A stretch of DNA of 61,967 nucleotides, filler included, from Stramenopiles sp. TOSAG23-6 (Eukaryota): the NCBI GenBank assembly GCA_900128565.1. It is 21 parts of 21 records of this genome, joined end to end, with 100 filler letters (N's around TTAATTAATTAA, not from the genome) between each part and the next. Parts side by side here need not be neighbours in the genome. Positions count along the whole stretch, not along the records: positions 1 to 2,870 come from LT637778.1; 20 more parts are not named here. The stretch is one strand, 5' to 3'. The position numbers were made by a program, and so were the translations under genes. The notes under the pieces were generated by a model. It was not told where the DNA came from. It ran no database searches and saw only the letters and a program-made list of their open reading frames with translations. Within the stretch, counting starts at the first letter, position 1; every line of letters begins with the position of its first letter. Positions 1 through 61,967 of the stretch are shown piece after piece.

Positions 1-37
1 AACAAATTTTATGTTTACATATTCTGTCACAATACAT

Positions 38-46
38 TTACCTGGA

Positions 47-97
<51 letters not shown>

Positions 98-2870
98 AAT
101 AATGGTGATAATAATAATAATGATGATGATAATAATGATGATGATGACGCAAATGATGACGTCATATTTTACGATGTACATCATTATTTTGACATGGAAA
201 AAAGACCAAAAAAATCGAATTCAAATACAAATATACCTATGAATCTTTCAGCAACTGACGCTTGTACGATTTCTTTTTCATCATGCATTTTTTTAACTTT
301 TTTTAACTTTTTTTTTAATTTTTTTTTTAATTTTTCATCATGCATTTTTTTAAATTTTTTTTAAATTTTTTTTTAATTTTTTTTAATTTTTTTTTAATTT
401 TTTTTTTTAATTTTTTCTTTTTGTAAGTAATTATATTCCTAATATTTTTTTCAATTAAAAAAAACAAACTAAAAACACAATACAGGTATCAGTATTTCCG
501 TAAGCGTCGCTCTATGTATGTTTCATTTTTTTTTTTAATTTCGAATTTATTTTTTTTTTCGTACGAAATTTCGTACCTAACAATTTTTTTTAGATTTTTT
601 TCAAAAAATATTTTTCCAAAATATTTATTTTTTTTCGTACGAAATTTCGTACCTAACAATTTTTTTTAGATTTTTTTCAAAAAATATTTTTCCAAAATAT
701 TTATTTTTTTTCGTACGAAATTTCGTACCTAACAATTTTTTTTAGATTTTTTTCAAAAAATATTTTTCCAAAAAACATCGGAGCTTGAATCTCTCTTATC
801 AATTGGTTCAAAATTGTCAACAACATTTGGTCGTTCGACTTTAAAATGGAATCGAAAACAAAAAGAAATTGAGAAATTTGTTGGCACTGAAGGCGAAATT
901 TTAGCTATTGTAGCAAAAATGCTATCTAATATATTTTCGAATTTTTATTTTTTGTCAAATAATTTGACAAAATCTGAAAAAACATTAGGGTTAGGGTTAC
1001 TCGAAAAAAAGTCTTTACAGTACAATTTTGATCCTATGGATGACACAAACATAGAATCAAACACGAAATCCCGATATTCTGAAAAATCAAGACGATCAAA
1101 AGAATCAAAATCAAATATTGAAATACACGAAATACAAGAAAATTATAAAAAAATGACAAATAGTAGAATTTCAACAAAAGAAAATGATGAAATGGAATGG
1201 ACACCAAACCATGAAAATCAAGAACATCAAGAAAAAAAATGTATGTAATTTCAATTTCAAATTTTATTTTTTTGGTTTTTTTTTTGGTTTTTTTTTTGGT
1301 TTTTTTTTGGTTTTTATACAAAATTTTGTACTTTTACAAAAAAAAATTTTATACAAAATTTACAAATTGTTTTTTTGTTGTACATATCGTTTAACAATGC
1401 ATACGCGGCGCCAACTAAAAAGGTAGAGAGTATATTGTCTGCGAGGCGAAAAATGTTACCAAGATTGTTCGTTTTCATTATTTTTTTAATTTCGAAATTT
1501 TTTTTTTTTTTTTTGTAGTAAATTTTGTACCTAACCAAAAAAAAAAAAATTTAAATATTTTTTCACAATGTTTAATTCGGTTGACTTGTCGAACATTTTT
1601 GCATTCAATAACAGCAGCCACAACCCAAACATCAAAACAAGTATTTGTTGAGGATTGTGACGGTTCCATTTCTCAAAAATGGCCGCAGCGTGTTTGGATT
1701 GAATTAGTTGAATTACGACGTAAAATTGGGGTAAGTGATTTTTTTTTTTTTTCAAATTTTTTTTCATACGAAATTTCGTACCTAACGAAACAAAATCAAT
1801 TTTTTTTTTTTGACCTACATTTTTTTTTTTTTTTTATTTTTACCTACAGTTTTGTTTTGGGAAAAATTCGTACCTAATGATTTTTTTTGTATTTACTTTT
1901 GTTCTTCACAATACTTGATTGGTTTATCAACGATGAAACCAATGAAACAAAAAACACGGATCCAATTTTAAATTTGTCAAAAAGTAGATACACGAAAAAA
2001 GAGTTAAATTCTAGTAATAGAAATAAAACTTTAGGGTTAGGGTTTGAACAAAAACAAAACAAACAAAACAAACAAAACAAACAAAACAAACAAAACAAAC
2101 AAAAAAAGCATCAAATACGAAGTAGTGATTTGGCGTCATGTCATCGCTCTCTTCCACTTTTACGTGGTACAATGGAAAAATTTGATCTTGCAATAGTGAA
2201 ACTTGCTCACTCTCCAATATATATATGTTTTATTCTTTTGAAAATTTGAATTTTTTTTTTTTTGAAAATTTTGTACCTAACAATTTTTTTTTATAGAAAA
2301 ATTTTGAAATATTTTTCCAAAATACTTGAAGTTGGTACGAAAACGTCTTTCGATTCCTCTATGGATATGTCTGATAATGCCACGTGTGGGTTTTCAATAC
2401 GAGATGAAGAGGGTCGCTTACTTCGAGGTTCACCATGTACGTTTTTTTTTTTTTTTTCAATTTTTTAAATAAATTTTTTTTTCTTACGAAATTTTGTACC
2501 TAACGATTTTTTTNNNNNNNNNNNNNNNNNNNNNNNNNNNNNAATACATGCTGCTCGACTTTGAGTGGATTTTGGATCGCAAAAAAAGAAACTGAACTCA
2601 GTTTGTCTTGGTGGATATCAGGATGCAATACCAAATCACTTGAAAAAGAAGAAAAGTTTTTGAATCGAATTAGTAGTATAATGATGATGGGAAAATCAAA
2701 AATTGATAATCGGACATACGAATTGGTGTACCAGTGCATGTATGTTTTTTTATTTTTTTTATTTTTTTTTCGTATGAAATTTTGTACCTAACAAATTTTA
2801 CAAAAAAAAAATATTTTCCAAAAATTACATGGTTCTTTCTCCTGAAGTTTGGCATCGCCAATTGTATTCA
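38..2870 (+). CDS. Partial intron-rich hypothetical protein with poly-Asp/Asn tract; inferred introns 264-485, 516-778, 1241-1387, 1467-1573, 1731-1916, about 2223-2327, 2437-2549, 2740-2830
   Basis: Exons join in frame after removing family introns (..DACISISVSVALSELESLL..); no family recognised. Confidence 0.55.
46..160 (+). repeat. (GAT)n/(AAT)n coding microsatellite
   Basis: Direct inspection; encodes poly-D/N. Confidence 0.9.
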
Positions 2871-2970
2871 NNNNNNNNNNNNNNNNNNNNNNNNNNNNNN
2901 NNNNNNNNNNNNNNTTAATTAATTAANNNNNNNNNNNNNNNNNNNNNNNNNNNNNNNNNNNNNNNNNNNN
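2871..2970. other. Artificial contig linker N44-TTAATTAATTAA-N44, first of 20 spaced about 2.95 kb apart
   Basis: Identical six-frame stop cassette flanked by N runs at 2915, 5882, 8847 ... 59077. Confidence 0.98.
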
Positions 2971-3014
2971 GAATTCTACAGCCATACTAATAACAATAAT
3001 AACAATTAATTGGT

Positions 3015-3452
3015 TTAAGCTGGTTGAAGCTGTCTCATATTACCGTTTTCAATAGGTTGAGTTGGACACGGGGAACCTTTTCTAGTAATTTTCCATGTCT
3101 TTGTGTTATTTCCACCCGTTGGCGTAGGACCACAACTCCTGACGTTTAAATTCTTCAGTTGTTCATCTTCTTCTCCAAAGTAAGCAACTGTGTAAGTATG
3201 CGTAGTTTCTCCAGCACCCGCAGTCATTTCCGCCCCTGGACTACTTCCGACATTGTGGATATAACTTGCTCCTCCTTGACAAGCGTCTGCATCCCAAATA
3301 ATCTGTCGGGGTTGAACATTAGTTGCTGTTATTGGTCCTTGGCAACAATTCGTTTTGCAGTCTTTTTCTATATTTTGAAGCGTCATATTCAGAGCACTCC
3401 CTGAAATTGCAAGAAGTGAACTCATGATGTAATAGAAACTCAGATTAGACAT
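3015..3452 (-). CDS. Small hypothetical protein, possibly secreted, Cys-containing
   Basis: 145-aa intronless ORF with hydrophobic N-terminus. Confidence 0.55.
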   Translation of the reverse strand: MSNLSFYYIMSSLLAISGSALNMTLQNIEKDCKTNCCQGPITATNVQPRQIIWDADACQGGASYIHNVGSSPGAEMTAGAGETTHTYTVAYFGEEDEQLKNLNVRSCGPTPTGGNNTKTWKITRKGSPCPTQPIENGNMRQLQPA

Positions 3453-3854
3453 GTTTATCTAAATATTATACAGGTGTTGTATTGGTACTCTTATAAATAA
3501 AAGAGTGTCGAATGATCTAGCTAGATCGGATCGTTCCTCCTATATAGGGGCCAGTACCACCGATATACCGTACCGGAACAAAAGTAACTGACCAACCAAA
3601 CTTAGCTAAATTTTATTTTGATAAAAATGATTTATTTTTAGTTATTGATAATTTGATATGATTTGATTACGTAATACGATTTATTTTGATAAATTTGAGC
3701 ATTAAAAAAAAAAATTCAATGTTCTTAATTATTTTATATGCATATTGTGAGAGTTCAAGTATATACGCCAAATATATACTATTTGATTTCAAAAACCTTA
3801 AAAATATTTCAAAATAATCATTTTATAAAAAAAACCATCAATTAATTATTCATC

Positions 3855-5778
3855 TCAATAGTAGCTCATTCGATCATCTGTTGCTTTAGAAATTTCTCCA
3901 AGTAGAGCAGATTTACGAAGTAATTGTTGTTCTTTTTGAAAAAGCATTTTTTTTAGTGATGCAGTTTCATATGAGGCAGATGCCAACGCTTTTCTTGTGG
4001 CTAAATCAACCTCAGCTTGATATTTACAGATTGCATATATTGTAAGAAAATATTTCAAATTTTGTTTTCGTTAGGTACAAAATGTACTACGAAATATTTT
4101 TTTTAAATCTAGGAAAAAAAACATACATCTGTAGCAATAAATTTGATCTGACGCTCCCTTGCATCACTCGCTTCTTCTGACAATTCATTTGCAAATCTGT
4201 TACGATCAGTTTGCATCTTCAACGCTACAAAGTCATCAGATGTATTTTGGAAAAATATTTCAAAAAAAAAAAATAAAATTTGTTAGGTACAAAATTTAAA
4301 TTTAAATTTTTATAAAAAAAAAAATTCGAATTTGAAAAAAAATTAAACATACATGCTTGTTGTGCAACACGACGTTCCATTGCTGCATCTTCACGAGCCG
4401 AAGCCAGTTCCTTTTGCAAACGTTTCACTTCTAATCCAAGACGTTCACACCTATCATTCATTTCATTGTTCAAGTTTTCAGATAATTTATCTTTACTGTT
4501 TACACTAGAGACAGTAGAAGGGTTAGATTTATATGTATTTTGGAAAAATATTTAAAAAAAAATCTAAAAAAATCGTTAGGTACGAAATTTTGTACGAAAA
4601 AACAAATCAAATTTAAAAAAAAATAAAACATACATACTCCATCGGTTATATTCGTACTCTTATTCATTGAATAAAACATTTCGATTTCTTCTCTTTCTTC
4701 TTCCAATGATGATACTTTCTTTAAAAAATCCACAAACTTATTCTGAAACCAATTTGTTTTCTTTATCATTCCATGAATACTTTTTTTTAAATATAAAATT
4801 GATTTCTCAGAAGATGAAACGAGTCTCTTTGTGTACGCACTATAATTTTCTCTCTCATTATAAGCTGTTACTGGATGAAATACATCTGATAAATAAGAAA
4901 CAGATCGTTGAAGGAGTGTAAGCTTCTCAAAAGTTTCTCGAAGAGTTACATGTATTTTGGAAAAATATTTCAAAAAAAAAACTAAAATTTGTTAGGTACA
5001 AAATTTAAATTTAAATTTTTATAAAAAAATAAATTCGAAATTGAAAAAAAAATAAAACATACATTATTATGTTGAATGCTACTTTTGATAAATTCTGATG
5101 TTGAAAGAGTTTCAAATAATTTGAAATTAAATTCAACATTTGAAAAATCAACATTTAAATCAACATTTGAAAAATCAACATTTAAATCAACATTTGTGTG
5201 TACATTGGTTTGTGTTTTCAAAAAAGAGTCTGGTAATTGTTGCATTGTATAATCTATTGCATGGAACTCTTTTGAATTTTTATTCAAGTTGTTCCATATT
5301 TTTTCTTTTTTATCATATAATACCGTTGGCGACGTGGATGAAAAGTCAACATTATTTTCACCTAATTTTGATAACTTTGATAAATTTGATGATGAATGGC
5401 GAGGTGATGAGTCATAGCTTTCGTTGACAGAATTTGTGGACGTTTCTATGATATCATGATTGTTTATAGTATCTATATTATCAATATTATCTATATTAAA
5501 AATTCCTTCAAATTTGCTATCTTCCATTCGCTCCAAATCGTCATCGTCATTTTGATGATTTTGATGATTTTGATGAGTTTCATCCTCATCGTCATTTTGA
5601 TGATTTTGATGATTTTGATGAGTTTCATCATTACAATATACCCTTGACGATGGCTTCTCAATAAAATAACCATGTAAAGCAGTATTTTTACTATTATTCA
5701 CACTTAAGTTTTTGGTATTTCTATTTTTTTTATTTTGATTACTATGAAAATTTGCTTCTTTTGACATATTTGGATAAA
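3855..5778 (-). CDS. Partial coiled-coil protein; GT-AT introns at 4950-5062, 4533-4633, 4240-4352, 4035-4126
   Basis: All four junctions join in frame when cut GT..AT (HNN|VTL, GVY|KSN, QAS|DDF, TD|AIC). Confidence 0.75.
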
Positions 5779-5937
5779 ATGTATTTTGGAAAAATATTTC
5801 AAAAAAAAATCTAAAAAAAATTGTTAGGTACAAAATTNNNNNNNNNNNNNNNNNNNNNNNNNNNNNNNNNNNNNNNNNNNNTTAATTAATTAANNNNNNN
5901 NNNNNNNNNNNNNNNNNNNNNNNNNNNNNNNNNNNNN

Positions 5938-6238
5938 ATTGGTTCTTAGTTGGGCGTCATTTTGGATAGGAAAAAAGTACGTTTTCTTCATCAAGTTCAA
6001 ATTTATTTATTTTTTCATACGAAATTTTGTACCTAACAAATTCTTTTTGAAAATATTTTCCAAAAACATACCTTATTCCGAGTTAAATACTGAAAAACTC
6101 CGCGCGTTTGCTTATGTTGTCAGTGCGTTGTCAGTAATCATTAGTTCTTGTATCTGCTTTTTACTTTACACCGCTACTTCTCGTTCTAGGGTAAGTAGAG
6201 TGTCGGAAGAGCGACCAATTCTAAATGAAATTCCTTAA
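5938..6238 (+). CDS. 3' end of a membrane protein; intron 5977-6069
   Basis: In-frame join GKK|PYSE followed by a hydrophobic segment. Confidence 0.5.
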
Positions 6239-6397
6239 TAAAAAAGAAAATTGACAAGAAATTAAGATACCCGGTACCCTTTTTTTTTTTGTTGGTTTTG
6301 TAACCGACATAGGTTTTACTTTTTTGACCGACTTTGGTTCTTCGAATTATTGTACTGTTCAAATTGATCACAAAACTATCGTACTGAATTCAATACA

Positions 6398-8694
6398 ATG
6401 CAAGCCGGAAATTGCAATGTAATGATGAGAAAATTATTCGTTGGATTTAAAGCAAACTTTCTTCGTGTAAGCTTATTATTCATTCTTTTCCTCTCCGAAT
6501 CTTCTTCTTTCGAGTCTTTACAAATTCCTACAAAGCACGAAGTTGATCAAAATGAACGTTTCCAGACAAAGGAACAATATCGATCATCCTTGGCGTATGC
6601 TGCAATGATATCTTCTGAAATAATACATATTCCTCGTAAGCTTAACCAAGCAACTGCTTCTTATGAAGTGGGTGCTGATGGCTGGATACGTGCTCTTCCA
6701 GGCTCAACGTTTCGATATGGTGAAGTGTCAACGGAAGATAGAACTGCCTCCTCGGCACAGAAGTGGAGTACACCCGAAGAAGCGTCATCTTTAGAATTAG
6801 CTAAAAAGGCAGAAGCATTGATGGGTTGTTTAGATGATGGTGGGGCTGATTTAACAGAAGCTGTAGCGATAAGCGGCTCGATTATTTTATTTCTTGGTTT
6901 TTTGAGTGGTTGTTTGTTTGGTCGATGTTTCTCTTCAAAAAGAAAACAAGCCATAACACCTCTGGCCGCTGACGCAAGCTTGTACCTCAATCAGGGAAAT
7001 GGAAAATCGGTGTACAGTGAAATCATGAAAAAACATTCCTTGGGAAGTCGTCAATTTATGATGGATCTAGCAGTGCCTATACCTGCTGAAGACTCAGGTA
7101 CAGACTTATCTGACGACCCTTTTTTTGACGACCAACCACCAAATGTGAGGAATACTTTAAGAAAAAATCAACCTGGCTGGAGAGCTCGTCGTAATGATAT
7201 ACGTAAACGTAAAGAAGCTTTATTGTTAGGACCGAATAGTTCTGAGGCAAAGAAGGTTGAAAAGGAAGACAGAGAAGAACTTGCTCAACTATCTTCAAAG
7301 AAACGGTTGAATCGTGATGAATTACGGCGGAAGCAACAACTAGCAATGCAACTTCATAATGCTGATGTTGCTGCGACTGAAGCTCGGAATAATGCTCTAG
7401 TGTCTGCTGGACAGGATAAAATTGATGCTAATGAAATTCAAAAACGAATGATGGCTGAAGGAATGACAGATAAGGGAGTATATAACAACGCGCGAGAAAA
7501 ACAACGAAAGCTCATGGAAGAAAAACGCCGACGTAAAGCAGAGAAACGTGCAAAGCAAGGAAAGCCTCCAGTTCCTGTTCAGACACCGGAAATGATAGCT
7601 CAACAAGAAGCCATAGCTCTCATGGATGATATTTCAAAACTTCCTTCTCGGGAAAGAATTGCAGCTACTGAAGAAGGATATATTGATCACGTCAGAAGAA
7701 GTATACAACAAGGCAGAGAACCTAAACCATGTTTGTTTTATTTTTTTTTAATTTTTTGTCTAAATTGTTTTTTCGTACTAAATTTCGTACCTAACGAATT
7801 TTACAAAAAAAATACTTTTTCACAACATATACTCTGTCTGGGCTCTTCCTATGAAAGTTGGCCTTATGTACGTCTTCATCATCAACTTCAAATGTTTTTG
7901 TAAACCAATTTTGTAACTAACAATTTTTATTTTGAAAATATTTCCCAAAATATATTTCCCTCGATGATGATGGCGGTGTAGGAGGACAACAGAGAGTCTT
8001 TGGCCGTGGGGCAAGAAATTTCTCAAATCTTGTGATGCGTCAGAAAGATCACTTGCAGCATACCAAAATGGTCACTAATATTACACAAAAATACAATCGG
8101 GATGCAGATGAGCGTCATAATTCTCTGGAGCGAGATCGCCTAGAGCATAAAGCTAGAATGAAAAAGAAACGCATGAGGCGTACGTTTTCCTTTCAATTTT
8201 CGAGGTTTTTTTTCGTACGAAATTTTGTACCTAATGATTTTTTTTGAAATATTTTTTCACAATATATGCAAGCATAAACACGATGAAAAAGGTCACCGAA
8301 TTAAACGAGTTGAGGATGAGTTTCAAGCGTCGCAAGAAAGACGCGATGCACATATGTACGTTTTCATCATTCATTTCAATTTTATTTATTTTTTGTAGCA
8401 AATTCTAATTTCGTGTCATGTCTCTTACGACTTTCAAATTTGACATATTTTGTACTCTACATGGACGCAGGTAGAGAAGAGGCAAGAGAACGAGCAAGGA
8501 AAAGAAGGCGAGGGAGAAGGAAAAGACATCAGAGAGACATTGAAGAGCTAACACTGGAAGATGTTGATGGTACTGGCCAAGGTGTTGACGAAGAAGAAAA
8601 ACAGCGGCTGCATCGACAGAAAATGCAAGAGAGACACCGTAAAAGAAGAAACGATGCACTTAAAGAAAAAGGCGAAAATCCTGTTCCAGAATAA
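6398..8694 (+). CDS. Hypothetical signal-peptide/transmembrane protein with charged coiled-coil tail; introns 7731-7830, 7868-7955, 8180-8267, 8356-8462
   Basis: Long first exon plus four in-frame GT-AT joins linking the ORFs at 6398, 8032 and 8413. Confidence 0.75.
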
Positions 8695-8902
8695 TATGTA
8701 TGTTTTTTTTATTAAAATAATAAAGCATGCACATGTACACATTCATCATTTTTTTTTTAAATGTATAGTAATTTAATTATACCTTGCATCACTTTCCTAT
8801 GANNNNNNNNNNNNNNNNNNNNNNNNNNNNNNNNNNNNNNNNNNNNTTAATTAATTAANNNNNNNNNNNNNNNNNNNNNNNNNNNNNNNNNNNNNNNNNN
8901 NN

Positions 8903-10676
8903 ATTTCAGAAGAATCTTATTCTTATATAGATTAAATTTTGAGATTGCAAAATTATCATCAAAAGTGGAACTCAACTTTTACACCTGCAACCTATATGGA
9001 AAGTGTATACACAAAAAAGGGTGCTTTAGATAAAATTTCAAACATTGATGATATACTTTCACGTTATCCTGGTCAGGAGCATATTGTTATCCGAGAAGTG
9101 ATGAAAAAATACAAGACTTTAAAAAGTGAGGTCTATCCCATCTTGATGCGGTATGTATGTTTTCATGATGAATTTCATTTTTTTTTCGTACCAAATTTCG
9201 TACCTAACGATTTTTTTTTGTGTGACATATTTTTTAATCAACAGGAAGATTCACCTGAAACGTTTCGTTCACTTGAAGCAAATTCTGTACCTCAACTAAT
9301 GTTGATATTACCAAATGGTCGGAAGAAAATTACTAATTTTAAACCAGATGTTGAGAAGATTTCAGAATTTGTCAAGAAACATTTAAAAATTGACGTTCCT
9401 CTGTTCGTTTTCATCATTCATTTTATTTTTTTTTGTAGTAAATTTTGTACCTAACAAAATTTTGAAATTTTTCAAAAATATTTTTTTACAATTTATTTCT
9501 CCTCGGTCTGATAGTTATTTACCATATACACTTTTATGTGCTATATTTTTAGGTTTTTTACCTCCTTATCTTAGTTCAATACGAAAAGTAGTGAATATTT
9601 TAACATCGAGATGGATGGTACGTTTTTACTACAATTGTTTTTTTTTCATAGAAAATTTTGTACCTAACAAATTTAAAAAAAAATATATATATTTTTTCAC
9701 AAAACATGTTATGGTTTTAGCATTGGGAGTTTTTTTTGTGTCATCAAGTGGTTCAATTTCGTGTATTTTACAAAAATCACCTCTTTTTACTATGCAGAGA
9801 AATGTTCGTTTTCATCATGAATTTCAAATGTATTGTTCAAATGTATTGTTCAAATATATTTTTCAATTTTTTTTATACGAAATTGTATACCTAACAAATT
9901 TCAAAAGGTAAAAAATATATTCCCAAAATACATGTATGTTTCCATTTCAATTTCGAATTTTTTTTTTTTTTTATAAAAATTTTGTACCTAACGAATTTCA
10001 AAAGGTAAAAAATATATTCCCAAAATACATATTCCTCATTTTGTATACCCAAACGGACAACAACAAACTCTAGGTGAAGGTTTGATTGTTGGTTCTATTT
10101 ATCTCAGTATCAGTTTTTGTATTGTGTACGTTTTCATCATTAATTTTAAAACGTTTTTTTTTTCATACGAAATTTTGTACCTAATGTTTTTTTTGGAAAT
10201 ATTTTTTCACAGTACATGTTGCTATATAAAGTCTCAGGTAGTCCAACAAAGGAAAGTTGTAACCCTAATCGTATAGTATCTAATACGGAAAATCCGTATC
10301 TAAATTCGACCCATATTTTATCTTGTTTGATGCCTTCAAATGAACAAAAGTTACAAAATTTAAAGGGATATAAATGGACATGGTGGGGTCGACCAGCATT
10401 AGAAATCATGATAGATGACCGTAGATCAAACAGCCCTAACCCTACATTTTTAGCTGATGTACATAAATTGTCATTTACATCTTGGAGACAGCAAGGATTT
10501 CGTGTGGGTGGAATGCAATGGCTACAATATTGTACGTTGTTTACTTTTTACTTTTTTTTTTTTTTTTGTAAAAATTCTTGTACCTAACGAATTTCAAACG
10601 TAAAACATATTTTCCCAAAATACATTTGCAACAGCTTTTCTATCGGGTTGTTTTGTCTTTTTATATTATAATTTAA
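8903..10676 (+). CDS. OST3/OST6 (MAGT1/TUSC3-like) oligosaccharyltransferase subunit, 5' partial; introns 9155-9244, 9403-9496, 9618-9707, 9804-10030, 10126-10217, 10532-10625
   Basis: Spliced product has FRSLEANSVPQL, a TM with SSSG..CIL.KSP, and QQQTLGEGLIVG, typical of OST3/6. Confidence 0.7.
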
Positions 10677-10883
10677 TTTCAATGTATGAGTTAAAAACAC
10701 ATTGGTATTCGGTAGCAAAAACTTGGCAGGGTAGATTTGGAGAAATAGGTTGAAAAATGTATACGAATTTTTGTACATAAAATTAGAAATGATTTTTTTT
10801 TTTTTTTTTAATTTTCATTTATTTATTATAATATTAACCTGCAACAATTTGTCAACTAAGAAATCTCGTACGAAATTTTGTAC

Positions 10884-11712
10884 CTAACAATTTTTTTCAG
10901 GAATTCTCGGATAACAATATTTTAGCTTCACACATATGCATTCATATTAATAAGATTGTGAGTCGATTCTTTTCGTCTCTTATAAAACAAAAGATAAGCA
11001 TGTATTGTGAAAAAATAATTTTTTTTTGGTTTGAAAAAGTTCGTTAGGTACAAAATTTTCTACGAAAAAAAATTGTAGATGAAAAAATCAATTTTGAAAA
11101 CGTACATTTTTAGTCTGAATTTCTTCAACTTGTATTGGACGAACGTGGCTATGTATTATGAAAAAATATTTCTTCAAAAAAAAATTATATTTTTTTGTTA
11201 GGTACAAAATTTCGTACGAAAAAAAAAATAGAAAAAAAAAATCCATTATGAAAACATACATCATCAAATTTATACCACTGAGGTTTCTTAATATCTGTTT
11301 TAGCTTTAGGGTTAGGGTTCGATTTTACATTTGTCGTCATATCAACCTCGGACTCTGAAACACCAGATACAAAACCATCATTTAAACAACATGTGTAGTC
11401 AAAGTATATGTCAAAAATTTGTTTTTTTTTGTTAGGTACAAAATTTTCTAGGAAAAAAAATTGAAAAAAAAAATTGAAAAACAATTTGAAATTCATGATT
11501 AGGGTTAGGGTTTCATACATGCAGTGTAGTGTCCACCACCCAAAGAACCATAATGATTTACAACACCGTATAAATCATATATATTTTTATCTTTTCTTCT
11601 TTCCAAATCATTCACAATAAAAGGCGACATATCAAAACCAGAAACGGGGAAATGAACTGGTGTTGAGATTTTTTCACGGGCAAAAGCAGTGTATGAAAAA
11701 CGCTTGAGATGA
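10884..11712 (-). CDS. Ubiquitin-specific protease (USP, peptidase C19) C-terminal part; introns 11391-11518, 11151-11259, 11000-11105
   Basis: HLKRF, YDLYGVVNHYGSLGGGHYTA, WYKFDD|SHV and KN|AYLLFYKR motifs after GT-AT splicing. Confidence 0.93.
11151..11259 (-). other. Exemplar GT-AT intron (109 nt)
   Basis: GAT GAT|GTATGTTTT...CATAATACAT|AGC CAC GTT gives FDDSHV; the AG 2 nt further on is out of frame. Confidence 0.88.
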
Positions 11713-11953
11713 ATGTATTTTGGAAAAATATTTAAAAAAAAAATCGTTAGGTACAAAATTTCGTACGNNNNNNNNNNNNNNNNNNNNNNNNNNNNNNNNN
11801 NNNNNNNNNNNTTAATTAATTAANNNNNNNNNNNNNNNNNNNNNNNNNNNNNNNNNNNNNNNNNNNNTTTTATTTTTTTTCAAATTCGATTTTTTTTTTT
11901 ATAAAAATTTTGTACCTAACAAAAAACATTTCAAATATTTTTCCAAAATTCAT

Positions 11954-13314
11954 GTACCTGTAGATGAAGGTCACTGTTATATATGGGGCCAGCCACTAGG
12001 GATGAGTTTGGATGCACAACAATTAAATAAAAAAGAGAAAAGTAAACAAAAAATATCTATAAAATTTCTAAAAAAGGGTAAAAAAATTCGTCCTACATTG
12101 GAAGGAGTAATTGCTAAACCATTACTGGTACAAAATTCAGTAAGAAGCCCTCAAAAAATAGTAATATCACATATATCGTGTGGTTATCGCCATACTGCAC
12201 TTACAACACAAAATGGATGTTTGTTTTATTTTTTTTCAAATTCCAATTGTTTTTTCGTATGAAATTTTGTACCTAACGAATTTTTTTTGAAATATTCTTC
12301 CAAAATAAATGTTTGTTCACATTTGGGCATGGTGTATGCGGTCGTTTAGGTCACGGCGGGACATGCGATGAAGTTTATCCTAGGCGCGTGGAATTTTTAA
12401 ACAAGTTGAATGTCTTTACAATTGGTTCAGCCTGTGGTCGCGAGCACACATTATGCTGGACAGTTGACGGTCGACTATTTTCATGGGGCTGGAATGAAGC
12501 AGGTCGATTAGGTCTCGGAGATGAAGATACTCGTTTCATACCTACAGAAGTTTCATGCCCAAAACAGTTATTTCGATACGATAGTTTAGCGAATGATGGC
12601 ATGTCGTCATCAACCGATTCAGATTCATTTGAACATCTAAGTGAAAGACAATGTATGTTTTATTTTTTTTTTTAACAAAAAATCGATTTTTGTTTTTATA
12701 AAAATTTTGTACCTAACAAATTTTAGTATTTTTTTTTGAAATATTTTTCCAAAATACATCTTTATCGTTGAATGATTGGGTAAAGAATGCGGCATGTGGT
12801 CGAGAACATACGTTAGTTGTCACAAAGAATGGTATACTACTTGCTTGTGGTGCTGGTCATGTATGTTTTATTTTTTTTCAAATTCGATTTTTTTTTCGTA
12901 CGAAAGTTTGTACCTAACGATTTTGTTTTGAAATATTTTTCCAAAATACATGGATTCCGCTTGGGAAATGGAAAGCAACGCGAACAATTGCAACTCGAGC
13001 CTGTCTTTGGAGAGTTACGGGATGAGATTGTTATTTCAGCATCTGCTGGGGAAGCTCATTCAGCATGTCTGACAATTGATCGTCTTGTATACACTTGGGG
13101 ATTTGGAGGATCTGGAGCTCTTGGACACAATTGTTTTGAATCAGAGAAGTTTCCTCGACGAATTGACTTTGCGCCTGTAGGTGCAAAGCAAATTGCATGT
13201 GGGGCATATCATACTGCTATCTTGGATATTTTAGGTAATTTATGGACTTGCGGTGATGGTGAGAATGGACAACTTGGGCGTTATGTATCAAAACAGGAAC
13301 GTATTGATCGATAG
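11954..13314 (+). CDS. RCC1-repeat protein, partial; introns 12219-12310, 12653-12759, 12861-12951
   Basis: Repeated ACGxxHT / WGxxxxGRLG motifs, continuous after splicing. Confidence 0.92.
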
Positions 13315-13776
13315 TTTTTCAACAAGTCTACGACGCATAATCTTCAGAAGTGCGCCTTCACCAAATGCTGCTAAAAGACAAACGTCATCCGGAATATCCT
13401 CTGCCGGACAATCGTGAGACGCATCGTAGGGATTAACATATTTCTCAGGGAAAGTTTTCGTGCTCCCATCTTCTATCTTCACCGTAACTTCGTCTTTATC
13501 CTTGGAAACAATTTCCCCAAGTGAGTATAACGCAGCGCACATTGTGACTTCAGCACTCTTAATATTATCACCTGGGCATTTCCCCTTCGCTTTATAGTCT
13601 TTTATGTATTCATCCACTGGTTTTTTGACCCAACGCAAAGTCTTTTCACGAAATTCTGTATCATTGCGCAGCCTCTCGCAAAAGGCGTCTCGACTTTTGT
13701 CAGCGTCAACAATTTTTTTCACACTACAAATCTTTCCCTTGTTATCTTCACCAGCACGGTAGTAACATCGGACCAT
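13288..13776 (-). CDS. Myosin heavy chain N-terminal fragment, truncated at a probable chimeric join
   Basis: SH3-like region then DDVCLLAAFGEGALLKIMRRR..SINT, resembling the start of the myosin motor domain. Confidence 0.65.
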   Translation of the reverse strand: MVRCYYRAGEDNKGKICSVKKIVDADKSRDAFCERLRNDTEFREKTLRWVKKPVDEYIKDYKAKGKCPGDNIKSAEVTMCAALYSLGEIVSKDKDEVTVKIEDGSTKTFPEKYVNPYDASHDCPAEDIPDDVCLLAAFGEGALLKIMRRRLVEKLSINTFLF

Positions 13777-14022
13777 TATGGTATAAAAAAATGTAACCTA
13801 TAAGATTTATATTTCTATGATTGAGTAAGAAAGGTATATTTTACAGTATGCAAGATGATACCTCTTTAGCTGATGCATACAAAGATACTATACAAGTGGT
13901 ATTATTCTACCGTATTGAAGAGAAAGAAGGTTTTTGTGTTAGATATGTAACGGTCAAAATTCCACAAAGGTCCCGAAAATATAACGGAAAAAGAGGAGCA
14001 AAAATTTTACTTTTAAACGTTG

Positions 14023-14677
14023 TTACACTTTATTGAATTTATCTACATGTGTACGCGAATTTACTAGACCATATCTAGAATTCTGGTGTATATTTCTTTT
14101 TGTCAAGCTTCGATCATGGCAAAACATATATCCCACTTGTTGGCGACATCTGGGATTAGAACAGTGAACATCTGCCATATCAAATGGACCTTGGGCAAGA
14201 TCTACTTCGTATGGTTCAGCAACTGTTATTGAACCTGGAACTAAAGAATTCATATAACACGCAGGTTCCGGAGGTTCATCATCCGGAGTATCGCTGAAAC
14301 TCCACCGTCTACCATAGCATAATATCTGATCAGTATAGCTCAATATAGACCTGCAACCACTGCATTTTATAGGAACACGAGTAACGTGTGGCTTTTGGGT
14401 CCTTGCATCTTTAATACGTACATATACTATGAAAAAATATTTCGAAAAAAAACTGTTAGGTACGAAATTTCGTACGAAAAAAAATTAAAAGTATTTCATG
14501 ATGAAAACGTACATAAATTTCACCAAGATAAGTTTGACCGATAAATACTTCTTCTTTTTCATCTTTGGGATCAACATATGTGAGGCTATTCGGATCTATC
14601 GATTTTTTATCTTTATCAATACTAGAAATTTTGTACAATTCACCTTGTTCTAAAGACCGTGAACGTTCTCTTCGTCG
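14023..14677 (-). CDS. Yippee/Mis18-like zinc-binding protein, 5' partial; intron 14422-14512
   Basis: IKCSGCRSIL and ADVHCSNPRCRQQVGY Cys pairs. Confidence 0.7.
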
Positions 14678-14898
14678 ATGTATTTTGGAAAAATATTTCA
14701 AAAAAAAAAAACTAAAATTTGTTAGGTACAAANNNNNNNNNNNNNNNNNNNNNNNNNNNNNNNNNNNNNNNNNNNNTTAATTAATTAANNNNNNNNNNNN
14801 NNNNNNNNNNNNNNNNNNNNNNNNNNNNNNNNTCAAAAAAAATCGTTAGGTACAAAATTTCGTACGAAAAAAAATTCAAAATTGAAATGAAAACGTAC

Positions 14899-16798
14899 AT
14901 CGAATAATGTTATCATCCTTTTCAATAAGTTCCTCCATTGTCCCTGAAAGATAGGCATCAAATTCATCCGGAGATAAAAAAGTCCTCACATCATGTGCTG
15001 CAAGGTCTATTGTGCATTCAGAAATATATTGTGAAAAAATATTTCAAAACTGTTTTTTCTTTTTTTTTGTTAGGTACAATTTTTTTTTGTTTGGTAAAAA
15101 AAAATATTCGATTTCGGAATTGATGAAAATGTACATTATACGAACAATTGTAGAACATTGACAATCATATCGATCGGGAGTGTTTCGATTTCGTATACAA
15201 TTCATACAATATACATGAAAACAACCATTCGACTCTTCTTCTAGACATGCCAATCTTTGCGTATGAGATTTCGTCTTATTTTCTTCAGAGCTGTTTATAT
15301 TTTTTGCATCTTTTCCACATTTTAAACATTTTAATGTCGGATTTCGTATTTTTCGCTGTGTTTCACTTCGCAGTTTCATTAAACGCATTATATTCTTTCG
15401 ATCACCTTTTTGCATGGCAGTTCTCATTTCTTCTCCGATAGAAAGTAAATTTGCTTCAGCGACAGATTGCCCCGATTGAAGTAAACGATACATTCCTTTC
15501 AAAGACGTTGCAGAAAAAAATCGCAAAGTTTTACTCCCCACTCCTTTCGTAAGAGCTTCTAAAATATGTAAAATAATTGGCTGAGCGTGTATAGCTGCTT
15601 CGGCAGTCAAGCCTGTGCCACTCTCTGTTCGAGTTCGACTACCTCTAAAACTACTAAAACTACGACCAGCTATAATAGATGTTTGAGAGATTTCCGTAGA
15701 ATCTTGAGAAAGTTTTAATCTTGTAAAAATGTCCTCTATAGTATCTATTTGATTATTTTCAATAGTGTGTGATTTTGTATTAATTAGCGACATGGAAGAT
15801 CGTCGAGCAAGTTTACTTTTATCAAAAGATACTGAAGCTTTATCCCATGAATCCTTTTTATTGCGTTTTCTTGGTATCATTAGAGAACCAGGTCTAAACA
15901 TAGTATTTCTATTTTCTATAGTTTTGCGTCTTGTTCTACCCTCTTCTTCTTTGCCGTCAAGTGATTGATTACGAGATAAAACAGAGCCGTATAATAATAA
16001 TTCAGCTATAGGACTTCTATCTGGCTGCAGGCTGCGTCTTAACGTCAAGTGCAGCGAACCTGAACAAAAGCCAGCAGCGTCTAAATCAATGTGAATTTCG
16101 CTGATTTCGTTTTTGACAATTTCATCTTGAGCAGCACTTAATAATTCAGTACCAGATTTAGGAGCTCGAACCTTGGCTATGCCATAACCAACTTGGTTAT
16201 CATCTTGAGTAAATACTTTAATAGATAGCATCGTTTCTTTTCCTCTTTCCAACCAAAATGAAAAACATTCATTCCAAATCGGATTGCTACTTGCACGAAC
16301 AACTTTTGAACTAGACTTCTGTTTACCCATTTCAATGTTACAATATATATTACGACGCATAAGTTTATGATGAGCACTTGTATTTGTTCCATCTACCCTA
16401 GAATCTACACCTCTAGGTTTGAGAAAAATATCTGTACCATTAACTAATTCAAGCCAAAACACACTTCGACTCTTTTTGCTAGTAACACTTGAAATCTTTC
16501 CTGTTTTTGGGACTGTAAATGTCATTGTGCGATGCAAACTAATATTAGAGCGAGATAAACTACCACTTCTACGACGATTTTTCACTGAATCTCCACGATT
16601 TGGTAGATTTGTGTTGGCGTTTCGAGGTCGTTTGTAGCGAACATCTTCATGCAGCTGCAGACTAGCTTTTTCAAAGTTCCATTCTGCTTCTTCTAGAGTA
16701 GCCTGTACAACACCTTCTTCCTGGCCCGAAAACGAACACAGTGATTCTACCATTTCCTCATGTGTCATTCCATCGGCAACAGGCAACCCATCCATCAT
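14899..16798 (-). CDS. UBA-like + C2 domain + RING/IBR (RBR E3 ligase-like) protein, 3' partial; intron 15024-15134
   Basis: SSNPIWNECFSF (C2); CLKC..CFHVYCMNC (RING); next exon DVRTFLSPDEFDAYL..IIRC resembles the RING1-IBR linker. Confidence 0.65.
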
Positions 16799-17212
16799 GA
16801 ACGCCTAAACTAAAAGCAATTACTGGAAAAATATATTGAGTATGGATCTAAAATGATTTCGATTTGATGGCCGTAGCCGTATCAACACGAAATACGAAAA
16901 GAAAAAAAAAAAAATGTGTTTTTTTTCGTTTTGCTACCTCAGATGTCGGATGTCAATAATCGCAATGTTTGATTGATGATTCATTTGTTCTTGTCCAAAA
17001 TCAAAAGAAGTTGTCAAAGAAGTTTTGTGAAAAAAGCACTACCTTTTGAAAACGCATTGAAGACGAAACTCTTTTTAATCCAACTGCCTCAGGGCCTGGT
17101 AAATTGGTAATATCAGATTGATTGACTCTTCTAGATACGATCAAACTTGGGTTCTTTTTTTAAAGTAATTTAGGTGAGTAATCCGTTTAAAGGTACTACT
17201 ACTGGAGCTGCG

Positions 17213-17697
17213 ATGAATCGCTTTTCCACAATAGCCGAATCCGAGCGAATAGAAAGCACTTCACCAAAGGAAGATCCCCGAACTTCTGCTAGCACACGAT
17301 TTGGTTCATCTTATGAAGATGATTCTTTTGAGACGCCATTCACTGGTGGTGTAAAACCTCCTGAATGGGTGCCGAATACAGTTTCATGCCAAAAATGTGA
17401 TACAAAATTCAGTCTAACATTTCGCCCCCATCACTGCCGCTGCTGTGGAGTTTGTGTCTGTTCAAAATGTTCTAATCATCGCTGGATTTTAGAATATCAA
17501 ACTACAGATATCTCCGAATTTAATTCCAGGAGTCTAAATGACAAAAGCTGCTCTCCGCTTGGTTCTATGGATGAACCCTCTCGTGTTTGTGTACCTTTTC
17601 ATCATTCATTTCAAAAAAAACTTCATAGAAAATTTTGTACCTAACAATTTTTCTTACTCCAAAAAAAAAAGAAATATTTTTCACAATATATGGGGCT
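17213..17697 (+). CDS. FYVE zinc-finger protein, 3' partial; intron 17591-17691
   Basis: PEWVP..CQKC..F..RPHHCRCCGVCVCSKCS..RVC. Confidence 0.9.
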
Positions 17698-17878
17698 NNN
17701 NNNNNNNNNNNNNNNNNNNNNNNNNNNNNNNNNNNNNNNNNTTAATTAATTAANNNNNNNNNNNNNNNNNNNNNNNNNNNNNNNNNNNNNNNNNNNNTTT
17801 TTTTGGTACAAAATTTTGTCCCTAACGTTTTTTTTTATAAAAAAAAAAAAAAAAAAAAAAATATTTTTTTACATTATA

Positions 17879-18069
17879 TGATCATGAACGAGACATTGTG
17901 TTACAATTAATGGATTATTTTCAAGAAGTCCCATTACGTGAGATTGTTGATAATGCTAAATGGGCTAAAGGGCGCTTTGATAATGCATATGTATGTTCTA
18001 TTATCAAATTTCATAATTTTCAAATTTTTCAATTTTTTTTTTTTTTTTTTTTCAAAGAAAAATTTTTAC

Positions 18070-18104
<35 letters not shown>

Positions 18105-19053
18105 AAAATATTTTTCGACACATTACAGTTGTATTATATTGCAAAAGATATCAAAGATGAACATTTAGTACAATATACAGTCCAATCATTGAGTCGTCTC
18201 TTAGCCTCTGTTGGATTCGTTGTACATCCAATTGAATTTCATGACTCTCGTACGTTGATGCATCACGAATTTATAATTTATTTCCTTTTTTTTTTTTTTG
18301 AAAAAAATTTGTAAAAAATATTTTTTTTTTTTTTTTTAGTAAAAAAAATATAATTTTTCTAGTTGTTACATATGCACTAACACACTTCAAATTGTACATA
18401 AATACGATTTTACTATATATGTGGTTTATTGCATATGGAACACTGGAATAATATTAACGGTTCAATAAAACGGTCCGTCCGTTATGTACGATTTTATCAT
18501 GAATTTACCAATTTATTATTTTATTTTTTTATTTTTTTTTTTTTTTTTACAAAATTTCGTAGTGAATCATTTTCTTTTTAACACTTTTTTTTCGAAACAA
18601 AACAAATATTCTTTTACAATATATGATTCACGTGGCGCAATGTCTCTGATTATTGATGGTATAAAACCTTTACAACATCAATTGTATCAACAAAAAAATC
18701 AAAAATTATCAGATTTTTCTGATTTTTACCCTAACCCTAATGGTCAAATAATTAGACAACAAGATTTGCATAATATTGCACGAATATTTAAAACCCCACA
18801 AACTCCAATCACACTTGAGTATTTAACAATTATAGGTCAAATTATAGATAATAATAGAAGAAATTTACGAAATAAAAGAAAACAACTTCAAAACCCTAAC
18901 CCTAATGAAAACAGTATAAACCCTAACCCTAATGAAAATAGTATAACAAATGTACTACCAAATAATCCTCTGACTGTCACTACTTCAATGCCACAATGTA
19001 TACAAAATTTGGTAGCTAAAGATACATTGTTTTCAATCCAGTTGGATATCAGT
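17879..19053 (+). CDS. Unassigned exons separated by family introns; poorly assembled, possibly several genes
   Basis: Short open exons between homopolymer-rich introns; continuity uncertain. Confidence 0.35.
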
Positions 19054-19111
19054 GTACGTTTTAATTTATTTTTCAAATTGTTTTTTTTTTTTTTTATACG
19101 AAATTTTGTAC

Positions 19112-19145
<34 letters not shown>

Positions 19146-19329
19146 AAAAAAAAAATTCGAAAAAAAAACACGAAAAAGGGGAAAAATGTATGTTTTTTTT
19201 TTTTTTTTTTTTTTAAAAAAAATTTTTTACCAAAAAAAAAAAAAAAAAAAAAAAAATTTTTTTTTTTTTTTTGTGGAAAATTTCATACCTAACAAATTTC
19301 AATGTTTGAAATATTATTGACAAATAATG

Positions 19330-20539
19330 CAATTTATGACTCCAAAGTTGTATTTGATAAAAAATGTCACTCAACGAATGCACCAACTGAAACTATAGAA
19401 CAGCATATGTACGTTACATCTTCAAGATTCATTTCAATTTCCAATTTATCAGGAAATTTTCATACGAAATTTTGTACCTAAGATTTTCTTTTTCAAGATT
19501 CATTTCAATTTCCAATTTATCAGGGAATTTTCATACGAAATTTTGTACCTAAGATTTTTTTTTTTTGTAATTACGTTTTCAACATTCATTTCAATTACGA
19601 TTATTTTTCATACATTTTTTTTTAAAACATTTTTTTCACTTTTTTTTTTTTTTTGGTATACAATTTTATACCTAACAACAACAAAAAATTAAATATTTTC
19701 TTGCATTTTATGTATTCTTATTTAAATAAAAAGTATGGTCTGAAGAGTCTGATTGTCGAACAAGCAGCAGCCATATTAAAAAGTGTCTATAAATTTTCTG
19801 TCATTGATAATGATGTCGCAGTGTTTTTAAATATATATAACAATATAATGTATGTTTTATTTTTTTTCATTTTTGTCCCAAAAAAAAAAAAAAAAAAAAA
19901 ATTAATTTGAAATTTGAAATTTGAAAAAAAAAAATTTTGAAAAATTTGAAAAAAAAAATATTTTTTCACAATATATAGACGAAGATTTTCGTCATGTTCA
20001 AATTCGACTCAAGGAAACAGTTTCGGAGCTTTTACGTGTATATTTAAAAGGAAAATATCCCCGAAAAGTGGACCATACAATAAACTCTCTATTACAAACA
20101 CGAAAAAAGGGAAATATGTATGTTTTTTTTTTTTTTTTTTTTTGGATGAATTTTTTTTTTTCATAGTAAATTTTGTACCTAACAAATTTTGGAATTTTTT
20201 TTGAAAAATTTTTCCAAAATACATCTTGGAGGACGAGTGGATCGATATTGTAAAATATATGTACAATAAAGAAGATTCTCTCAGTTTAACAATCAAGATA
20301 AAAAATGCAATTCAAAAGAGACCGAACGAAAAACGAAAATCAAGTACGTTTTTTTTTTTTTTTTAAATTTTTTTGAATGTATACAAAATTTTGTACCTAA
20401 GAAAAAACCAAAAAACATTTTTTTTTTTTTTTACAAAACAGTTCGGGGAAAACGACGAAATTTATCTTCTGATATACAAAAGGAAAATTGTCTTCCATTT
20501 ATTCAATTTCTTAAGATCCTTTTGGATTTTCAATTAGAT
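19330..20539 (+). CDS. Conserved protist protein of unknown function (TSNAXIP1-like region); introns 19409-19711, 19850-19976, 20118-20224, 20345-20441
   Basis: Spliced ETIEQHMYSYLNKKYGLKSLIVEQAAAI..DNDVAVFLNIYNNIIDEDFRHVQ matches a remembered conserved motif. Confidence 0.6.
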
Positions 20540-20571
20540 GTACGCTTTCATTTTTTTTTTTTCAAAAAATT

Positions 20572-20602
<31 letters not shown>

Positions 20603-20626
20603 GGGAAAAAATTTTTTAAAAAAACC

Positions 20627-20657
<31 letters not shown>

Positions 20658-20977
20658 AAANNNNNNNNNNNNNNNNNNNNNNNNNNNNNNNNNNNNNNNN
20701 NNNNTTAATTAATTAANNNNNNNNNNNNNNNNNNNNNNNNNNNNNNNNNNNNNNNNNNNNTTTTTCGTACGAAATTTTGTACCTAACAAATTTTTTTAGA
20801 TTTTTTTTTGAAATATTTTTTTACAAAACGTGTGTGTTTTTTTTCTATCATTGTTGTTTTAACCCATTGTTTTTTTAATTTCTCTACACGTGTTGTACCA
20901 TTTTTTTTAATGTAAACAATCGAAAGTGTCGTACCTAACATTGTATTTTTTCTAAAAAATATGTTTTTACAGTATAG

Positions 20978-22579
20978 TCAATCATCGGTTCTCTTGTGGC
21001 TGTTGGCTGGGCAGCAAAAGGATTTCGTTCTCTTGGCTGGGAAGCTCTAGGTGAAGTTGGTATATCATGGATTGTATCTCCTTTGGTGGGTATGATTTTT
21101 GCAGGTGTTATGTTTATAATCATTGAACAATCAACAATGCATAGTCGATATCATACAAAAGGTGAAGTAGGAAAGAGATCGAAACAAATGCAACCTATTT
21201 TTATGACTTTTACAATATCGATGTGCATTGCATTCATTTTAGTAGCTGGTCCAAAACCTATTGCTATAAAAACAAAATGGCTTGCGATTCTGATATCTGT
21301 TGGAATTGGGTCTGTTATTACAATTGCATCAATGTGTTTATCACGAAAAAAGGAAAAACAAAATTCTTTAGATGAAAATCTCTTTATTTTAAAACATTCA
21401 GAAGAAGAAGGAGGAGGAGGAGTGGATAAGAGGTCAATTTCTAATAATTTTAGACGACAACAAAGATCTCAAAGAACGGGAAATTTTCTTGGTTCCGCCA
21501 AACTTCATTTATTTCATTCTGATGGAGATGATGATGATATTGAATGTGGAATTAATACTGGAAGTAATCTTGATTCACTTTTAGGTGAATTACCACATGA
21601 AAAAATTCAACTGCCTGGTTTTCTAGATGCTTCGGAAGTCTCTGAAGAAAATGTATGTTTTTATCTTTCATTTTATTTTAATTTTTTCTAATTTATTATT
21701 TTTTCATACGAAATTTCGTACCTAACGATTTTTTTTATTATCCAAAAAAAAAAAAAAAATATTTTTTCCAATACAGGATGAGCCATCCTCGACTGTTAGT
21801 GTTCAAACAAAACAACGTTCAATAGCAAAACAAGAATCAAAGACAGGATTGTCACATGCAACAGAATACTCTGGTGATGAAAACCGTACAGCAAAGGATG
21901 AAAAACTCCGTGCACGTGTTGCTGCTGAAGCTCCTTTTGTCCCATTATTGGCCATTTCAGCGCTAAGTGTTGCTTTTGCACATGGTGGCAATGATGTTGG
22001 AAATTCAGTAGGTCCTCTTTGTGCTATATTGGATATTTATAATAACAGAAATAATAGTGGTAGTTTTAAGATTAATTCTACTCCTGAAATTGAAACATGT
22101 ACGTTTTTCATCATGAATTTCATTTTTTTTGTAAAAACAATTTTTTTTCATAGTAAATTTTGTACCTAACAAATTTTTTACTAAAAACATTTTTTTTTCA
22201 CAATACATGGGCGTTAGCTTTAGGTGCAATAGGTTTTGTTATTGGAATTATTTTTCTTGGCAGTCGAACTATCGATACAGTTGGGAATCGGATTACGAAA
22301 TTAACTCCTTCTCGTTCCTATGCGACTCAAATGGGTGCTGCTGTTGCCGTTTTGGGATCTTCTGTTTTTGGTTACCCGGTATCTACTTCACATTGCCTTG
22401 TTGGTGCTGTAGTCGGTGTTGGACTGGCCAGCAAATGTTGTGGTATGACACAGTCTTCTACTTCACTCAATTTTAAAATTTTACAGAAAATTGTAGTAGG
22501 CTGGGTGGTGACGATACCTCTTGCTATGCTTTGTGCAAGTATTGTCTTTATACCTGTTCAAAAGCTACTAGGATATTAA
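20978..22579 (+). CDS. PiT/PHO4-family phosphate transporter, 5' partial; introns 21653-21776 (GT-AG) and 22099-22208 (GT-AT)
   Basis: AFAHGGNDVGNSVGP and PVSTSHCLVGAVVGVG signatures. Confidence 0.95.
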
Positions 22580-23007
22580 TATGACTAATTTGTCTAAATA
22601 ATATTTTATACCTGTTCCAAAGCTACTAGGATGTTAATATGACCAATATTACCCATTTGATTCCTTTGAAATCATTTCAAAAAAAGGCCAAAAGAAACCA
22701 AAAGAAACCAAAAGAAACCAAAAGAAGTTTCTTTTCTTTCTACAGTTAAATTATTGTTAGTGTGTTTTAATAAAAAATGTATCACGAGATTATTCAAGTA
22801 TTTATATTTAACTTATATACCTCAAACGTCTTTTAGTAAATACAATGTAGATACTCAATAACATGGCTTAATTAATACACGAAAACCATATGGAACTAAA
22901 TACAATCAAGATATAATCCCACACTCATAACAACATTCCATATACAAATGCGTAAAAGCGCGCAATGTGAAAAAAAATTGAACGGCGCAAAGCCTAAACT
23001 AGTAAAT

Positions 23008-23412
23008 CTATTGGTTAGTATTTCCTCCACGGCCTCTTCCCCTTCCTCTACCACGACCTCTTCCTCTACCGCGTCCTCTGCCTCGACCTTTACCACGACC
23101 TCGACCGCCGCGGCCTCTACCACGACCTCTTCCTCTACCACGACCTCTACCATTTATGTTCATGTCATCTTCTGGTACAAGATCAATGACTTCTTTAGGT
23201 ATCTGTAAATATTTAATAGTACTACCTCTGATATAACACTCTTTTATTCGCCAAAACTGGTCACCATCTCGAGAGGTACAGATAACGTCACGAAGATTTA
23301 TGTTCATCCAGTTATCACAATTTACTAAGTGCCCGTTGTAGGTATCACCATTTTTTAGTTCAACCAACATTGGTTTTTTTTCCGCTGCACGTAGAAGAGA
23401 AAGAGGTAACAT
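23008..23412 (-). CDS. LSM4: U6 snRNA-associated Sm-like protein LSm4, intronless
   Basis: [45 protein letters not shown] plus RG-repeat tail. Confidence 0.97.
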
Positions 23413-23780
23413 ATTATTTTCTATAACTATAAGTACTAATATTAAAGTAAATTTAACGATACGATGACTCACAAAATATCACAATAATCGACGCCCTTTG
23501 ATAATATTTCTAATTATCTTCAGGAAGACTCGAGTCGAAACAAAGAAGGAACAAACAAACGACGAGTCAAAAGAAAAAACACGAAAAAAAAAAAAAAAAA
23601 AAAAAAAAAAACAATTTTTTGANNNNNNNNNNNNNNNNNNNNNNNNNNNNNNNNNNNNNNNNNNNNTTAATTAATTAANNNNNNNNNNNNNNNNNNNNNN
23701 NNNNNNNNNNNNNNNNNNNNNNTGTTTCTTTTAGTATGTTCTAAAACCAAACTAGGTGAATTCGATGATTTCACCAAAAT

Positions 23781-24491
23781 ATGACAAAGGATAACGCTAG
23801 CCATTCTCTTTTGTTTCTTTCATCAGATGAAGATGAAGATATTCCACCTCCCTCAGATTTATTTGGATCATCAAGTGATAGCGAGTCTGATATATTTGAC
23901 CTTTTAATCAAATCGTCAATCCAATACAATACAAAAGTGAAAGGACTTTCAATAGTTAATAATTTCCTTTCACTGCAACAACAGCATACACTTGTGCAAG
24001 AAATTAAAGCAGCTGGATGGTTTATAGATAAAAAGAATCAAATGTTTGCCTTTGGTTATGATAATTTACCCCCATTTATTAAAGCTTTAGGTGTAAAAGT
24101 TTCACAAGTTGCAGGCTTTTTTACTAGTAAACTCCGAAATAGACGTCCTCTTTTCGATCAAATGATTGTACATGAATATGGACCTGGCGAAAGTATATGC
24201 CCACATATCGATCAACTTCAGTATTGTGATGGTATTGCTACAATCTCATTGCTATCTCGCTGTGATATGGTATTTTCGAAAGAATCCAACAATAAAAAAG
24301 AATGTGAAGTTGTCAAATTAAAACCAGGCACTTTAGTTGGTTTACAGTCTTGTGCTCGGTATGAATGGAAACATTCAATAAATAATGTAAAAACTCGACG
24401 TAGATCAATTACATTACGCAAATTTCTACCATTTGATCAAAGACCAAAGAGAAAAGTTACAGAGTTTTCTACTATTCAATTAAAAAACTAA
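23781..24491 (+). CDS. AlkB-family 2OG-Fe(II) dioxygenase
   Basis: DQMIVHEY..PHID..WKHSI..RRSITLR. Confidence 0.9.
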   Translation: MTKDNASHSLLFLSSDEDEDIPPPSDLFGSSSDSESDIFDLLIKSSIQYNTKVKGLSIVNNFLSLQQQHTLVQEIKAAGWFIDKKNQMFAFGYDNLPPFIKALGVKVSQVAGFFTSKLRNRRPLFDQMIVHEYGPGESICPHIDQLQYCDGIATISLLSRCDMVFSKESNNKKECEVVKLKPGTLVGLQSCARYEWKHSINNVKTRRRSITLRKFLPFDQRPKRKVTEFSTIQLKN

Positions 24492-24737
24492 GAGAAATCT
24501 CTACAACCAATTATATTATAAACTTATTATTATTATTATTCTGATTCTTATTACAAAAAAGTACTTTTTAGATAAAATTAGTCATTTCGTTGAATTGTTT
24601 ATATTTATTAAAATAATCAATGACTAAAATTATTTTTTATAGTGTCTATTTCTATTCTATTGTGTTTTACTTTTTACTTTTTTTGTTCTATTGTATTGCG
24701 TACCAAGTAGTTTTTTTTATACAATATTTACCATGAC

Positions 24738-25310
24738 TTATTTATTGTATTTTGACCTTGCCTTTTTCAACATCATCTTTACATATTTTTTATACGACGT
24801 TGCTGCTACAATTTGTTTCAAAAAACGTTTGTTTTTTATGTCATTACACGCCGCAATGGCAACAATTTTGTATATACTTTCTGCGGAATCGAATCCTTCA
24901 GATTCTGCAAATTGTTGCAATTGTTCGTTCATGAGTCCTTCAAATGTTTTAAATGAATTATACCATTCTAGATTTTGTTCCCCATTAGCAACATTAGTAA
25001 TTGTTCCATGTTTTGATTCAGATATCTTTGACTTAAAAAGTGATATATTTGATTTGTAAAATTCGTCAAATTTGGAAATCATGACACTAAATACAAATGT
25101 ATAAAGCTTGCGCAACACTTTTGAGTCTTCTGTTATATCAACTTTACCACAATAACCTAAACTTTTCCATTTCTTTCGCTTTTCAGACTGACTGAGATTA
25201 TTTTTTGATTTTACGACATCATCTTTTAAAATATCGACACTTCTATTCTTACTTTCCCATTCTCCAGTGGTTTGTTTTGAATCCAAGCTATGATTCACCT
25301 CACCTGGCAT
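24738..25310 (-). CDS. ARL2-binding BART-domain protein
   Basis: EQNLEWYNSFKTFEGLMNEQLQQF..IVAATSYKKYVKMM resembles the BART domain. Confidence 0.6.
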   Translation of the reverse strand: MPGEVNHSLDSKQTTGEWESKNRSVDILKDDVVKSKNNLSQSEKRKKWKSLGYCGKVDITEDSKVLRKLYTFVFSVMISKFDEFYKSNISLFKSKISESKHGTITNVANGEQNLEWYNSFKTFEGLMNEQLQQFAESEGFDSAESIYKIVAIAACNDIKNKRFLKQIVAATSYKKYVKMMLKKARSKYNK

Positions 25311-25644
25311 CCCTTTAAGATTTCAGCAGCATCAAAGAGTGTCATTCGTTCTAATAATAGTCATCATGACTAAGGAAAATATTTCCACGTAAAGTTTTTA
25401 AAACGGAAAACCGTTGTTGTACCTGCTTGACCGTTTTGTTGGTTTTGGTACGGAAAAATGGTACGGAATTTTGATGTGGAAACCAGTCAGATTCATGACT
25501 CTTGTCCAACTAAAAGGTAGCAACTGCACTAACTGCACTCGCACTAACTATCCTTATAGTACCTGTATTTAGTGTTTGTGCAAATTATAATCATACGTAT
25601 TCCATTATCTAGTAATATCATTATATTTAGTTTTATATAGAATA

Positions 25645-26100
25645 ATGTCAAACTCAACTAGCCACTTTGATAAGAGTGAATCTCAAGAAAATGAATCGAC
25701 AAATCACACAAATAGTACAGATAAAAACACCATAGTCCGAGAGGATAAGCGAGAAAACATGATTCGCCAAATGTTTATTACCTTTGATCAAGACCAAGAC
25801 GGTCATTTGAACTACGAAGAGTCTGGTTTATTTCAGTGGATTACGGATGGTAATATGCTTCCTCCTATGATTTGGGATATGGTGTGTGAGAAAGTTGGTG
25901 TTGCAAATAAGGAAATGGGTATGTCATTTACCGAATTCCGTAGTACTTACATGAACGAAACACTGGCAAAGGAACTTGATGCAGATCTCGTTGCGGATTA
26001 TAGACAATTTGTGAAATGGAAAGTACAAAAAGCACAAAAAGCAAAAAACGCAGAAGCATCAAAACCCCCTCCAATTATGAAACTTGAAGACGCAAAATAA
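25645..26100 (+). CDS. EF-hand protein
   Basis: FDQDQDGHLNYEE EF-hand loop. Confidence 0.75.
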   Translation: MSNSTSHFDKSESQENESTNHTNSTDKNTIVREDKRENMIRQMFITFDQDQDGHLNYEESGLFQWITDGNMLPPMIWDMVCEKVGVANKEMGMSFTEFRSTYMNETLAKELDADLVADYRQFVKWKVQKAQKAKNAEASKPPPIMKLEDAK

Positions 26101-26275
26101 TATAAGTTTATCCAAATTAAAAATCATTTATTTTCTAAGCCAAAAATTTATTTTNNNNNNNNNNNNNNNNNNNNNNNNNNNNNNNNNNNNNNNNNNNNNN
26201 NNNNNNNNNNNNNNNNNNNNNNNNNNNNNNNNNNNNNNNNNNNNNNNNNNNNNNNNNNNNNNNNNNNNNNNNNNN

Positions 26276-26584
26276 ACAGGAACACCTTCTAATTCTGCTT
26301 CCCTTTCCGTATATTCCGATTTTTTCAAGACTTGCCACCATGTGCCTTCTGGATCAACTGCAAAAAAATATTGCTGTCCATCAAAATCTTGATATCTACC
26401 AGACTTTCCCTGTTTAGTTCCTTTCATAGCAACCATTACACCAGCGTCTTTTGCTTGTTTCATTAAATTCACACGACTTCGATCAATAAAACCACGTATA
26501 GTCGACTGTAATTTAATAATTGCGATTTCGTTCATTTCTTTATTTGAATTATTTAATTCATTTGCTTTAGGCAATTCACAACTT
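26276..26584 (-). CDS. IQ-motif protein fragment
   Basis: IIKLQSTIRGFIDR. Confidence 0.6.
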
Positions 26585-26684
26585 NNNNNNNNNNNNNNNN
26601 NNNNNNNNNNNNNNNNNNNNNNNNNNNNTTAATTAATTAANNNNNNNNNNNNNNNNNNNNNNNNNNNNNNNNNNNNNNNNNNNN

Positions 26685-26980
26685 TCCGGACTTTCTATAT
26701 CCTGTATTATGTCCAGTGCTAACTCGTAAAAGGGGACCTGTGCGCTCAAGCCTGATAGGTTGAAATTATCTTGAATAAAAGCCTCCTCTACTTCGCAAAA
26801 AAATTCATTCCCTTTCAGTCCACAATACCACGTTATCCACGATTCAATCTCTTCGTCTGAATCCGAGAGTTCGCTATCATCTAACCGTTCCCCGTGAACA
26901 TCATCCACTGGGTAATTCGATGGGCCACCGTCCTCCCCCCACGTTTGATTCACACCACCTGACCTGTTCCACTGCGACAT
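26685..26980 (-). CDS. CSNK2B: Casein kinase II regulatory subunit beta, 3' partial
   Basis: [32 protein letters not shown]. Confidence 0.95.
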
Positions 26981-29134
26981 ACGCTGCCACTACCAACCAA
27001 CCGTGGTGTAGTGTATATATGTAAAACCGACGAAAGACGAACACACGCGTGAATAAGCGAGAGTTGCTTCTTTGTTCTTTTCTTTATCTCTGATCTCAAG
27101 ACTCTATCTGGTTTATCTTTGATTTCGTCTGTCACTCTCACTTACTCAGGTGTCTGTATGCGATTATTTAATTGTCATCATGAAGTAATAATAATTTTTA
27201 TTCAGAAGAAGAAAAAAAGGAAGAAGAAGAAGAAGAAAAAGAAGAAAGAGAAAAAAAAGAAAAAAAACAACAACCATCACATCATCATAGTTACAGTAGT
27301 CCTATTACATATTATTATAGAAAGTATTAATCAATTAAATAATAATAATAATAATATAAAATAATAAATACGAAATACTACAGAGTATTAATACTGTACG
27401 TGGGTGGGGGGGTGGATTTAGATTTTATAAAATTCAAATCAAAATAAAGGACTACTATGAGCCAACGTTTGAGTAAGTATAAACTCTTCTATTTAAAATT
27501 AAAATTGGAACCTGATCTGATACGGTATTAGATGTATTATATTAATACCGTAGTTAAAAGAATAATAACGTTTATAGTAATATTAATATTTATTAAGGTC
27601 TCTTTAAGCTTAAGCTTTTTACACTATACTTATTTTATTAACATAATATAATGGTTTAAATTTACTTACAATCACTTTAATTTTCTTATATTTACTTATT
27701 CTACTCTCTCCTTTTTCTTCTTCTCCTATTTATTATTTAAGTTATAGTACGGATGCGACGCCAGTCTATCAAAACAACAACTGATTTGATTTTTATGGAT
27801 GATGATGGATATAGATATAGATGAGGAATAATGTCACATTATAAAAAAAAAAAAAAGAAGAAGAAGAATTATTACTGTACGAGGTTGGTAGAGGGTAGGG
27901 TTACTATTACATTAAAATAAGAAGAAGAAGAAGAAGAAGAAGAAAGAAAATTTATTATTATATTATTATTTATTTTATTATTATAAATCTAATTATTATT
28001 ATTATTTATAATATTATTTATTTTTTCTTATAATTAATTAGCTTATTAACTCGTTCGGAGTCCTGTGCGGTACCGGTACATATGCCGTTCGTTCTGCAAT
28101 GGCAGGGCGCCAACGTTGGTTTGTAATAGCACTTGGCCCCGACNNNNNNNNNNNNNNNNNNNNNNNNNNNNNNNNNNNNNNNNNNNNNNNNNNNNNNNNN
28201 NNNNNNNNNNNNNNNNNNNNNNNNNNNNNNNNNNNNNNNNNNNNNNCGCAGGTTTTCGAAAGGGAGTGACAACTGTTATACATTTTGAGAGCGGGGTGGT
28301 AGAGAGAGCAACGATATACCAATTTTATTGCTTATTTTGTGGCTCTGGTTCGACCAGCCCAACTGTGAATTTATAGAGAGTAAGCTTCTGCAACTACGTG
28401 ATGTCGAATCAGTGCAAGCACAACCCGTTTTGTGACATGGAAGTGTTTATTGCTGTGTCTTGGGTAATTTTTGGTTTGGCGCACGCGTGTGGTCTGAGTG
28501 GTCTTATCTATCTTTGGGTTACCCCTGCTGTTACGAANNNNNNNNNNNNNNNNNNNNNNNNNNNNAACCGTCTCCAAGAAGGTCTTTTAGACCACGAAGT
28601 CAAACCAGAAGAGACGGCCTGAGACTAGACGGGGTTGCAGCCTCGAAGTTTTGTTCTGTAGATAAATGGAGTTGGAAATTACGAGTATACCACAGTTTTG
28701 AAATGTTTTTTTTTATATAAGAATTAAGATAAAAGAAAAAGTAGAGTTCCTATCATAATTTTAAAAAACAAATTATATAGTATGTTTTAAGACTCTCATT
28801 TTCTATCATAATTTTATAACATTAATTTTATGCACGCCACACCCCAAATACCACACAGGCTTTTCAAAAGGACAGAGAAGAATCCAATTTTCTATAACTG
28901 TTGTTTCCCTACTTTCGTTTTGAGGCAGCAGCAGATAGGATTCAGGGAGGTGAGTTGGCTCTTGAACCGCATTTGCCCCCATTTTAATACGAAGTATAAA
29001 CAGAGCATCATACTATATCATTAGTTTTTTTTTTTAAACAGAGCATCATTACATTTTTTTTTTATTTCCCAATACAAAATTCTTGAAACAACGCATCAAG
29101 GACATCTTCCACCTGAACGGTGCCTGTTAGTTTC

Positions 29135-29545
29135 TCAAGCGCCGTAGAAGCCATGCGCAATTCTTCGGCAGCCAGTTCCAACTGTCCGTGGNNNNNNNNN
29201 NNNNNNNNNNNNNNNNNNNNNNNNNNNNNNNNNNCTGATGCACTTTAACTGCTTCAAAGCGGTCGATAAACAGTCCAACGTCTCGACGAGGCGTTTTTTC
29301 TGCCGTGCACGAGATATAACCAAAGACTCTTTCCCAGAAATTGCTCCGAAATCTTGGGCGTTTGAGGGGCCAATCTGCTGCATCAATTGCTCCTTAAAAA
29401 TGTCGATTCCAGTGTCGTCGTGGCAAGATACCAAAGCCATCGGTACCCTTTCAATCCTGTCCACTCCGTGTTGCATGAAAAATTCCCGGACAAGGGGACC
29501 GACGGCATCTTGCTGCCCGCCGTCTTCCACGGCCACGGGGGGGGG
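29135..29545 (-). CDS. tRNA modification GTPase MnmE/GTPBP3 C-terminal fragment
   Basis: VSC....[14 protein letters not shown]...LDCL, then ELAAEELRM after the gap. Confidence 0.6.
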
Positions 29546-29904
29546 NNNNNNNNNNNNNNNNNNNNNNNNNNNNNNNNNNNNNNNNNNNNTTAATTAATTA
29601 ANNNNNNNNNNNNNNNNNNNNNNNNNNNNNNNNNNNNNNNNNNNNTGGACTTCAGATTTATCAGGACTTTTGGATATTTGGCCACGAAACGGGTGGGCCG
29701 AATGTGCCATGAAATTGTATCAGGCAAATAAAGTGATTGTTAAATCTCGAAAAGAAGACCAAAAATTGCGTGATCTCCAATATCCAGACCGTACTTTAGG
29801 TGTTCCTCGTACTGTTGAAGATGTTTGTGGTATAGTCATTGATGATGTTGATGCTGCTGCTGGTGAGTCGAAAGTGTAGAAATGTGATACATACAGCAAT
29901 AGAC

Positions 29905-30040
29905 AAATTAGGAAAAATTAGGAAGAATAAAAAAATTAGGAAAAATAAAAAAACAATAAAAAAATTAGGAAAAATAAAAAAGAATAAAAAAATTAGGAAA
30001 AATAAAAAAATAATAAAAACATTAATAAAAATAAAAAAAT
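29905..30040 (+). repeat. A-rich degenerate tandem repeat (AAAAATTAGG/AAAAATAAAA units)
   Basis: Direct inspection. Confidence 0.7.
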
Positions 30041-30134
30041 GCATATAATTTATACAATCATTTTACACATACGCAATGTAAAGAAATATCCTTCTCATTT
30101 TCTTGGTTTACTAGGTTTGTACTTGAATGGTATG

Positions 30135-32339
30135 CTAATTTTGTTTTCGTTTTCTTGGTTTACTAGGTTTGTACTTGAATGGTATCCTACAATATTCAGA
30201 AGATTTGTTCCTCAACATTTTTGCTAATATATCAATATAAGCATATAAAGCTTCACGTCCACTTTCAGTCTTTGGTCGTCCTTCTGGTGGATCGATTCCA
30301 AGAATAGAATCAGTCTTCTTATTCACAAGTACATTCGTTCTTAGATATTTCGCGACTGAATTGAGCAATTCTTCAACTTGTTCATGGTATTCGTTATCAT
30401 CTGTCCAATACGATCGTGCCATTGACTCAACTAAAGCCAAGAGAGTGCATAATCTATTATGTGGACTCATTGGTCGCCTTGCGACTTCAAATTCAGCCTT
30501 GTATAACCACATTTTGAGATTGCCAGTATCCGTATTGCCCTTATCCAAACGTTTGCGAATATCATTTGACTCACCATCTCCCCAACTACAATGGTTTAAA
30601 ACACGAGCATGGATAGTTTCAAAAGTTGAAGGCAGCCACAGGACGTGAGTATTTGATGGTAACTGCATTATTTCTTCTTCATCTTCTTCTTCTTCCGACA
30701 TTTTCTTATTTGCTTTCAGAAGCAGCAATTGCGATGCAATGCATGAACAGTCATCATCATCATCATCATCTTCTTCTTCTTCTTCATCACTGTTTTCATT
30801 GTGTTCCTTTGGTATGGATTTTTCTATAAACATGTAACATCGTTTTGTTGCTTCAGATATGTCTTCAATTTCTTTTTCCCATACTTTAGATTTTTCTTTC
30901 ATTTCTTTCATTTCTTTTTTTTCTTTTTTTTTGTTGGATTTTTCTTTTTGAGGTGGTATATACAGTAATTCAAAGGCAATGGCACTACCACCTTCTGGAA
31001 TCGAAAAGTGTGGCATCTTACCAATGACATCATCAACAGGTCCATTTAGTTTAAAATTTATATTTTCTTCACAAACTGTACCAACACAACCTGCCATTCT
31101 ATATGAAACAAAATGCTCCCAATGATCAAAAATATCCTTTATTTCATCATCACGTGAATATTCTCTTTTCATCAAAAGAATAAATTCGCTAGGGTTAGTA
31201 CATTTAGTAGAGTTAGTAGGGTTAGTAGGTTTGTCGTCAAGATTCTCAAGAGTAAATGATTCCACCTTTTGTTTCTTCTTTGGTGGTTGTTCTTTGGTGG
31301 TCTTTATCACATTCTCATCATTTTTCGAGTTTTTATTCTTCATCACATTCTCATCATTTTTCAAGTTTTTATTCTTCATCACATTCTCATCATTTTTCAA
31401 GTTTTCGTTTGTAGACCTTGCAGCAATGGAAGTACCAGAGCTTTGCAGTGATAGCCAATATCGATAATTACTCAAGGTTTTGCATGTAGCTTTTGCTAAC
31501 TTTTCACAATCTGGTCGACGTAAGGATTCATCACTGAGAAAATTCTTAGCGTCTTCCTCAGATGAAAACAAATGACCAACTGCAAGATGCTGTATGAATT
31601 TGCGAGGAATAAGTAACTGAACTTGAAGTGTATCTGGAGACTGAGTATAGAACACATTTTTTGCCACATCGCACGGTTCAGCAGGATATGACGGATGCCA
31701 AGCAATCTCACTACAAATGGATTCTTTACTAATGGAGTCTAACCACTGTGCTTTTTCAAGAAAGGTTGAAGGGTTACTGAGATTTTTTTCCCACCTTCTT
31801 ATATATGACTCGTCATTTACACAATCTTGGACAACTTCATATTTATCAGAAATAATGAATGGTTCTGATGTTTTCACACATCGCTCGACGTAACGAGTAC
31901 GGCGACAATCGGGTGTATTTGGCAAGACGTCGTCAATGATTGCCATACACTGCATTTTCGTTGTCTTGAGATGACGCAGATCTTTCGTTATACAAACTTC
32001 ACGCTCCGCCTCAATCACCTTTGCGCGCTTCTTTGGCCTCACAGATTTTGGAACGCGTTTGGGCAGACTAAAATTGATCTTCTTCAGTTTCCCACTAGTA
32101 TAAGTGGGAGTGGTCTGAAGAAGATCTTTTTCNNNNNNNNNNNNNNNNNNNNNNTGAAGAAGATCTTTTTCAATCGGAGACGAAAAAGACGAAGCTTCTC
32201 GTCGCTTTTTTTCTTCCTCCAATAAACGAATTATGGAAAGGTTCCTCTCTTTATTAGCTTCCAACTGTGCAATTTTGAGGAGCAACTCCTTAACATTAAC
32301 ATTATCTCCATTACTTTTGGGCACAATTGTTGATAGCAT
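30135..32339 (-). CDS. Hypothetical 734-aa protein with acidic tracts and a 33-bp tandem repeat (KNDENVMKNKN)
   Basis: Long intronless ORF. Confidence 0.75.
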   Translation of the reverse strand: MLSTIVPKSNGDNVNVKELLLKIAQLEANKERNLSIIRLLEEEKKRREASSFSSPIEKDLLXXXXXXXXEKDLLQTTPTYTSGKLKKINFSLPKRVPKSVRPKKRAKVIEAEREVCITKDLRHLKTTKMQCMAIIDDVLPNTPDCRRTRYVERCVKTSEPFIISDKYEVVQDCVNDESYIRRWEKNLSNPSTFLEKAQWLDSISKESICSEIAWHPSYPAEPCDVAKNVFYTQSPDTLQVQLLIPRKFIQHLAVGHLFSSEEDAKNFLSDESLRRPDCEKLAKATCKTLSNYRYWLSLQSSGTSIAARSTNENLKNDENVMKNKNLKNDENVMKNKNSKNDENVIKTTKEQPPKKKQKVESFTLENLDDKPTNPTNSTKCTNPSEFILLMKREYSRDDEIKDIFDHWEHFVSYRMAGCVGTVCEENINFKLNGPVDDVIGKMPHFSIPEGGSAIAFELLYIPPQKEKSNKKKEKKEMKEMKEKSKVWEKEIEDISEATKRCYMFIEKSIPKEHNENSDEEEEEDDDDDDDCSCIASQLLLLKANKKMSEEEEDEEEIMQLPSNTHVLWLPSTFETIHARVLNHCSWGDGESNDIRKRLDKGNTDTGNLKMWLYKAEFEVARRPMSPHNRLCTLLALVESMARSYWTDDNEYHEQVEELLNSVAKYLRTNVLVNKKTDSILGIDPPEGRPKTESGREALYAYIDILAKMLRNKSSEYCRIPFKYKPSKPRKRKQN

Positions 32340-32949
32340 GGTATTTCTGAGCTTGAGAGTGAAGAAAGCATAACTTATGTTTTACTATTCTGGCCAGCGC
32401 TTTCTTTTATGTCATTTGAAAAACACGTGTGACTTAAACATGTGTGATACCCGGTACCTACTAATCCGGTACAAAAAATATTCAGCGTATATAAATCCAA
32501 AAACCNNNNNNNNNNNNNNNNNNNNNNNNNNNNNNNNNNNNNNNNNNNNTTAATTAATTAANNNNNNNNNNNNNNNNNNNNNNNNNNNNNNNNNNNNNNN
32601 NNNNNGTACGAAATTTTGTACCTAACGAATTTTTTTTGAAATATTTTTCCAAAATACATTGTTTTGAAAGTGACGGTTCGTTTATGAAATTGTTTAAGAA
32701 AGTTCAGTAGCTCAATTCAACAGCGATAGTAATAGTTTAATATAGTCACGAGATAGTTTGTAAGGATATATATATATACATACATAAGACACATAGATAT
32801 TCATTATTCATCAAAGGAAGGAAAAAAAAAAATGTTTTGTTAGGTACAAAATTTCGTATGAAAATATATTTTGAGTGTAAATTATAAATTAGTCGTAAAC
32901 TCTTTTCTTTTTTCGTTTATTTAGTTCGTAGAGAATGAAATGACTACAA

Positions 32950-33774
32950 TCAGTCAAGTTTCTTTACAGTTCTTCTCACCTTTTGTGTTAGCTTCACTTT
33001 GTCAGCTTCTTTTTTCATACTTTGAGATACATCTTTTTCTATTTTTTGTTCGTTTTGTTTCTTCTGCGCTAATTGTGTTGTAGTTTTGGTTTTGCGATTT
33101 TTTTGATGTTCGAGCTGAGTAACTAGTTTTGAAGTATTCATCAAAATGAATACAGCAATACATAAACCAGCAAATATTCCAGTACATGTGTATACAATAA
33201 AATTACTGTTATCAGTTAATAAAAAGTTGTCTTCTTCTTGCATTCTTCTGGACCACTCGTCAAAGTCGATATCATCAATAGGTTTGATATCCTCAACAGG
33301 TTGATTCATTATATTGTAACGTTTTCCCATCGTATTGTGTCGAGAAGGATTGCGATTTTCTTTATCCTGCTTCGGAGGAGATCGTTTATTCTCTACAGTT
33401 GTCGCAGTATCTTGCTTGTTACCGCAGGTGCCATTTTCTTGTGTACAGACGTCATCGCTTTTTGTTTTATCTTGGGGTTCACTCATCTTTCTATTTTTCT
33501 TTACATTTTTTCTCTTTTTCTTGGCAACAGGGAGACACTTACAGTCGTCACATGAAACTTTGTAGAAAGACAAACCATGACCATGCTCACAGCCGGAGCC
33601 AACACAAGCATCGTGACCTTCCCGTGTACAAAGGCATTCTCCCATAGCAAGGGGTGTACCTTCTATGCACCAGCTTGTATCACCCTTTGACCAATCCTTT
33701 TGCCCTTTTGGAACTGCATACCCAGACACTTGATAAAATATAAGACTCACGCCAATTATACGAAACAGCATCAT
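32950..33774 (-). CDS. Signal-peptide, Cys-rich, single-pass membrane protein
   Basis: Hydrophobic N-terminus, Cys cluster, TM FIVYTCTGIFAGLCIAVFIL. Confidence 0.75.
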   Translation of the reverse strand: MMLFRIIGVSLIFYQVSGYAVPKGQKDWSKGDTSWCIEGTPLAMGECLCTREGHDACVGSGCEHGHGLSFYKVSCDDCKCLPVAKKKRKNVKKNRKMSEPQDKTKSDDVCTQENGTCGNKQDTATTVENKRSPPKQDKENRNPSRHNTMGKRYNIMNQPVEDIKPIDDIDFDEWSRRMQEEDNFLLTDNSNFIVYTCTGIFAGLCIAVFILMNTSKLVTQLEHQKNRKTKTTTQLAQKKQNEQKIEKDVSQSMKKEADKVKLTQKVRRTVKKLD

Positions 33775-34116
33775 AATCTGATTTCAAAACCTTGAAAAAA
33801 ATAAAAAAACACTTGGAGAAAACAAAAAAAATAAATTGAATTTTCGAAATTTTTGTCTGAAAAAAAAGGAAAAAAATTTTGCGCAGTTTATTTGTACTAC
33901 TACGACTAGGGTTAGGGTTACCAGTTGTATTTATGAAACGGTTGCATATATACCTTTGTTGCATAAGTACTACTACTACGAGGCCCACTACAACCACTGA
34001 TATTGGTACTAGTATCAGTATAAAATTTACCTAAACTATGATATATCTCTGAAAATATGTTGCTTTTCTTGAAAAGTGTTTGAAGAAAAGAAAATAGTCT
34101 AGCACAGAGTTGCAGT

Positions 34117-34926
34117 ATGTTAAGACCAAGTTCGTCCTCCAAGGAGACTGACCTTTCTGAATTATTTGAAAACAAAATCGAAATATCGCGCCCAAACTCT
34201 CAAAGTAGGCAACGTATTACGAATAGTAGTGATTGTAATAATAACTTTGCTAATATTGAAGCGCGTGATTTACTTTATTCACTAAAGAGTAACACGACAG
34301 ATCCTGTAACGAAAATTATGAAACAAGTTGAACAAAATGATCATGATGCACTTTTATTAGCTGCAGAAAAAGGTATAATAAAGGACGTAGTTCATCTTCT
34401 CGATCGTGGTGTTGACCCAAGTGATTGTTTTGGTTTAGGACTGTTTACTCCACTTCATCACGCGTGCAATCGAGGACATTTATTGATTGCAAAATTGCTT
34501 GTTGACTCGGGTAGTGGTGTCAACGTTTGTAATAAATCTTTAGAAACTCCATTGCACCTTGCGGCATATAATGGACATTTATCAATAGTAGAGTTTCTTC
34601 TCGACAAAGGTGCTTCTATTGATTGTAAGACAGATTGTGAAGACACTCCTTTATTCTATAGTTCGAGGCGAGGGCATACTACCGTTATTCGTCAGCTGCT
34701 TCAACGCGGCGCCGATTCTACTTTACGAAATCGATTTGATGATCTTCCCATAAGCGAAGCTCGGACGGATCGGGTACGAAATGCGTTTACCGTTGAAGTA
34801 GTAGGAACAGCATTGAGTGAACGTGTTTTAGTTCAGGATATATTGCATCGATTATTACAGTTTTGTAATTCTCAAGAGCTATCTAGAGCAGCCTGTGTTT
34901 GTACGTTTTTATCATACCACATTTCA

Positions 34927-34959
<33 letters not shown>

Positions 34960-35379
34960 AGTTAATACCTAACGAATTTTTGTACACCAAAAAAAAACAA
35001 GTATTTTTTCACAATATATGCGGCCGTTGGCAACGTGCTGCGGAAGATAGAACTCTTTGGGATGCTCTTGGTGTAAAAAGGTGGGAACTATCTATACAAT
35101 ATCAAGTATCTGGTTTTAAGCCAGCTGCAATGGCGTCATATAGACCAGGTATAAAGAGTAGAACTCCTCCTCGAAGTTGTCGAAAACCAAACATTCGAAA
35201 TTTGTTAGGTACGACATTTGGTATAAAAACAATAGATTCGAAGTTGAAAAGAAATAAAATCGAAATTGAAACTAAAGTAGAAGTTCAACCACAACAACAT
35301 TCTGGAACTAAACGACCAAGTAGTGGTAGTAGTTCACCCTCTAGAAGGGAAAAGTTTGCGACTGATCTTCGGCATTCAT
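34117..35379 (+). CDS. Ankyrin-repeat + F-box protein, 3' partial; intron 34901-35019
   Basis: TPLHHAC/TPLHLAA/TPLFYSS ankyrins; F-box DILHRLLQF..LSRAACVC|GRWQRAAED..LW. Confidence 0.88.
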
Positions 35380-35560
35380 GTACGTTTTATATGAATTTCG
35401 AATTTATTTTTTTTTTCATACGAAATTTCGTACCTAACGATTTTTTTTTGAAATATTTTTNNNNNNNNNNNNNNNNNNNNNNNNNNNNNNNNNNNNNNNN
35501 NNNNTTAATTAATTAANNNNNNNNNNNNNNNNNNNNNNNNNNNNNNNNNNNNNNNNNNNN

Positions 35561-36384
35561 CCATAGAACCGACAGTGAGAAAATCTCGACTATGATCTTG
35601 TCCGAAATTATCTCGAAGGTCATAAACTTCTCTAGATGTGAAACCAGTTGATGATACTACGGCACCCCAATCCCCTATTGCAGGTAGTAAAATCTCCAAC
35701 ATTTTCTCACGAGTGAGTTCTGGGGAAATCGCAGAGTCGACAGGGAAAAACTCAACAGGATTCTCAGATTTATACGTTTCAAAGGTATTTTTTTTGACAA
35801 GTAAAGCAAAGGGACCACTTCGACGTCTAATGGTTTCAACTGCATTTTCAACAACTCGCGTTGCTCCTTCAGAAAAATCAGGCAAGACTTCAAATGGGAC
35901 ATTCATAGACGCGAGCATAGCGGGAGTAAGCTTGCCTTGAGTAATATGTTGGGGCTCATCACGTTTTCCAGGTTCTCCGCGCCAACCTATGACAAGTAAC
36001 ATTGGAATGGAGTACACAGTTGGATCAGCAAGAGATAATAACGGATTTACCGTATTACCAAGACCCGAATTTTGTAAATAAACTAGAGGAATTTTACCTG
36101 TAGCAGCATGATACCCGGATGCAATGCCAACTGCAGCACCCTCATTTGAACAAATGACATGTTCTTCTCTGCTTGTGTTATCACTGACGTAAGCGTTAAA
36201 ATTTTTTAACAGACTATCTGGGACACCAGCGTAAAATCCAATCCCATTATTTTTAAGTGTATTAAAAAGATCAGAAGGTTTGAGAAAATCTTGTTCTAAC
36301 TCCGTCAGGGGGCCAGCTGCTAAGGAAGATAGCCCACGGGATTGAACTACATGACGTGATGTAACATTAAGAGCAGACTTGATT
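35561..36384 (-). CDS. Phosphonopyruvate decarboxylase (ThDP-dependent); start unresolved, 3' truncated
   Basis: FYAGVPDSLLK, NEGAAVGIASGYH, YLQNSGLGNTVNPLLSL, IGWRGEPGKRDEPQH, DFLTVGSM. Confidence 0.93.
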
Positions 36385-36587
36385 CTAAAGTGGTCGTCAA
36401 GTCTTTTTAGCTTAGGTACAAAATTTCGTACGTTTTTTTTATTAGAGTTAGGGTGTCACGTCCTATGTCAGGCAGATTTGCTACCTTTTTTTTTTTGGAA
36501 AGAGAAACTTGTTCACATTGCGCGGATTAACTTTATGACTTCTCAATAAATTATTTTTCTAGTACGAGATATTCTAAAGTTGTACCA

Positions 36588-37541
36588 ATGTCGTCTTTTC
36601 TGGCTAGAAGAGCATTATCTACTGCGGCAAATGCTGTATCACGAAATGCTATCCCCTGTGCTACAACTCGCTTAGGGTCTTTGCGAAAGTTGATGGCATC
36701 GAAGGATGTTGTGCGGGTACTTGAGTGCCACAATGGTCTTTGCGCTTTAATCGCTGAGCACGCAAGAGGAAACGATGGAAGTTCTTTTGATGCAATGTGG
36801 AGCTCTAGCTTAACTGGATCTGCATCGAAAGGTAAACCAGATATTGAAACTGTATCAACTTCAGAGAGACTTGATCTTGCATCTGATGCTCTGGAGGTAT
36901 CAACTAAGCCTTTAATTTATGATGGCGATACTGGAGGTCACCCGGAAGTGTTTCACTTTACAGTTCGCAGCCTTGAGCGTCTTGGTGTTTCCGCATGCAT
37001 TATTGAGGATAAGACTGGTTTGAAGCAAAACTCTCTCTTTGGCACCGATCGTAAGCAAGAGCTCATTGATATCGATGAATTTTGTGATAAAATTCGAGCT
37101 GGCCAAAGCGCGAAGTCTGACCAGGATTTTATGATAATTGCCAGACTTGAAGCTCTTATTGCTGGACATGGCGAAGAGGAAGCACTAAAGCGCGCTAAGG
37201 CATATATTGACGCAGGCTGTGATGCTATCATGATACACTCAAAACAAAAATCCCCAGATGAAGTTTTGTCTTTTCTCAAGAACTATAATAAACTTGAGAA
37301 GACCGTTCCTGTTGTGGCCGTTCCTACGACGTATAATTCTATTACTGAAGACGAGCTCTCTAAATATGGTGTAAAAATTTGCATTTATGCAAATCACATG
37401 CTTCGTGCTGCTTATCCTTCTATGTTGAGTGTTGCTGAATCAATTTTGTCCAACAAGAGATCTCAAGAAGCTGACGAAGACTTATTACCTGTGAAAGAAA
37501 TTATCACATTAATTGATGATAACACCGGAATGAAAATGTAA
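36588..37541 (+). CDS. pepM: Phosphoenolpyruvate phosphomutase with putative mitochondrial presequence
   Basis: IEDKTGLKQNSL (EDK-X5-NS motif), IIARLEALI, IYANHMLRA. Confidence 0.95.
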   Translation: MSSFLARRALSTAANAVSRNAIPCATTRLGSLRKLMASKDVVRVLECHNGLCALIAEHARGNDGSSFDAMWSSSLTGSASKGKPDIETVSTSERLDLASDALEVSTKPLIYDGDTGGHPEVFHFTVRSLERLGVSACIIEDKTGLKQNSLFGTDRKQELIDIDEFCDKIRAGQSAKSDQDFMIIARLEALIAGHGEEEALKRAKAYIDAGCDAIMIHSKQKSPDEVLSFLKNYNKLEKTVPVVAVPTTYNSITEDELSKYGVKICIYANHMLRAAYPSMLSVAESILSNKRSQEADEDLLPVKEIITLIDDNTGMKM

Positions 37542-37689
37542 AATATTTCAAAAAGAAAACTTAAATTTGTTAGGTACAAAATTTCGTATGAAAAATAAAT
37601 TCGAAATGTAAATAAACTTTAATGAAGTGATGTTGACTTTGATTTATACACTCCACATCTTGTGGAAAAAATACTTGATACTATTAATG

Positions 37690-38325
37690 TTATTGACCAC
37701 CCTGAGCTTTTCGTATTAATTTTTGTAAACGATGTCGCCTCTGTGAGTATGCCCGTGCTAATTCATTTTGGTCAAATTTATACTGATTTTCTAGTGCTTT
37801 TAATCTTTGCAACAAATAAGCAGCTCCAAGCTTAGCCTCTTCGTCATCATCTTCACTTTGAGCGAGTCCATCTTCTAACCCATCCATATATTCTTGCTGT
37901 ATATCATTATTGCTAGTCTTTGAATCTTTATTACTACTCGCATTCATATATTTCATATACAACGTTTCTGCTGCTCCAATACCCTCTTTTACAATTAGAG
38001 TGCCTCCATTCGATTTAGCTTCTGTATTTTGAACCATTGTACCATCGCCATTCAACATGATCATAGTATCACCAAAATCTTCATCCCCCGTACTATCTGA
38101 TGCAGTTGCAGCAACGCCCATGTCTTTAGCTGCTTCTTCAACAGCACAATCTTTTTTTCTTCTGTCTTCAGTAGCACGATCTCTAAAATCATTGATCGCT
38201 TCCATAGAAACCTTTACTAATTCTTGAAGCAACTCTGATTTTCCATTTGACTGTTTTTGTTCTTCAATTTGTTCAGAAATAAATGGATGTTGTGACAACG
38301 TAGTTGCAGATGGTCGTTCTGAGAC
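37690..38325 (-). CDS. STE20/Hippo(MST)-like kinase last exon with SARAH-like tail
   Basis: ERPSATTLSQHPFI (subdomain XI), acidic linker with GTM motifs, LLQRLKALENQYKFDQNELARAYSQRR. Confidence 0.7.
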   Translation of the reverse strand, partial: VSERPSATTLSQHPFISEQIEEQKQSNGKSELLQELVKVSMEAINDFRDRATEDRRKKDCAVEEAAKDMGVAATASDSTGDEDFGDTMIMLNGDGTMVQNTEAKSNGGTLIVKEGIGAAETLYMKYMNASSNKDSKTSNNDIQQEYMDGLEDGLAQSEDDDEEAKLGAAYLLQRLKALENQYKFDQNELARAYSQRRHRLQKLIRKAQGGQ

Positions 38326-38606
38326 ATGTATTGTGAAAAAATATTTAAAAAAAAATTCTTTAGGTACAAAATTTCGTACGAAAAATAAATTTGAAATTGA
38401 AAAAAAAATAAAACNNNNNNNNNNNNNNNNNNNNNNNNNNNNNNNNNNNNNNNNNNNNTTAATTAATTAANNNNNNNNNNNNNNNNNNNNNNNNNNNNNN
38501 NNNNNNNNNNNNNNTTTTTTTTTTTTTTTTTTTTGGAAAAAAATTTTTTAGGTAAAAAATTTCCTAAAAAAAAAAAAAAAAATTCAAAAAAAAAAAAAAA
38601 AAAAAC

Positions 38607-40835
38607 CTACACAATTTCGTTCCATGCGATATTTGTAATTCTGAGATTGTCGTAAATGAGCAGGTAGTAGATATTCTGCCATTATTTTTGGATTTTTTAC
38701 AATACGTAAAATACCTCCTATAATACGTTGTAATGCATTTGAAATACAAATTCGATTTTTAATTAACCCTAACCCTCTATTTGATTGGGAGAATTTTTTT
38801 TTTTGATTTGAGATTGAATTACTTGTTGTATTCGTTGTATTCGTTGTACTACTACTACTACTACTACTACTATTTGTTTGATGTCCTTTCAATGATGATA
38901 ATAACATAACACATTGGAGTAATTTAGAAATTGGTTCACGAAAGCGAAACGATCCATTTTTTTTTTTATATTCTACTGTTGTTTTCTTACCCTTATTATT
39001 AGGGTTAGGGTTAGTATTTTGATTATTTTGTGATTTCTGCATCAAAATATTATAATTACGTAGAGTAGTTTGAAATTCCTCAAAGCAGCGCTCGATTCGT
39101 AATTCTAAAAATGAGCAATTTTGATTTGTTGCATTGTTTTTGTTTTGTGCCGTAAGAGGAATTCGAACGTCACATGTATTTTGAAAAAATATTTCAAAAA
39201 AAATCTACAAAAAATTGTTAGGTACGAAATTTCGTATGAAAAAAAATAAATATTTTGGAAAAATATTTCAAAAAAAATCTAAAAAAAATTGTTAGGTACA
39301 AAATTTCCTATGAAAAAAAAAATGAAAAAAAAAAATGAAAAAAAATAAAACATACGCACCTCAACAAAATAACGGCACAATCTTTCCAATAGAAAATCAC
39401 CAAATTGAACTAAAGTTGAACAGTCATTTTCATAATTATGATTTTTTTGTACATTATATACATTGATTTCGTGTTTATACTCGATTTCGTGTTTATGTTC
39501 CATCACTATTGATACTAAATTGTCATATAAAAAATAACGCAGAGAGGACGAAAAACCAAGGGCTAATTTTAAACAATTTAAAGCTTCAAATTGGAGATCG
39601 TGATGAGATTGGCTCTTTGGAGATAGAATAAGACAAAACCCAGCAATGGCCATTTTTCTATGATTTGTTTTTTTAGCCATAAGTTTTTTTCGTAAAAAAA
39701 TCATGTGTGGTGAAAAAATAATTTAAAAAAAAAAATTTTTGGTTAGGTACAAAATTTCGTATGAAAAAAAAAAAAAAAAAAAAAATTAAATTCCGAAATT
39801 GAAATGAATCATAAAAACAAACATTAAAGCTGAACTAAAAGTAACGCTTATACCAATCAATGGTCGGAGACATCGCAATAAACTAATGACAGCATCATAA
39901 CGAAATGTTTGCACATAATCTAACCATTCTGCAGTAATTGCTGCAAATATTGTACAACAATATTTCAAAAAAAAAAAAAATTTAAATTTTCAAAAAATTT
40001 TCAAAAAAATTTCAAAAAAAAAAAAAATAAATTGTATAAAAAAAAAAAAATAAATGAAATTCATAATGAAAACAAACATGTTCCATTAAATACTGCAAAG
40101 TATCAGATGAATTACAAATACAACTAATTAATTCAAAATAATAAAATAAAACAGTTTTTGATGTAGAATTGAGATGTAATTCATTTGATTCGTCATCTTC
40201 ACAATCCTTTACAACTGAATGCTCAGATATAGACTGAAATAACATGTATTGAAAAAAAATATTTGAAAAATTTGATTTTTTTTGTTTTTTTTTGTTTTTT
40301 TGTTAGGTACAAAATTTCGTATTAAAAAAAAAATAAATTCGAAATTGAAAAAAAATATTTTAAAAATTTGATTTTTTTTGTTAGGTACAAAAGTTTGTAT
40401 TAAAAAAAAAATAAATTCGAAATTGAAAAAAAATAAAACGTACATGCGCAACATTTCACTTCGTACTGATGCAGTTGCATGAAATAAAGTAAATAATATT
40501 TTTATTGCTGTGGATGGTTTCAAAAGTGTTATATCTGAATTCTTTAGGGTTAGGGTTTCTTCGCATGTATTACAACATACAGTATATATTGTGAAAAAAT
40601 TTTGAAATTTTTTTTTTTTACCGAAAAAAATATTTTTTTGTTAGGTACAAAATTTCGTATGAAAAAAATTTAAATTTCAAAAAAAAAAAAAAAAACTTGA
40701 AAACGTACAAGAAGTGATGCGGCAGCTTCAAGACCACCACACGAAATAATCTTTTTTGCCACAATCTCAATGTCACTATACTGTTTTAAAAAATTAGGTT
40801 TTCGTCGCATATCGTGATGATTATTATGATGAGTG

Positions 40836-40868
<33 letters not shown>

Positions 40869-41310
40869 GGATTAGGGTTAGGGTTAGAAATTTGTATATC
40901 ATTTTCAACATTAGGGTTAGGGTTAGGATTATTTTGTTTTGTACTCAATTCTGTACCTAACGTTTTTTTTTCTTTTGTAGAGTAGCGTAGTAAATGTTTG
41001 GAATAAACCAAAACAAATTCCACAACTGTTTGTCGTTTTCTTCTTGCTCGTGAATCGGCAACACTCATATGATGGGAAAAAATATTTTTTTTGTATAATT
41101 TGTTAGGTACGAAATTTCGTACGAAAAAAAACATAAAATTTTTTTTGAAAAAAAAAAAAAAAAAAAAACTAAAATTTGTTAGGTTCAAAATTTCGTATAA
41201 AAAAGAAAAAAATTGAAATTCATGATGAAAACGTACATAGGTGACTCGTCAGCAGCACATTTGGCAAGAAGAGCAATAACAGCATATTGCCACGTAATGC
41301 TATGGCACTC
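38607..41310 (-). CDS. FANCI: FANCI-like DNA repair protein, internal part; introns 41067-41236, 40584-40708, 40244-40443, 39945-40077, 39703-39822, 39174-39355
   Basis: EWLDY..LLRCLRPLIGIS..LMIFLRKKLM..RKMAIAGFCLIL..FEALNCLKLAL..LRYFLYDNL resembles the FANCI solenoid. Confidence 0.7.
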
Positions 41311-41464
41311 ATGTATTTTGGAAAAATATTTCAAAAAAATCTAAAAAAAATTGTTAGGTACAAANNNNNNNNNNNNNNNNNNNNNNNNNNNNNNNNNNNN
41401 NNNNNNNNTTAATTAATTAANNNNNNNNNNNNNNNNNNNNNNNNNNNNNNNNNNNNNNNNNNNN

Positions 41465-41470
41465 ACCAGT

Positions 41471-41518
<48 letters not shown>
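41465..41518 (-). tRNA. tRNA-Phe(GAA), 3' truncated by contig end
   Basis: GCCGCGATAGCTCAGTTGGGAGAGCGTCAGACTGAAGATCTGAAGGTCACTGGT. Confidence 0.92.
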
Positions 41519-41759
41519 AAGGATTAGTGTGCAGAACCGTCACCTTTGTCAAATATAAACACCTATGACACTACAATACAAAGAAAAAAAACATTTGAAA
41601 AAAAAATCAAATTTTTTTTAGATTAGGGTTAGGGTCTCAAACTCAAAATTGGCAGTTGAAATAACGAATAAATCCATTTGGAATTATAGTCAGTCAACAT
41701 TGTGACGACGAAAAAAAAATGTTTTTACTCCAACACAAAATAGTCCTCGGAGGCAATAA

Positions 41760-42950
41760 ATGCTTCCAGCAAAAACAATACTCAACGCAGCAGTTACAGT
41801 AGTGTCTAATCCTTTGCCTGGTGTACGTTTGGCTTCAAATATGGCAAAAGAGTGCCGTCGCGTAAAGTCTCAAGAACAAGACGAAGTCTCAAAAAGTTCA
41901 GTTCATTCAATAGTACCCTCACATCTTTCAGCACAACTTTCATCACAAATTTCAAGTTCAGTTTCAACTTCAGTTTCACCTTCAATTTTAAATTCAGTAG
42001 TACCTTCGCTTCCTGGTGTAACTGTAGAATCGATGGATCCATGTATCCTCCCTGATACTTTCCGTATGATGAATTCTTTAGAAAATAGAAAATCAGCTTG
42101 TATAGCATTCCAAAAACGTGGTTTTATATCTATTGATCAGTTAGTTGAACCTACTTTTGCGGAGGAGCTTAATGTTCGCCTTGAGCGTGTTTTGAGAGGT
42201 GAATATGATACTGGAATTACCCCTGACAAAATACCGAAGCGAATAAAACCTGGTAATAATGGTGTCTTGGGTTTCAGTGGTAATCCTATCAAAAGGACTC
42301 TCCAAATCATCAACATTTGGAAGAGTGACTCAACATTTGCAAAATTAGTATTATCACCAACCCTTGGCCAAATAGTAGCGACACTTGGTGGATGGAAATA
42401 TGGGGCGCGAATTGCACAAGATCAAGTTTGGGCTAAACCACCAGGTGCTAGTTCCCTTGTGTTTCATAGAGATTCTCCTTACTTTGATTTCTGTCCAAAT
42501 GACGTCATTACAGTTTGGATTGCACTTGACGATATGACACAAAAACCAAGTATTGGACCTTTGGAATATGCAGTAGGTAGTCATTTATGGGGTGATGGTC
42601 GCTCTGGTTCCGCAAATCAATTTTTTCAGGACGAACGTCGTCGTCTTTTAGACTCTGCTGCATTACTGGAAGGAATTGATCCAGATGATGTTGAAATTGT
42701 TACAGTGAAAGTTTGTAAAGGTGGTTGTAGCATTCATAATGGTAAAACGTGGCACGGAAGTGGTCCAAATACATCTTCAAAGTTTCCACGTAGAGGTCTT
42801 GGAATCCACTTTATCCCAGCAAATGCAGAATTTAAAGAAATCAAGCAAGGTGAAAGACCTCTTGGTAAATTGTGGCTTTCTCACAAATCAACTGATAGTA
42901 ATTCTCTACCCTCTGATGTATTCCCCATTACTTTTAGTAGTAAGAAGTAA
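41760..42950 (+). CDS. Phytanoyl-CoA dioxygenase (PhyH) family 2OG-Fe(II) oxygenase
   Basis: DQVWAKPP..FHRD..TVWIALDD..TWHGSGPN..RRGL. Confidence 0.9.
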   Translation: MLPAKTILNAAVTVVSNPLPGVRLASNMAKECRRVKSQEQDEVSKSSVHSIVPSHLSAQLSSQISSSVSTSVSPSILNSVVPSLPGVTVESMDPCILPDTFRMMNSLENRKSACIAFQKRGFISIDQLVEPTFAEELNVRLERVLRGEYDTGITPDKIPKRIKPGNNGVLGFSGNPIKRTLQIINIWKSDSTFAKLVLSPTLGQIVATLGGWKYGARIAQDQVWAKPPGASSLVFHRDSPYFDFCPNDVITVWIALDDMTQKPSIGPLEYAVGSHLWGDGRSGSANQFFQDERRRLLDSAALLEGIDPDDVEIVTVKVCKGGCSIHNGKTWHGSGPNTSSKFPRRGLGIHFIPANAEFKEIKQGERPLGKLWLSHKSTDSNSLPSDVFPITFSSKK

Positions 42951-43367
42951 TACATGCTGAAGTTATTAATATATTAAAAAAAATATCAATAGTGAAAAAA
43001 TATGAATAGTAATCATCAACCAACTTTGTTCAAAAGTATTTATTCGAAATTCCTATTTTTGGGAAATAGTAATATGCAGCGCACGAAATCTAAATCGGAA
43101 ATATCCGACACAAATCACAATTTGAAAATAGTAGCAAAAAAGGTAGTAAATTACTATTACTATTAGTTATTTTTATGACTCTACTACTTATTTAAAGTTA
43201 AAGACTTAAAGTATTACGCAGACTGGTACTAGGTGTACTAGTAAATAGTAGTAGTAGTACTAGCCCTATACAGTTACTTACTTCTTCTAAGTTCAAAGCC
43301 TGGTAGATAGAATCGATTTGAGATTAAGGTTAGGTATTAATAACTTTACTATTCTGATTGCTGTAAA

Positions 43368-44313
43368 ATGATGGGTTCCAAGAAGAATGACAAGTTTAAC
43401 GACGCAGAATATCGGCGATTTGTGAAAGAAAAGAAATTAATGGTAAAGAAGTTACCAGAGGTTCGCAAAAGTGCGAGTAGCTTTTTTCTTCAGCTTGGAA
43501 TTACTTGTACAGCAGCACAGGAATTTACAGAAACACTTGGACAATTCACAGTTGATTCGTTTGATCTTAATCGTAATACTCTTTCAAGACTCTGTAAAGC
43601 TCAGAAAGCTACAGGCAATATTGGACATGATTTTGCTTGGACTAAGCAAATGACCTCTCCAGCTAGAGAGTTTCTGAACGTGTTACCAGAACGTATTCGG
43701 GACGTGGAAAATAATATTTCAGAGCGTCGGAAATCTCTGATTGCTTTACATTCTCTTGGTGTTCAGTTGGGAAAAGCGAAAGAGAAAGCGCGAAAAACTC
43801 GTTCCAAGGCTTTGAAGAAAGGGACATTTCTTACAAGCAGTAAGAAACGTCAAGCAGCTGCATTGAAAGCTAAAGAGTCGTTAGAGAATTGCAAGCAAGT
43901 GTATGCAAATTTGGAAAAGCTCGTCGAAGAATCAACCCACAAACTCAATCAAACTGTTGATAGATTACAGGCTGACCAAGCTATTATGCTTCGAAAAGAA
44001 CTCAATGCACTTGCTACTGTCCAACTCTCCATTGCAAAAGAAACAGTAGACATAATGAAAAATGTTTTAGAGAAGCAAGATGATGAACTTGATGTAGCAA
44101 ATGTGTTTTTAGATAGACGACCTGAGAGAAGAAGACTATCCATAGAAATGAGCGTGACGGATAGTTCTCAATTGAGTGATGAAGGGTATGAGAAAAAATG
44201 TTCTAAAGATGAAAATGTACTACAAAAAAACAGAAAAAACGATGATGAAAACCCACAGAGTGCTGAAAACAACGAGAGTACTACNACNANTNAGACTGAT
44301 GATTTTCTTACAC
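43368..44313 (+). CDS. Coiled-coil, BAR-domain-like protein, 3' partial
   Basis: Long helical ORF; BAR assignment tentative. Confidence 0.55.
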
Positions 44314-44413
44314 NNNNNNNNNNNNNNNNNNNNNNNNNNNNNNNNNNNNNNNNNNNNTTAATTAATTAANNNNNNNNNNNNNNNNNNNNNNNNNNNNNNN
44401 NNNNNNNNNNNNN

Positions 44414-44419
44414 ACCAGT

Positions 44420-44467
<48 letters not shown>
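44414..44467 (-). tRNA. tRNA-Phe(GAA), partial, duplicate-contig copy
   Basis: Same sequence as 41465-41518. Confidence 0.9.
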
Positions 44468-44708
44468 AAGGATTAGTGTGCAGAACCGTCACCTTTGTCA
44501 AATATAAACACCTATGACACTACAATACAAAGAAAAAAAACATTTGAAAAAAAAATCAAATTTTTTTTAGATTAGGGTTAGGGTCTCAAACTCAAAATTG
44601 GCAGTTGAAATAACGAATAAATCCATTTGGAATTATAGTCAGTCAACATTGTGACGACGAAAAAAAAATGTTTTTACTCCAACACAAAATAGTCCTCGGA
44701 GGCAATAA

Positions 44709-45899
44709 ATGCTTCCAGCAAAAACAATACTCAACGCAGCAGTTACAGTAGTGTCTAATCCTTTGCCTGGTGTACGTTTGGCTTCAAATATGGCAAAAGA
44801 GTGCCGTCGCGTAAAGTCTCAAGAACAAGACGAAGTCTCAAAAAGTTCAGTTCATTCAATAGTACCCTCACATCTTTCAGCACAACTTTCATCACAAATT
44901 TCAAGTTCAGTTTCAACTTCAGTTTCANCTTCAATTTTAAATTCAGTAGTACCTTCGCTTCCTGGTGTAACTGTAGAATCGATGGATCCATGTATCCTCC
45001 CTGATACTTTCCGTATGATGAATTCTTTAGAAAATAGAAAATCAGCTTGTATAGCATTCCAAAAACGTGGTTTTATATCTATTGATCAGTTAGTTGAACC
45101 TACTTTTGCGGAGGAGCTTAATGTTCGCCTTGAGCGTGTTTTGAGAGGTGAATATGATACTGGAATTACCCCTGACAAAATACCGAAGCGAATAAAACCT
45201 GGTAATAATGGTGTCTTGGGTTTCAGTGGTAATCCTATCAAAAGGACTCTCCAAATCATCAACATTTGGAAGAGTGACTCAACATTTGCAAAATTAGTAT
45301 TATCACCAACCCTTGGCCAAATAGTAGCGACACTTGGTGGATGGAAATATGGGGCGCGAATTGCACAAGATCAAGTTTGGGCTAAACCACCAGGTGCTAG
45401 TTCCCTTGTGTTTCATAGAGATTCTCCTTACTTTGATTTCTGTCCAAATGACGTCATTACAGTTTGGATTGCACTTGACGATATGACACAAAAACCAAGT
45501 ATTGGACCTTTGGAATATGCAGTAGGTAGTCATTTATGGGGTGATGGTCGCTCTGGTTCCGCAAATCAATTTTTTCAGGACGAACGTCGTCGTCTTTTAG
45601 ACTCTGCTGCATTACTGGAAGGAATTGATCCAGATGATGTTGAAATTGTTACAGTGAAAGTTTGTAAAGGTGGTTGTAGCATTCATAATGGTAAAACGTG
45701 GCACGGAAGTGGTCCAAATACATCTTCAAAGTTTCCACGTAGAGGTCTTGGAATCCACTTTATCCCAGCAAATGCAGAATTTAAAGAAATCAAGCAAGGT
45801 GAAAGACCTCTTGGTAAATTGTGGCTTTCTCACAAATCAACTGATAGTAATTCTCTACCCTCTGATGTATTCCCCATTACTTTTAGTAGTAAGAAGTAA
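44709..45899 (+). CDS. PhyH-family dioxygenase, duplicate-contig copy
   Basis: Same as 41760-42950. Confidence 0.88.
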   Translation: MLPAKTILNAAVTVVSNPLPGVRLASNMAKECRRVKSQEQDEVSKSSVHSIVPSHLSAQLSSQISSSVSTSVSXSILNSVVPSLPGVTVESMDPCILPDTFRMMNSLENRKSACIAFQKRGFISIDQLVEPTFAEELNVRLERVLRGEYDTGITPDKIPKRIKPGNNGVLGFSGNPIKRTLQIINIWKSDSTFAKLVLSPTLGQIVATLGGWKYGARIAQDQVWAKPPGASSLVFHRDSPYFDFCPNDVITVWIALDDMTQKPSIGPLEYAVGSHLWGDGRSGSANQFFQDERRRLLDSAALLEGIDPDDVEIVTVKVCKGGCSIHNGKTWHGSGPNTSSKFPRRGLGIHFIPANAEFKEIKQGERPLGKLWLSHKSTDSNSLPSDVFPITFSSKK

Positions 45900-46316
45900 T
45901 ACATGCTGAAGTTATTAATATATTAAAAAAAATATCAATAGTGAAAAAATATGAATAGTAATCATCAACCAACTTTGTTCAAAAGTATTTATTCGAAATT
46001 CCTATTTTTGGGAAATAGTAATATGCAGCGCACGAAATCTAAATCGGAAATATCCGACACAAATCACAATTTGAAAATAGTAGCAAAAAAGGTAGTAAAT
46101 TACTATTACTATTAGTTATTTTTATGACTCTACTACTTATTTAAAGTTAAAGACTTAAAGTATTACGCAGACTGGTACTAGGTGTACTAGTAAATAGTAG
46201 TAGTAGTACTAGCCCTATACAGTTACTTACTTCTTCTAAGTTCAAAGCCTGGTAGATAGAATCGATTTGAGATTAAGGTTAGGTATTAATAACTTTACTA
46301 TTCTGATTGCTGTAAA

Positions 46317-47262
46317 ATGATGGGTTCCAAGAAGAATGACAAGTTTAACGACGCAGAATATCGGCGATTTGTGAAAGAAAAGAAATTAATGGTAAAGAAG
46401 TTACCAGAGGTTCGCAAAAGTGCGAGTAGCTTTTTTCTTCAGCTTGGAATTACTTGTACAGCAGCACAGGAATTTACAGAAACACTTGGACAATTCACAG
46501 TTGATTCGTTTGATCTTAATCGTAATACTCTTTCAAGACTCTGTAAAGCTCAGAAAGCTACAGGCAATATTGGACATGATTTTGCTTGGACTAAGCAAAT
46601 GACCTCTCCAGCTAGAGAGTTTCTGAACGTGTTACCAGAACGTATTCGGGACGTGGAAAATAATATTTCAGAGCGTCGGAAATCTCTGATTGCTTTACAT
46701 TCTCTTGGTGTTCAGTTGGGAAAAGCGAAAGAGAAAGCGCGAAAAACTCGTTCCAAGGCTTTGAAGAAAGGGACATTTCTTACAAGCAGTAAGAAACGTC
46801 AAGCAGCTGCATTGAAAGCTAAAGAGTCGTTAGAGAATTGCAAGCAAGTGTATGCAAATTTGGAAAAGCTCGTCGAAGAATCAACCCACAAACTCAATCA
46901 AACTGTTGATAGATTACAGGCTGACCAAGCTATTATGCTTCGAAAAGAACTCAATGCACTTGCTACTGTCCAACTCTCCATTGCAAAAGAAACAGTAGAC
47001 ATAATGAAAAATGTTTTAGAGAAGCAAGATGATGAACTTGATGTAGCAAATGTGTTTTTAGATAGACGACCTGAGAGAAGAAGACTATCCATAGAAATGA
47101 GCGTGACGGATAGTTCTCAATTGAGTGATGAAGGGTATGAGAAAAAATGTTCTAAAGATGAAAATGTACTACAAAAAAACAGAAAAAACGATGATGAAAA
47201 CCCACAGAGTGCTGAAAACAACGAGAGTACTACNACNANTNAGACTGATGATTTTCTTACAC
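46317..47262 (+). CDS. Coiled-coil/BAR-like protein, duplicate-contig copy
   Basis: Same as 43368-44313. Confidence 0.55.
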
Positions 47263-47416
47263 NNNNNNNNNNNNNNNNNNNNNNNNNNNNNNNNNNNNNN
47301 NNNNNNTTAATTAATTAANNNNNNNNNNNNNNNNNNNNNNNNNNNNNNNNNNNNNNNNNNNNGTACGAAATTTTGTACCTAACGATTTTTTTTTGAAATA
47401 TTTTTCCAAAATACAT

Positions 47417-47615
47417 GCTAGTCCTAGAAGCAAAAGCTAAAGCAGAAGCAATTGGACATCAAGCTATTGCTAACGAAAAATTATATACCCGAGAATATAT
47501 ACAGCTAAAAGCATATGAGTCATTGTACTCAAAATCAAAGCTGGTGTTTGGAAATGAAATCCCAAAAAATGCATTTGTAATTGACAAGTTAGAAACATTG
47601 ACGTCGGAACTGTGA
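47417..47615 (+). CDS. Erlin-like (SPFH/band 7) protein last exon
   Basis: ANEKLYTREYIQLKAYESLYSKSKLVFGNEIP resembles the erlin C-terminus; preceded by an AT-ending intron. Confidence 0.65.
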
Positions 47616-47705
47616 ACATACAAATCTTCGGCCTAACCCTAATTCGTTGTCATGTGACGTGACGCAGTGAAAATTATACACCTTATAAAAATATTTATAT
47701 AAAAA

Positions 47706-48344
47706 TTATACAATGGCAGCACTATAAGCTGGCCCTGTCTGTATGTCTTGAATTCTTAGTACAGAAATTTCACGACGATGTCCATTTTTACGACGATAAC
47801 CTTGTCGTCTCTTCATTTTGAAGACAATGACTTTTTTTTCCAGAGTTTGCTGTTCCATCAACGCCGTGACTTTTGCTTCTGGAACACGAGGCTGTCCTAT
47901 AACTGTACAATCTGCACCTCCAACCAATAATACATCATTGATATCAAATTCTTTTCCAACCTCAAGTCCAGGTAATTTATTGCAAACCAAAACGTCACCT
48001 GGTGCAACTTTGAATTGTGTACCTGCTAATTCCACTACTGCAAAAACGCCTTCTGTCGAAGCGGCTTCCGAGTTTGCCGCGTCCACAGTGATAGGACGTT
48101 TATGTGTAATAACAGTATGTTTTAAATTCTCAATTGCAAATTCTGATTTACGCTCGACCGCACCACCTTCGTTGGCGAGGCCCCTAGCTTTTGCGCTGTC
48201 CTTCACCCGCTTTTCATTAGCATGTTTTTGAATTTTATTGTACTGGCGCTCAGTTTTAGTGTATGTACGCATGTTTCGGACCCCACCACTACGGAACAAT
48301 CCTACTCGTTGTCTCATAAATGGAAGTGCTAATTGGCGAAGCAT
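47706..48344 (-). CDS. MRPL21: Mitochondrial ribosomal protein bL21m
   Basis: FAVVELAGTQFKVAPGD, KVIVFKMKRRQGYRRKNGHR, Arg-rich presequence. Confidence 0.93.
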   Translation of the reverse strand: MLRQLALPFMRQRVGLFRSGGVRNMRTYTKTERQYNKIQKHANEKRVKDSAKARGLANEGGAVERKSEFAIENLKHTVITHKRPITVDAANSEAASTEGVFAVVELAGTQFKVAPGDVLVCNKLPGLEVGKEFDINDVLLVGGADCTVIGQPRVPEAKVTALMEQQTLEKKVIVFKMKRRQGYRRKNGHRREISVLRIQDIQTGPAYSAAIV

Positions 48345-48657
48345 TGTCACTATGTTATATTTCTATTGCGTCTTAAAATTATGTAGTCGTGTGTAATGGT
48401 AGTAGTAGTACAGTTATCGCTGACTTGGACACGTGGTAATGCATTTTTTTTTGTGTATATACTAAGAAAAACAGGTTTGTCAATCATTCGCAAACGGTGT
48501 CCTTGCAAGTTGCAACGGTTATTTTCTCGTATATACAGTAAGATTTTATTTTTCAGATATTATTACTACGTGCTACTACTACTACTAGTATATTACTAAT
48601 CTACTACAGTCAAAGTTTGCATCTCCACACATTATAGGTATGTATATGATATAAAAA

Positions 48658-50155
48658 ATGACTATAGAAGATTTGAGCACAATGGAGCATTCTGATTTGG
48701 GTTCAACTGACAGCAGTAGTGACGAGCTAATGAACTTAATTTCACAACAGCTCAAAGAAAACGAAATTGCCTTTGGAAGTCTTCAGGGTTTCGGGAAAGG
48801 AAAGAGATTTATGTATAAAGTTGATCAGAATACGTACAGTTATTTAAAACCACAATATAAGTATAGCTTTGATAAATTGCTGAGAGAGATATCCGATATT
48901 ATATCTGACAAAGTTCACGAAAAAGAAGAACAAAATATTTCACTACCTGTTGACAATAACGCAATAGGTTCTAGTAGTACTCCAACTCTGACCCAAATAC
49001 CTTTGAGTACTCTTCCAATAAATTTTCCTGTTGAAAATAGTGAAAGATTAAATGTCAGCGCATGCGTTGAAAAATTACGTTCTATAAAAGAACGTTTAAA
49101 CAAACACAAATATACTATTGGAAATCAATCAGCTAGTCCATTAGTGAAAGAGAAAGTAATCGAATCTGAACCAGTTGNTGTAATTCCAGTTATTGCTCAA
49201 CAAGCACAACACTTAAACTTTACCTCTGGTTCAATTCGAAATGCAATTTTAGCGGACAGAAATAATAGCAAATATGAAAGTGGACTAATGCACGAAATGA
49301 GAAATGTGTTCAATGCCATACACGAAAAACGTAGTAAAGAAATGAACCGCAATATAGCCTTACATGGCTTAAAGTTAAAGTCACAATTAATAAATTTGAA
49401 ATCAAATATACNAAAAGCAAAANCTCAATTGTCTCTTCAGATGAAAATGGCGTCTGATGCACGAAAACAAATCAATAATTCTACAGCAGAAGTTAATAGA
49501 ATTAATAGCGATATTGAAGCCATTCAAAATGATATAGAATTTCGGATCATAACCAATAGCTCATTTTCTTCTAAAGAGAGAATTGTATGCACGGAATCAA
49601 CTAATTTGACTCTGCCTACATTTCCAAAACATCATCTGAAAGCATTTAGTGATACCATTCGAGACCTTTATAAGAAGAACAGTGGCGCAAGTATTCTGAG
49701 AGAACGCATTTTAATAAGCACTAAACAATACAACCGTCGTCACAAAAATCTACTTCTTCTTGAAGAAATCATGTTGGTACTTTCAAAAAGACAAATAAAA
49801 GTAGTAAATAAAGCTAGTGTCGAGATTAGAAATAAAGTGGAAAGTCCTTTAGAGAAAGCATTACCATTAAACACATCCAAGAGAACAGCACAATCGATAG
49901 ACAGATACAGGAAAAGGCTGGAAAAGGCGAATCTAAATCGAAGAAGAAATGGCAATTTCCATAAAACATCATCACCACATACATTCGAAAGAAACCAGCA
50001 ATCGGTAGAAAGATACAATAAAAGTTTGAAAAATACAAATAGCAATCAGAGAAAGAGAAGTGAATTAGAAAAAGCATTTCCATCGAGTACATCTGAAAGA
50101 ACAAAACGATCGATGGAAAAATATGAAAAGAGATTGCGAAACAATACAATAAATC
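48658..50155 (+). CDS. Hypothetical coiled-coil protein with C-terminal repeats, truncated by an inverted chimera
   Basis: About 500-codon ORF; repeats of LEKA.P..TS.RT..S...Y.KRL. Confidence 0.7.
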
Positions 50156-50386
50156 TGGAAAAGAATTTGATATCAATGATGTATTATTGGTTGGAGGTGC
50201 AGATTGTACANNNNNNNNNNNNNNNNNNNNNNNNNNNNNNNNNNNNNNNNNNNNTTAATTAATTAANNNNNNNNNNNNNNNNNNNNNNNNNNNNNNNNNN
50301 NNNNNNNNNNATACAATTTTTTTTTTTTTTCGTACGAAATTTTGTACCTAACAATTTTTTTTTTTTAATATTTTTTAACAGTACAT

Positions 50387-50560
50387 GTATATATATTCTT
50401 GTTTATTGGTGTTCCATTATCATTATTTATCCAATTATGGAATTTAAATTTAGGTTTGTCTTTATTTGATTCAGTTATTTTTGTTCCATTGTATCATTTA
50501 CAAATTATGATTTGGAATGAATTATTTGGTGTAATATTTTTTGATGAATTTAAACAATAT
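50387..50560 (+). CDS. NIPA-family Mg transporter, C-terminal-half exon
   Basis: LNLGLSLFDSVIFVPLYH..GVIFFDEF. Confidence 0.7.
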
Positions 50561-50679
50561 GTACGTTTTTTTTTTTTTTTTTTTTTTTTTTTAGGGTTAC
50601 GTAAAAAATTAAAAAAAAAAAAAAAAATAAATTTGAAATTGAAATTTGAAATTTGAAATTGAAAAAAAATAAAACATAC

Positions 50680-51303
50680 GTGGATGACGTCACCATTCGC
50701 ATCGAATTGAACAGGAGTTTCCAATTCACCAAATTTAGATGCTTCTTCACGAAGAGCTGCTTTTTTAGAAAATGCGAGTAGAGTTTTTATACCTAATGAA
50801 TCAAATGTCGATTTTTGAGAATTTTTTTGAGAATTGTAATGAACAAATTCTTTGTTGATTTTTGAATTAGGTATAGATTGTCGTACTAAATATCCGCGCA
50901 CTAGTGATTGGATAATAACTGCGGCGATATTGTTCTTTTCATTGTATAGATTAATACTTTCAAATTCGTCACGCGTTGTACAATCAAAATTGCTGTACAG
51001 TCTCTCATGAATATTTTTTTGACACGTTTTACTCTCTACCAATGAACTCTTTTGATTCTTTTGATTCGTTTTACCTTCCAACATTTGAGACTCACGTAAT
51101 TCAGAATCAGTAGACACAATACTCCCTTCACGTATACTTGATGTATTTGAATTTGAACGGTAACTCCGATAACTTTCATGATCGATTGATGTATTTGAAT
51201 GAGAACGTTGACTCCGTCGATTATTTCGTTCCAATCGAATTGTGTCCTGCCGTTTCAACTTTGAAGTATGTGAAGATCTAGCAGCTCCATATCTACGAGC
51301 CAT
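50680..51303 (-). CDS. IQ-motif protein, first exon
   Basis: AAVIIQSLVRGYLVR; ends at a GTATGT donor. Confidence 0.6.
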
Positions 51304-51671
51304 TCGTCGTACTATAGAGAATAATGATGACCAATATTAATGATGTACTACAATAAGCGATTCACGTAATGATGAGATAATACAATGATAATGGAAGGAA
51401 CACTATTTAAGAACCATAAAATAATATTGGCCATAAAAAAAACAAGAAAAATTTGTTTCGAATTGACTTGATGTGATCTCAAATTTTGTCGATGTTTCGT
51501 GTTGTTTCAAACAAGGTTTTTCAAATTCGCGCTAAAAAAAATACTTTTCTATGAAATTCTATCAATCAAAAATCAGAATAAAAAAGTCCTTCGAAATAAA
51601 TTCGAATATAATAATTTATTCAATTCCTAATAAGAAGATATCTGATATTGTGCTTTCCCTATACATTCACA

Positions 51672-52502
51672 ATGGGCGATGAATCACGAAATCGTGCATT
51701 TGGTATTATAAATGCTGTATGTGGTAGTCTGTTGACTGCCATTGGGTATGGTTTACAAAAAGTTACGCTGAATAAACTTGACAATGCATTTGGTCCTGAA
51801 CTATCCAACCCAAATCGACCAAACGTTCTTACTTTACCATTATACATATGTGCTCTAGTTTTACTCTTTTTAGGTGCAATCTCAGCTGCAGCAAACCTTG
51901 GAATCCTTGGTCAAGCAGCTGGTTCAGCTTTTTCTGGTATTGCTTTAGTATTTAATCAATTTTTAGGATGGTGGTGGCTTCAGGAGAAATATACATTTTG
52001 GCATGGCATTAGTGCTATTTTTATTGTTACAGGACTTATTTTATCTGTTTCATTTGCAGATATGAAACAACAAAAGTTTACTATAGATCAAATGCTTGAT
52101 ATGTATATACAACCATGGAAAATTGTATTTACAGTTATCATTCTTGGTATAGCTACATCAAGTCATAAACAATTAATACGTGTATTTTTTTTTTCGTACC
52201 AAAGTTTGTACCTAACAACAAAAACTATTTTTTTTTGAAATTTTTTTTTGAATTTTTTTTTCGTACGAAAATTTGTACCTAACAAAAAAAAATATTTTTT
52301 TTTGAGAAATATTTAATATTTTTCCAAAATATATCAAACAAATATAAAAGTATCAAGAAAAATTTTAATACATATTTCGACTGTTGCGGGTATAGCTAGT
52401 GCATTTTCTGCTCTATCTACAAAAACAGTACTTGAAGTACTCAAATCTGATATTTCTGAAAAATTAGCCCCAAATACAACAAAAGGATTTAAACAATTAC
52501 CT
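51672..52502 (+). CDS. NIPA-family (DMT) Mg transporter N-terminal half; intron 52182-52334
   Basis: GSLLTAIGYGLQK, ALVFNQFLGWWWLQEK, SAFSALSTKTVLEVLK. Confidence 0.75.
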
Positions 52503-52545
52503 GTACGTTTTTAGTATGAATTTTTTTTCAACACTTTTACAAAAA

Positions 52546-52580
<35 letters not shown>

Positions 52581-52645
52581 TTAGGTACGAATTTTGGTAC
52601 AATTTTTTTTTTTTTTGAAAATTTTTGAAAATTTTGAAAACATAT

Positions 52646-53076
52646 ATATTCCAACCATTTTGTAAATAGGGTTTAAATTGCAATTTTTGTTGTGGAGTAG
52701 TCAAACGTCTACGTGTAGGGTTAGGGTTACTTTTTGTATGACTTTGTGTATGCAGAGTATTTGTAGAAAACACGAAACCCAAGGCAATAATTTTAATAAA
52801 TGCTTCTATACAAAATGCAATAGTAAAAAAAAAACTCGAAATTCGTGTTATTGAAAAAATCGTCGCATCTTTTGTACCACAATTTCCATTTTCTTTAATT
52901 GTAGTATAATCACCTAATTTTTGACAAACTGGATTACCAATGCATAATACTACACAATTTAAAAATATAAGTATCATGACAATTATATCAAATAATGGAT
53001 GAAATGTTACTTGAATCATTTTTTTTCGAAATTTGTTTTCAGTTGAAAACAAAAAAAGTGAATTATTTTGCATATC
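52646..53076 (-). CDS. Voltage-gated Ca/Na-type channel exon (S1-S3)
   Basis: SLFLFSTENKFRK..HPLFDIIVMILIFLNCVVL..FTIAFCIEAFIKIIALGF..YLQNGWN. Confidence 0.9.
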
Positions 53077-53091
53077 ATGTAGTATGAAACA

Positions 53092-53125
<34 letters not shown>

Positions 53126-53782
53126 GGTTTCCTAAAAAATTAAAAAAAAAAAAAAAANNNNNNNNNNNNNNNNNNNNNNNNNNNNNNNNNNNNNNNNNNN
53201 NTTAATTAATTAANNNNNNNNNNNNNNNNNNNNNNNNNNNNNNNNNNNNNNNNNNNNTTTTGTACCTAACAATTTTTTTTAGATTTTTTTTGAAATATTT
53301 TTCCAAAATACATCTTGGATTTGATTTTGATTATGATGTAAGTGAATTTGATATTTCTTTTAGCTGCCTTGAAGGTGTGACAGAGGGTGCAGATGAAGAT
53401 GCGCTTGACGATAATATTACAAAGAAAAAAATACACTAATTTAATTTTAAGTGTAATCAACTTATTTTTCATTCAAGAAAAGTACGTTTTACAATTTTTA
53501 AAATTTGTTTTTGTAGTCAATTTTGTACCTAACAAATTTTTGAAATATTTTTGTACAATACACATATTTTATTTGAGAAAAAAGTCGTCGATTTTGTTGT
53601 CTGCTACTATTAAAAATCATTCACAGATGAATACACAATATGAAACATTTATTCACTGTACATCGAATTTTGCCACTGACAAATCGAAATATCATAAGAA
53701 AGGCTGCGTGTTTAGTGGTGTATAAAAAAAATACGAATAAAAGGTGTTTCTGATTAAGTTTTCAATTTCTTAAGAATTAATT

Positions 53783-54511
53783 TTAAATTGTTTTTTCGTA
53801 CGAAATTTCGTAGCTAACGATTTTTTTCTTCACTAGAGATATTTTTGGACTATGAAGAATTAATGTAGGATTACTTCCAACCACTTGTACTGGCATTTTT
53901 ATACCTCTACTTTTGTAATACTCATTCCAATATTTTCGAGGTTCAAAAATAAGAGTAAAATCAATACCAATAAACAGATTTAAATTTATTCTACCTCCTC
54001 GAATTTTTTGCCTTGCTTTGGAATATGAAAAAGTAATTAAAGAAGAACAATAAAACTTTGGGGTTTTGGAATCAATATTTGGGGGAGAAAAATCTGTGGC
54101 ATATGATTTGCCTATTTGTGCTAATGCAACGTCAGAAGCAACTTTGCCAAGATCTTGTAGTGGGGGTAGCAGCTCCATATGATAAAAGGTAGCACCTGGC
54201 CCCGACTGCTTAAAAAAATCATTAGCTGGAGTTTTAATAACGCCAAGTATTGGCAACGCTTGAATAAAATAGAGTTGATCATTATCCAAAAATGCCATAG
54301 CAACGTGTGAAGCCGTTTCGTTACCGGATAAAAGAGAAGTAATATTATTATTGCTCAACCATGATAGCGTTGCCTCTCCTGTAGAAATGACGGCAAGATC
54401 GAACTCCGAAGAAGGATTGACTGAAGGATGGACAAAGACCAAGTCTCCAGTTTTATATGATTTCGCGTACATGAGTGTATACATTATAATAAAAAGGGCA
54501 TATATATACAT
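53783..54511 (-). CDS. Secreted permuted papain-like (NlpC/P60 YiiX/YaeF-type) protein
   Basis: TGDLVF, SHVAM and FYCSSLI in permuted His-before-Cys order; signal peptide. Confidence 0.75.
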   Translation of the reverse strand: MYIYALFIIMYTLMYAKSYKTGDLVFVHPSVNPSSEFDLAVISTGEATLSWLSNNNITSLLSGNETASHVAMAFLDNDQLYFIQALPILGVIKTPANDFFKQSGPGATFYHMELLPPLQDLGKVASDVALAQIGKSYATDFSPPNIDSKTPKFYCSSLITFSYSKARQKIRGGRINLNLFIGIDFTLIFEPRKYWNEYYKSRGIKMPVQVVGSNPTLILHSPKISLVKKKIVSYEISYEKTI

Positions 54512-54828
54512 AATTGGTACCTTTACATTAGTACCCCACTCATTTTTACTTGAAATGTCATCGGATTGACATTTACAGGTTTTACTAACTTTTTTTTAGT
54601 ACTTTTTTGTTGTACGTTTTTTTACTTGTCAAATTTTAGTTACCCGGTCTCCTGGTCAGCCGCGGCGCGACCCAGAGTTTGTGGGTGCCGCGGCGGTTTC
54701 ATACTGAATATACTACCTTTCGTTACTTTTTACTAAAAATTTCTTGTGGAAAGCTTTTTGAGAAAACCCTCAAAAGTAAAAGGAATTTAGTGCAGGCTTA
54801 CAAATAGATTTCGCCCACCATATATAGA

Positions 54829-56042
54829 ATGCCACTTCCTAATGATGAGATAGACATTTCTCATATAGACCCGGAGTTAAGTCGTGACCGCTTACCACAG
54901 CCATACAGAATGATAGATAAACTTATTCGGAAATATATTATTGACTCTGCGTGGGATACCTTGGCCCCAAAAAAGTCTCAAGAAGGAGTAGACCTTGCTT
55001 CAACACTAGTCGATGGGGATCGCCGATATGCTACCATGAGTAAATGTCCAGCATCTAAGGATATTTTGGGATGTGGTCGGGTGACAAGTGTACCACCAGC
55101 TACACCTCAGAGCACAAGTACTGTCGACAATCCCTGGACTCTAGTTGGAAATCTTGGTGGAGAAATTTGTCTTTTAGATTCATTTGCAGGTCGGCCACTT
55201 TTGCGAATACCTGCTTTCCCAGGCTCTGCTAAATCAGGAGGTGTTCAGTGTATGTCAAATATAGTCTTTCTTCGTCGTGTAGGTGGCAGTAATAGTTTGT
55301 TGGTTGCTGCTGCTGGATGTATTTCTAGCCCAATGGATAGTACAAAAGACAATACTATTGAAACTGATAATAATCAAGATCATGATGTTCCTGATGAGGT
55401 AAAAGATGCAACAGATGAAACAAAAGCAAAAGAAAATGAAAAGATTATAGAAAAAGCTCCTGAAAAAACTTTTCAGGATCTTAATGTACAAATTAATCTC
55501 TACGAAATCTCGATACAGTCTCGCCATGTATCTTTTTTTTTTTTTCAACTTCAAATTTTTTTTTCGTACGAAAGTTTGTACCTAACGATATTTTTTGTGA
55601 TTTCGTTTTTTTTCACACAATACATGCTCGATTATTAGCCACAATTAAAGCAGAACCGGGTTCAAAAGTGCAAAGTATAAAAATATCACCACTGGGTAAA
55701 TTTTTAGCTGTAGATATGTCAAATGGAAATCTATCGGACAAAAATGTAGAATCTATTGGAGGATCAAAACTTTTAAATATTTATTCAATTCCACGAAATA
55801 TTTTCATGTATGTTTTTTTTTGAATTTATGTCTATTTTTTTCGTACGGAATTTTGTACCTAACAATTTTTACAAAAAAAAAATATGTTTTCATAATACAT
55901 GAGAAGTAATGCAGAAGAAAATAATGAGTTCAAATCCTCAACGGATTCAACTGATATGAATGCAGCTACAGATTCTAAAGTATCTGAAACGAATAATCAA
56001 AATATAGACACAGGTGATCTCACAACATGTAATCTAATTAAT
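54829..56042 (+). CDS. WDR93: WDR93-like flagellar WD protein, 3' partial; introns 55528-55625, 55808-55900
   Basis: DRLPQPYRMIDKLI..SAW motif. Confidence 0.7.
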
Positions 56043-56610
56043 GTACGTTTTATTTTTTTTTCAATTTTGAATTTATTTTTCGTACGAAATTTCGTNNNNN
56101 NNNNNNNNNNNNNNNNNNNNNNNNNNNNNNNNNNNNNNNTTAATTAATTAANNNNNNNNNNNNNNNNNNNNNNNNNNNNNNNNNNNNNNNNNNNNTTGTT
56201 AGGTACGAAATTTCGTATGAAAACCAAAAAAAAAAAAAAAAAAAAAAAAAAAATAAAAAAAANNNNNNNNNNNNNNNNNNNNNNNNNNNNNNNNNNNNNN
56301 NNNNNNNNNNNNNNNNNNNNNNNNNNNNNNNNNNNNNNNNNNNNNNNNNNNNNNNNNNNNNNNNNNNNNNNNNNNNNNNNNNNNNNNNNNNNNNNNNNNN
56401 NNNNNNNNNNNNNNNNNNNNNNNNNNNNNNNNNNNNNNNNNNNNNNNNNNNNNNNNNNNNNNNNNNNNNNNNNNNNNNNNNNNNNNNNNNNNNNNNNNNN
56501 NNNNNNNAAAAAAAAAAAAAAATATTTAAAAAAATATTTAAAAAAAAAAAAAAAAAATCGTTAGGTACAACATTTCGTACGAAATGTTTTTTTTTAAATT
56601 AAAAAACGTA

Positions 56611-57157
56611 CATTTGACTCGCTAGTCTGCTTCAGTTGAGAAATTATTTCCCATTCTTTTCTTGCTTTGTTACGTGCATCGCGATCATTGACAGTGATAT
56701 ACATAAAACATGGAAAGTTTTCTGAATCTCTAAAAGTAATCGAGTCTTTGCATTTTTTTTGTTCACTATCGGTCCCACCACTGCCAAAATTATCTTTTGA
56801 TATAAAGCTTTTTTCTGATTCATTTGAATCTTTTATACCACCACCACAGTAACAGCAAGCTTCATTACCACCTACTCCATGACGATTCTTTCGTTGATCA
56901 TCTGTACAATAGGGTACGTGACATTCTTTTTTATTTTGTAGTTTAAGAGGAATTGATAACGTTCCAGAAAAATCTTTTTCTGGCATGCGAGGAAGACACT
57001 TATGGCGATCATTATGCCGATACGCTTCACAAGGCCACCCGTGACTATCCGTCCATCTTTCAATATTAGTACATCTTTCAAAGGTATAATTTACCTGAGC
57101 ATTAGTTTCATATAGCAAATTATATAGAAGACATATAATACCAAAGTAAATATTCAT
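56611..57157 (-). CDS. Secreted Cys-rich protein, first exon
   Basis: Signal peptide; repeated C...W/F.DS....C..Y and ACCYCGGG. Confidence 0.65.
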
Positions 57158-57616
57158 TTCGGTATCTAGTACAATTTGAATACTACTTTTGGTATGTATA
57201 TCTACCCTTCTAGTAGTAGTACCTGTTTTACTACTCTCGAGTCACTCTGTACTTTTTATGATGGATATTTCTAGTTTTTTTGGTAGGGAATTTCGTACCT
57301 AAAGCAAAAAAAAACAACCTTTTTGTTTACGTTGCTGTTTTTTGGTTTTTTTGTAACTGCAGATTCAAAAAAAGATGGTCAAAAAAAAAAAAAAAATCAA
57401 TGTCGTTACAATTTTGATATCATATCTACAGTATACAGTCAACTAGTCTATATACGAAAGCACTATCGAACGCATAGTATACATATAATTGTATATATAG
57501 TATAAAGATATATTGATACTACGTGTCGCAGCATATATTATTTGATTTTCGGAATTTCATACTAAAAAAATACAAAAAAAAACAAAAGAGTATTTGATAA
57601 ATAAAAGACAATCAAA

Positions 57617-58951
57617 ATGAGTCAAAAACAATCAAAATCGACCGAAACAAAACCAAATGGAGCAAAGCTTTCTCTCGTCCACACATTTGGAGTGTCTGGA
57701 CCATCACAAGACAACGTGACCTTTGTGAGCAAATCTGTGATTGCCTATCCAATAGGTCGACAGATTGTTTTTCATGATATCAAAACAGGTGACATGATTT
57801 TCAGAAAACGAAGCAAGAATTTTCCTAAAGTGACATCAATGTCAATCGACTCCACTCTATCTCATATTGCTATCTGTGAAGGAGGTATTGACGCCAAGAC
57901 AAGTATTTCAATTTTCAATATACAAACACAAAACCGTGTAAAAAAATTGTCACCTTTGAAAGGGCAAGGAGATATCTCGACGTGTTGCTTTTCAATATCT
58001 GGTAAAAAACTAATTACAGTAGGAATTGACAAAATGACAGAAAAAACAGATGGTACTACACCTAATTCGAATCGAAAGGAGGGACCTACATTTATCGTTA
58101 ATTCGTGGCAATGGCCTGTAGCTAAAGTGACGTCATTGTGTTCAGGCACAGGAAATATTTCACGAATTCGAATCCATCCAAAGGATGTCAAACAATTCAC
58201 GACTTCAGGTCCAAAACATTTACGGATTTGTATGTTTTATTTTTTTATTTTTTTTACCGAAAAAAAAAAAAAAAAAATTCAATTTTTTTTTTTTTTTTAT
58301 AGTACATTTTGTACCTAACGAATTTTTTTTTATAGAATTTTTTAGATTTTTTGAAATATTTTTCCAAAATACATGGACATTAGGTATTACATCGGCAGCA
58401 CCAACGAAGCAATTACCTCTTATAAAACCATTACAGTCTGAGAGAAGTGGAAATTTTGCAGATCATTGTATGTTTTATATGAATTTCTAATTTAATTTTT
58501 TTTTTTTTGGTTTTTTTTTCGTAAAAAAATTTCGTACCTAACAAATTTTTTTAGATTTTTTTTTGAAATATTTCTTCACAATACGTTTTAGTACGAAGAG
58601 GATTTTGTAAACCTATTGAAAAAGTAAAAACTTTAGCCAAAGAAGGTGTAGATAGCATTATTATTATAGATGATCAATTATTTTCATCCAAGAATCAAAA
58701 TCAAAAAAATCAAAGATCTAGAAAGATGCAGAATGATGTACTTTTTCATAAATGTTTTTTTCATATTTTTTTTCATACGAAATTTTGTACCTAACAAAAT
58801 TTTAATTTTTTTTTACTACATTTTTTTTTTACAATACATGATGGTTTGGAACAACTTCTTCTTAGTTCTTTGGATTCTACAAAAGAAGTGGAAAATATTG
58901 GTATTTTTTCAATGCCTTTTGCAGATGGTTTATTTTTACAAACAATTGCAT
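57617..58951 (+). CDS. CFAP57: CFAP57/WDR65-like flagellar WD40 protein, 3' partial; introns 58230-58374, 58468-about 58591, 58738-58839
   Basis: HTFGVSG..DNVTF..IAYPIGRQIV, CCFSISGKKL, SGPKHLRI|W. Confidence 0.7.
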
Positions 58952-59165
58952 GTATGTTTTATTTCTTTTTTTTAACAAAAAAAATCGAATTTTTTTTTAT
59001 AGTAAATTTTGTACCTAACAATTTTTTTTAGANNNNNNNNNNNNNNNNNNNNNNNNNNNNNNNNNNNNNNNNNNNNTTAATTAATTAANNNNNNNNNNNN
59101 NNNNNNNNNNNNNNNNNNNNNNNNNNNNNNNNAAAACTTTGAAATTGAAAAAAAATAAAATATAC

Positions 59166-59730
59166 ATATCTATGAGAAGAATTCCTATTTGATGTCATTA
59201 AAGAGTATCCTAAATTGTGATGGCAACTCCAAAGAGAAGGATCAAGCTGTATACACTGTTGAAATGCTGAAATTGCTTCTGCGTCAAAGTTTCGTTTTGT
59301 CGGACATATTTTCTCATCTTTGGAATTTATACAACTTTCACAGCTATGTTTTTTCTTACGAGATATTGCCATCAGTGAGGCCCCATAGTTTAATTGTATA
59401 TTTGCCTTATCTGGACTCAGTAATACCGCTTTAGAAAATGATACTGAAGCCTCTTCTTCTCGATTCAAAATATCTCAAAGCTTTTGCGTGATTATTCAGT
59501 TTGTCTAGAGATACTGCAATATTGAAAGTCACGGTAGGGTTATTAGGCATGGAGTCTAAAGTATCCAGGAAAAGTTGGAGAGCTTCTCTATAATTTCCAA
59601 CGCTAGACTTTTCGACAGCTTTTGAGAACAGTTTGACAGGGTCAACCAAGTCATTCCCTAGACTCTCTGAGTACGAAGCAGCAAAGACAGCCAAAGTTAA
59701 TATCAAGTATATTTGACAAAATGCCAACAT
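59166..59730 (-). CDS. Signal-peptide TPR protein with an internal frameshift near 59465
   Basis: TPR motifs in two overlapping frames (59431-59730 and 59085-59468). Confidence 0.6.
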
Positions 59731-59991
59731 CTATGATACAAGAATGAGCCTTGTTCGTATTTAATTTAGTCAGTCGGTAATACTAAATTACTGTTGCTAC
59801 CATAAATAATGAAAATATTTAGCTAATCAACATTCAAATAAATAAATAAATCAAAAAGCCGCCGATTTTGACGATTTTGACCGAATTTCAAATCTGATGA
59901 CCTATCACACACACCCTTGATTCTCCCATATAATAGTATTACTTGATATTATATATTACTTGAAGTACGTTTCTTTCGGTGACACAACACA

Positions 59992-61941
59992 ATGGCAAAA
60001 TGCGTAATTGTTCCTGGCAATGGTTGTACGAATGTTGAAAGTTGTAATTGGTATTCATGGGCCCAGAAAGAACTTTCAGAGAGTGGCTTTTTTCCTGGTG
60101 GTGTAATTTTGCGAACAATGCCAGACCCCCACAAAGCAAGACGCTCTCGTTGGCTTCCTTTTTTATTAAACGAATGCCATGCCGACTCTAATACAGTAGT
60201 TATTGGTCATAGTAGTGGGGCGGTTGCGACAATGCGACTTCTTGAAACCAATCGTTTACTAGGCGCAGTTCTTGTAGCTGCTTGCCACACTGACCTTGGA
60301 CACCAGTCGGAAGCGATATCACATTACTACCCAGAGTCACCGACAAGTATATCCCATAACACCGGTAATGGTGGTCCATGGAAATGGGAGAATATATCGA
60401 ATAATGCTAACTGGATACTCCAATTTCATTCGACCGATGACTGTTTCATACCTCCAAAGGAAGCAAGGTTTGTATCAACTAAAACTCACAGTACATATTT
60501 CGAATTTAATGATAGAAACCATTTTTTTAGTCCTTTTCCTGAACTTATTCGAGAAATAATTTCTAAAATGAAACGTTCCAAATTAAGTGACAATACTATT
60601 ATAAACTCTAGTTCCCCATATCTCTCTAATCGTGTTGTAAATCAACAGAAATCAAGTTCATCTTCTGGCTGGCAAAGGATCATTGAACTTGGAAAAAATC
60701 CTAAATTAATTAATTTAGGTCAAGGTTTCCCTGACTTTGAAGGAAATTCAGCAGCACGTATCGCAGCGGAGTCGGCAATAAAAGCTGGAACGCATGATCA
60801 ATATTCTACTCAATCTGGATCTCATTTGCTAAAGTCGGCAATATCCAATTTAGCATCATTCACAAGTTTTTCAGAAAATAGTCATACTTTAGATGTAAAC
60901 AATGAGATTTGTGTAATGACAAGTGGAACTGAAGCATTATATTGTGCAATACAAGCTATTATAAATCCAGGCGATGAAGTTGTTATCTTCGAACCATGCT
61001 TTCCTTGGTATTTATCACAAATTTCCCTCGCCGGTGGAATACCTGTAATAGTGAAGTTAAATGCACCACATTTTTCACTTGTTGGAGATAGCGATATCAA
61101 AACACGAGTCAAAAAGGCATTCACCAACAAAACGAAAATGGTAATATACAATAGTCCTCATAATCCAAGTGGTCATTGTGCGACAATTTCAGAATTACAA
61201 CTTTTGAGTAATTTGTGTATCGAACATGACGTTATTTGTCTCTCGGATGAAGTATACGAAATTGCTATATATAATCCAAGTAAGGCACGTCACTATCGTA
61301 TCCGAAATATTGATGGAATGTGGGAAAGAACGCTGACAGTAGGATCAGCGTCGAAATTACTTGGATTAACTGGATGGCGAGTAGGTTGGTTGACAGGTCC
61401 ATCATCACTCATTGAGGGTGCTCAAACTGTCCATGGGTTTTCAACTTTTTGTGCACCGACTCCTCTTCAATTTGGAGTTTCTGCAGGTATTAGACAATTA
61501 CTATCATCCAAAGATAAAATGAATGTATGTTTTATTTTTTTTTCAAATTCGAAGCTTTTTTTTCGTACGAAATTTTGTATCTAACGATTTTTTTTTTTAT
61601 ATTTTTCCAAAATACATGAATTGGGTTTGCATCTTGGTAAAATGTGGAACAAACTGGCATTAGTATTGAGCCAAATGAAAGGTGTTGAAGTATGCCCAGC
61701 TGATGGAGGATATTTCCTTACGTGTGACGTAAGTAGCACTGGGATGACTGATTTTGAATGGGTCAACTATTTAGCAGAAGAAGCCGGAATTGTGGCAATA
61801 CCGCTCTGTTTATTCATGGCTAAAAGTTCAAGTAATCCAACAAATTTTGCCCATTCTAGCCTCGTTCGTTTTGCCATTTGTAAAACAGACGAAACAATTT
61901 CAAAAGCTGTTGCGTCATTGAACAAAATTATAGGGAAATAG
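59992..61941 (+). CDS. Fusion of RBBP9/YdeN alpha/beta serine hydrolase and class I/II aminotransferase (kynurenine/glutamine transaminase-like); intron 61525-61617
   Basis: VPGNG..NWY, GHSSG, QFHSTDD; then INLGQGFPD, NSPHNPSG, SDEVYE, GSASK..TGWRVG, VRFAICK. Confidence 0.9.
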
Positions 61942-61967
61942 AATTTGAGAATGTATACTTTTGTATT

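Follow-up and report, generated by a model that had tools for sequence, protein, structure and literature searches.

A coding sequence near the start of the window is interrupted by two introns on the plus strand, at 264-485 and 516-778, and removing both leaves a single open frame. The second carries a perfect 16-nt palindrome, GTACGAAATTTCGTAC, at 561-576, directly followed by CTAAC at 577-581, as the earlier note had described. The window is the whole stretch of DNA that was analysed (61,967 nucleotides, filler included), in which ~2.9-kb contigs of Stramenopiles sp. TOSAG23-6 are strung together with 100-nt linkers; the assembly searched comprises 21.1 Mb in 6,236 contigs and is incomplete. 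We treated the organism as an uncultured marine stramenopile; the sequencing runs with matching DNA come from seawater samples, and its genes use the standard genetic code. Among named sequences, its CCT-beta, over the full single-domain length, matches stramenopiles best (Triparma, oomycetes, Tribonema and Aplanochytrium, at 70-71%), and unnamed sequences reach 75-89%; FTHFS gave no usable lineage signal. The features of the window discussed below are, by position:

264-485, plus strand: upstream intron of the same gene, GTACGA...CACAATACAG, a GT-AG intron with a family-type tail, without the palindrome and without TACCTAAC.
516-778, plus strand: family intron with the palindrome, CTAT/GTATGT...AAACAT/CGG, GT-AT, 263 nt; its predicted removal leaves an open frame.
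516-524, plus strand: donor GTATGTTTC after exonic AT, predicted to pair with the variant U1 5' end.
561-576, repeated at 637-652 and 713-728, plus strand: perfect 16-nt palindrome, a minority variant of the core, with a computed fold of -6.5 kcal/mol.
566-581, plus strand: conserved block AAATTTYGTACCTAAC; its CTAAC at 577-581 is the predicted U2 branch site, with the branch A probably at 580.
729-733, plus strand: last copy of CTAAC, 46 nt before the acceptor and the likely branch site of the 516-778 intron.
752-778, plus strand: conserved 3' tail AAATATTTTTCCAAAAAACAT, consensus T-run plus CA(A/C)AATAYAT, a proposed acceptor signal.
2740-2830, plus strand: GT-AT family intron with the 2772 variant.
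4533-4633, minus strand: GT-AT family intron with core GTACAAAATTTCGTAC; an A-C mismatch on the RNA strand makes it a counter-example to pairing.
8180-8267, plus strand: GT-AT family intron with the 8215 variant; the exon ends in GC, hence there is no direct repeat at the ends.
10532-10625, plus strand: GT-AT intron without the hairpin 5' arm; the AT-AC register gives an in-frame stop.
12219-12310, plus strand: family intron with the 12257 variant, donor GTTTGT and end AAAT; the gene around it was judged by eye to be RCC1-like.
20344-20441, plus strand: GT-AG family member with the 20381 variant.

The length of the 516-778 intron is explained by the triplication of a 76-nt internal unit (tandem repeat 552-773, units 100% identical). 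Within three mismatches, the palindrome has 61 matches in the window, against 0.34 expected. It had been taken for the most conserved internal block; however, it is perfect in 5 of the 61 matches, three of which belong to this one triplication, and in 9 of 164 introns that were called without using the motif. These come from a set of 169 introns identified in 870 kb (the window and further stretches) solely by their donor and 3'-tail profiles, a set in which introns without the family tail are uncounted and some GT-TT calls are probably errors; CTAA lies 20-70 nt before the intron end in 164 of the 169. The conserved unit is instead AAATTTYGTACCTAAC, with 7,730 exact copies genome-wide and a single one for the reversed control. 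The perfect palindrome followed by CTAA has 435 copies, ~6% of that count, in a comparison where the two patterns differ in their last base and duplicated contigs inflate both.

Across the 164 introns, the 3' arm GTAC before CTAAC is 94-99% conserved and the AAATTT of the supposed loop 93-97%, above the stem, and 5'-arm positions 1-5 are conserved at 53, 87, 84, 68 and 68%. The conserved signal does therefore reach upstream of CTAAC, and its assignment to the branch-point region of AG-less introns is supported by the position of CTAA and by a canonical U2. The variants quoted at 8215, 2772 and 12257 read as the earlier note stated; the one placed at 20380 exists, but starts at 20381, has an A-C mismatch at its closing pair and is followed by CTAAG. 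Common variants were said to keep RNA pairing, whereas G1>A (53 of 164), C4>G (27), A3>T (23), G1>T (20) and T2>A (19) all break a pair. The flanks, described as freely varying poly-T/A, are T/A-rich, but the base before the palindrome is C in 69%, and CTAAC is followed by R-A.

Numbering 413 cores in 870 kb, a density near one per 2 kb, these elements form a family with a median length of 100 nt and the following consensus: exon NAT, GTAYGTTTT, a T-rich spacer, the core, a T/A run, AAATATTTTT(C/T)CA(A/C)AATAY, AT, exon. The termini of the 169 introns are GT-AT in 137, GT-TT in 11, GT-AG in 8, GT-GT in 7, GT-AA in 3, GT-AC in 2 and GT-CT in 1, so that the AG acceptor characteristic of U2-type introns is present in only 8 of 169. 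The exon side of the donor, which was unused in intron selection, has T at -1 in 89% and A at -2 in 80%; G is the next base after the intron in 49%. Conservation of the 3' tail in this set is partly circular, as the profile selected it, and the independent set is the eight introns of the FTHFS gene.

Family elements sit in sense inside coding sequence, and their removal leaves an open frame at 137 of 153 testable joins, compared with 33 in antisense and 42-54 when the 3' end is shifted by 1-2 nt. The FTHFS gene (L087) holds eight family introns in all phases, ending in order in AT, AG, AT, GT, AA, AG, AT and AT. Cut in the GT register, it gives a 678-aa ORF with 519 identities to the homologue P0001 (679 aa), and this register beats every slid register against all three homologues tried. 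RNA data were obtained from contigs of four metatranscriptome runs compared with L087:3895-10000. An X6 contig skips 6897-7040 exactly and without ambiguity, which removes the FTHFS GT-AA intron, and an X8 contig with 0 mismatches skips a 99-nt FTHFS GT-AT intron, at which a repeated GT permits a 2-nt downstream slide and the AT-AC register is excluded. The X8 contig also begins exactly at the exon after an FTHFS AG intron, and X7 and X8 contigs end at the CAT/GT donor of the gene neighbouring FTHFS. The complete junctions are two, in one gene and at low depth (8.8 and 3.7); one X7 contig extends 42 nt into FTHFS intron 7, as unspliced RNA or DNA. Most of the joints listed linked motif copies of different loci and were set aside as artefacts, and stretches without contig coverage were given no weight. 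Splicing without AG in this family is confirmed by protein homology together with these two RNA junctions, one GT-AA (exact) and one GT-AT.

Most copies can also be written as AT...AC introns read two bases upstream (ATGTATGT...AC), with AT flanking both ends, and TACCTAAC loosely resembles the U12 branch box; they might then be removed by the minor spliceosome. U12-type introns have an RTATCCTT donor and an TCCTTAAC branch box, neither of which is matched by the donor GTAYGTTT and branch TACCTAAC found here. The motif had been described as intermediate between U2 and U12 branch sites, a description that the canonical U2 (GUGUAGUA) and the GTAYGT donors do not support. Moreover, the RNA junctions exclude the AT-AC register, the FTHFS residues favour the GT register, the intron at 10532 acquires a stop codon when read as AT-AC, and U1 matches the GT register. 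U12 and U6atac snRNAs were not found in the incomplete assembly, in searches run without a positive control, which we do not count as a loss. That these are minor-spliceosome introns is scarcely credible.

The palindrome next to CTAAC is real, and the earlier note proposed that it acts as a GUACGA-AAUU-UYGUAC stem-loop, an extended branch-point signal. On this account the stem-loop on CUAAC would present the branch point and stand in for AG, at least as a helper in some copies. The end of the stem abuts the start of CUAAC exactly, the perfect form alone folds at -6.5 kcal/mol and the commonest form at -4.4 kcal/mol, and the commonest deviation, C12>T (77%), retains a G-U wobble pair. Of the 164 introns, 66 could form all six pairs; whole-intron folding gives a core-pair probability above 0.5 in 65 of 164 and a local energy no stronger than -1 in 48 of 164. 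Weak or different folds are predicted for three variants (2772, 6017 and 20381). Some 40% of copies are able to adopt the hairpin.

Against a working hairpin stands the pattern of changes, which gives no sign of upkeep for pairing in ~0.87 Mb of sampled sequence and in genome-wide exact-pattern counts, used in place of an all-copy alignment. Per-pair counts in the 164 introns equal those expected under independence (closing pair 89 vs 88.6; pair 5:12 130 vs 130.0), a comparison of low power where the 3' side hardly varies. Among 239 changes in the 5' arm, 204 break a pair and 35 keep it, with 44 (44.3) keeps expected at random; among distinct 16-mers, 142 break and 29 keep, with 36 keeps expected. 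In 56 hand-picked window copies (N-containing, tandem-duplicate and weak matches left out; one row a base off register), paired cells amount to 78.0%, against 78.0% in the shuffled control, double-sided changes number 0, and RNAalifold predicts no pair. Genome-wide, with the rest of the arm intact, pair 5:12 is G5:T12 in 4,515 copies, G5:C12 in 975, A5:T12 in 105 and A5:C12 in 46, so that the pair-breaking double change A5:C12 is in excess (odds ratio 2.0, p 1.6e-4). At 4:13, the wobble T:G occurs 223 times, the broken C:A 256 times and the compensated T:A 24 times. The last figure exceeds the 10.4 expected (odds ratio 2.3, p 5.5e-4), which suggests a hairpin, yet older copies may just carry more changes, because the pair-breaking double change shows the same two-fold excess. 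Covariation or wobble bias beyond composition was thus absent from the samples and, apart from these excesses (2.3x for T4:A13, 2.0x for A5:C12), essentially also genome-wide, which is the outcome that the earlier note had named as refuting its model.

The FTHFS introns keep 5, 6, 5, 6, 3, 2, 2 and 2 of the six pairs, four of the eight thus retaining only 2-3, and one of these four, the GT-AA intron with three of its six pairs left, is removed in RNA; in addition, the AAATTT of the loop is better conserved than the stem. A working hairpin is therefore not supported, and we rejected it as a required signal; a branch-presenting stem-loop appears to us distinctly improbable. The central palindrome would rather be a DNA-level feature of the ancestral element, now decaying in its 5' arm.

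Within 640 nt, the genes for U5, U2, U1 and U4 follow one another head to tail; the assembly contains this cluster twice, in identical form, and the contig that bears it also carries a family intron. Loop I of U5 is canonical, and the ACAGAGA box is present in U6. A U2 altered to complement TACCTAAC was sought and rejected: among 47 scored candidates there are only two identical canonical copies, and the U2 complementarity that the earlier note had wished to see examined is weak by duplexfold with the branch region (-1.8 to -1.9 kcal/mol). The only U1 found scores 54 bits, below the gathering score (E 3e-12). Its 5' end, AAACGUACAUG, differs from the Rfam consensus AUACUUACCUG at positions 2, 5 and 9, which face intron +7 (T 100%), +4 (T 63%, C 37%) and exon -1 (T 89%). 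Judged by complementarity, all three changes match the donor AU/GUAYGUUU, and the variant is predicted to pair better with 169 of 169 donors (mean 10.4 vs 7.5 of 11), a match in which the intronic donor positions entered the intron selection and the exonic ones did not. As expected of U2-type introns, the donor GT with its +5 G is predicted to pair with this (variant) U1 and with U6, and the core at the predicted branch is complementary to GUAG of U2.

Prp8 matches the human protein across residues ~1480-1560, presumably the acceptor-contacting region, except for two residues; an altered Prp8 acceptor pocket was rejected as an explanation, as the region around human residues 1480-1530 matches human Prp8. 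One U2AF65-like gene is present in the genome, so the suggestion that AG/U2AF-dependent recognition had been replaced does not extend to a loss of U2AF65. No U2AF35 was recognised among 16 zf-CCCH matches and SF1-HH was not found, both in the incomplete assembly and without a positive control, and neither is counted as lost.

How the 3' end is chosen can be narrowed down. The branch-to-acceptor distance has a median of 39.5 nt (5th-95th percentile 32-49, range 19-65, SD 6.4) with peaks at 33-35 and 43-44, a spread that led us to reject a fixed ruler: distance from the branch point cannot by itself define the 3' end. In 53 of 156 non-AG introns an AG that lies between branch and end is passed over, 29 of these being YAG at least 8 nt past the branch, so that with a varying distance and skipped AGs both a ruler and first-AG scanning fail as the rule for the site. 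RNA pairing between the intron ends was likewise rejected, since C/T at +4 does not covary with -6. The conserved tail adjoins the cut, also in the homology-defined FTHFS introns, and most likely sets the acceptor. A protein would recognise the sequence of this tail (U-run plus CA(A/C)AAUAY), and U would have taken the place of the terminal G. According to a recent report, splicing depends on a non-Watson-Crick pair between the first and last intron bases, for which several near-isosteric alternatives exist (PMC13326754); by analogy, the G-U end pair here would be one of them.

The ends of the introns also bear on their origin. The last two bases of the exon equal the last two of the intron in 129 of 169 cases (104 expected), and identical dinucleotides other than AT occur 15 times, against 1.4 by permutation (p<1e-4), as a 2-bp target duplication would give; the direct repeat does not extend to 3 bp. 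The intron ends, GTAT...ATAC, are inverted over only 4-6 bp. Thirty-one of 90 introns have a counterpart at another locus with 90% identity or more, the top pair being a duplicated gene region. Median nearest-neighbour identity is 0.875 vs 0.78 in shuffled controls that keep the signals, and copies in unrelated loci reach 94-96%. The family thus combines similar introns at non-homologous sites, precise excision, and target duplication with terminal inverted repeats, the hallmarks of introners. A search for an autonomous partner, made with DDE_Tnp_4 only, gave five matches at two distinct loci and no GTAT-type ends in the stretches read. A core beside a Harbinger-like transposase (L112) was dismissed as a link, being at chance level with about one core per 2 kb.

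The introns might alternatively not be mobile, their uniformity reflecting selection to preserve a single long signal (donor, extended branch box and tail) that a remodelled spliceosome reads, as in Entamoeba or yeasts. A precedent for U1 co-evolution is described for Entamoeba and Mastigamoeba (10.1101/2022.06.08.495308), no matching transposase emerged from the DDE_Tnp_4 search, and low-complexity T/A runs inflate identity. Nevertheless, identity between unrelated loci is above the signal-keeping control, exon-end and intron-end dinucleotides are coupled in the pattern of a target duplication, and a single FTHFS gene holds eight of the introns in all phases; we regard selection without mobility as unlikely. 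Spread through RNA is a further alternative, in which an excised intron is reverse-spliced at CAU/GU-like sites, the 2-nt repeat reflects a spliceosome preference, and the palindrome is used there or not at all. The sense orientation in tested joins, an insertion context resembling the U1-matched donor at both ends, and the same lack of a transposase partner in the DDE_Tnp_4 search agree with it. Direct repeats other than AT (GT, TT, AG, CT, AA) are matched on both sides, however, and a fixed-sequence intron would not create these; the short inverted ends speak against it as well, and the A5:C12 excess mirrors the common form, as DNA-level events would probably give. Reverse splicing is in our view very unlikely.

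We therefore consider that the motif is probably the branch-site region of a ~100-nt introner-like intron family, removed by the major spliceosome without AG and spread by copying. Such an element would have begun as a small, non-autonomous DNA transposon that carried GTAT...ATAC ends and entered NN sites (mostly AT), and the second copy of the 2-bp target duplication would have become the acceptor. U2 GUAG would pair with CUAAC, possibly onward over a bulged C to GUA, a pairing that would compete with the hairpin. Family elements cut as GT...AT (also AG, GT or AA) restore conserved proteins, and RNA shows them removed in this way. More tentatively, we speculate that the transposon invasion could have re-tuned the major spliceosome from CAG/G to CAU/G at both ends: U1 would read the AT duplication, AG recognition (U2AF35) would have been lost or replaced by a reader of the CA(A/C)AAUAY tail, and the catalytic core, its Prp8 pocket unaltered, would tolerate nearly every terminal dinucleotide.

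Introners, transposons that generate introns, are known as a mechanism from Micromonas and Aureococcus. Yeast-type U2 introns, with the consensus GTATGT / TACTAAC / YAG, share with the present family the GTATGT donor, a strict CTAAC core and canonical U2 and U6 boxes, and differ in that here there is an extra C in TACCTAAC, a long conserved upstream box, a conserved 3' tail and no AG. The family behaves like an introner and like a U2 intron, except that it lacks the AG acceptor. As described in two surveys (PMC9860276, PMC12130899), introners resemble it in placing many almost identical short introns at unrelated positions, in being removed precisely, and in having short inverted ends and a direct repeat from which one of the splice sites comes, whereas here the acceptor is mostly AT and U1 itself matches the element. 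AG and AC are given as introner 3' sites in one of them, in which non-canonical families were screened by hand (PMC12130899), and the main texts of both make no mention of GT-AT, stramenopiles or palindromes. ISL2EU DNA transposons share a 2-bp AT target duplication and have an A/AT/T target and inverted repeats usually starting with GG (PMC4482050); we rejected this identity because the flanks here differ from A..T (the following base is G in 49%), the ends read GTAT, and dinucleotides other than AT also occur as duplications.

Two further systems are informative. In Fritillaria borealis, where the majority of introns depart from GT-AG, splicing is carried out by a major spliceosome whose core components are conserved; the explanation offered involves U2AF subunits that were duplicated and diverged, together with changes in m6A, and the two U1 versions have identical 5' ends (PMC13326754). 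The present genome differs in its strict GTAYGT donor and changed U1 5' end; it has one U2AF65-like gene, and U2AF35 was not found in the incomplete assembly. In Entamoeba and Mastigamoeba, the U1 5' end is altered to complement an atypical donor, whereas here the change includes exon -1 (U1 position 9) and accompanies loss of the AG acceptor. Such U1 compensation is rare, because Thecamonas (+4 C), Mamiellales and 69 yeasts have a standard U1, as given in the same source (10.1101/2022.06.08.495308). A full-text search of the main texts of papers available without subscription found no literature on a GT-AT-dominated intron family or on this U1.

Few rules of eukaryotic gene expression are as conserved as the AG acceptor. 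A genome in which thousands of GT-AT introns coexist with a canonical U2, a canonical U6 and a Prp8 that has hardly changed is a natural experiment on which components of 3' splice-site recognition are indispensable. The hairpin by itself adds little; its most plausible reading is as a remnant of the element. The U1 that matches the donors is one of the rare examples in which an snRNA and introns have co-evolved, and here the match reaches exon -1 and can be tied to a transposon target site. For this lineage, standard gene callers will mis-splice genes.

Four spliceosomal RNA genes of this genome lie together and were located by model matches, as follows:

L024:9-645 (fetched stretch, contig G000:C1146), all on one strand: tandem U5-U2-U1-U4 gene cluster
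L024:349-359: 5' end of U1, AAACGUACAUG

The model-derived coordinates leave spacers of 2, 23 and 5 nt between the genes, a second copy of the cluster lies on contig C6122 (L002), and the four RNAs are possibly transcribed as a single precursor. Compared with the Rfam consensus, AAACGUACAUG carries three changes, all of which are, judging by the sequence, complementary to the donor consensus of the genome, the last exon base included.

Genes for a U2AF65-like protein, for Prp8 and, as named by eye, for a Cwc24-like protein are present in the assembly; no U2AF35-like protein was found among its 16 zf-CCCH matches, and SF1-HH had no match in it. A stretch of the human Prp8 RNase H domain, TRKGMLDP, is usually conserved. 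Its counterpart here (L067:5586-5640, minus strand) differs and reads IIVTRPFLLDPME, the quality of which is uncertain because Ns come after it.

The family core also occurs about 150 nt downstream of the transposase stop codon in an element that holds a DDE_Tnp_4 ORF and a second, convergent ORF:

L112 (contig G000:C2432; copies on C2433, C2439 and C2440): Harbinger-like element, recognized by eye

Contig duplicates are frequent in the assembly and inflate counts: the adjoining contigs at window 41465-44313 and 44414-47262 have identical sequence in common, with an identical match context at 43336 and 46285. Two kinds of repeat were recorded in the window:

985-998, 2034-2044, 18891-18946, 40900-40930: TTAGGG / CCCTAA runs within coding frames
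552-773, 19421-19564, 39208-39323, 40293-40412, 52184-52292: core and flanks tandemly duplicated within single introns

The former encode LGLG or NPNPN peptides and are common at other loci too. The latter, with periods of about 67-78 nt, give several branch boxes per intron, and part of them may be assembly errors. Separately, window 59133-61967 (plus strand) forms a single long frame once intron 61525-61617 is taken out, joining what by eye are alpha/beta-hydrolase-like and aminotransferase-like parts.

Three family members begin with AT, not GT:

L023:3977-4071, minus strand
Window 2223-2327, plus strand
L048:9066-9177, plus strand

One ends in AC and two in TT; the AT-AC member has a U2-type body and sits in a nucleotide-sugar transporter gene. 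Across all called introns, the branch-to-acceptor distance is bimodal: its peaks, separated by about 10 nt, are at 33-35 and 43-44 nt and probably represent two intron subfamilies.

Follow-up and report, generated by a model that had tools for sequence, protein, structure and literature searches.

Two spliceosomal introns of an RCC1-repeat gene probably account for positions 12653-12951 of the window, the stretch of 61,967 nucleotides from Stramenopiles sp. TOSAG23-6 (21 contig parts joined end to end with filler) that was analysed in this study. Judged from the sequence, both would belong to a high-copy, stereotyped, introner-like family of introns that begin with GT and end with AT. Few signals in eukaryotes are as constant as the AG that closes an intron, and literature searches found no report of introns such as these. 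Sequence analysis supports the segments predicted to be excised as GT..AT introns as probable introns of one family in unrelated genes.

One family of introns in unrelated genes

A profile built from 8 seeds gave 81 nhmmer matches at E<1e-3, which merged into 73 family loci in the 62-kb window. A curated set of 38 complete introns was drawn from these loci, leaving out degenerate copies and those truncated at contig ends, and pairwise identity was calculated for 33 complete introns made of a single unit. The median in this second set was 0.69, compared with 0.60 in shuffled pairs. The highest identity between different contigs was 0.90 (12861 vs 61525, over the whole length including spacers) and the highest within one contig was 0.96, which is the value for the introns at 4950-5062 and 4240-4352 (both on the minus strand), two copies on the same contig that have an internal variant in common. 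A preliminary description of this DNA had stated that introns in unrelated genes can be aligned along their whole length, and this was borne out. When the intron at 12653-12759 was aligned with the four introns cited in that description (12861-12951 and 61525-61617 on the plus strand, 4533-4633 and 4950-5062 on the minus strand), the alignment covered the whole length with a mean column identity of 78% and both ends invariant.

A typical member of the family is about 85-125 nt long, and members are longer where an internal unit has been duplicated. Most of this length consists of conserved blocks, namely the donor start GTA(T/C)GTTTT, a 25-nt block whose last bases are the branch-site-like GTACCTAAC (some 54 nt away from the donor), a third block GAAATATTTTT, and a terminal C(C/A)A(A/C)AATA(C/T)AT. 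The GTACCTAAC box was seen 90 times in the window at no more than one mismatch. In the curated set of 38 this box lies 33-59 nt (median 40) from the 3' end, and a T-run sits between the two. A three-block pattern matched 12 times in the window; elsewhere, a scan of prokaryote genomes (596 Gb) gave 17 single matches and one of a viral contig collection gave 3, none of which fits the family profile, and these are attributed to chance. An internal palindrome was also considered as a conserved hairpin and was rejected because its 5' arm varies without compensating change.

The GT of the donor is invariant (38/38), and the curated donors comprise 17 GTATGT, 14 GTACGT and 7 others. The base at donor position +4 is linked to the type of 3' motif (11/3 vs 2/12; Fisher p=0.0018), and identity within types was 0.71 and 0.69 vs 0.67 between types, which indicates weak subfamily structure. 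No linkage was detected between pre-box and post-box variants (p=0.77), and similarity to the family profile did not differ between introns with and without an upstream AT (p=0.16).

A caveat of these comparisons is that the family likeness does not all come from descent. Conservation across all copies is 75-100% in the four blocks, with the spacers free, and blocks in which it reaches at least 90% have the look of selected signals; constraint therefore explains some of the likeness. Additionally, introns of one contig are closer to each other than to the rest (0.727 vs 0.683; permutation p=0.001), so local conversion or duplication contributes to the similarity. Conserved blocks with free spacers, and neighbouring introns that are more alike than distant ones, would both fit a history without mobility, in which the splicing machinery requires long signals (a 3' motif of 18-22 nt with a terminal AT, and an extended branch block), local gene conversion helped to reshape old introns accordingly, and the family arose by convergence. 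The weak or absent subfamily structure outside the link between donor and 3' motif is consistent with such a history as well. So is the single architecture of the modelled introns, since every intron that could be modelled in the window was a family member (the absence of other intron types is not claimed). The same applies to orientation, for which a crude test called 32 copies sense and 3 antisense and made no call for 38, so that all judgeable copies except three are sense; selection alone would give the same bias.

However, convergence would require more than 60 conserved positions to originate independently in each of many introns, and it leaves unaccounted for the whole-length identity of 0.90, spacers included, between introns of unrelated genes. 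Contig breaks also coincide with copies: 18/40 internal contig ends fall inside family elements, which cover 11% of the sequence (p=2e-6), as expected of a repeat that breaks assemblies. Intron phases are evenly spread, as the 21 introns in which just one phase is open divide 7:8:6, and some exons are tiny, for example the 45 nt between 11151 and 11105. The excess of AT before the donors, described below, is dispensable for splicing. Finally, the closest RCC1 and aminotransferase homologues, which are long unbroken proteins from short contigs of metagenomes and are distant (45-51% identity), are uninterrupted at the intron positions. A history without mobility is judged unlikely on these grounds. 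The preferred reading is an introner-like family, in which copies of common descent would have spread through genes. Their distribution is uneven, with some 2-kb ORFs free of introns and other genes carrying one per 150-300 nt.

Predicted introns that end in AT

The preliminary description had also noted that the introns end in AT, and this holds for 34/38 curated introns. The remaining 4/38 end in AG, which stands at the same aligned position as the AT. Excision keeps the reading frame in 26/26 informative introns (p=4e-13). These junctions were placed by frame and homology, which carries a multiple-of-3 ambiguity wherever homology is weak, and three of them (12219-12310, 12861-12951 and 22099-22208) are gap-free against homologues residue by residue.

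Two of these three lie in the RCC1-repeat gene on the plus strand. The intron at 12219-12310 (GTTTGT...AAAT, phase 1) splits a Cys codon (T|GT) that is matched without a gap in P0036, P0037 and P0050. The intron at 12861-12951 (GTATGT...CCAAAATACAT, phase 0), with its GTACCTAAC box placed at 12910-12918 by the box scan, leaves no gap across the His|Gly junction when the spliced product is compared with the same three proteins. The intron at 12653-12759 (GTATGT...CCAAAATACAT, phase 1), with its box found at 12709-12717 by the same scan, also keeps the frame on excision. However, its junction falls in a variable protein loop and the TAG at 12724-12726, a possible alternative 3' end, is in frame too, so its 3' end is assigned by analogy with the family. 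The contig starts inside a further plus-strand copy, of which the 3' part remains at 11870-11960 (nhmmer E=4e-10).

The third junction is in a PiT/PHO4 phosphate transporter gene, where excision of the plus-strand intron 22099-22208 (GTACGT...CACAATACAT) restores a Trp codon (T|GG) that matches Trp without a gap in all 8 homologues shown. The same gene holds a plus-strand family intron that ends in CAG (21653-21776), and the spliced model is open across it. Both AG and AT ends thus occur within a single gene. In the hydrolase-aminotransferase fusion gene, excision of 61525-61617 (plus strand) keeps the frame, and homologues can be aligned to the downstream exon from the second residue of that exon onward.

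Searches with the host genes gave distant relatives. The RCC1 exon, compared with longer proteins, matched only paralogue-like relatives at no more than 55% identity and no transcript of the host organism. The protein search with the aminotransferase returned no relative above 51% identity except an identical public CDS (P0101), and a scan of metagenome contigs for the aminotransferase recovered two loci of an unrelated GC-50% organism that are without the family. The exon at 57617-58228 had no match among longer proteins. Sequencing sets that share sampled words were also recorded, with shares of 0.42-0.80 for the DNA sets X1-X5 and 0.11-0.22 for the RNA sets X6-X9, and these shares are uninformative on splicing or polymorphism.

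For introns with an AT before the donor, a different set of boundaries deserves consideration. They could be AT-AC introns (ATGTAT...ATAC), or the family could be an expanded minor-spliceosome (U12-type) set, in which GT-AT is known as a rare boundary pair. The AT-AC boundaries would give the same mRNA for the 25 introns with an upstream AT, and the GTACCTAAC box resembles the U12 branch consensus, CCTTAAC. However, 13/38 introns have no upstream AT, and the 11/11 informative ones among them are in frame as GT...AT or GT...AG (p=6e-6), which makes the rule GT..AT and not AT..AC and contradicts AT-AC as a general rule. Examples on the plus strand that keep the frame are the intron at 8180-8267 (upstream GC, ending in ATATAT), three introns of an OST3/OST6-like gene at 9618-9707, 10126-10217 and 10532-10625 (upstream TG, GT and TT), and an intron of an ankyrin gene at 34901-35019 (upstream TT, split codon T|GC). 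The spliced model of the OST3/OST6-like gene is open through 6 introns, and Pfam OST3_OST6 matches exons 2 and 5. The junction at 34901-35019 fits what we take to be an F-box motif; Pfam searches with both halves of this presumed F-box gave no match. The U12-type assignment also conflicts with the donor, which is GTA(T/C)GT and not the U12-type [AG]TATCCTT, and with the T-run between the box and the 3' end. The distance of 33-59 nt between these two compares with 9-12 nt quoted for Physarum and with a criterion of 10-20 nt. Both the AT-AC and the U12-type assignment are very unlikely.

An even smaller probability is given to non-conventional introns of the Euglenozoan kind, in which base pairing joins the ends and no particular terminal dinucleotides are needed for excision. 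In the GTATGT subtype the two ends can pair as GUAU/AUAC, with AU/AU added by the exon. However, folding predicts an end helix of only 4 bp, confined to that subtype, and the z-score averages -0.64. The GT is invariant and the branch-like box is conserved, and diplonemid non-canonical introns are described as having G- and C-rich inverted ends with strong end pairing. There is likewise little support for the suggestion in the preliminary description that complementary ends act as an RNA pairing, given the same short helix and z-score and a +4 change in GTACGT donors that is not compensated at the 3' end.

If the GT..AT rule is correct, the spliceosome of the host must accept AU as the last dinucleotide in the context of the family, and would pass over YAG triplets that are nearer to the branch box. 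Eleven such YAGs were bypassed in 10 introns, and 3/11 of them were in frame, which is the chance rate. Rfam and ARAGORN searches of the window returned no snRNA and no tRNA.

The exonic AT and the mode of insertion

An exonic AT stands before 25/38 curated donors (66%), whereas 9.6% would be expected (binomial p=5e-17), as judged by how often AT precedes the 1993 GT dinucleotides that lie within the window's long ORFs. The earlier estimate of about 70% was therefore close, and the excess over composition on which its interpretation depended is present. Among the 13/38 introns without an upstream AT, 11 still end in AT. Since these 13 introns do without it, the AT excess is not a splicing requirement, and the exonic AT (often AT|G) may instead be the mark of an insertion site.

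The preliminary description had explained these features by a non-autonomous DNA transposon that has inverted ends (GTAT...ATAC) and duplicates an AT on insertion, with the duplicated AT co-opted as the acceptor and the element spliced as GT...AT. The family itself, its AT ends and the AT excess stood up to analysis; the duplication is possible but was not borne out locus by locus. At the level of the consensus, AT is indeed common to the exon end (25/38) and the intron end (34/38). However, the match between exon end and intron end within a locus was the same as in random pairing (0.79 vs 0.78 at -1, 0.71 vs 0.71 at -2 and 0.34 vs 0.27 at -3), so the match exists at consensus level only and a locus-specific target-site duplication was not found. 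Such a pattern is ambiguous by the methods of Gozashti et al. 2022 (PMC9860276). The 13 introns without an upstream AT, which include GTATGT-type copies after GC or TT, speak against duplication, as do the four AG-ending introns, which are preceded by AT, AA, AT and TT and never by AG. The flanks are not palindromic around the AT either, with C at -3 in 9/38 and G at downstream +1 in 21/38. A 4-bp duplication of ATGT was tried separately and rejected, as an upstream AT plus a downstream GT was seen in only 4/38 loci.

The claim that the ends are near reverse complements was upheld for one subtype and failed for the other. In the GTATGT subtype (pairs I15, I17 and I21) the inverted end arms, of the ATGTATGTT / AAAATACAT type, are 9-10 nt long with the exonic AT included and 89-90% complementary, where the survey takes 6 nt or more as the criterion for terminal inverted repeats; the GTACGT subtype has no inverted ends. 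AT is also commoner before GTATGT donors (13/15) than before GTACGT donors (5/13), which counts in favor of a transposon that duplicates AT. The two or three antisense fragments in exons would fit such a transposon as well, one being a family-like fragment at 35184-35258 on the minus strand inside a plus-strand coding exon (nhmmer E=2.4e-7). A further point in its favor is that Gozashti et al. 2022 (PMC9860276) report TSDs, TIRs or both in 59% of assessable introner families, and cases in which a splice site was recruited from the TSD. On the other hand, the search for an autonomous transposase that had been proposed yielded neither a transposase ORF nor an autonomous copy in the ORF list of the window.

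Tandem arrays can be read in two ways. The plus-strand intron at 9804-10030 consists of two complete units head to tail that are read as one intron, with ATACAT|GTATGT at 9933/9934, as expected from insertion into a terminal AT. However, both units have nearly the same tail, which departs from the family consensus, and these private variants point to local duplication. Another plus-strand intron, at 516-778, contains a unit of about 76 nt three times in tandem. Taking both sides together, a transposon that duplicates AT is a rather unlikely source of the family. We tentatively favor an element that has both the GT and the AT end and enters AT| sites without duplication, by RNA-mediated or direct insertion, although this too is put at less than even probability.

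A broader conclusion is possible but doubtful. GU-AU may be the default termini of major-spliceosome introns in a free-living marine protist lineage, and the cause may be a mobile family whose 3' AT came from, or matched, its AT insertion site and which replaced the ancestral introns while the spliceosome co-evolved. Such co-evolution might involve, for example, a U1 whose 5' end is the complement of AU|GUAUGU, or alternatively changes in factors of the second step and the 3' site (Prp18, Slu7, Prp8 or U2AF35, for instance). If this is true, a selfish element rewrote one letter of the splice-site code genome-wide.

Comparison with known intron families

The family resembles the introners of Micromonas, Aureococcus, Symbiodinium, Chrysochromulina and Florenciella, as surveyed by Gozashti et al. 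2022 (PMC9860276), in being short, non-coding, alignable from end to end, present in many unrelated genes and found in a marine protist, and splice sites can coincide with insertion-site repeats in those introners as well. It differs from them in that they are spliced GY-AG whereas 34/38 introns here end in AT, in that their TSDs were called from locus-specific matches of which there are none here, and in that the family here makes up every modelled intron and not a subset. Of the features that define an introner operationally, presence in many unrelated genes with similarity over the whole length is clear for the family in the window.

A stable RNA structure has been claimed for fungal introner-like elements and is not matched here (mean z -0.64). 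These elements, from ascomycetes, are near-identical introns without TSD or TIR that are gene-biased and for which RNA spread has been proposed, according to PMC9860276, and in these respects they are similar to the family. However, they have canonical GT-AG ends and belong to a different kingdom, whereas the ends here are GT-AT.

Non-canonical introns of appendicularians reportedly derive from MITE-like insertions, a view ascribed to Henriet et al. 2019. In Fritillaria and its relatives the 5' GT is lost too and boundaries are varied (PMC13326754), whereas here the GT is invariant and the only change is T for G at the last base, inside a long 3' motif that is itself conserved. A further parallel is the U12-type introns of Physarum polycephalum, which show a lineage-specific burst, extended motifs and some GT-AT boundaries, and where an earlier annotation had suppressed non-GY-AG introns (bioRxiv 10.1101/2020.10.12.336362). 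However, GT-AT accounts there for 17% of the 1,014 U12-type introns among 1,425 non-canonical introns (0.8% of all introns), so it is a minority, whereas it is the majority class here, and the donor, the branch motif and the branch-to-3' distance of this family are not U12-type. In yeast without Prp18p, a second-step fidelity factor, 3' sites other than AG become usable by the major spliceosome (PMC10711555), but that case concerns a mutant and alternative sites, whereas AT here would be the regular, position-specific site of native introns.

If the reading proposed here is true, about nine in ten introns ending in AU, with nearer YAGs ignored, would offer a natural experiment on second-step site choice. 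It would also add a case of an intron family that fills a genome and whose own ends possibly set the splice rule. There would be practical consequences too. Introner surveys start from annotated introns, and a 2025 survey lists AG and AC as its only 3' sites (PMC12130899), so a GT-AT family would be missed by surveys of this kind. Gene models of uncultured marine protists that allow GT-AG only would be wrong at such introns, which would distort protein catalogues from single cells and metagenomes. The one public CDS that was compared is consistent with this: P0101 forces a GT..AG model (61565-61663) through the intron at 61525-61617, and as a result carries 13 intron-coded residues and is without 16 exon-coded ones.

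Predicted GT...AT introns

The most secure new point of this analysis is a GT-AT rule operating inside one intron family, at the level of predicted junctions. Thirty-eight complete introns were curated, with degenerate copies and copies cut by contig ends excluded, and 34 of them end in AT (CAT 22, TAT 10, AAT 2). In the other four, AG occupies the corresponding position of the alignment. The 3' ends were set with a frame-blind weight matrix, after which several were adjusted by hand. When the introns were removed, the dominant reading frames of both flanks agreed in 26 of 26 informative cases (P=4e-13), some 3' ends having been adjusted by frame. Thirteen of the 38 introns have no AT as the last two exon bases, which makes an AT-AC reading impossible for them, and frame was kept in all 11 of these that were informative (P=6e-6). 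This suggests that GT...AT is the simplest single rule. Eleven YAGs lie between the branch-site-like box and the used site, spread over ten introns; no more of them keep the frame (3 of 11) than chance would give, which argues that they are not acceptors.

Homology confirms three of the predicted junctions to the residue. No gap interrupts the alignment to the RCC1-repeat homologues P0036, P0037 and P0050 (36-47% identical overall) at 12219-12310, where a Cys codon is split, or at 12861-12951 (His|Gly), and removal of 22099-22208 restores a Trp codon aligned with Trp in 8 of the 8 phosphate-transporter homologues printed. For 61525-61617, homologues align to the downstream exon from its second residue. 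The junction of 12653-12759 sits in a loop that varies among the proteins, and its 3' end may instead be the TAG at 12724-12726, which is also in frame. P0101, the public CDS of a hydrolase-aminotransferase fusion gene (59992-61967), is 100% identical over the long exon and then takes in 13 codons of the family intron; its EukProt label starts with GSMAST32, which may point to an uncultured marine stramenopile. Its modelled intron (61565-61663) starts in the family intron and ends in the true downstream exon, from which 16 codons are lost. Because a GT..AG intron was forced here, the GT-AT rule was not recognised in this gene model.

Family similarity and anatomy

The window is not one chromosome stretch. 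It consists of about 21 contigs of about 2.85 kb each, in decreasing size order, joined by 100-base linkers of the form N44-TTAATTAATTAA-N44 (e.g. 2871-2970, 5838-5937), with a GC content of 31%. Sequencing-run records trace this DNA to seawater. Since the assembly is fragmented in this way, the "unrelated genes" of the preliminary description sit on separate contigs. Its observation that introns of such genes can be aligned along their full length is confirmed: the four introns it named, together with 12653-12759, align end to end with a mean column identity of 78%. A profile seeded with eight clear introns gave 81 matches in the window at E<1e-3, which merged to 73 loci, and the box GTACCTAAC occurs 90 times at one mismatch or fewer. 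Among 33 complete single-unit introns, median pairwise identity was 0.69 vs 0.60 for shuffled pairs, with top values of 0.90 across contigs and 0.96 inside one contig. A three-block family pattern matched 12 times within the window; prokaryote genomes (596 Gb) yielded 17 single matches and a viral contig collection another 3, and none of these 20 fit the family profile.

The donor consensus is GTA(T/C)GTTTT (GTATGT 17, GTACGT 14, GTTCGT 3, GTTTGT 3, GTACAT 1; n=38), followed by a T-rich variable stretch and a conserved 25-nt block, TTTC.TA..AAATTT(T/C)GTACCTAAC. From the donor to the start of the box the median distance is 54 nt (range 42-83); from the presumed branch A of the box to the 3' end it is 40 nt (range 33-59). 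A T/A-rich spacer, GAAATATTTTT and a terminal C(C/A)A(A/C)AATA(C/T)AT follow the box. The 25-nt block has a palindromic reading, GTACGAAA/TTTCGTAC, but its 5' arm varies with no compensating change, so a maintained hairpin was rejected.

The internal unit (about 76 nt) is tandemly duplicated in several introns, in three copies at 516-778, with further tandem introns at 39355-39174, 40443-40244, 41236-41067 and 9804-10030. Two of these introns have an identical unit junction, and at 9933/9934 two whole units adjoin as ATACAT|GTATGT. The introns of one gene in 8903-11767 have private 3'-tail variants in common (regions of 9887, 9984 and 10580), and local conversion or duplication is apparently at work. 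In an OST3/OST6-like gene, an additional open exon (10218-10531, about 104 codons) separates the Pfam-matching parts, which reach profile position 247, from the last membrane segment. Either the region is mis-modelled or the exon is an insertion specific to the lineage. In the contig at 17798-20660 (GC only 22.5%), the introns have degenerate boxes and contain homopolymers, 20-30 nt of A or of T.

Origin of the family

The interpretation given in the preliminary description is partly supported. The near-complementary ends that it reported were recovered as inverted arms of 9-10 nt (89-90% complementary, exonic AT counted in). Predicted RNA folds held only a 4-bp GUAU/AUAC helix, confined to the GTATGT subtype, with a mean folding z-score of -0.64 against dinucleotide shuffles; GTACGT-type introns have no matching change at the 3' end. 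The inverted ends thus appear weak both as transposon terminal repeats and as an end-pairing device, and the fold predictions lend little support to the alternative that RNA pairing joins the splice sites.

The stated frequency of AT before the donor, about 70%, is a real excess over composition: 25 of 38 introns vs 9.6% of the 1993 GTs that occur within long ORFs (P=5e-17). The preliminary description took it for a target-site duplication. According to the available part of one introner study (PMC9860276), a consensus-only pattern such as AG|gy...ag cannot separate duplication from insertion-site preference, and duplication is tested by locus-specific agreement of exon end and intron end against random pairings. 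When this comparison was made, the outcome was negative (-1, 0.79 vs 0.78 for random pairing; -2, 0.71 vs 0.71; -3, 0.34 vs 0.27). The AT is commoner in GTATGT (13/15) than in GTACGT introns (5/13), its flanks are not palindromic, and the exons in front of the four introns with AG ends finish in AT, AA, AT and TT. Since one in three introns does without it, the AT excess is taken to be the mark of an insertion site rather than a splicing requirement. Tentatively, an element carrying both ends could enter AT| sites; duplication of AT is a somewhat less probable mechanism.

The family is probably introner-like, its copies being of common descent and having spread through genes. Conserved sequence far exceeds ordinary splice signals, with 0.90 identity between unrelated genes, spacers included, and donor type is linked to the type of 3' motif (P=0.0018). 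Elements make up 11% of the sequence yet hold 18 of the 40 internal contig ends (P=2e-6). Intron phases are even (7:8:6 across the 21 introns in which just one phase is open), density is very uneven from gene to gene, one exon of 45 nt is flanked by two family introns, and the homologues, all distant, appear uninterrupted at the intron positions. On the other hand, blocks are 75-100% conserved across all copies, subfamily structure is weak apart from the donor linkage, introns of one contig are more alike than others (permutation P=0.001) and nearly all copies are sense-oriented. These points favor constraint without mobility, which we nevertheless consider improbable. Three family-like fragments, at 35184-35258 (-), 40930-40973 (+) and 37540-37612 (-), have the antisense orientation relative to the coding sequence around them; two lie within coding exons and are translated, and such fragments may be exonised antisense insertions.

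The nearest known kind is the introner, although the families described in the accessible parts of two surveys (PMC9860276, PMC12130899) end in AG, and annotated introns were the starting point of those surveys. In appendicularian tunicates and in euglenozoans, departures from GT/AG across the genome are reported, with borders and end pairing that, in the parts of those reports available, differ from the present family. A full-text literature search turned up no account of a genome in which GT-AT introns predominate, and the main text of a single-cell MAST-lineage genome paper does not discuss splice sites ('splice' 0, 'canonical' 0). Yeast lacking Prp18p uses non-YAG sites, according to the available part of one study (PMC10711555), which makes second-step factors candidates.

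Five contigs (23723-32505 and 41465-47262) hold no family element and have ORFs of up to 748 codons. Two of them (41465-44313 and 44414-47262) are identical except for one N, the same sequence being present twice in the assembly. Two long ORFs without introns lie on opposite strands at 35561-37541; from their translations we take them to resemble phosphonopyruvate decarboxylase and phosphoenolpyruvate mutase, presumably of phosphonate synthesis.

Follow-up and report, generated by a model that had tools for sequence, protein, structure and literature searches.

The last two bases of an intron are read in the catalytic centre during the second step of splicing, which is why nearly all major-type introns end in AG. 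Introner elements, the transposon-derived spliceosomal introns of Micromonas, Aureococcus, dinoflagellates and others, are removed at GT...AG in the cases described, often borrowing the AG or the GT from the target duplication. The intron family reported here resembles them in several respects: coding exons of unrelated genes contain many near-identical copies of about 100 nt, these copies bring their own donor and branch signals, a duplicated-looking AT is present at both borders in 30 of 45 copies, contigs break within the family repeat, and tandem multi-unit copies are present. Unlike the GT...AG introners, it mostly ends in AT (37 of 45 copies) and seldom in AG (3), and its mobility is putative.

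Other systems with unusual intron borders can be compared in the same way. The intronic elements of Amoebophrya follow different border rules and have inverted-repeat ends. Non-canonical introns and invasive intronic elements are reported for this organism (Farhat et al. 2021, PMC7789003). The likeness is that it, too, is a marine protist in which intronic elements are repeated and borders other than GT/AG occur at genome scale; the lineage is a different one, and the present family keeps a GT donor and a yeast-like branch box, only its last base being non-canonical. The larvacean Fritillaria borealis has non-canonical U2-type introns with diverse borders (AG/AC, AG/AT and others) that do not belong to one repeated element. 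The likeness would lie in a major spliceosome processing large numbers of non-GT/AG introns, whereas a single family with a single border type is found here.

A sequence-only reading of this DNA had proposed that the acceptor is positional, and U12-type introns are the known precedent for this: according to Padgett and colleagues, their 3' site is reportedly chosen mainly by its distance from the branch point, several dinucleotides being tolerated. The donor motif of the present family, its branch-to-3' distance (33 to 59 nt) and its abundance do not fit that type. Another conceivable mode of cutting by position is that of the euglenid nonconventional introns, whose cut sites are reported to be set by a structure joining both ends and not by conserved dinucleotides (PMC6221363). 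The present family differs in having a strongly conserved donor and branch consensus, with no cis covariation and no consistent end helix. The literature searched, which included passages of PMC5778133 and PMC3998028, matched no introner with GT-AT borders and did not describe GT..AT introns for uncultured marine stramenopiles.

A young repeated family with mostly AT ends provides a natural experiment on the strictness with which the last letters are read, and on the way in which mobile introns give rise to splice sites. The introns that bear on a requirement for A at position -2 are four TT-ended copies, one ACGT-ended copy and two copies with an AG at -5.

Census and borders of the intron family

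The window, that is, the whole 61,967-nt stretch analysed from Stramenopiles sp. TOSAG23-6, contains 84 matches to the branch box across its two strands. Forty-five complete family introns were curated in it, and all counts out of 45 refer to these. Their host genes encode RCC1, PHO4, ankyrin and aminotransferase proteins, a FANCI homologue and others. The family layout is GTA(C/T)GTTTT ... TACCTAAC ... CCAAAATACAT, with the cut after the last base, and removal at GT...AT would be carried out by the ordinary major-type (U2-type) spliceosome.

An initial GT was found in 44 of the 45 copies, the most frequent donor hexamers being GTATGT (18 copies), GTACGT (14), GTTTGT (4) and GTTCGT (3). The family thus has the U1/U6-complementary GT donor hexamer of a canonical U2-type intron, and lacks the AG 3' end (AG in 3 of 45 copies). 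A CTAAY branch box, which supplies the branch-site consensus also expected of such an intron, lies 33 to 59 nt before the last base in 43 copies; the intron of the FANCI homologue, to which the sequence-only reading had drawn attention, is one of the two that lack it. The AT, AG and TT ends quoted in that reading were all found in the sequence as given, and its statement that most copies end in AT is borne out by the census (AT 37, TT 4, AG 3, GT 1). The terminal 4-mers are ACAT (26), ATAT (9), ACAG (3), ACTT (2), and GTTT, ATTT, TTAT, AAAT and ACGT (1 each).

As regards a target-site duplication, AT ends the upstream exon as it ends the intron in the 30 copies mentioned above, against a background of 9.6%, but AT is its own reverse complement. 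As regards terminal inverted repeats, the complementarity of the two intron ends in register +i/-i averages 6.5 of 9, G-U pairs included, cis pairs being no better than permuted ones (P = 0.68). For these 30 copies, an ATGT...AC reading yields an identical mRNA, which would favour an AT...AC register or handling by the minor (U12-type) spliceosome; the RNA junction described below is likewise ambiguous in register, and TACCTAAC would resemble the U12 branch consensus. We nevertheless regard this explanation as very improbable. No AT precedes the GT in 15 of 45 copies, whereas the GT..AT register gives a GT start in 44 of 45. The U12 donor motif is (A/G)TATCCTT, and none of the 45 donor hexamers begins with (A/G)TATCC; the U12 branch point lies roughly 10 to 20 nt from the 3' end, compared with the 33 to 59 nt observed here. 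A search against Rfam gave no matches and no snRNA within the window, to which this result is confined.

Reading frames and RNA support

Flanking frames are unambiguous for 27 of the 45 copies, and the frame counts rest on these. In 26 of these the in-frame cut coincides with the last base of the element, compared with a null rate of 1/3 (binomial P = 7e-12), a count revised from a first-pass 24 of 27 by correcting the donor at 1242 to 1241 and replacing the donor at 15145 by the homologous GTACAT at 15134. AT, AG and TT ends alike sit on this homologous last base of one repeated element. For contig 1 (positions 1-2870), when the introns are excised as the sequence-only reading drew them, a single frame stays open throughout, save for two introns not yet removed.

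The comparison with RNA (three polyA metatranscriptome runs) and with DNA (one independent run) covered contig 1 only. A single junction was seen in RNA:

2740..2830, plus strand: GT..AT copy with the tail CCAAAAATTACAT, the only RNA-seen junction

RNA contig X8 record 23 aligns to 2645-2733 and to 2828-2870 with 3 letters between, for a net absence of 91 nt. These 91 nt correspond exactly to the predicted intron, and the flanks are 100% identical; the register of the junction is ambiguous within CAT. Removal from mRNA is therefore supported by RNA for this copy, and for the others by the frames (26 of 27) and one homologue alignment. Contig 1 also has two unspliced RNA contigs, at 1319-1468 and at 2543-2625, the latter with an intron tail, and the comparison gave no RNA contig over 1467-1573, 1731-1916 or 2223-2327. 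The RNA libraries contain many unspliced copies too, and DNA may be present in them. Protein word-index searches for relatives gave none for the exon 1917-2222 (near-length), nor for 40078-40242 and 57605-58228 (longer).

What sets the 3' cut

The positional model holds that the cut is fixed 4 nt past a (C/T)A(C/A)AAT box, or at the last base of the element, with the dinucleotide uninspected, so that AT, AG and TT are all used and nearby AGs are ignored. One part of it stands: the acceptor is not defined by the dinucleotide alone. All 42 copies examined bypass 2 to 6 ATs between branch+12 and the cut, so that the site must carry some further mark besides the dinucleotide. Within the same interval, an upstream YA(T/G) is found in 37 of 42 copies, and of the 43 copies that have a CTAAY box, 7 carry an upstream AG there.

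The box itself makes a poor ruler. The proposed decamer, box plus 4 nt, fits 28 of 45 copies, which are the only ones with the strict box at cut-minus-10; it is absent from 16 (one owing to Ns) and mis-predicts one. Eight of the copies with clear frames have no strict box at all, and there too the cut comes after ACAT. Two further copies are informative:

53482..53565, plus strand: copy ending TACAATACACAT, with the in-frame cut 6 nt past the box
58468..58586, plus strand: copy with an intact CACAAT box and an ACGT end, with in-frame ends at 58582 (AT) or 58591 (AG)

The RNA-supported intron 2740-2830 is two bases longer than the consensus, and 53482-53565 is in frame 6, not 4, bases past the box; both are cut after ACAT, with the box 1 to 2 nt farther off. 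In 58468-58586, the box is perfect and box+4 is out of frame, giving 5 stops; the AT at -4 (followed by ACGTTTTAG) and the AG at +5 (followed by TACGAAG) each give an open four-exon frame with 0 stops. A one-base assembly error in the flanking exon could in principle give rise to the exception at 58468.

Nor was any ruler-like structure detected. The region from branch to 3' end folds no better than shuffled sequences (mean z = -0.04, n = 42), cis covariation between the intron ends was not found (permutation test of cis versus trans in five registers, P = 0.15 to 0.82), and there was no consistent end-to-end helix, the ends being paired at all in 17 of 42 minimum-energy folds. A hairpin or an end-to-end helix acting as a ruler was rejected, in view of this lack of signal in folding and covariation. 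Conservation has little to say on the matter: positions -16 to -1 are all about equally conserved, as young repeats would be, and the last two letters are therefore not singled out by it. We consider the positional model unlikely.

Our best explanation, to which we give an even chance, is that the flagged intron is a decayed copy of a GT...AT family in which the last two letters are read, and that its lost AT is rescued by a nearby AT or AG. The 3' cut would be the element's own last base, recognised as part of an extended acceptor A-(C/T)-A-(T/G) and not measured from CAAAAT or CACAAT, with A read at -2 and T or G at -1. Where the terminal AT has been lost (ACGT, ACTT, GTTT, ATTT), productive splicing would most likely shift to the closest usable in-frame AT or AG. 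We infer such a site choice for the TT copies, and likewise the requirement for A at -2. An in-frame AT or AG within 4 nt was found in all 4 TT copies, compared with 8 of 40 AT/AG-ended controls (Fisher P = 0.0036), the categories of alternative site (an AT/AG at +3 with the donor unchanged, or at +4 when the donor also moves to +4) having been chosen after the four TT copies (n = 4) had been viewed; with a wider set of alternative sites, P = 0.029. This enrichment speaks against the positional model.

Copies ending in AG and copies with an AG at -5

Three copies end in AG, each with ACAG, at 485, 9244 and 21776:

264..485, plus strand: AG-ended copy, CACAATACAG; one flanking exon is only 30 nt, and its frame is set only by chain translation
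9155..9244, plus strand: AG-ended copy, AATCAACAG, with clear frames
21653..21776, plus strand: AG-ended copy, CCAATACAG, within a PHO4 phosphate-transporter gene, with clear frames

Two AT-ended copies carry an AG at -5:

10126..10217, plus strand: GT..AT copy reading CACAG/TACAT, the AG keeping the frame with the GT at +4 but not with the first GT
14422..14512, minus strand: GT..AT copy reading CATAG/TATAT, with the same geometry

The positional model gained support from the observation that the AG at -5 leads to early stops in these introns and would hence be skipped. This is correct when the donor is fixed at the first, normal GT, the stops then occurring within about 20 codons; it fails for the second GT four bases on, which gives an in-frame, stop-free reading in both introns.

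The intron of the FANCI homologue

Two readings of this intron keep the frame:

39945..40077, minus strand: flagged intron as drawn in the sequence-only reading, GTTTGT...TACAATATTT (GT..TT), 133 nt; flanking frames clear, in frame, spacing ungapped against P0001
39941..40073, minus strand: canonical alternative, GTTTTC...TTTGCAG (GT..AG), 133 nt, both ends shifted by 4 bases; in frame, stop-free (LMEHVSITAEW), ungapped against P0001

On the minus strand, 40077..39945 starts with GTTTGTTTTCA and ends with TACAATATTT, and is followed by GCAGCAATT. It would be an old, decayed member of the mobile-looking family of about 100-nt introns; the copy is decayed and its CTAAC branch box is gone. The tentative FANCI name is carried in part by the gene itself and in part by its relative. 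Pfam on the single exons gave a sub-threshold FANCI_S2 match (E = 0.01, 16.4 bits, under the cut-off of 37.8), while P0001, the best library relative (43% identity over 74 residues, E = 2.9e-11), itself carries FANCI_S2 (E = 2.9e-17).

The frame is open through seven exons of the gene, and the alignment with P0001, which spans four exons, is ungapped over three junctions (40443-40244, 40077-39945 and 39822-39703). The predicted spacing LMEH|AAITAEWLDY thus agrees with the homologue, as the positional model would have it, but the canonical GT-AG reading fits equally: the TT and GT-AG products have the same length, and place AA and VS, respectively, opposite SS. A reading with the donor at +4 and the AT at -2 is disfavoured, as it needs a 2-residue insertion relative to the homologue.

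The donor bears on the choice between the two. GTTTGT, the first GT of this intron, is a form that recurs in the family, and it is the donor in three AT-ended copies that have the same second GT (at 7731, 12219 and 39822). Should the donor be chosen irrespective of the acceptor, the FANCI intron too would use its first GT; the in-frame ends are then TT at 0, CA at +3, +6 and -6, and TA at -3, with neither AT nor AG among them. A further reading is that the cut is made at the end of the element's extended 3' motif, with any letter tolerated at -2 and -1. On that reading the GT..TT introns (the FANCI homologue, 1467-1573 and 1731-1916) would be removed with the borders drawn, and a good CAG lying five bases upstream would be bypassed; we find this unlikely. 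Under the preferred reading, in which the last two letters are read, rescue in the FANCI homologue would take place at the canonical GTTTTC...TTTGCAG, four bases inward at both ends. We estimate the canonical outcome for this intron at about 45% and GT..TT as drawn at about 35%, with the remainder going to other outcomes.

If the TT ends are used, the choice of 3' site would depend little on the dinucleotide, a surprise to specialists; dinucleotide-blind reading would mean a major-type spliceosome whose 3' site choice has been freed from the terminal dinucleotide. If they are unused, these introns are decayed GT..AT introners rescued by a nearby AT or AG, and drifting back toward canonical GT-AG.

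The other TT-ended copies

The three remaining TT-ended copies lie on contig 1, and were defined from sequence and frames:

1467..1573, plus strand: TT-ended copy, GTTCGT...CACAATGTTT, then A; an in-frame AT lies 3 nt downstream (GTTTAAT)
1731..1916, plus strand: TT-ended copy, GTAAGT...CACAATACTT, then G; an in-frame AT lies 3 nt downstream (CTTGAT)
2223..2327, plus strand: copy reading AT..TT, ATATGT...CAAAATACTT, then G; a canonical GTTTTA...TTGAAG is obtained by moving both ends by +4

All four TT copies keep the reading frame when cut at the homologous base, as expected if the cut is positional. The TT ends are not forced by the reading frame, however: the +3 and the +4/+4 alternatives keep the homologous base in frame automatically, so that this agreement does not discriminate between the models. 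Target duplication was rejected as a source of the TT ends, TT preceding the donor in only one of the four copies (1467-1573). A scan of public metagenomes for tails with an altered -2 base yielded 117 loci, every one of which lacks an upstream branch box and is therefore a chance match.

The TT ends might also not be biological, arising from consensus or amplification errors in a single-cell assembly, or belonging to retained or poorly spliced introns in decaying genes. Three of the four share one 2.9-kb contig on which all introns are unusually diverged, with donors GTTCGT, GTAAGT and ATATGT and a branch box lost in 1241-1387; the two RNA contigs noted above are unspliced, and the fourth copy is the FANCI intron without its CTAAC box. 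We consider this explanation improbable all the same. Four independent A-to-T errors at the same position of the element are unlikely, and no letter differed there in X3, the independent DNA run, though its coverage of the TT ends is not demonstrable. The genome is AT-rich and stops are frequent, but the frame is open over all exons of contig 1, as over the seven exons of the FANCI homologue, and such long open frames argue for intact, spliced genes.

Composition of the intron family

The window contains the branch-like box TA(C/T)CTAA(C/T) at 52 plus-strand and 32 minus-strand positions. A curated set of 45 introns, each with both ends on one contig, was retained; their length is 84 to 263 nt, with a median of 107. 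A GT start was found in 44 of them (GTATGT 18, GTACGT 14, GTTTGT 4, GTTCGT 3, the rest once each), a second GT placed 4 bases in is a feature of every family member (GTAY followed by GTTTT), and CTAAY is present in 43 copies, 33 to 59 nt upstream of the last base. At the 3' end, 37 copies terminate in AT, 3 in AG, 4 in TT and 1 in GT, the terminal 4-mers being ACAT (26), ATAT (9), ACAG (3), ACTT (2), and GTTT, ATTT, TTAT, AAAT and ACGT (1 each). AT also closes the upstream exon in 30 of the 45 copies, compared to a background of 9.6%.

Two or three element units stand in tandem within single introns at 516-778 (three branch boxes), 9804-10030 (two complete head-to-tail units, with ACAT joined directly to GTATGT), 39174-39355 (-), 40244-40443 (-) and 52209-52335. 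The frame demands removal of such an array as a whole, as one intron. A second ACGT-ended copy lies at 20761-20990 (+), its donor outside the contig: immediately after the element tail, which ends TACAAAACGT, comes another, diverged unit (GTGTGTTTTTTTTC ... TACCTAAC ... TTTTTACAG), and the composite intron terminates in AG.

Position of the 3' cut

The cut was located by the longest stop-free frame on either side of each intron, with the neighbouring introns as limits, and a case was called clear when each best frame measured 60 nt or more and 1.5 or more times its runner-up. For the copy at 15134, GTACAT, homologous to the family start, was taken as donor, not the GT 11 nt upstream. The in-frame cut coincided with the last base of the element in 26 of 27 clear cases (P = 7e-12 against an expectation of 1/3), and chain translations are open across contig 1 (positions 1 to 2870), contig 2, the contig of the FANCI homologue and the contig that carries 58468.

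Between 12 bases past the branch site and the cut, 2 to 6 ATs are passed over in all 42 of 42 copies, at least one YA(T/G) in 37 of 42, and 7 copies have an upstream AG. The dinucleotide alone therefore cannot mark the site, and on this point the sequence-only reading stands. It had also held that an AG 5 nt upstream of the AT, in 10126-10217 and 14512-14422, leads to early stops and seems to be skipped. With the normal donor the frame indeed stays open for only 63 and 57 nt, respectively. Skipping is not proven by frame, though: as 4 + 5 = 9, the second GT combined with this AG is always in frame, and the three codons that this adds contain no stop in either intron. Still, since the first GT serves as donor in the rest of the family, skipping is the more probable of the two.

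The further proposal, that the cut is measured from a (C/T)A(C/A)AAT box, 4 nt past its end, is poorly supported. The strict box lies 10 bases before the cut in only 28 of the 45 copies; 16 copies lack it (Ns account for one of these), and in 1 it is displaced. Clear frames place the cut of eight box-free copies at the usual end, as in those ending CACCACACAT, TTCAATACAT or CATAATACAT. Intron 2740-2830, which has RNA support, exceeds the consensus by 2 bases at its end (CCAAAAATTACAT), yet its cut still follows ACAT, while 53482-53565, ending TACAATACACAT, is in frame 6 bases past its box. The most telling counter-example is 58468-58586, where a perfect CACAAT box is followed by ACGT: the cut measured from the box gives 5 stops in a four-exon translation, whereas the AT 4 bases earlier and the AG 5 bases later (TTTTAG) give 0 stops each.

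No other candidate ruler is supported. The distance from branch to end is not fixed (33 to 59 nt), and folding of the RNA between them is not better than that of shuffles (mean z -0.04; 1 of 42 below -2). The intron ends are complementary in the register pairing +1 with -1 (mean 6.5 of 9 pairs including G-U), as for inverted ends; real pairs were not better than permuted ones (P = 0.68; 0.08 to 0.82 in other registers), and minimum-energy folds pair the ends in just 17 of 42 cases. Positions -16 to -1 are about equally conserved, as expected for young repeats, so that functional bases are not singled out.

TT-ended introns and the FANCI homologue

The TT-ended intron of the FANCI homologue, 40077..39945 (-), follows an exon ending ...TTAATGGAACAT, runs from GTTTGTTTTCATTATGAATTTC to TTGTTGTACAATATTT, and precedes an exon starting GCAGCAATTACTGCAGAATGG. 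Its start and tail clearly identify it as belonging to the family, but the CTAAC box has been lost. Single exons of the host gene gave only a sub-threshold match to FANCI_S2 (E = 0.01). With the exon after the intron as query, 1.84 billion representatives were searched in full with HMMER; of the two proteins matched, the better one, P0001, is 43% identical and contains FANCI_S2 (E = 2.9e-17). The spliced translation LMEH-AA-ITAEWLDY aligns ungapped opposite MAEN-SS-QLIEWLGY of P0001, which bears out the spacing proposed from sequence, with 133 nt removed; the alignment is likewise free of gaps at its two AT-type neighbours, 40443-40244 and 39822-39703.

The same spacing is obtained when both ends of this intron are shifted by +4, giving a canonical GT-AG intron of unchanged length (GTTTTC...TTTGCAG), whose product LMEH-VS-ITAEW is stop-free and fits P0001 as well as the TT reading does. 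Against the canonical reading, three AT-ended copies are spliced from a GTTTGT donor that has the same second GT behind it; if the FANCI intron starts there too, neither an AT nor an AG is in frame. Intron 2223-2327 (+) has both border dinucleotides altered, starting ATATGT for GTATGT and ending ACTT for ACAT. As drawn it is AT..TT, and a +4/+4 shift makes it canonical (GTTTTA...TTGAAG). The two remaining TT copies, 1467-1573 and 1731-1916, have an in-frame AT 3 bases downstream (ending GTTTAAT and CTTGAT). Such in-frame alternatives exist for 4 of 4 TT copies compared to 8 of 40 AT- or AG-ended copies (Fisher P = 0.0036; with a broader choice of alternative sites, P = 0.029). As the categories were set after the four cases had been seen, this enrichment is suggestive but does not amount to a test. 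The TT end is thus not forced by the frame in the TT copies; that TT itself is used as a splice end ranges from unlikely to doubtful, depending on the intron.

RNA evidence

Three polyA metatranscriptomes (X7 to X9) contain 12 to 16% of the words sampled from positions 1-10000; the same run search also returned independent DNA metagenomes. The RNA comparison was restricted to contig 1, chosen because three of the four TT introns lie on it. Most records aligned there derive from intron-repeat copies at other loci. Record 23 of X8 (248 letters, 0 mismatches) aligns to 2645-2733 and then to 2828-2870, with 3 letters of its own in place of 94 genomic ones; the net loss of 91 nt is as long as the predicted intron 2740-2830. 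There the exon ends GTGCAT and the intron ACAT, and the three letters plus CAT match the predicted GT..AT product, the register of the junction being ambiguous within CAT. We infer that the alignment stops at 2733 because of repeat masking by the aligner. Two further RNA contigs from this gene are unspliced, 1319-1468 and 2543-2625 (starting in the intron tail), and none of the RNA contigs covers a TT intron of contig 1.

Unspliced repeat copies from other loci are numerous in the polyA metatranscriptome contigs (529 records in X7, mainly on 538-601, 649-753 and 2276-2325), and may reflect either common intron retention or DNA in the libraries.

A possible acceptor

The acceptor appears to be an extended sequence at the element end in which the identity of the final two bases is important, A at -2 followed by T or G at -1. 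Copies ending in AG are plain T-to-G variants at the same base, and copies that lack A at -2 are best explained by use of a nearby AT or AG. In spliceosome structures the -1 base is in contact with the +1 G of the donor and the -2 A with the branch adenosine; given these contacts, a change of G to U at -1 would be easier to tolerate than loss of the A. A literature search found no paper pairing 'introner' with 'GT-AT', broader searches also returned no such introns, and none is described in the passages of two single-cell stramenopile genome papers reached by term look-ups.

Contigs and other features

The 61,967 bases comprise about 21 contigs of about 2.9 kb, sorted by decreasing length and joined by N44-TTAATTAATTAA-N44 linkers (for example 2871-2970 and 5838-5937), so that adjacent contigs are not genome neighbours. 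The DNA is AT-rich (GC 0.22 to 0.38). Many contigs start or end inside the intron repeat, which indicates that the assembly breaks at this family. The adjoining contigs 41465-44313 and 44414-47262 appear to be near-identical duplicates, with common PhyH-domain ORFs and identity around 43336 and 46285, which probably reflects a redundant assembly or a pair of alleles. A contig that lacks family introns has uninterrupted ORFs at 36531-37538 (+), PEP-mutase-like (E = 1.6e-55), and at 35562-36455 (-), with a TPP-enzyme N-terminal domain; the two may be paired genes of a phosphonate pathway, or else foreign DNA that entered the assembly.

Telomere-like dodecamers, (TTAGGG)2 or (CCCTAA)2, number 13 in the window, compared to 0 expected:

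Positions of telomere-like dodecamers
985-996
2031-2042
11306-11317
11499-11510
18729-18932 (3 sites)
38999-39010
40544-40555
40872-40922 (2 sites)
41623-41634
44572-44583

Telomeric short repeats inside coding exons are unusual. The ones checked, which are on contig 1 and in the FANCI homologue, fall within ORFs and are translated in frame as LGLG or NPNPN/TLTL.
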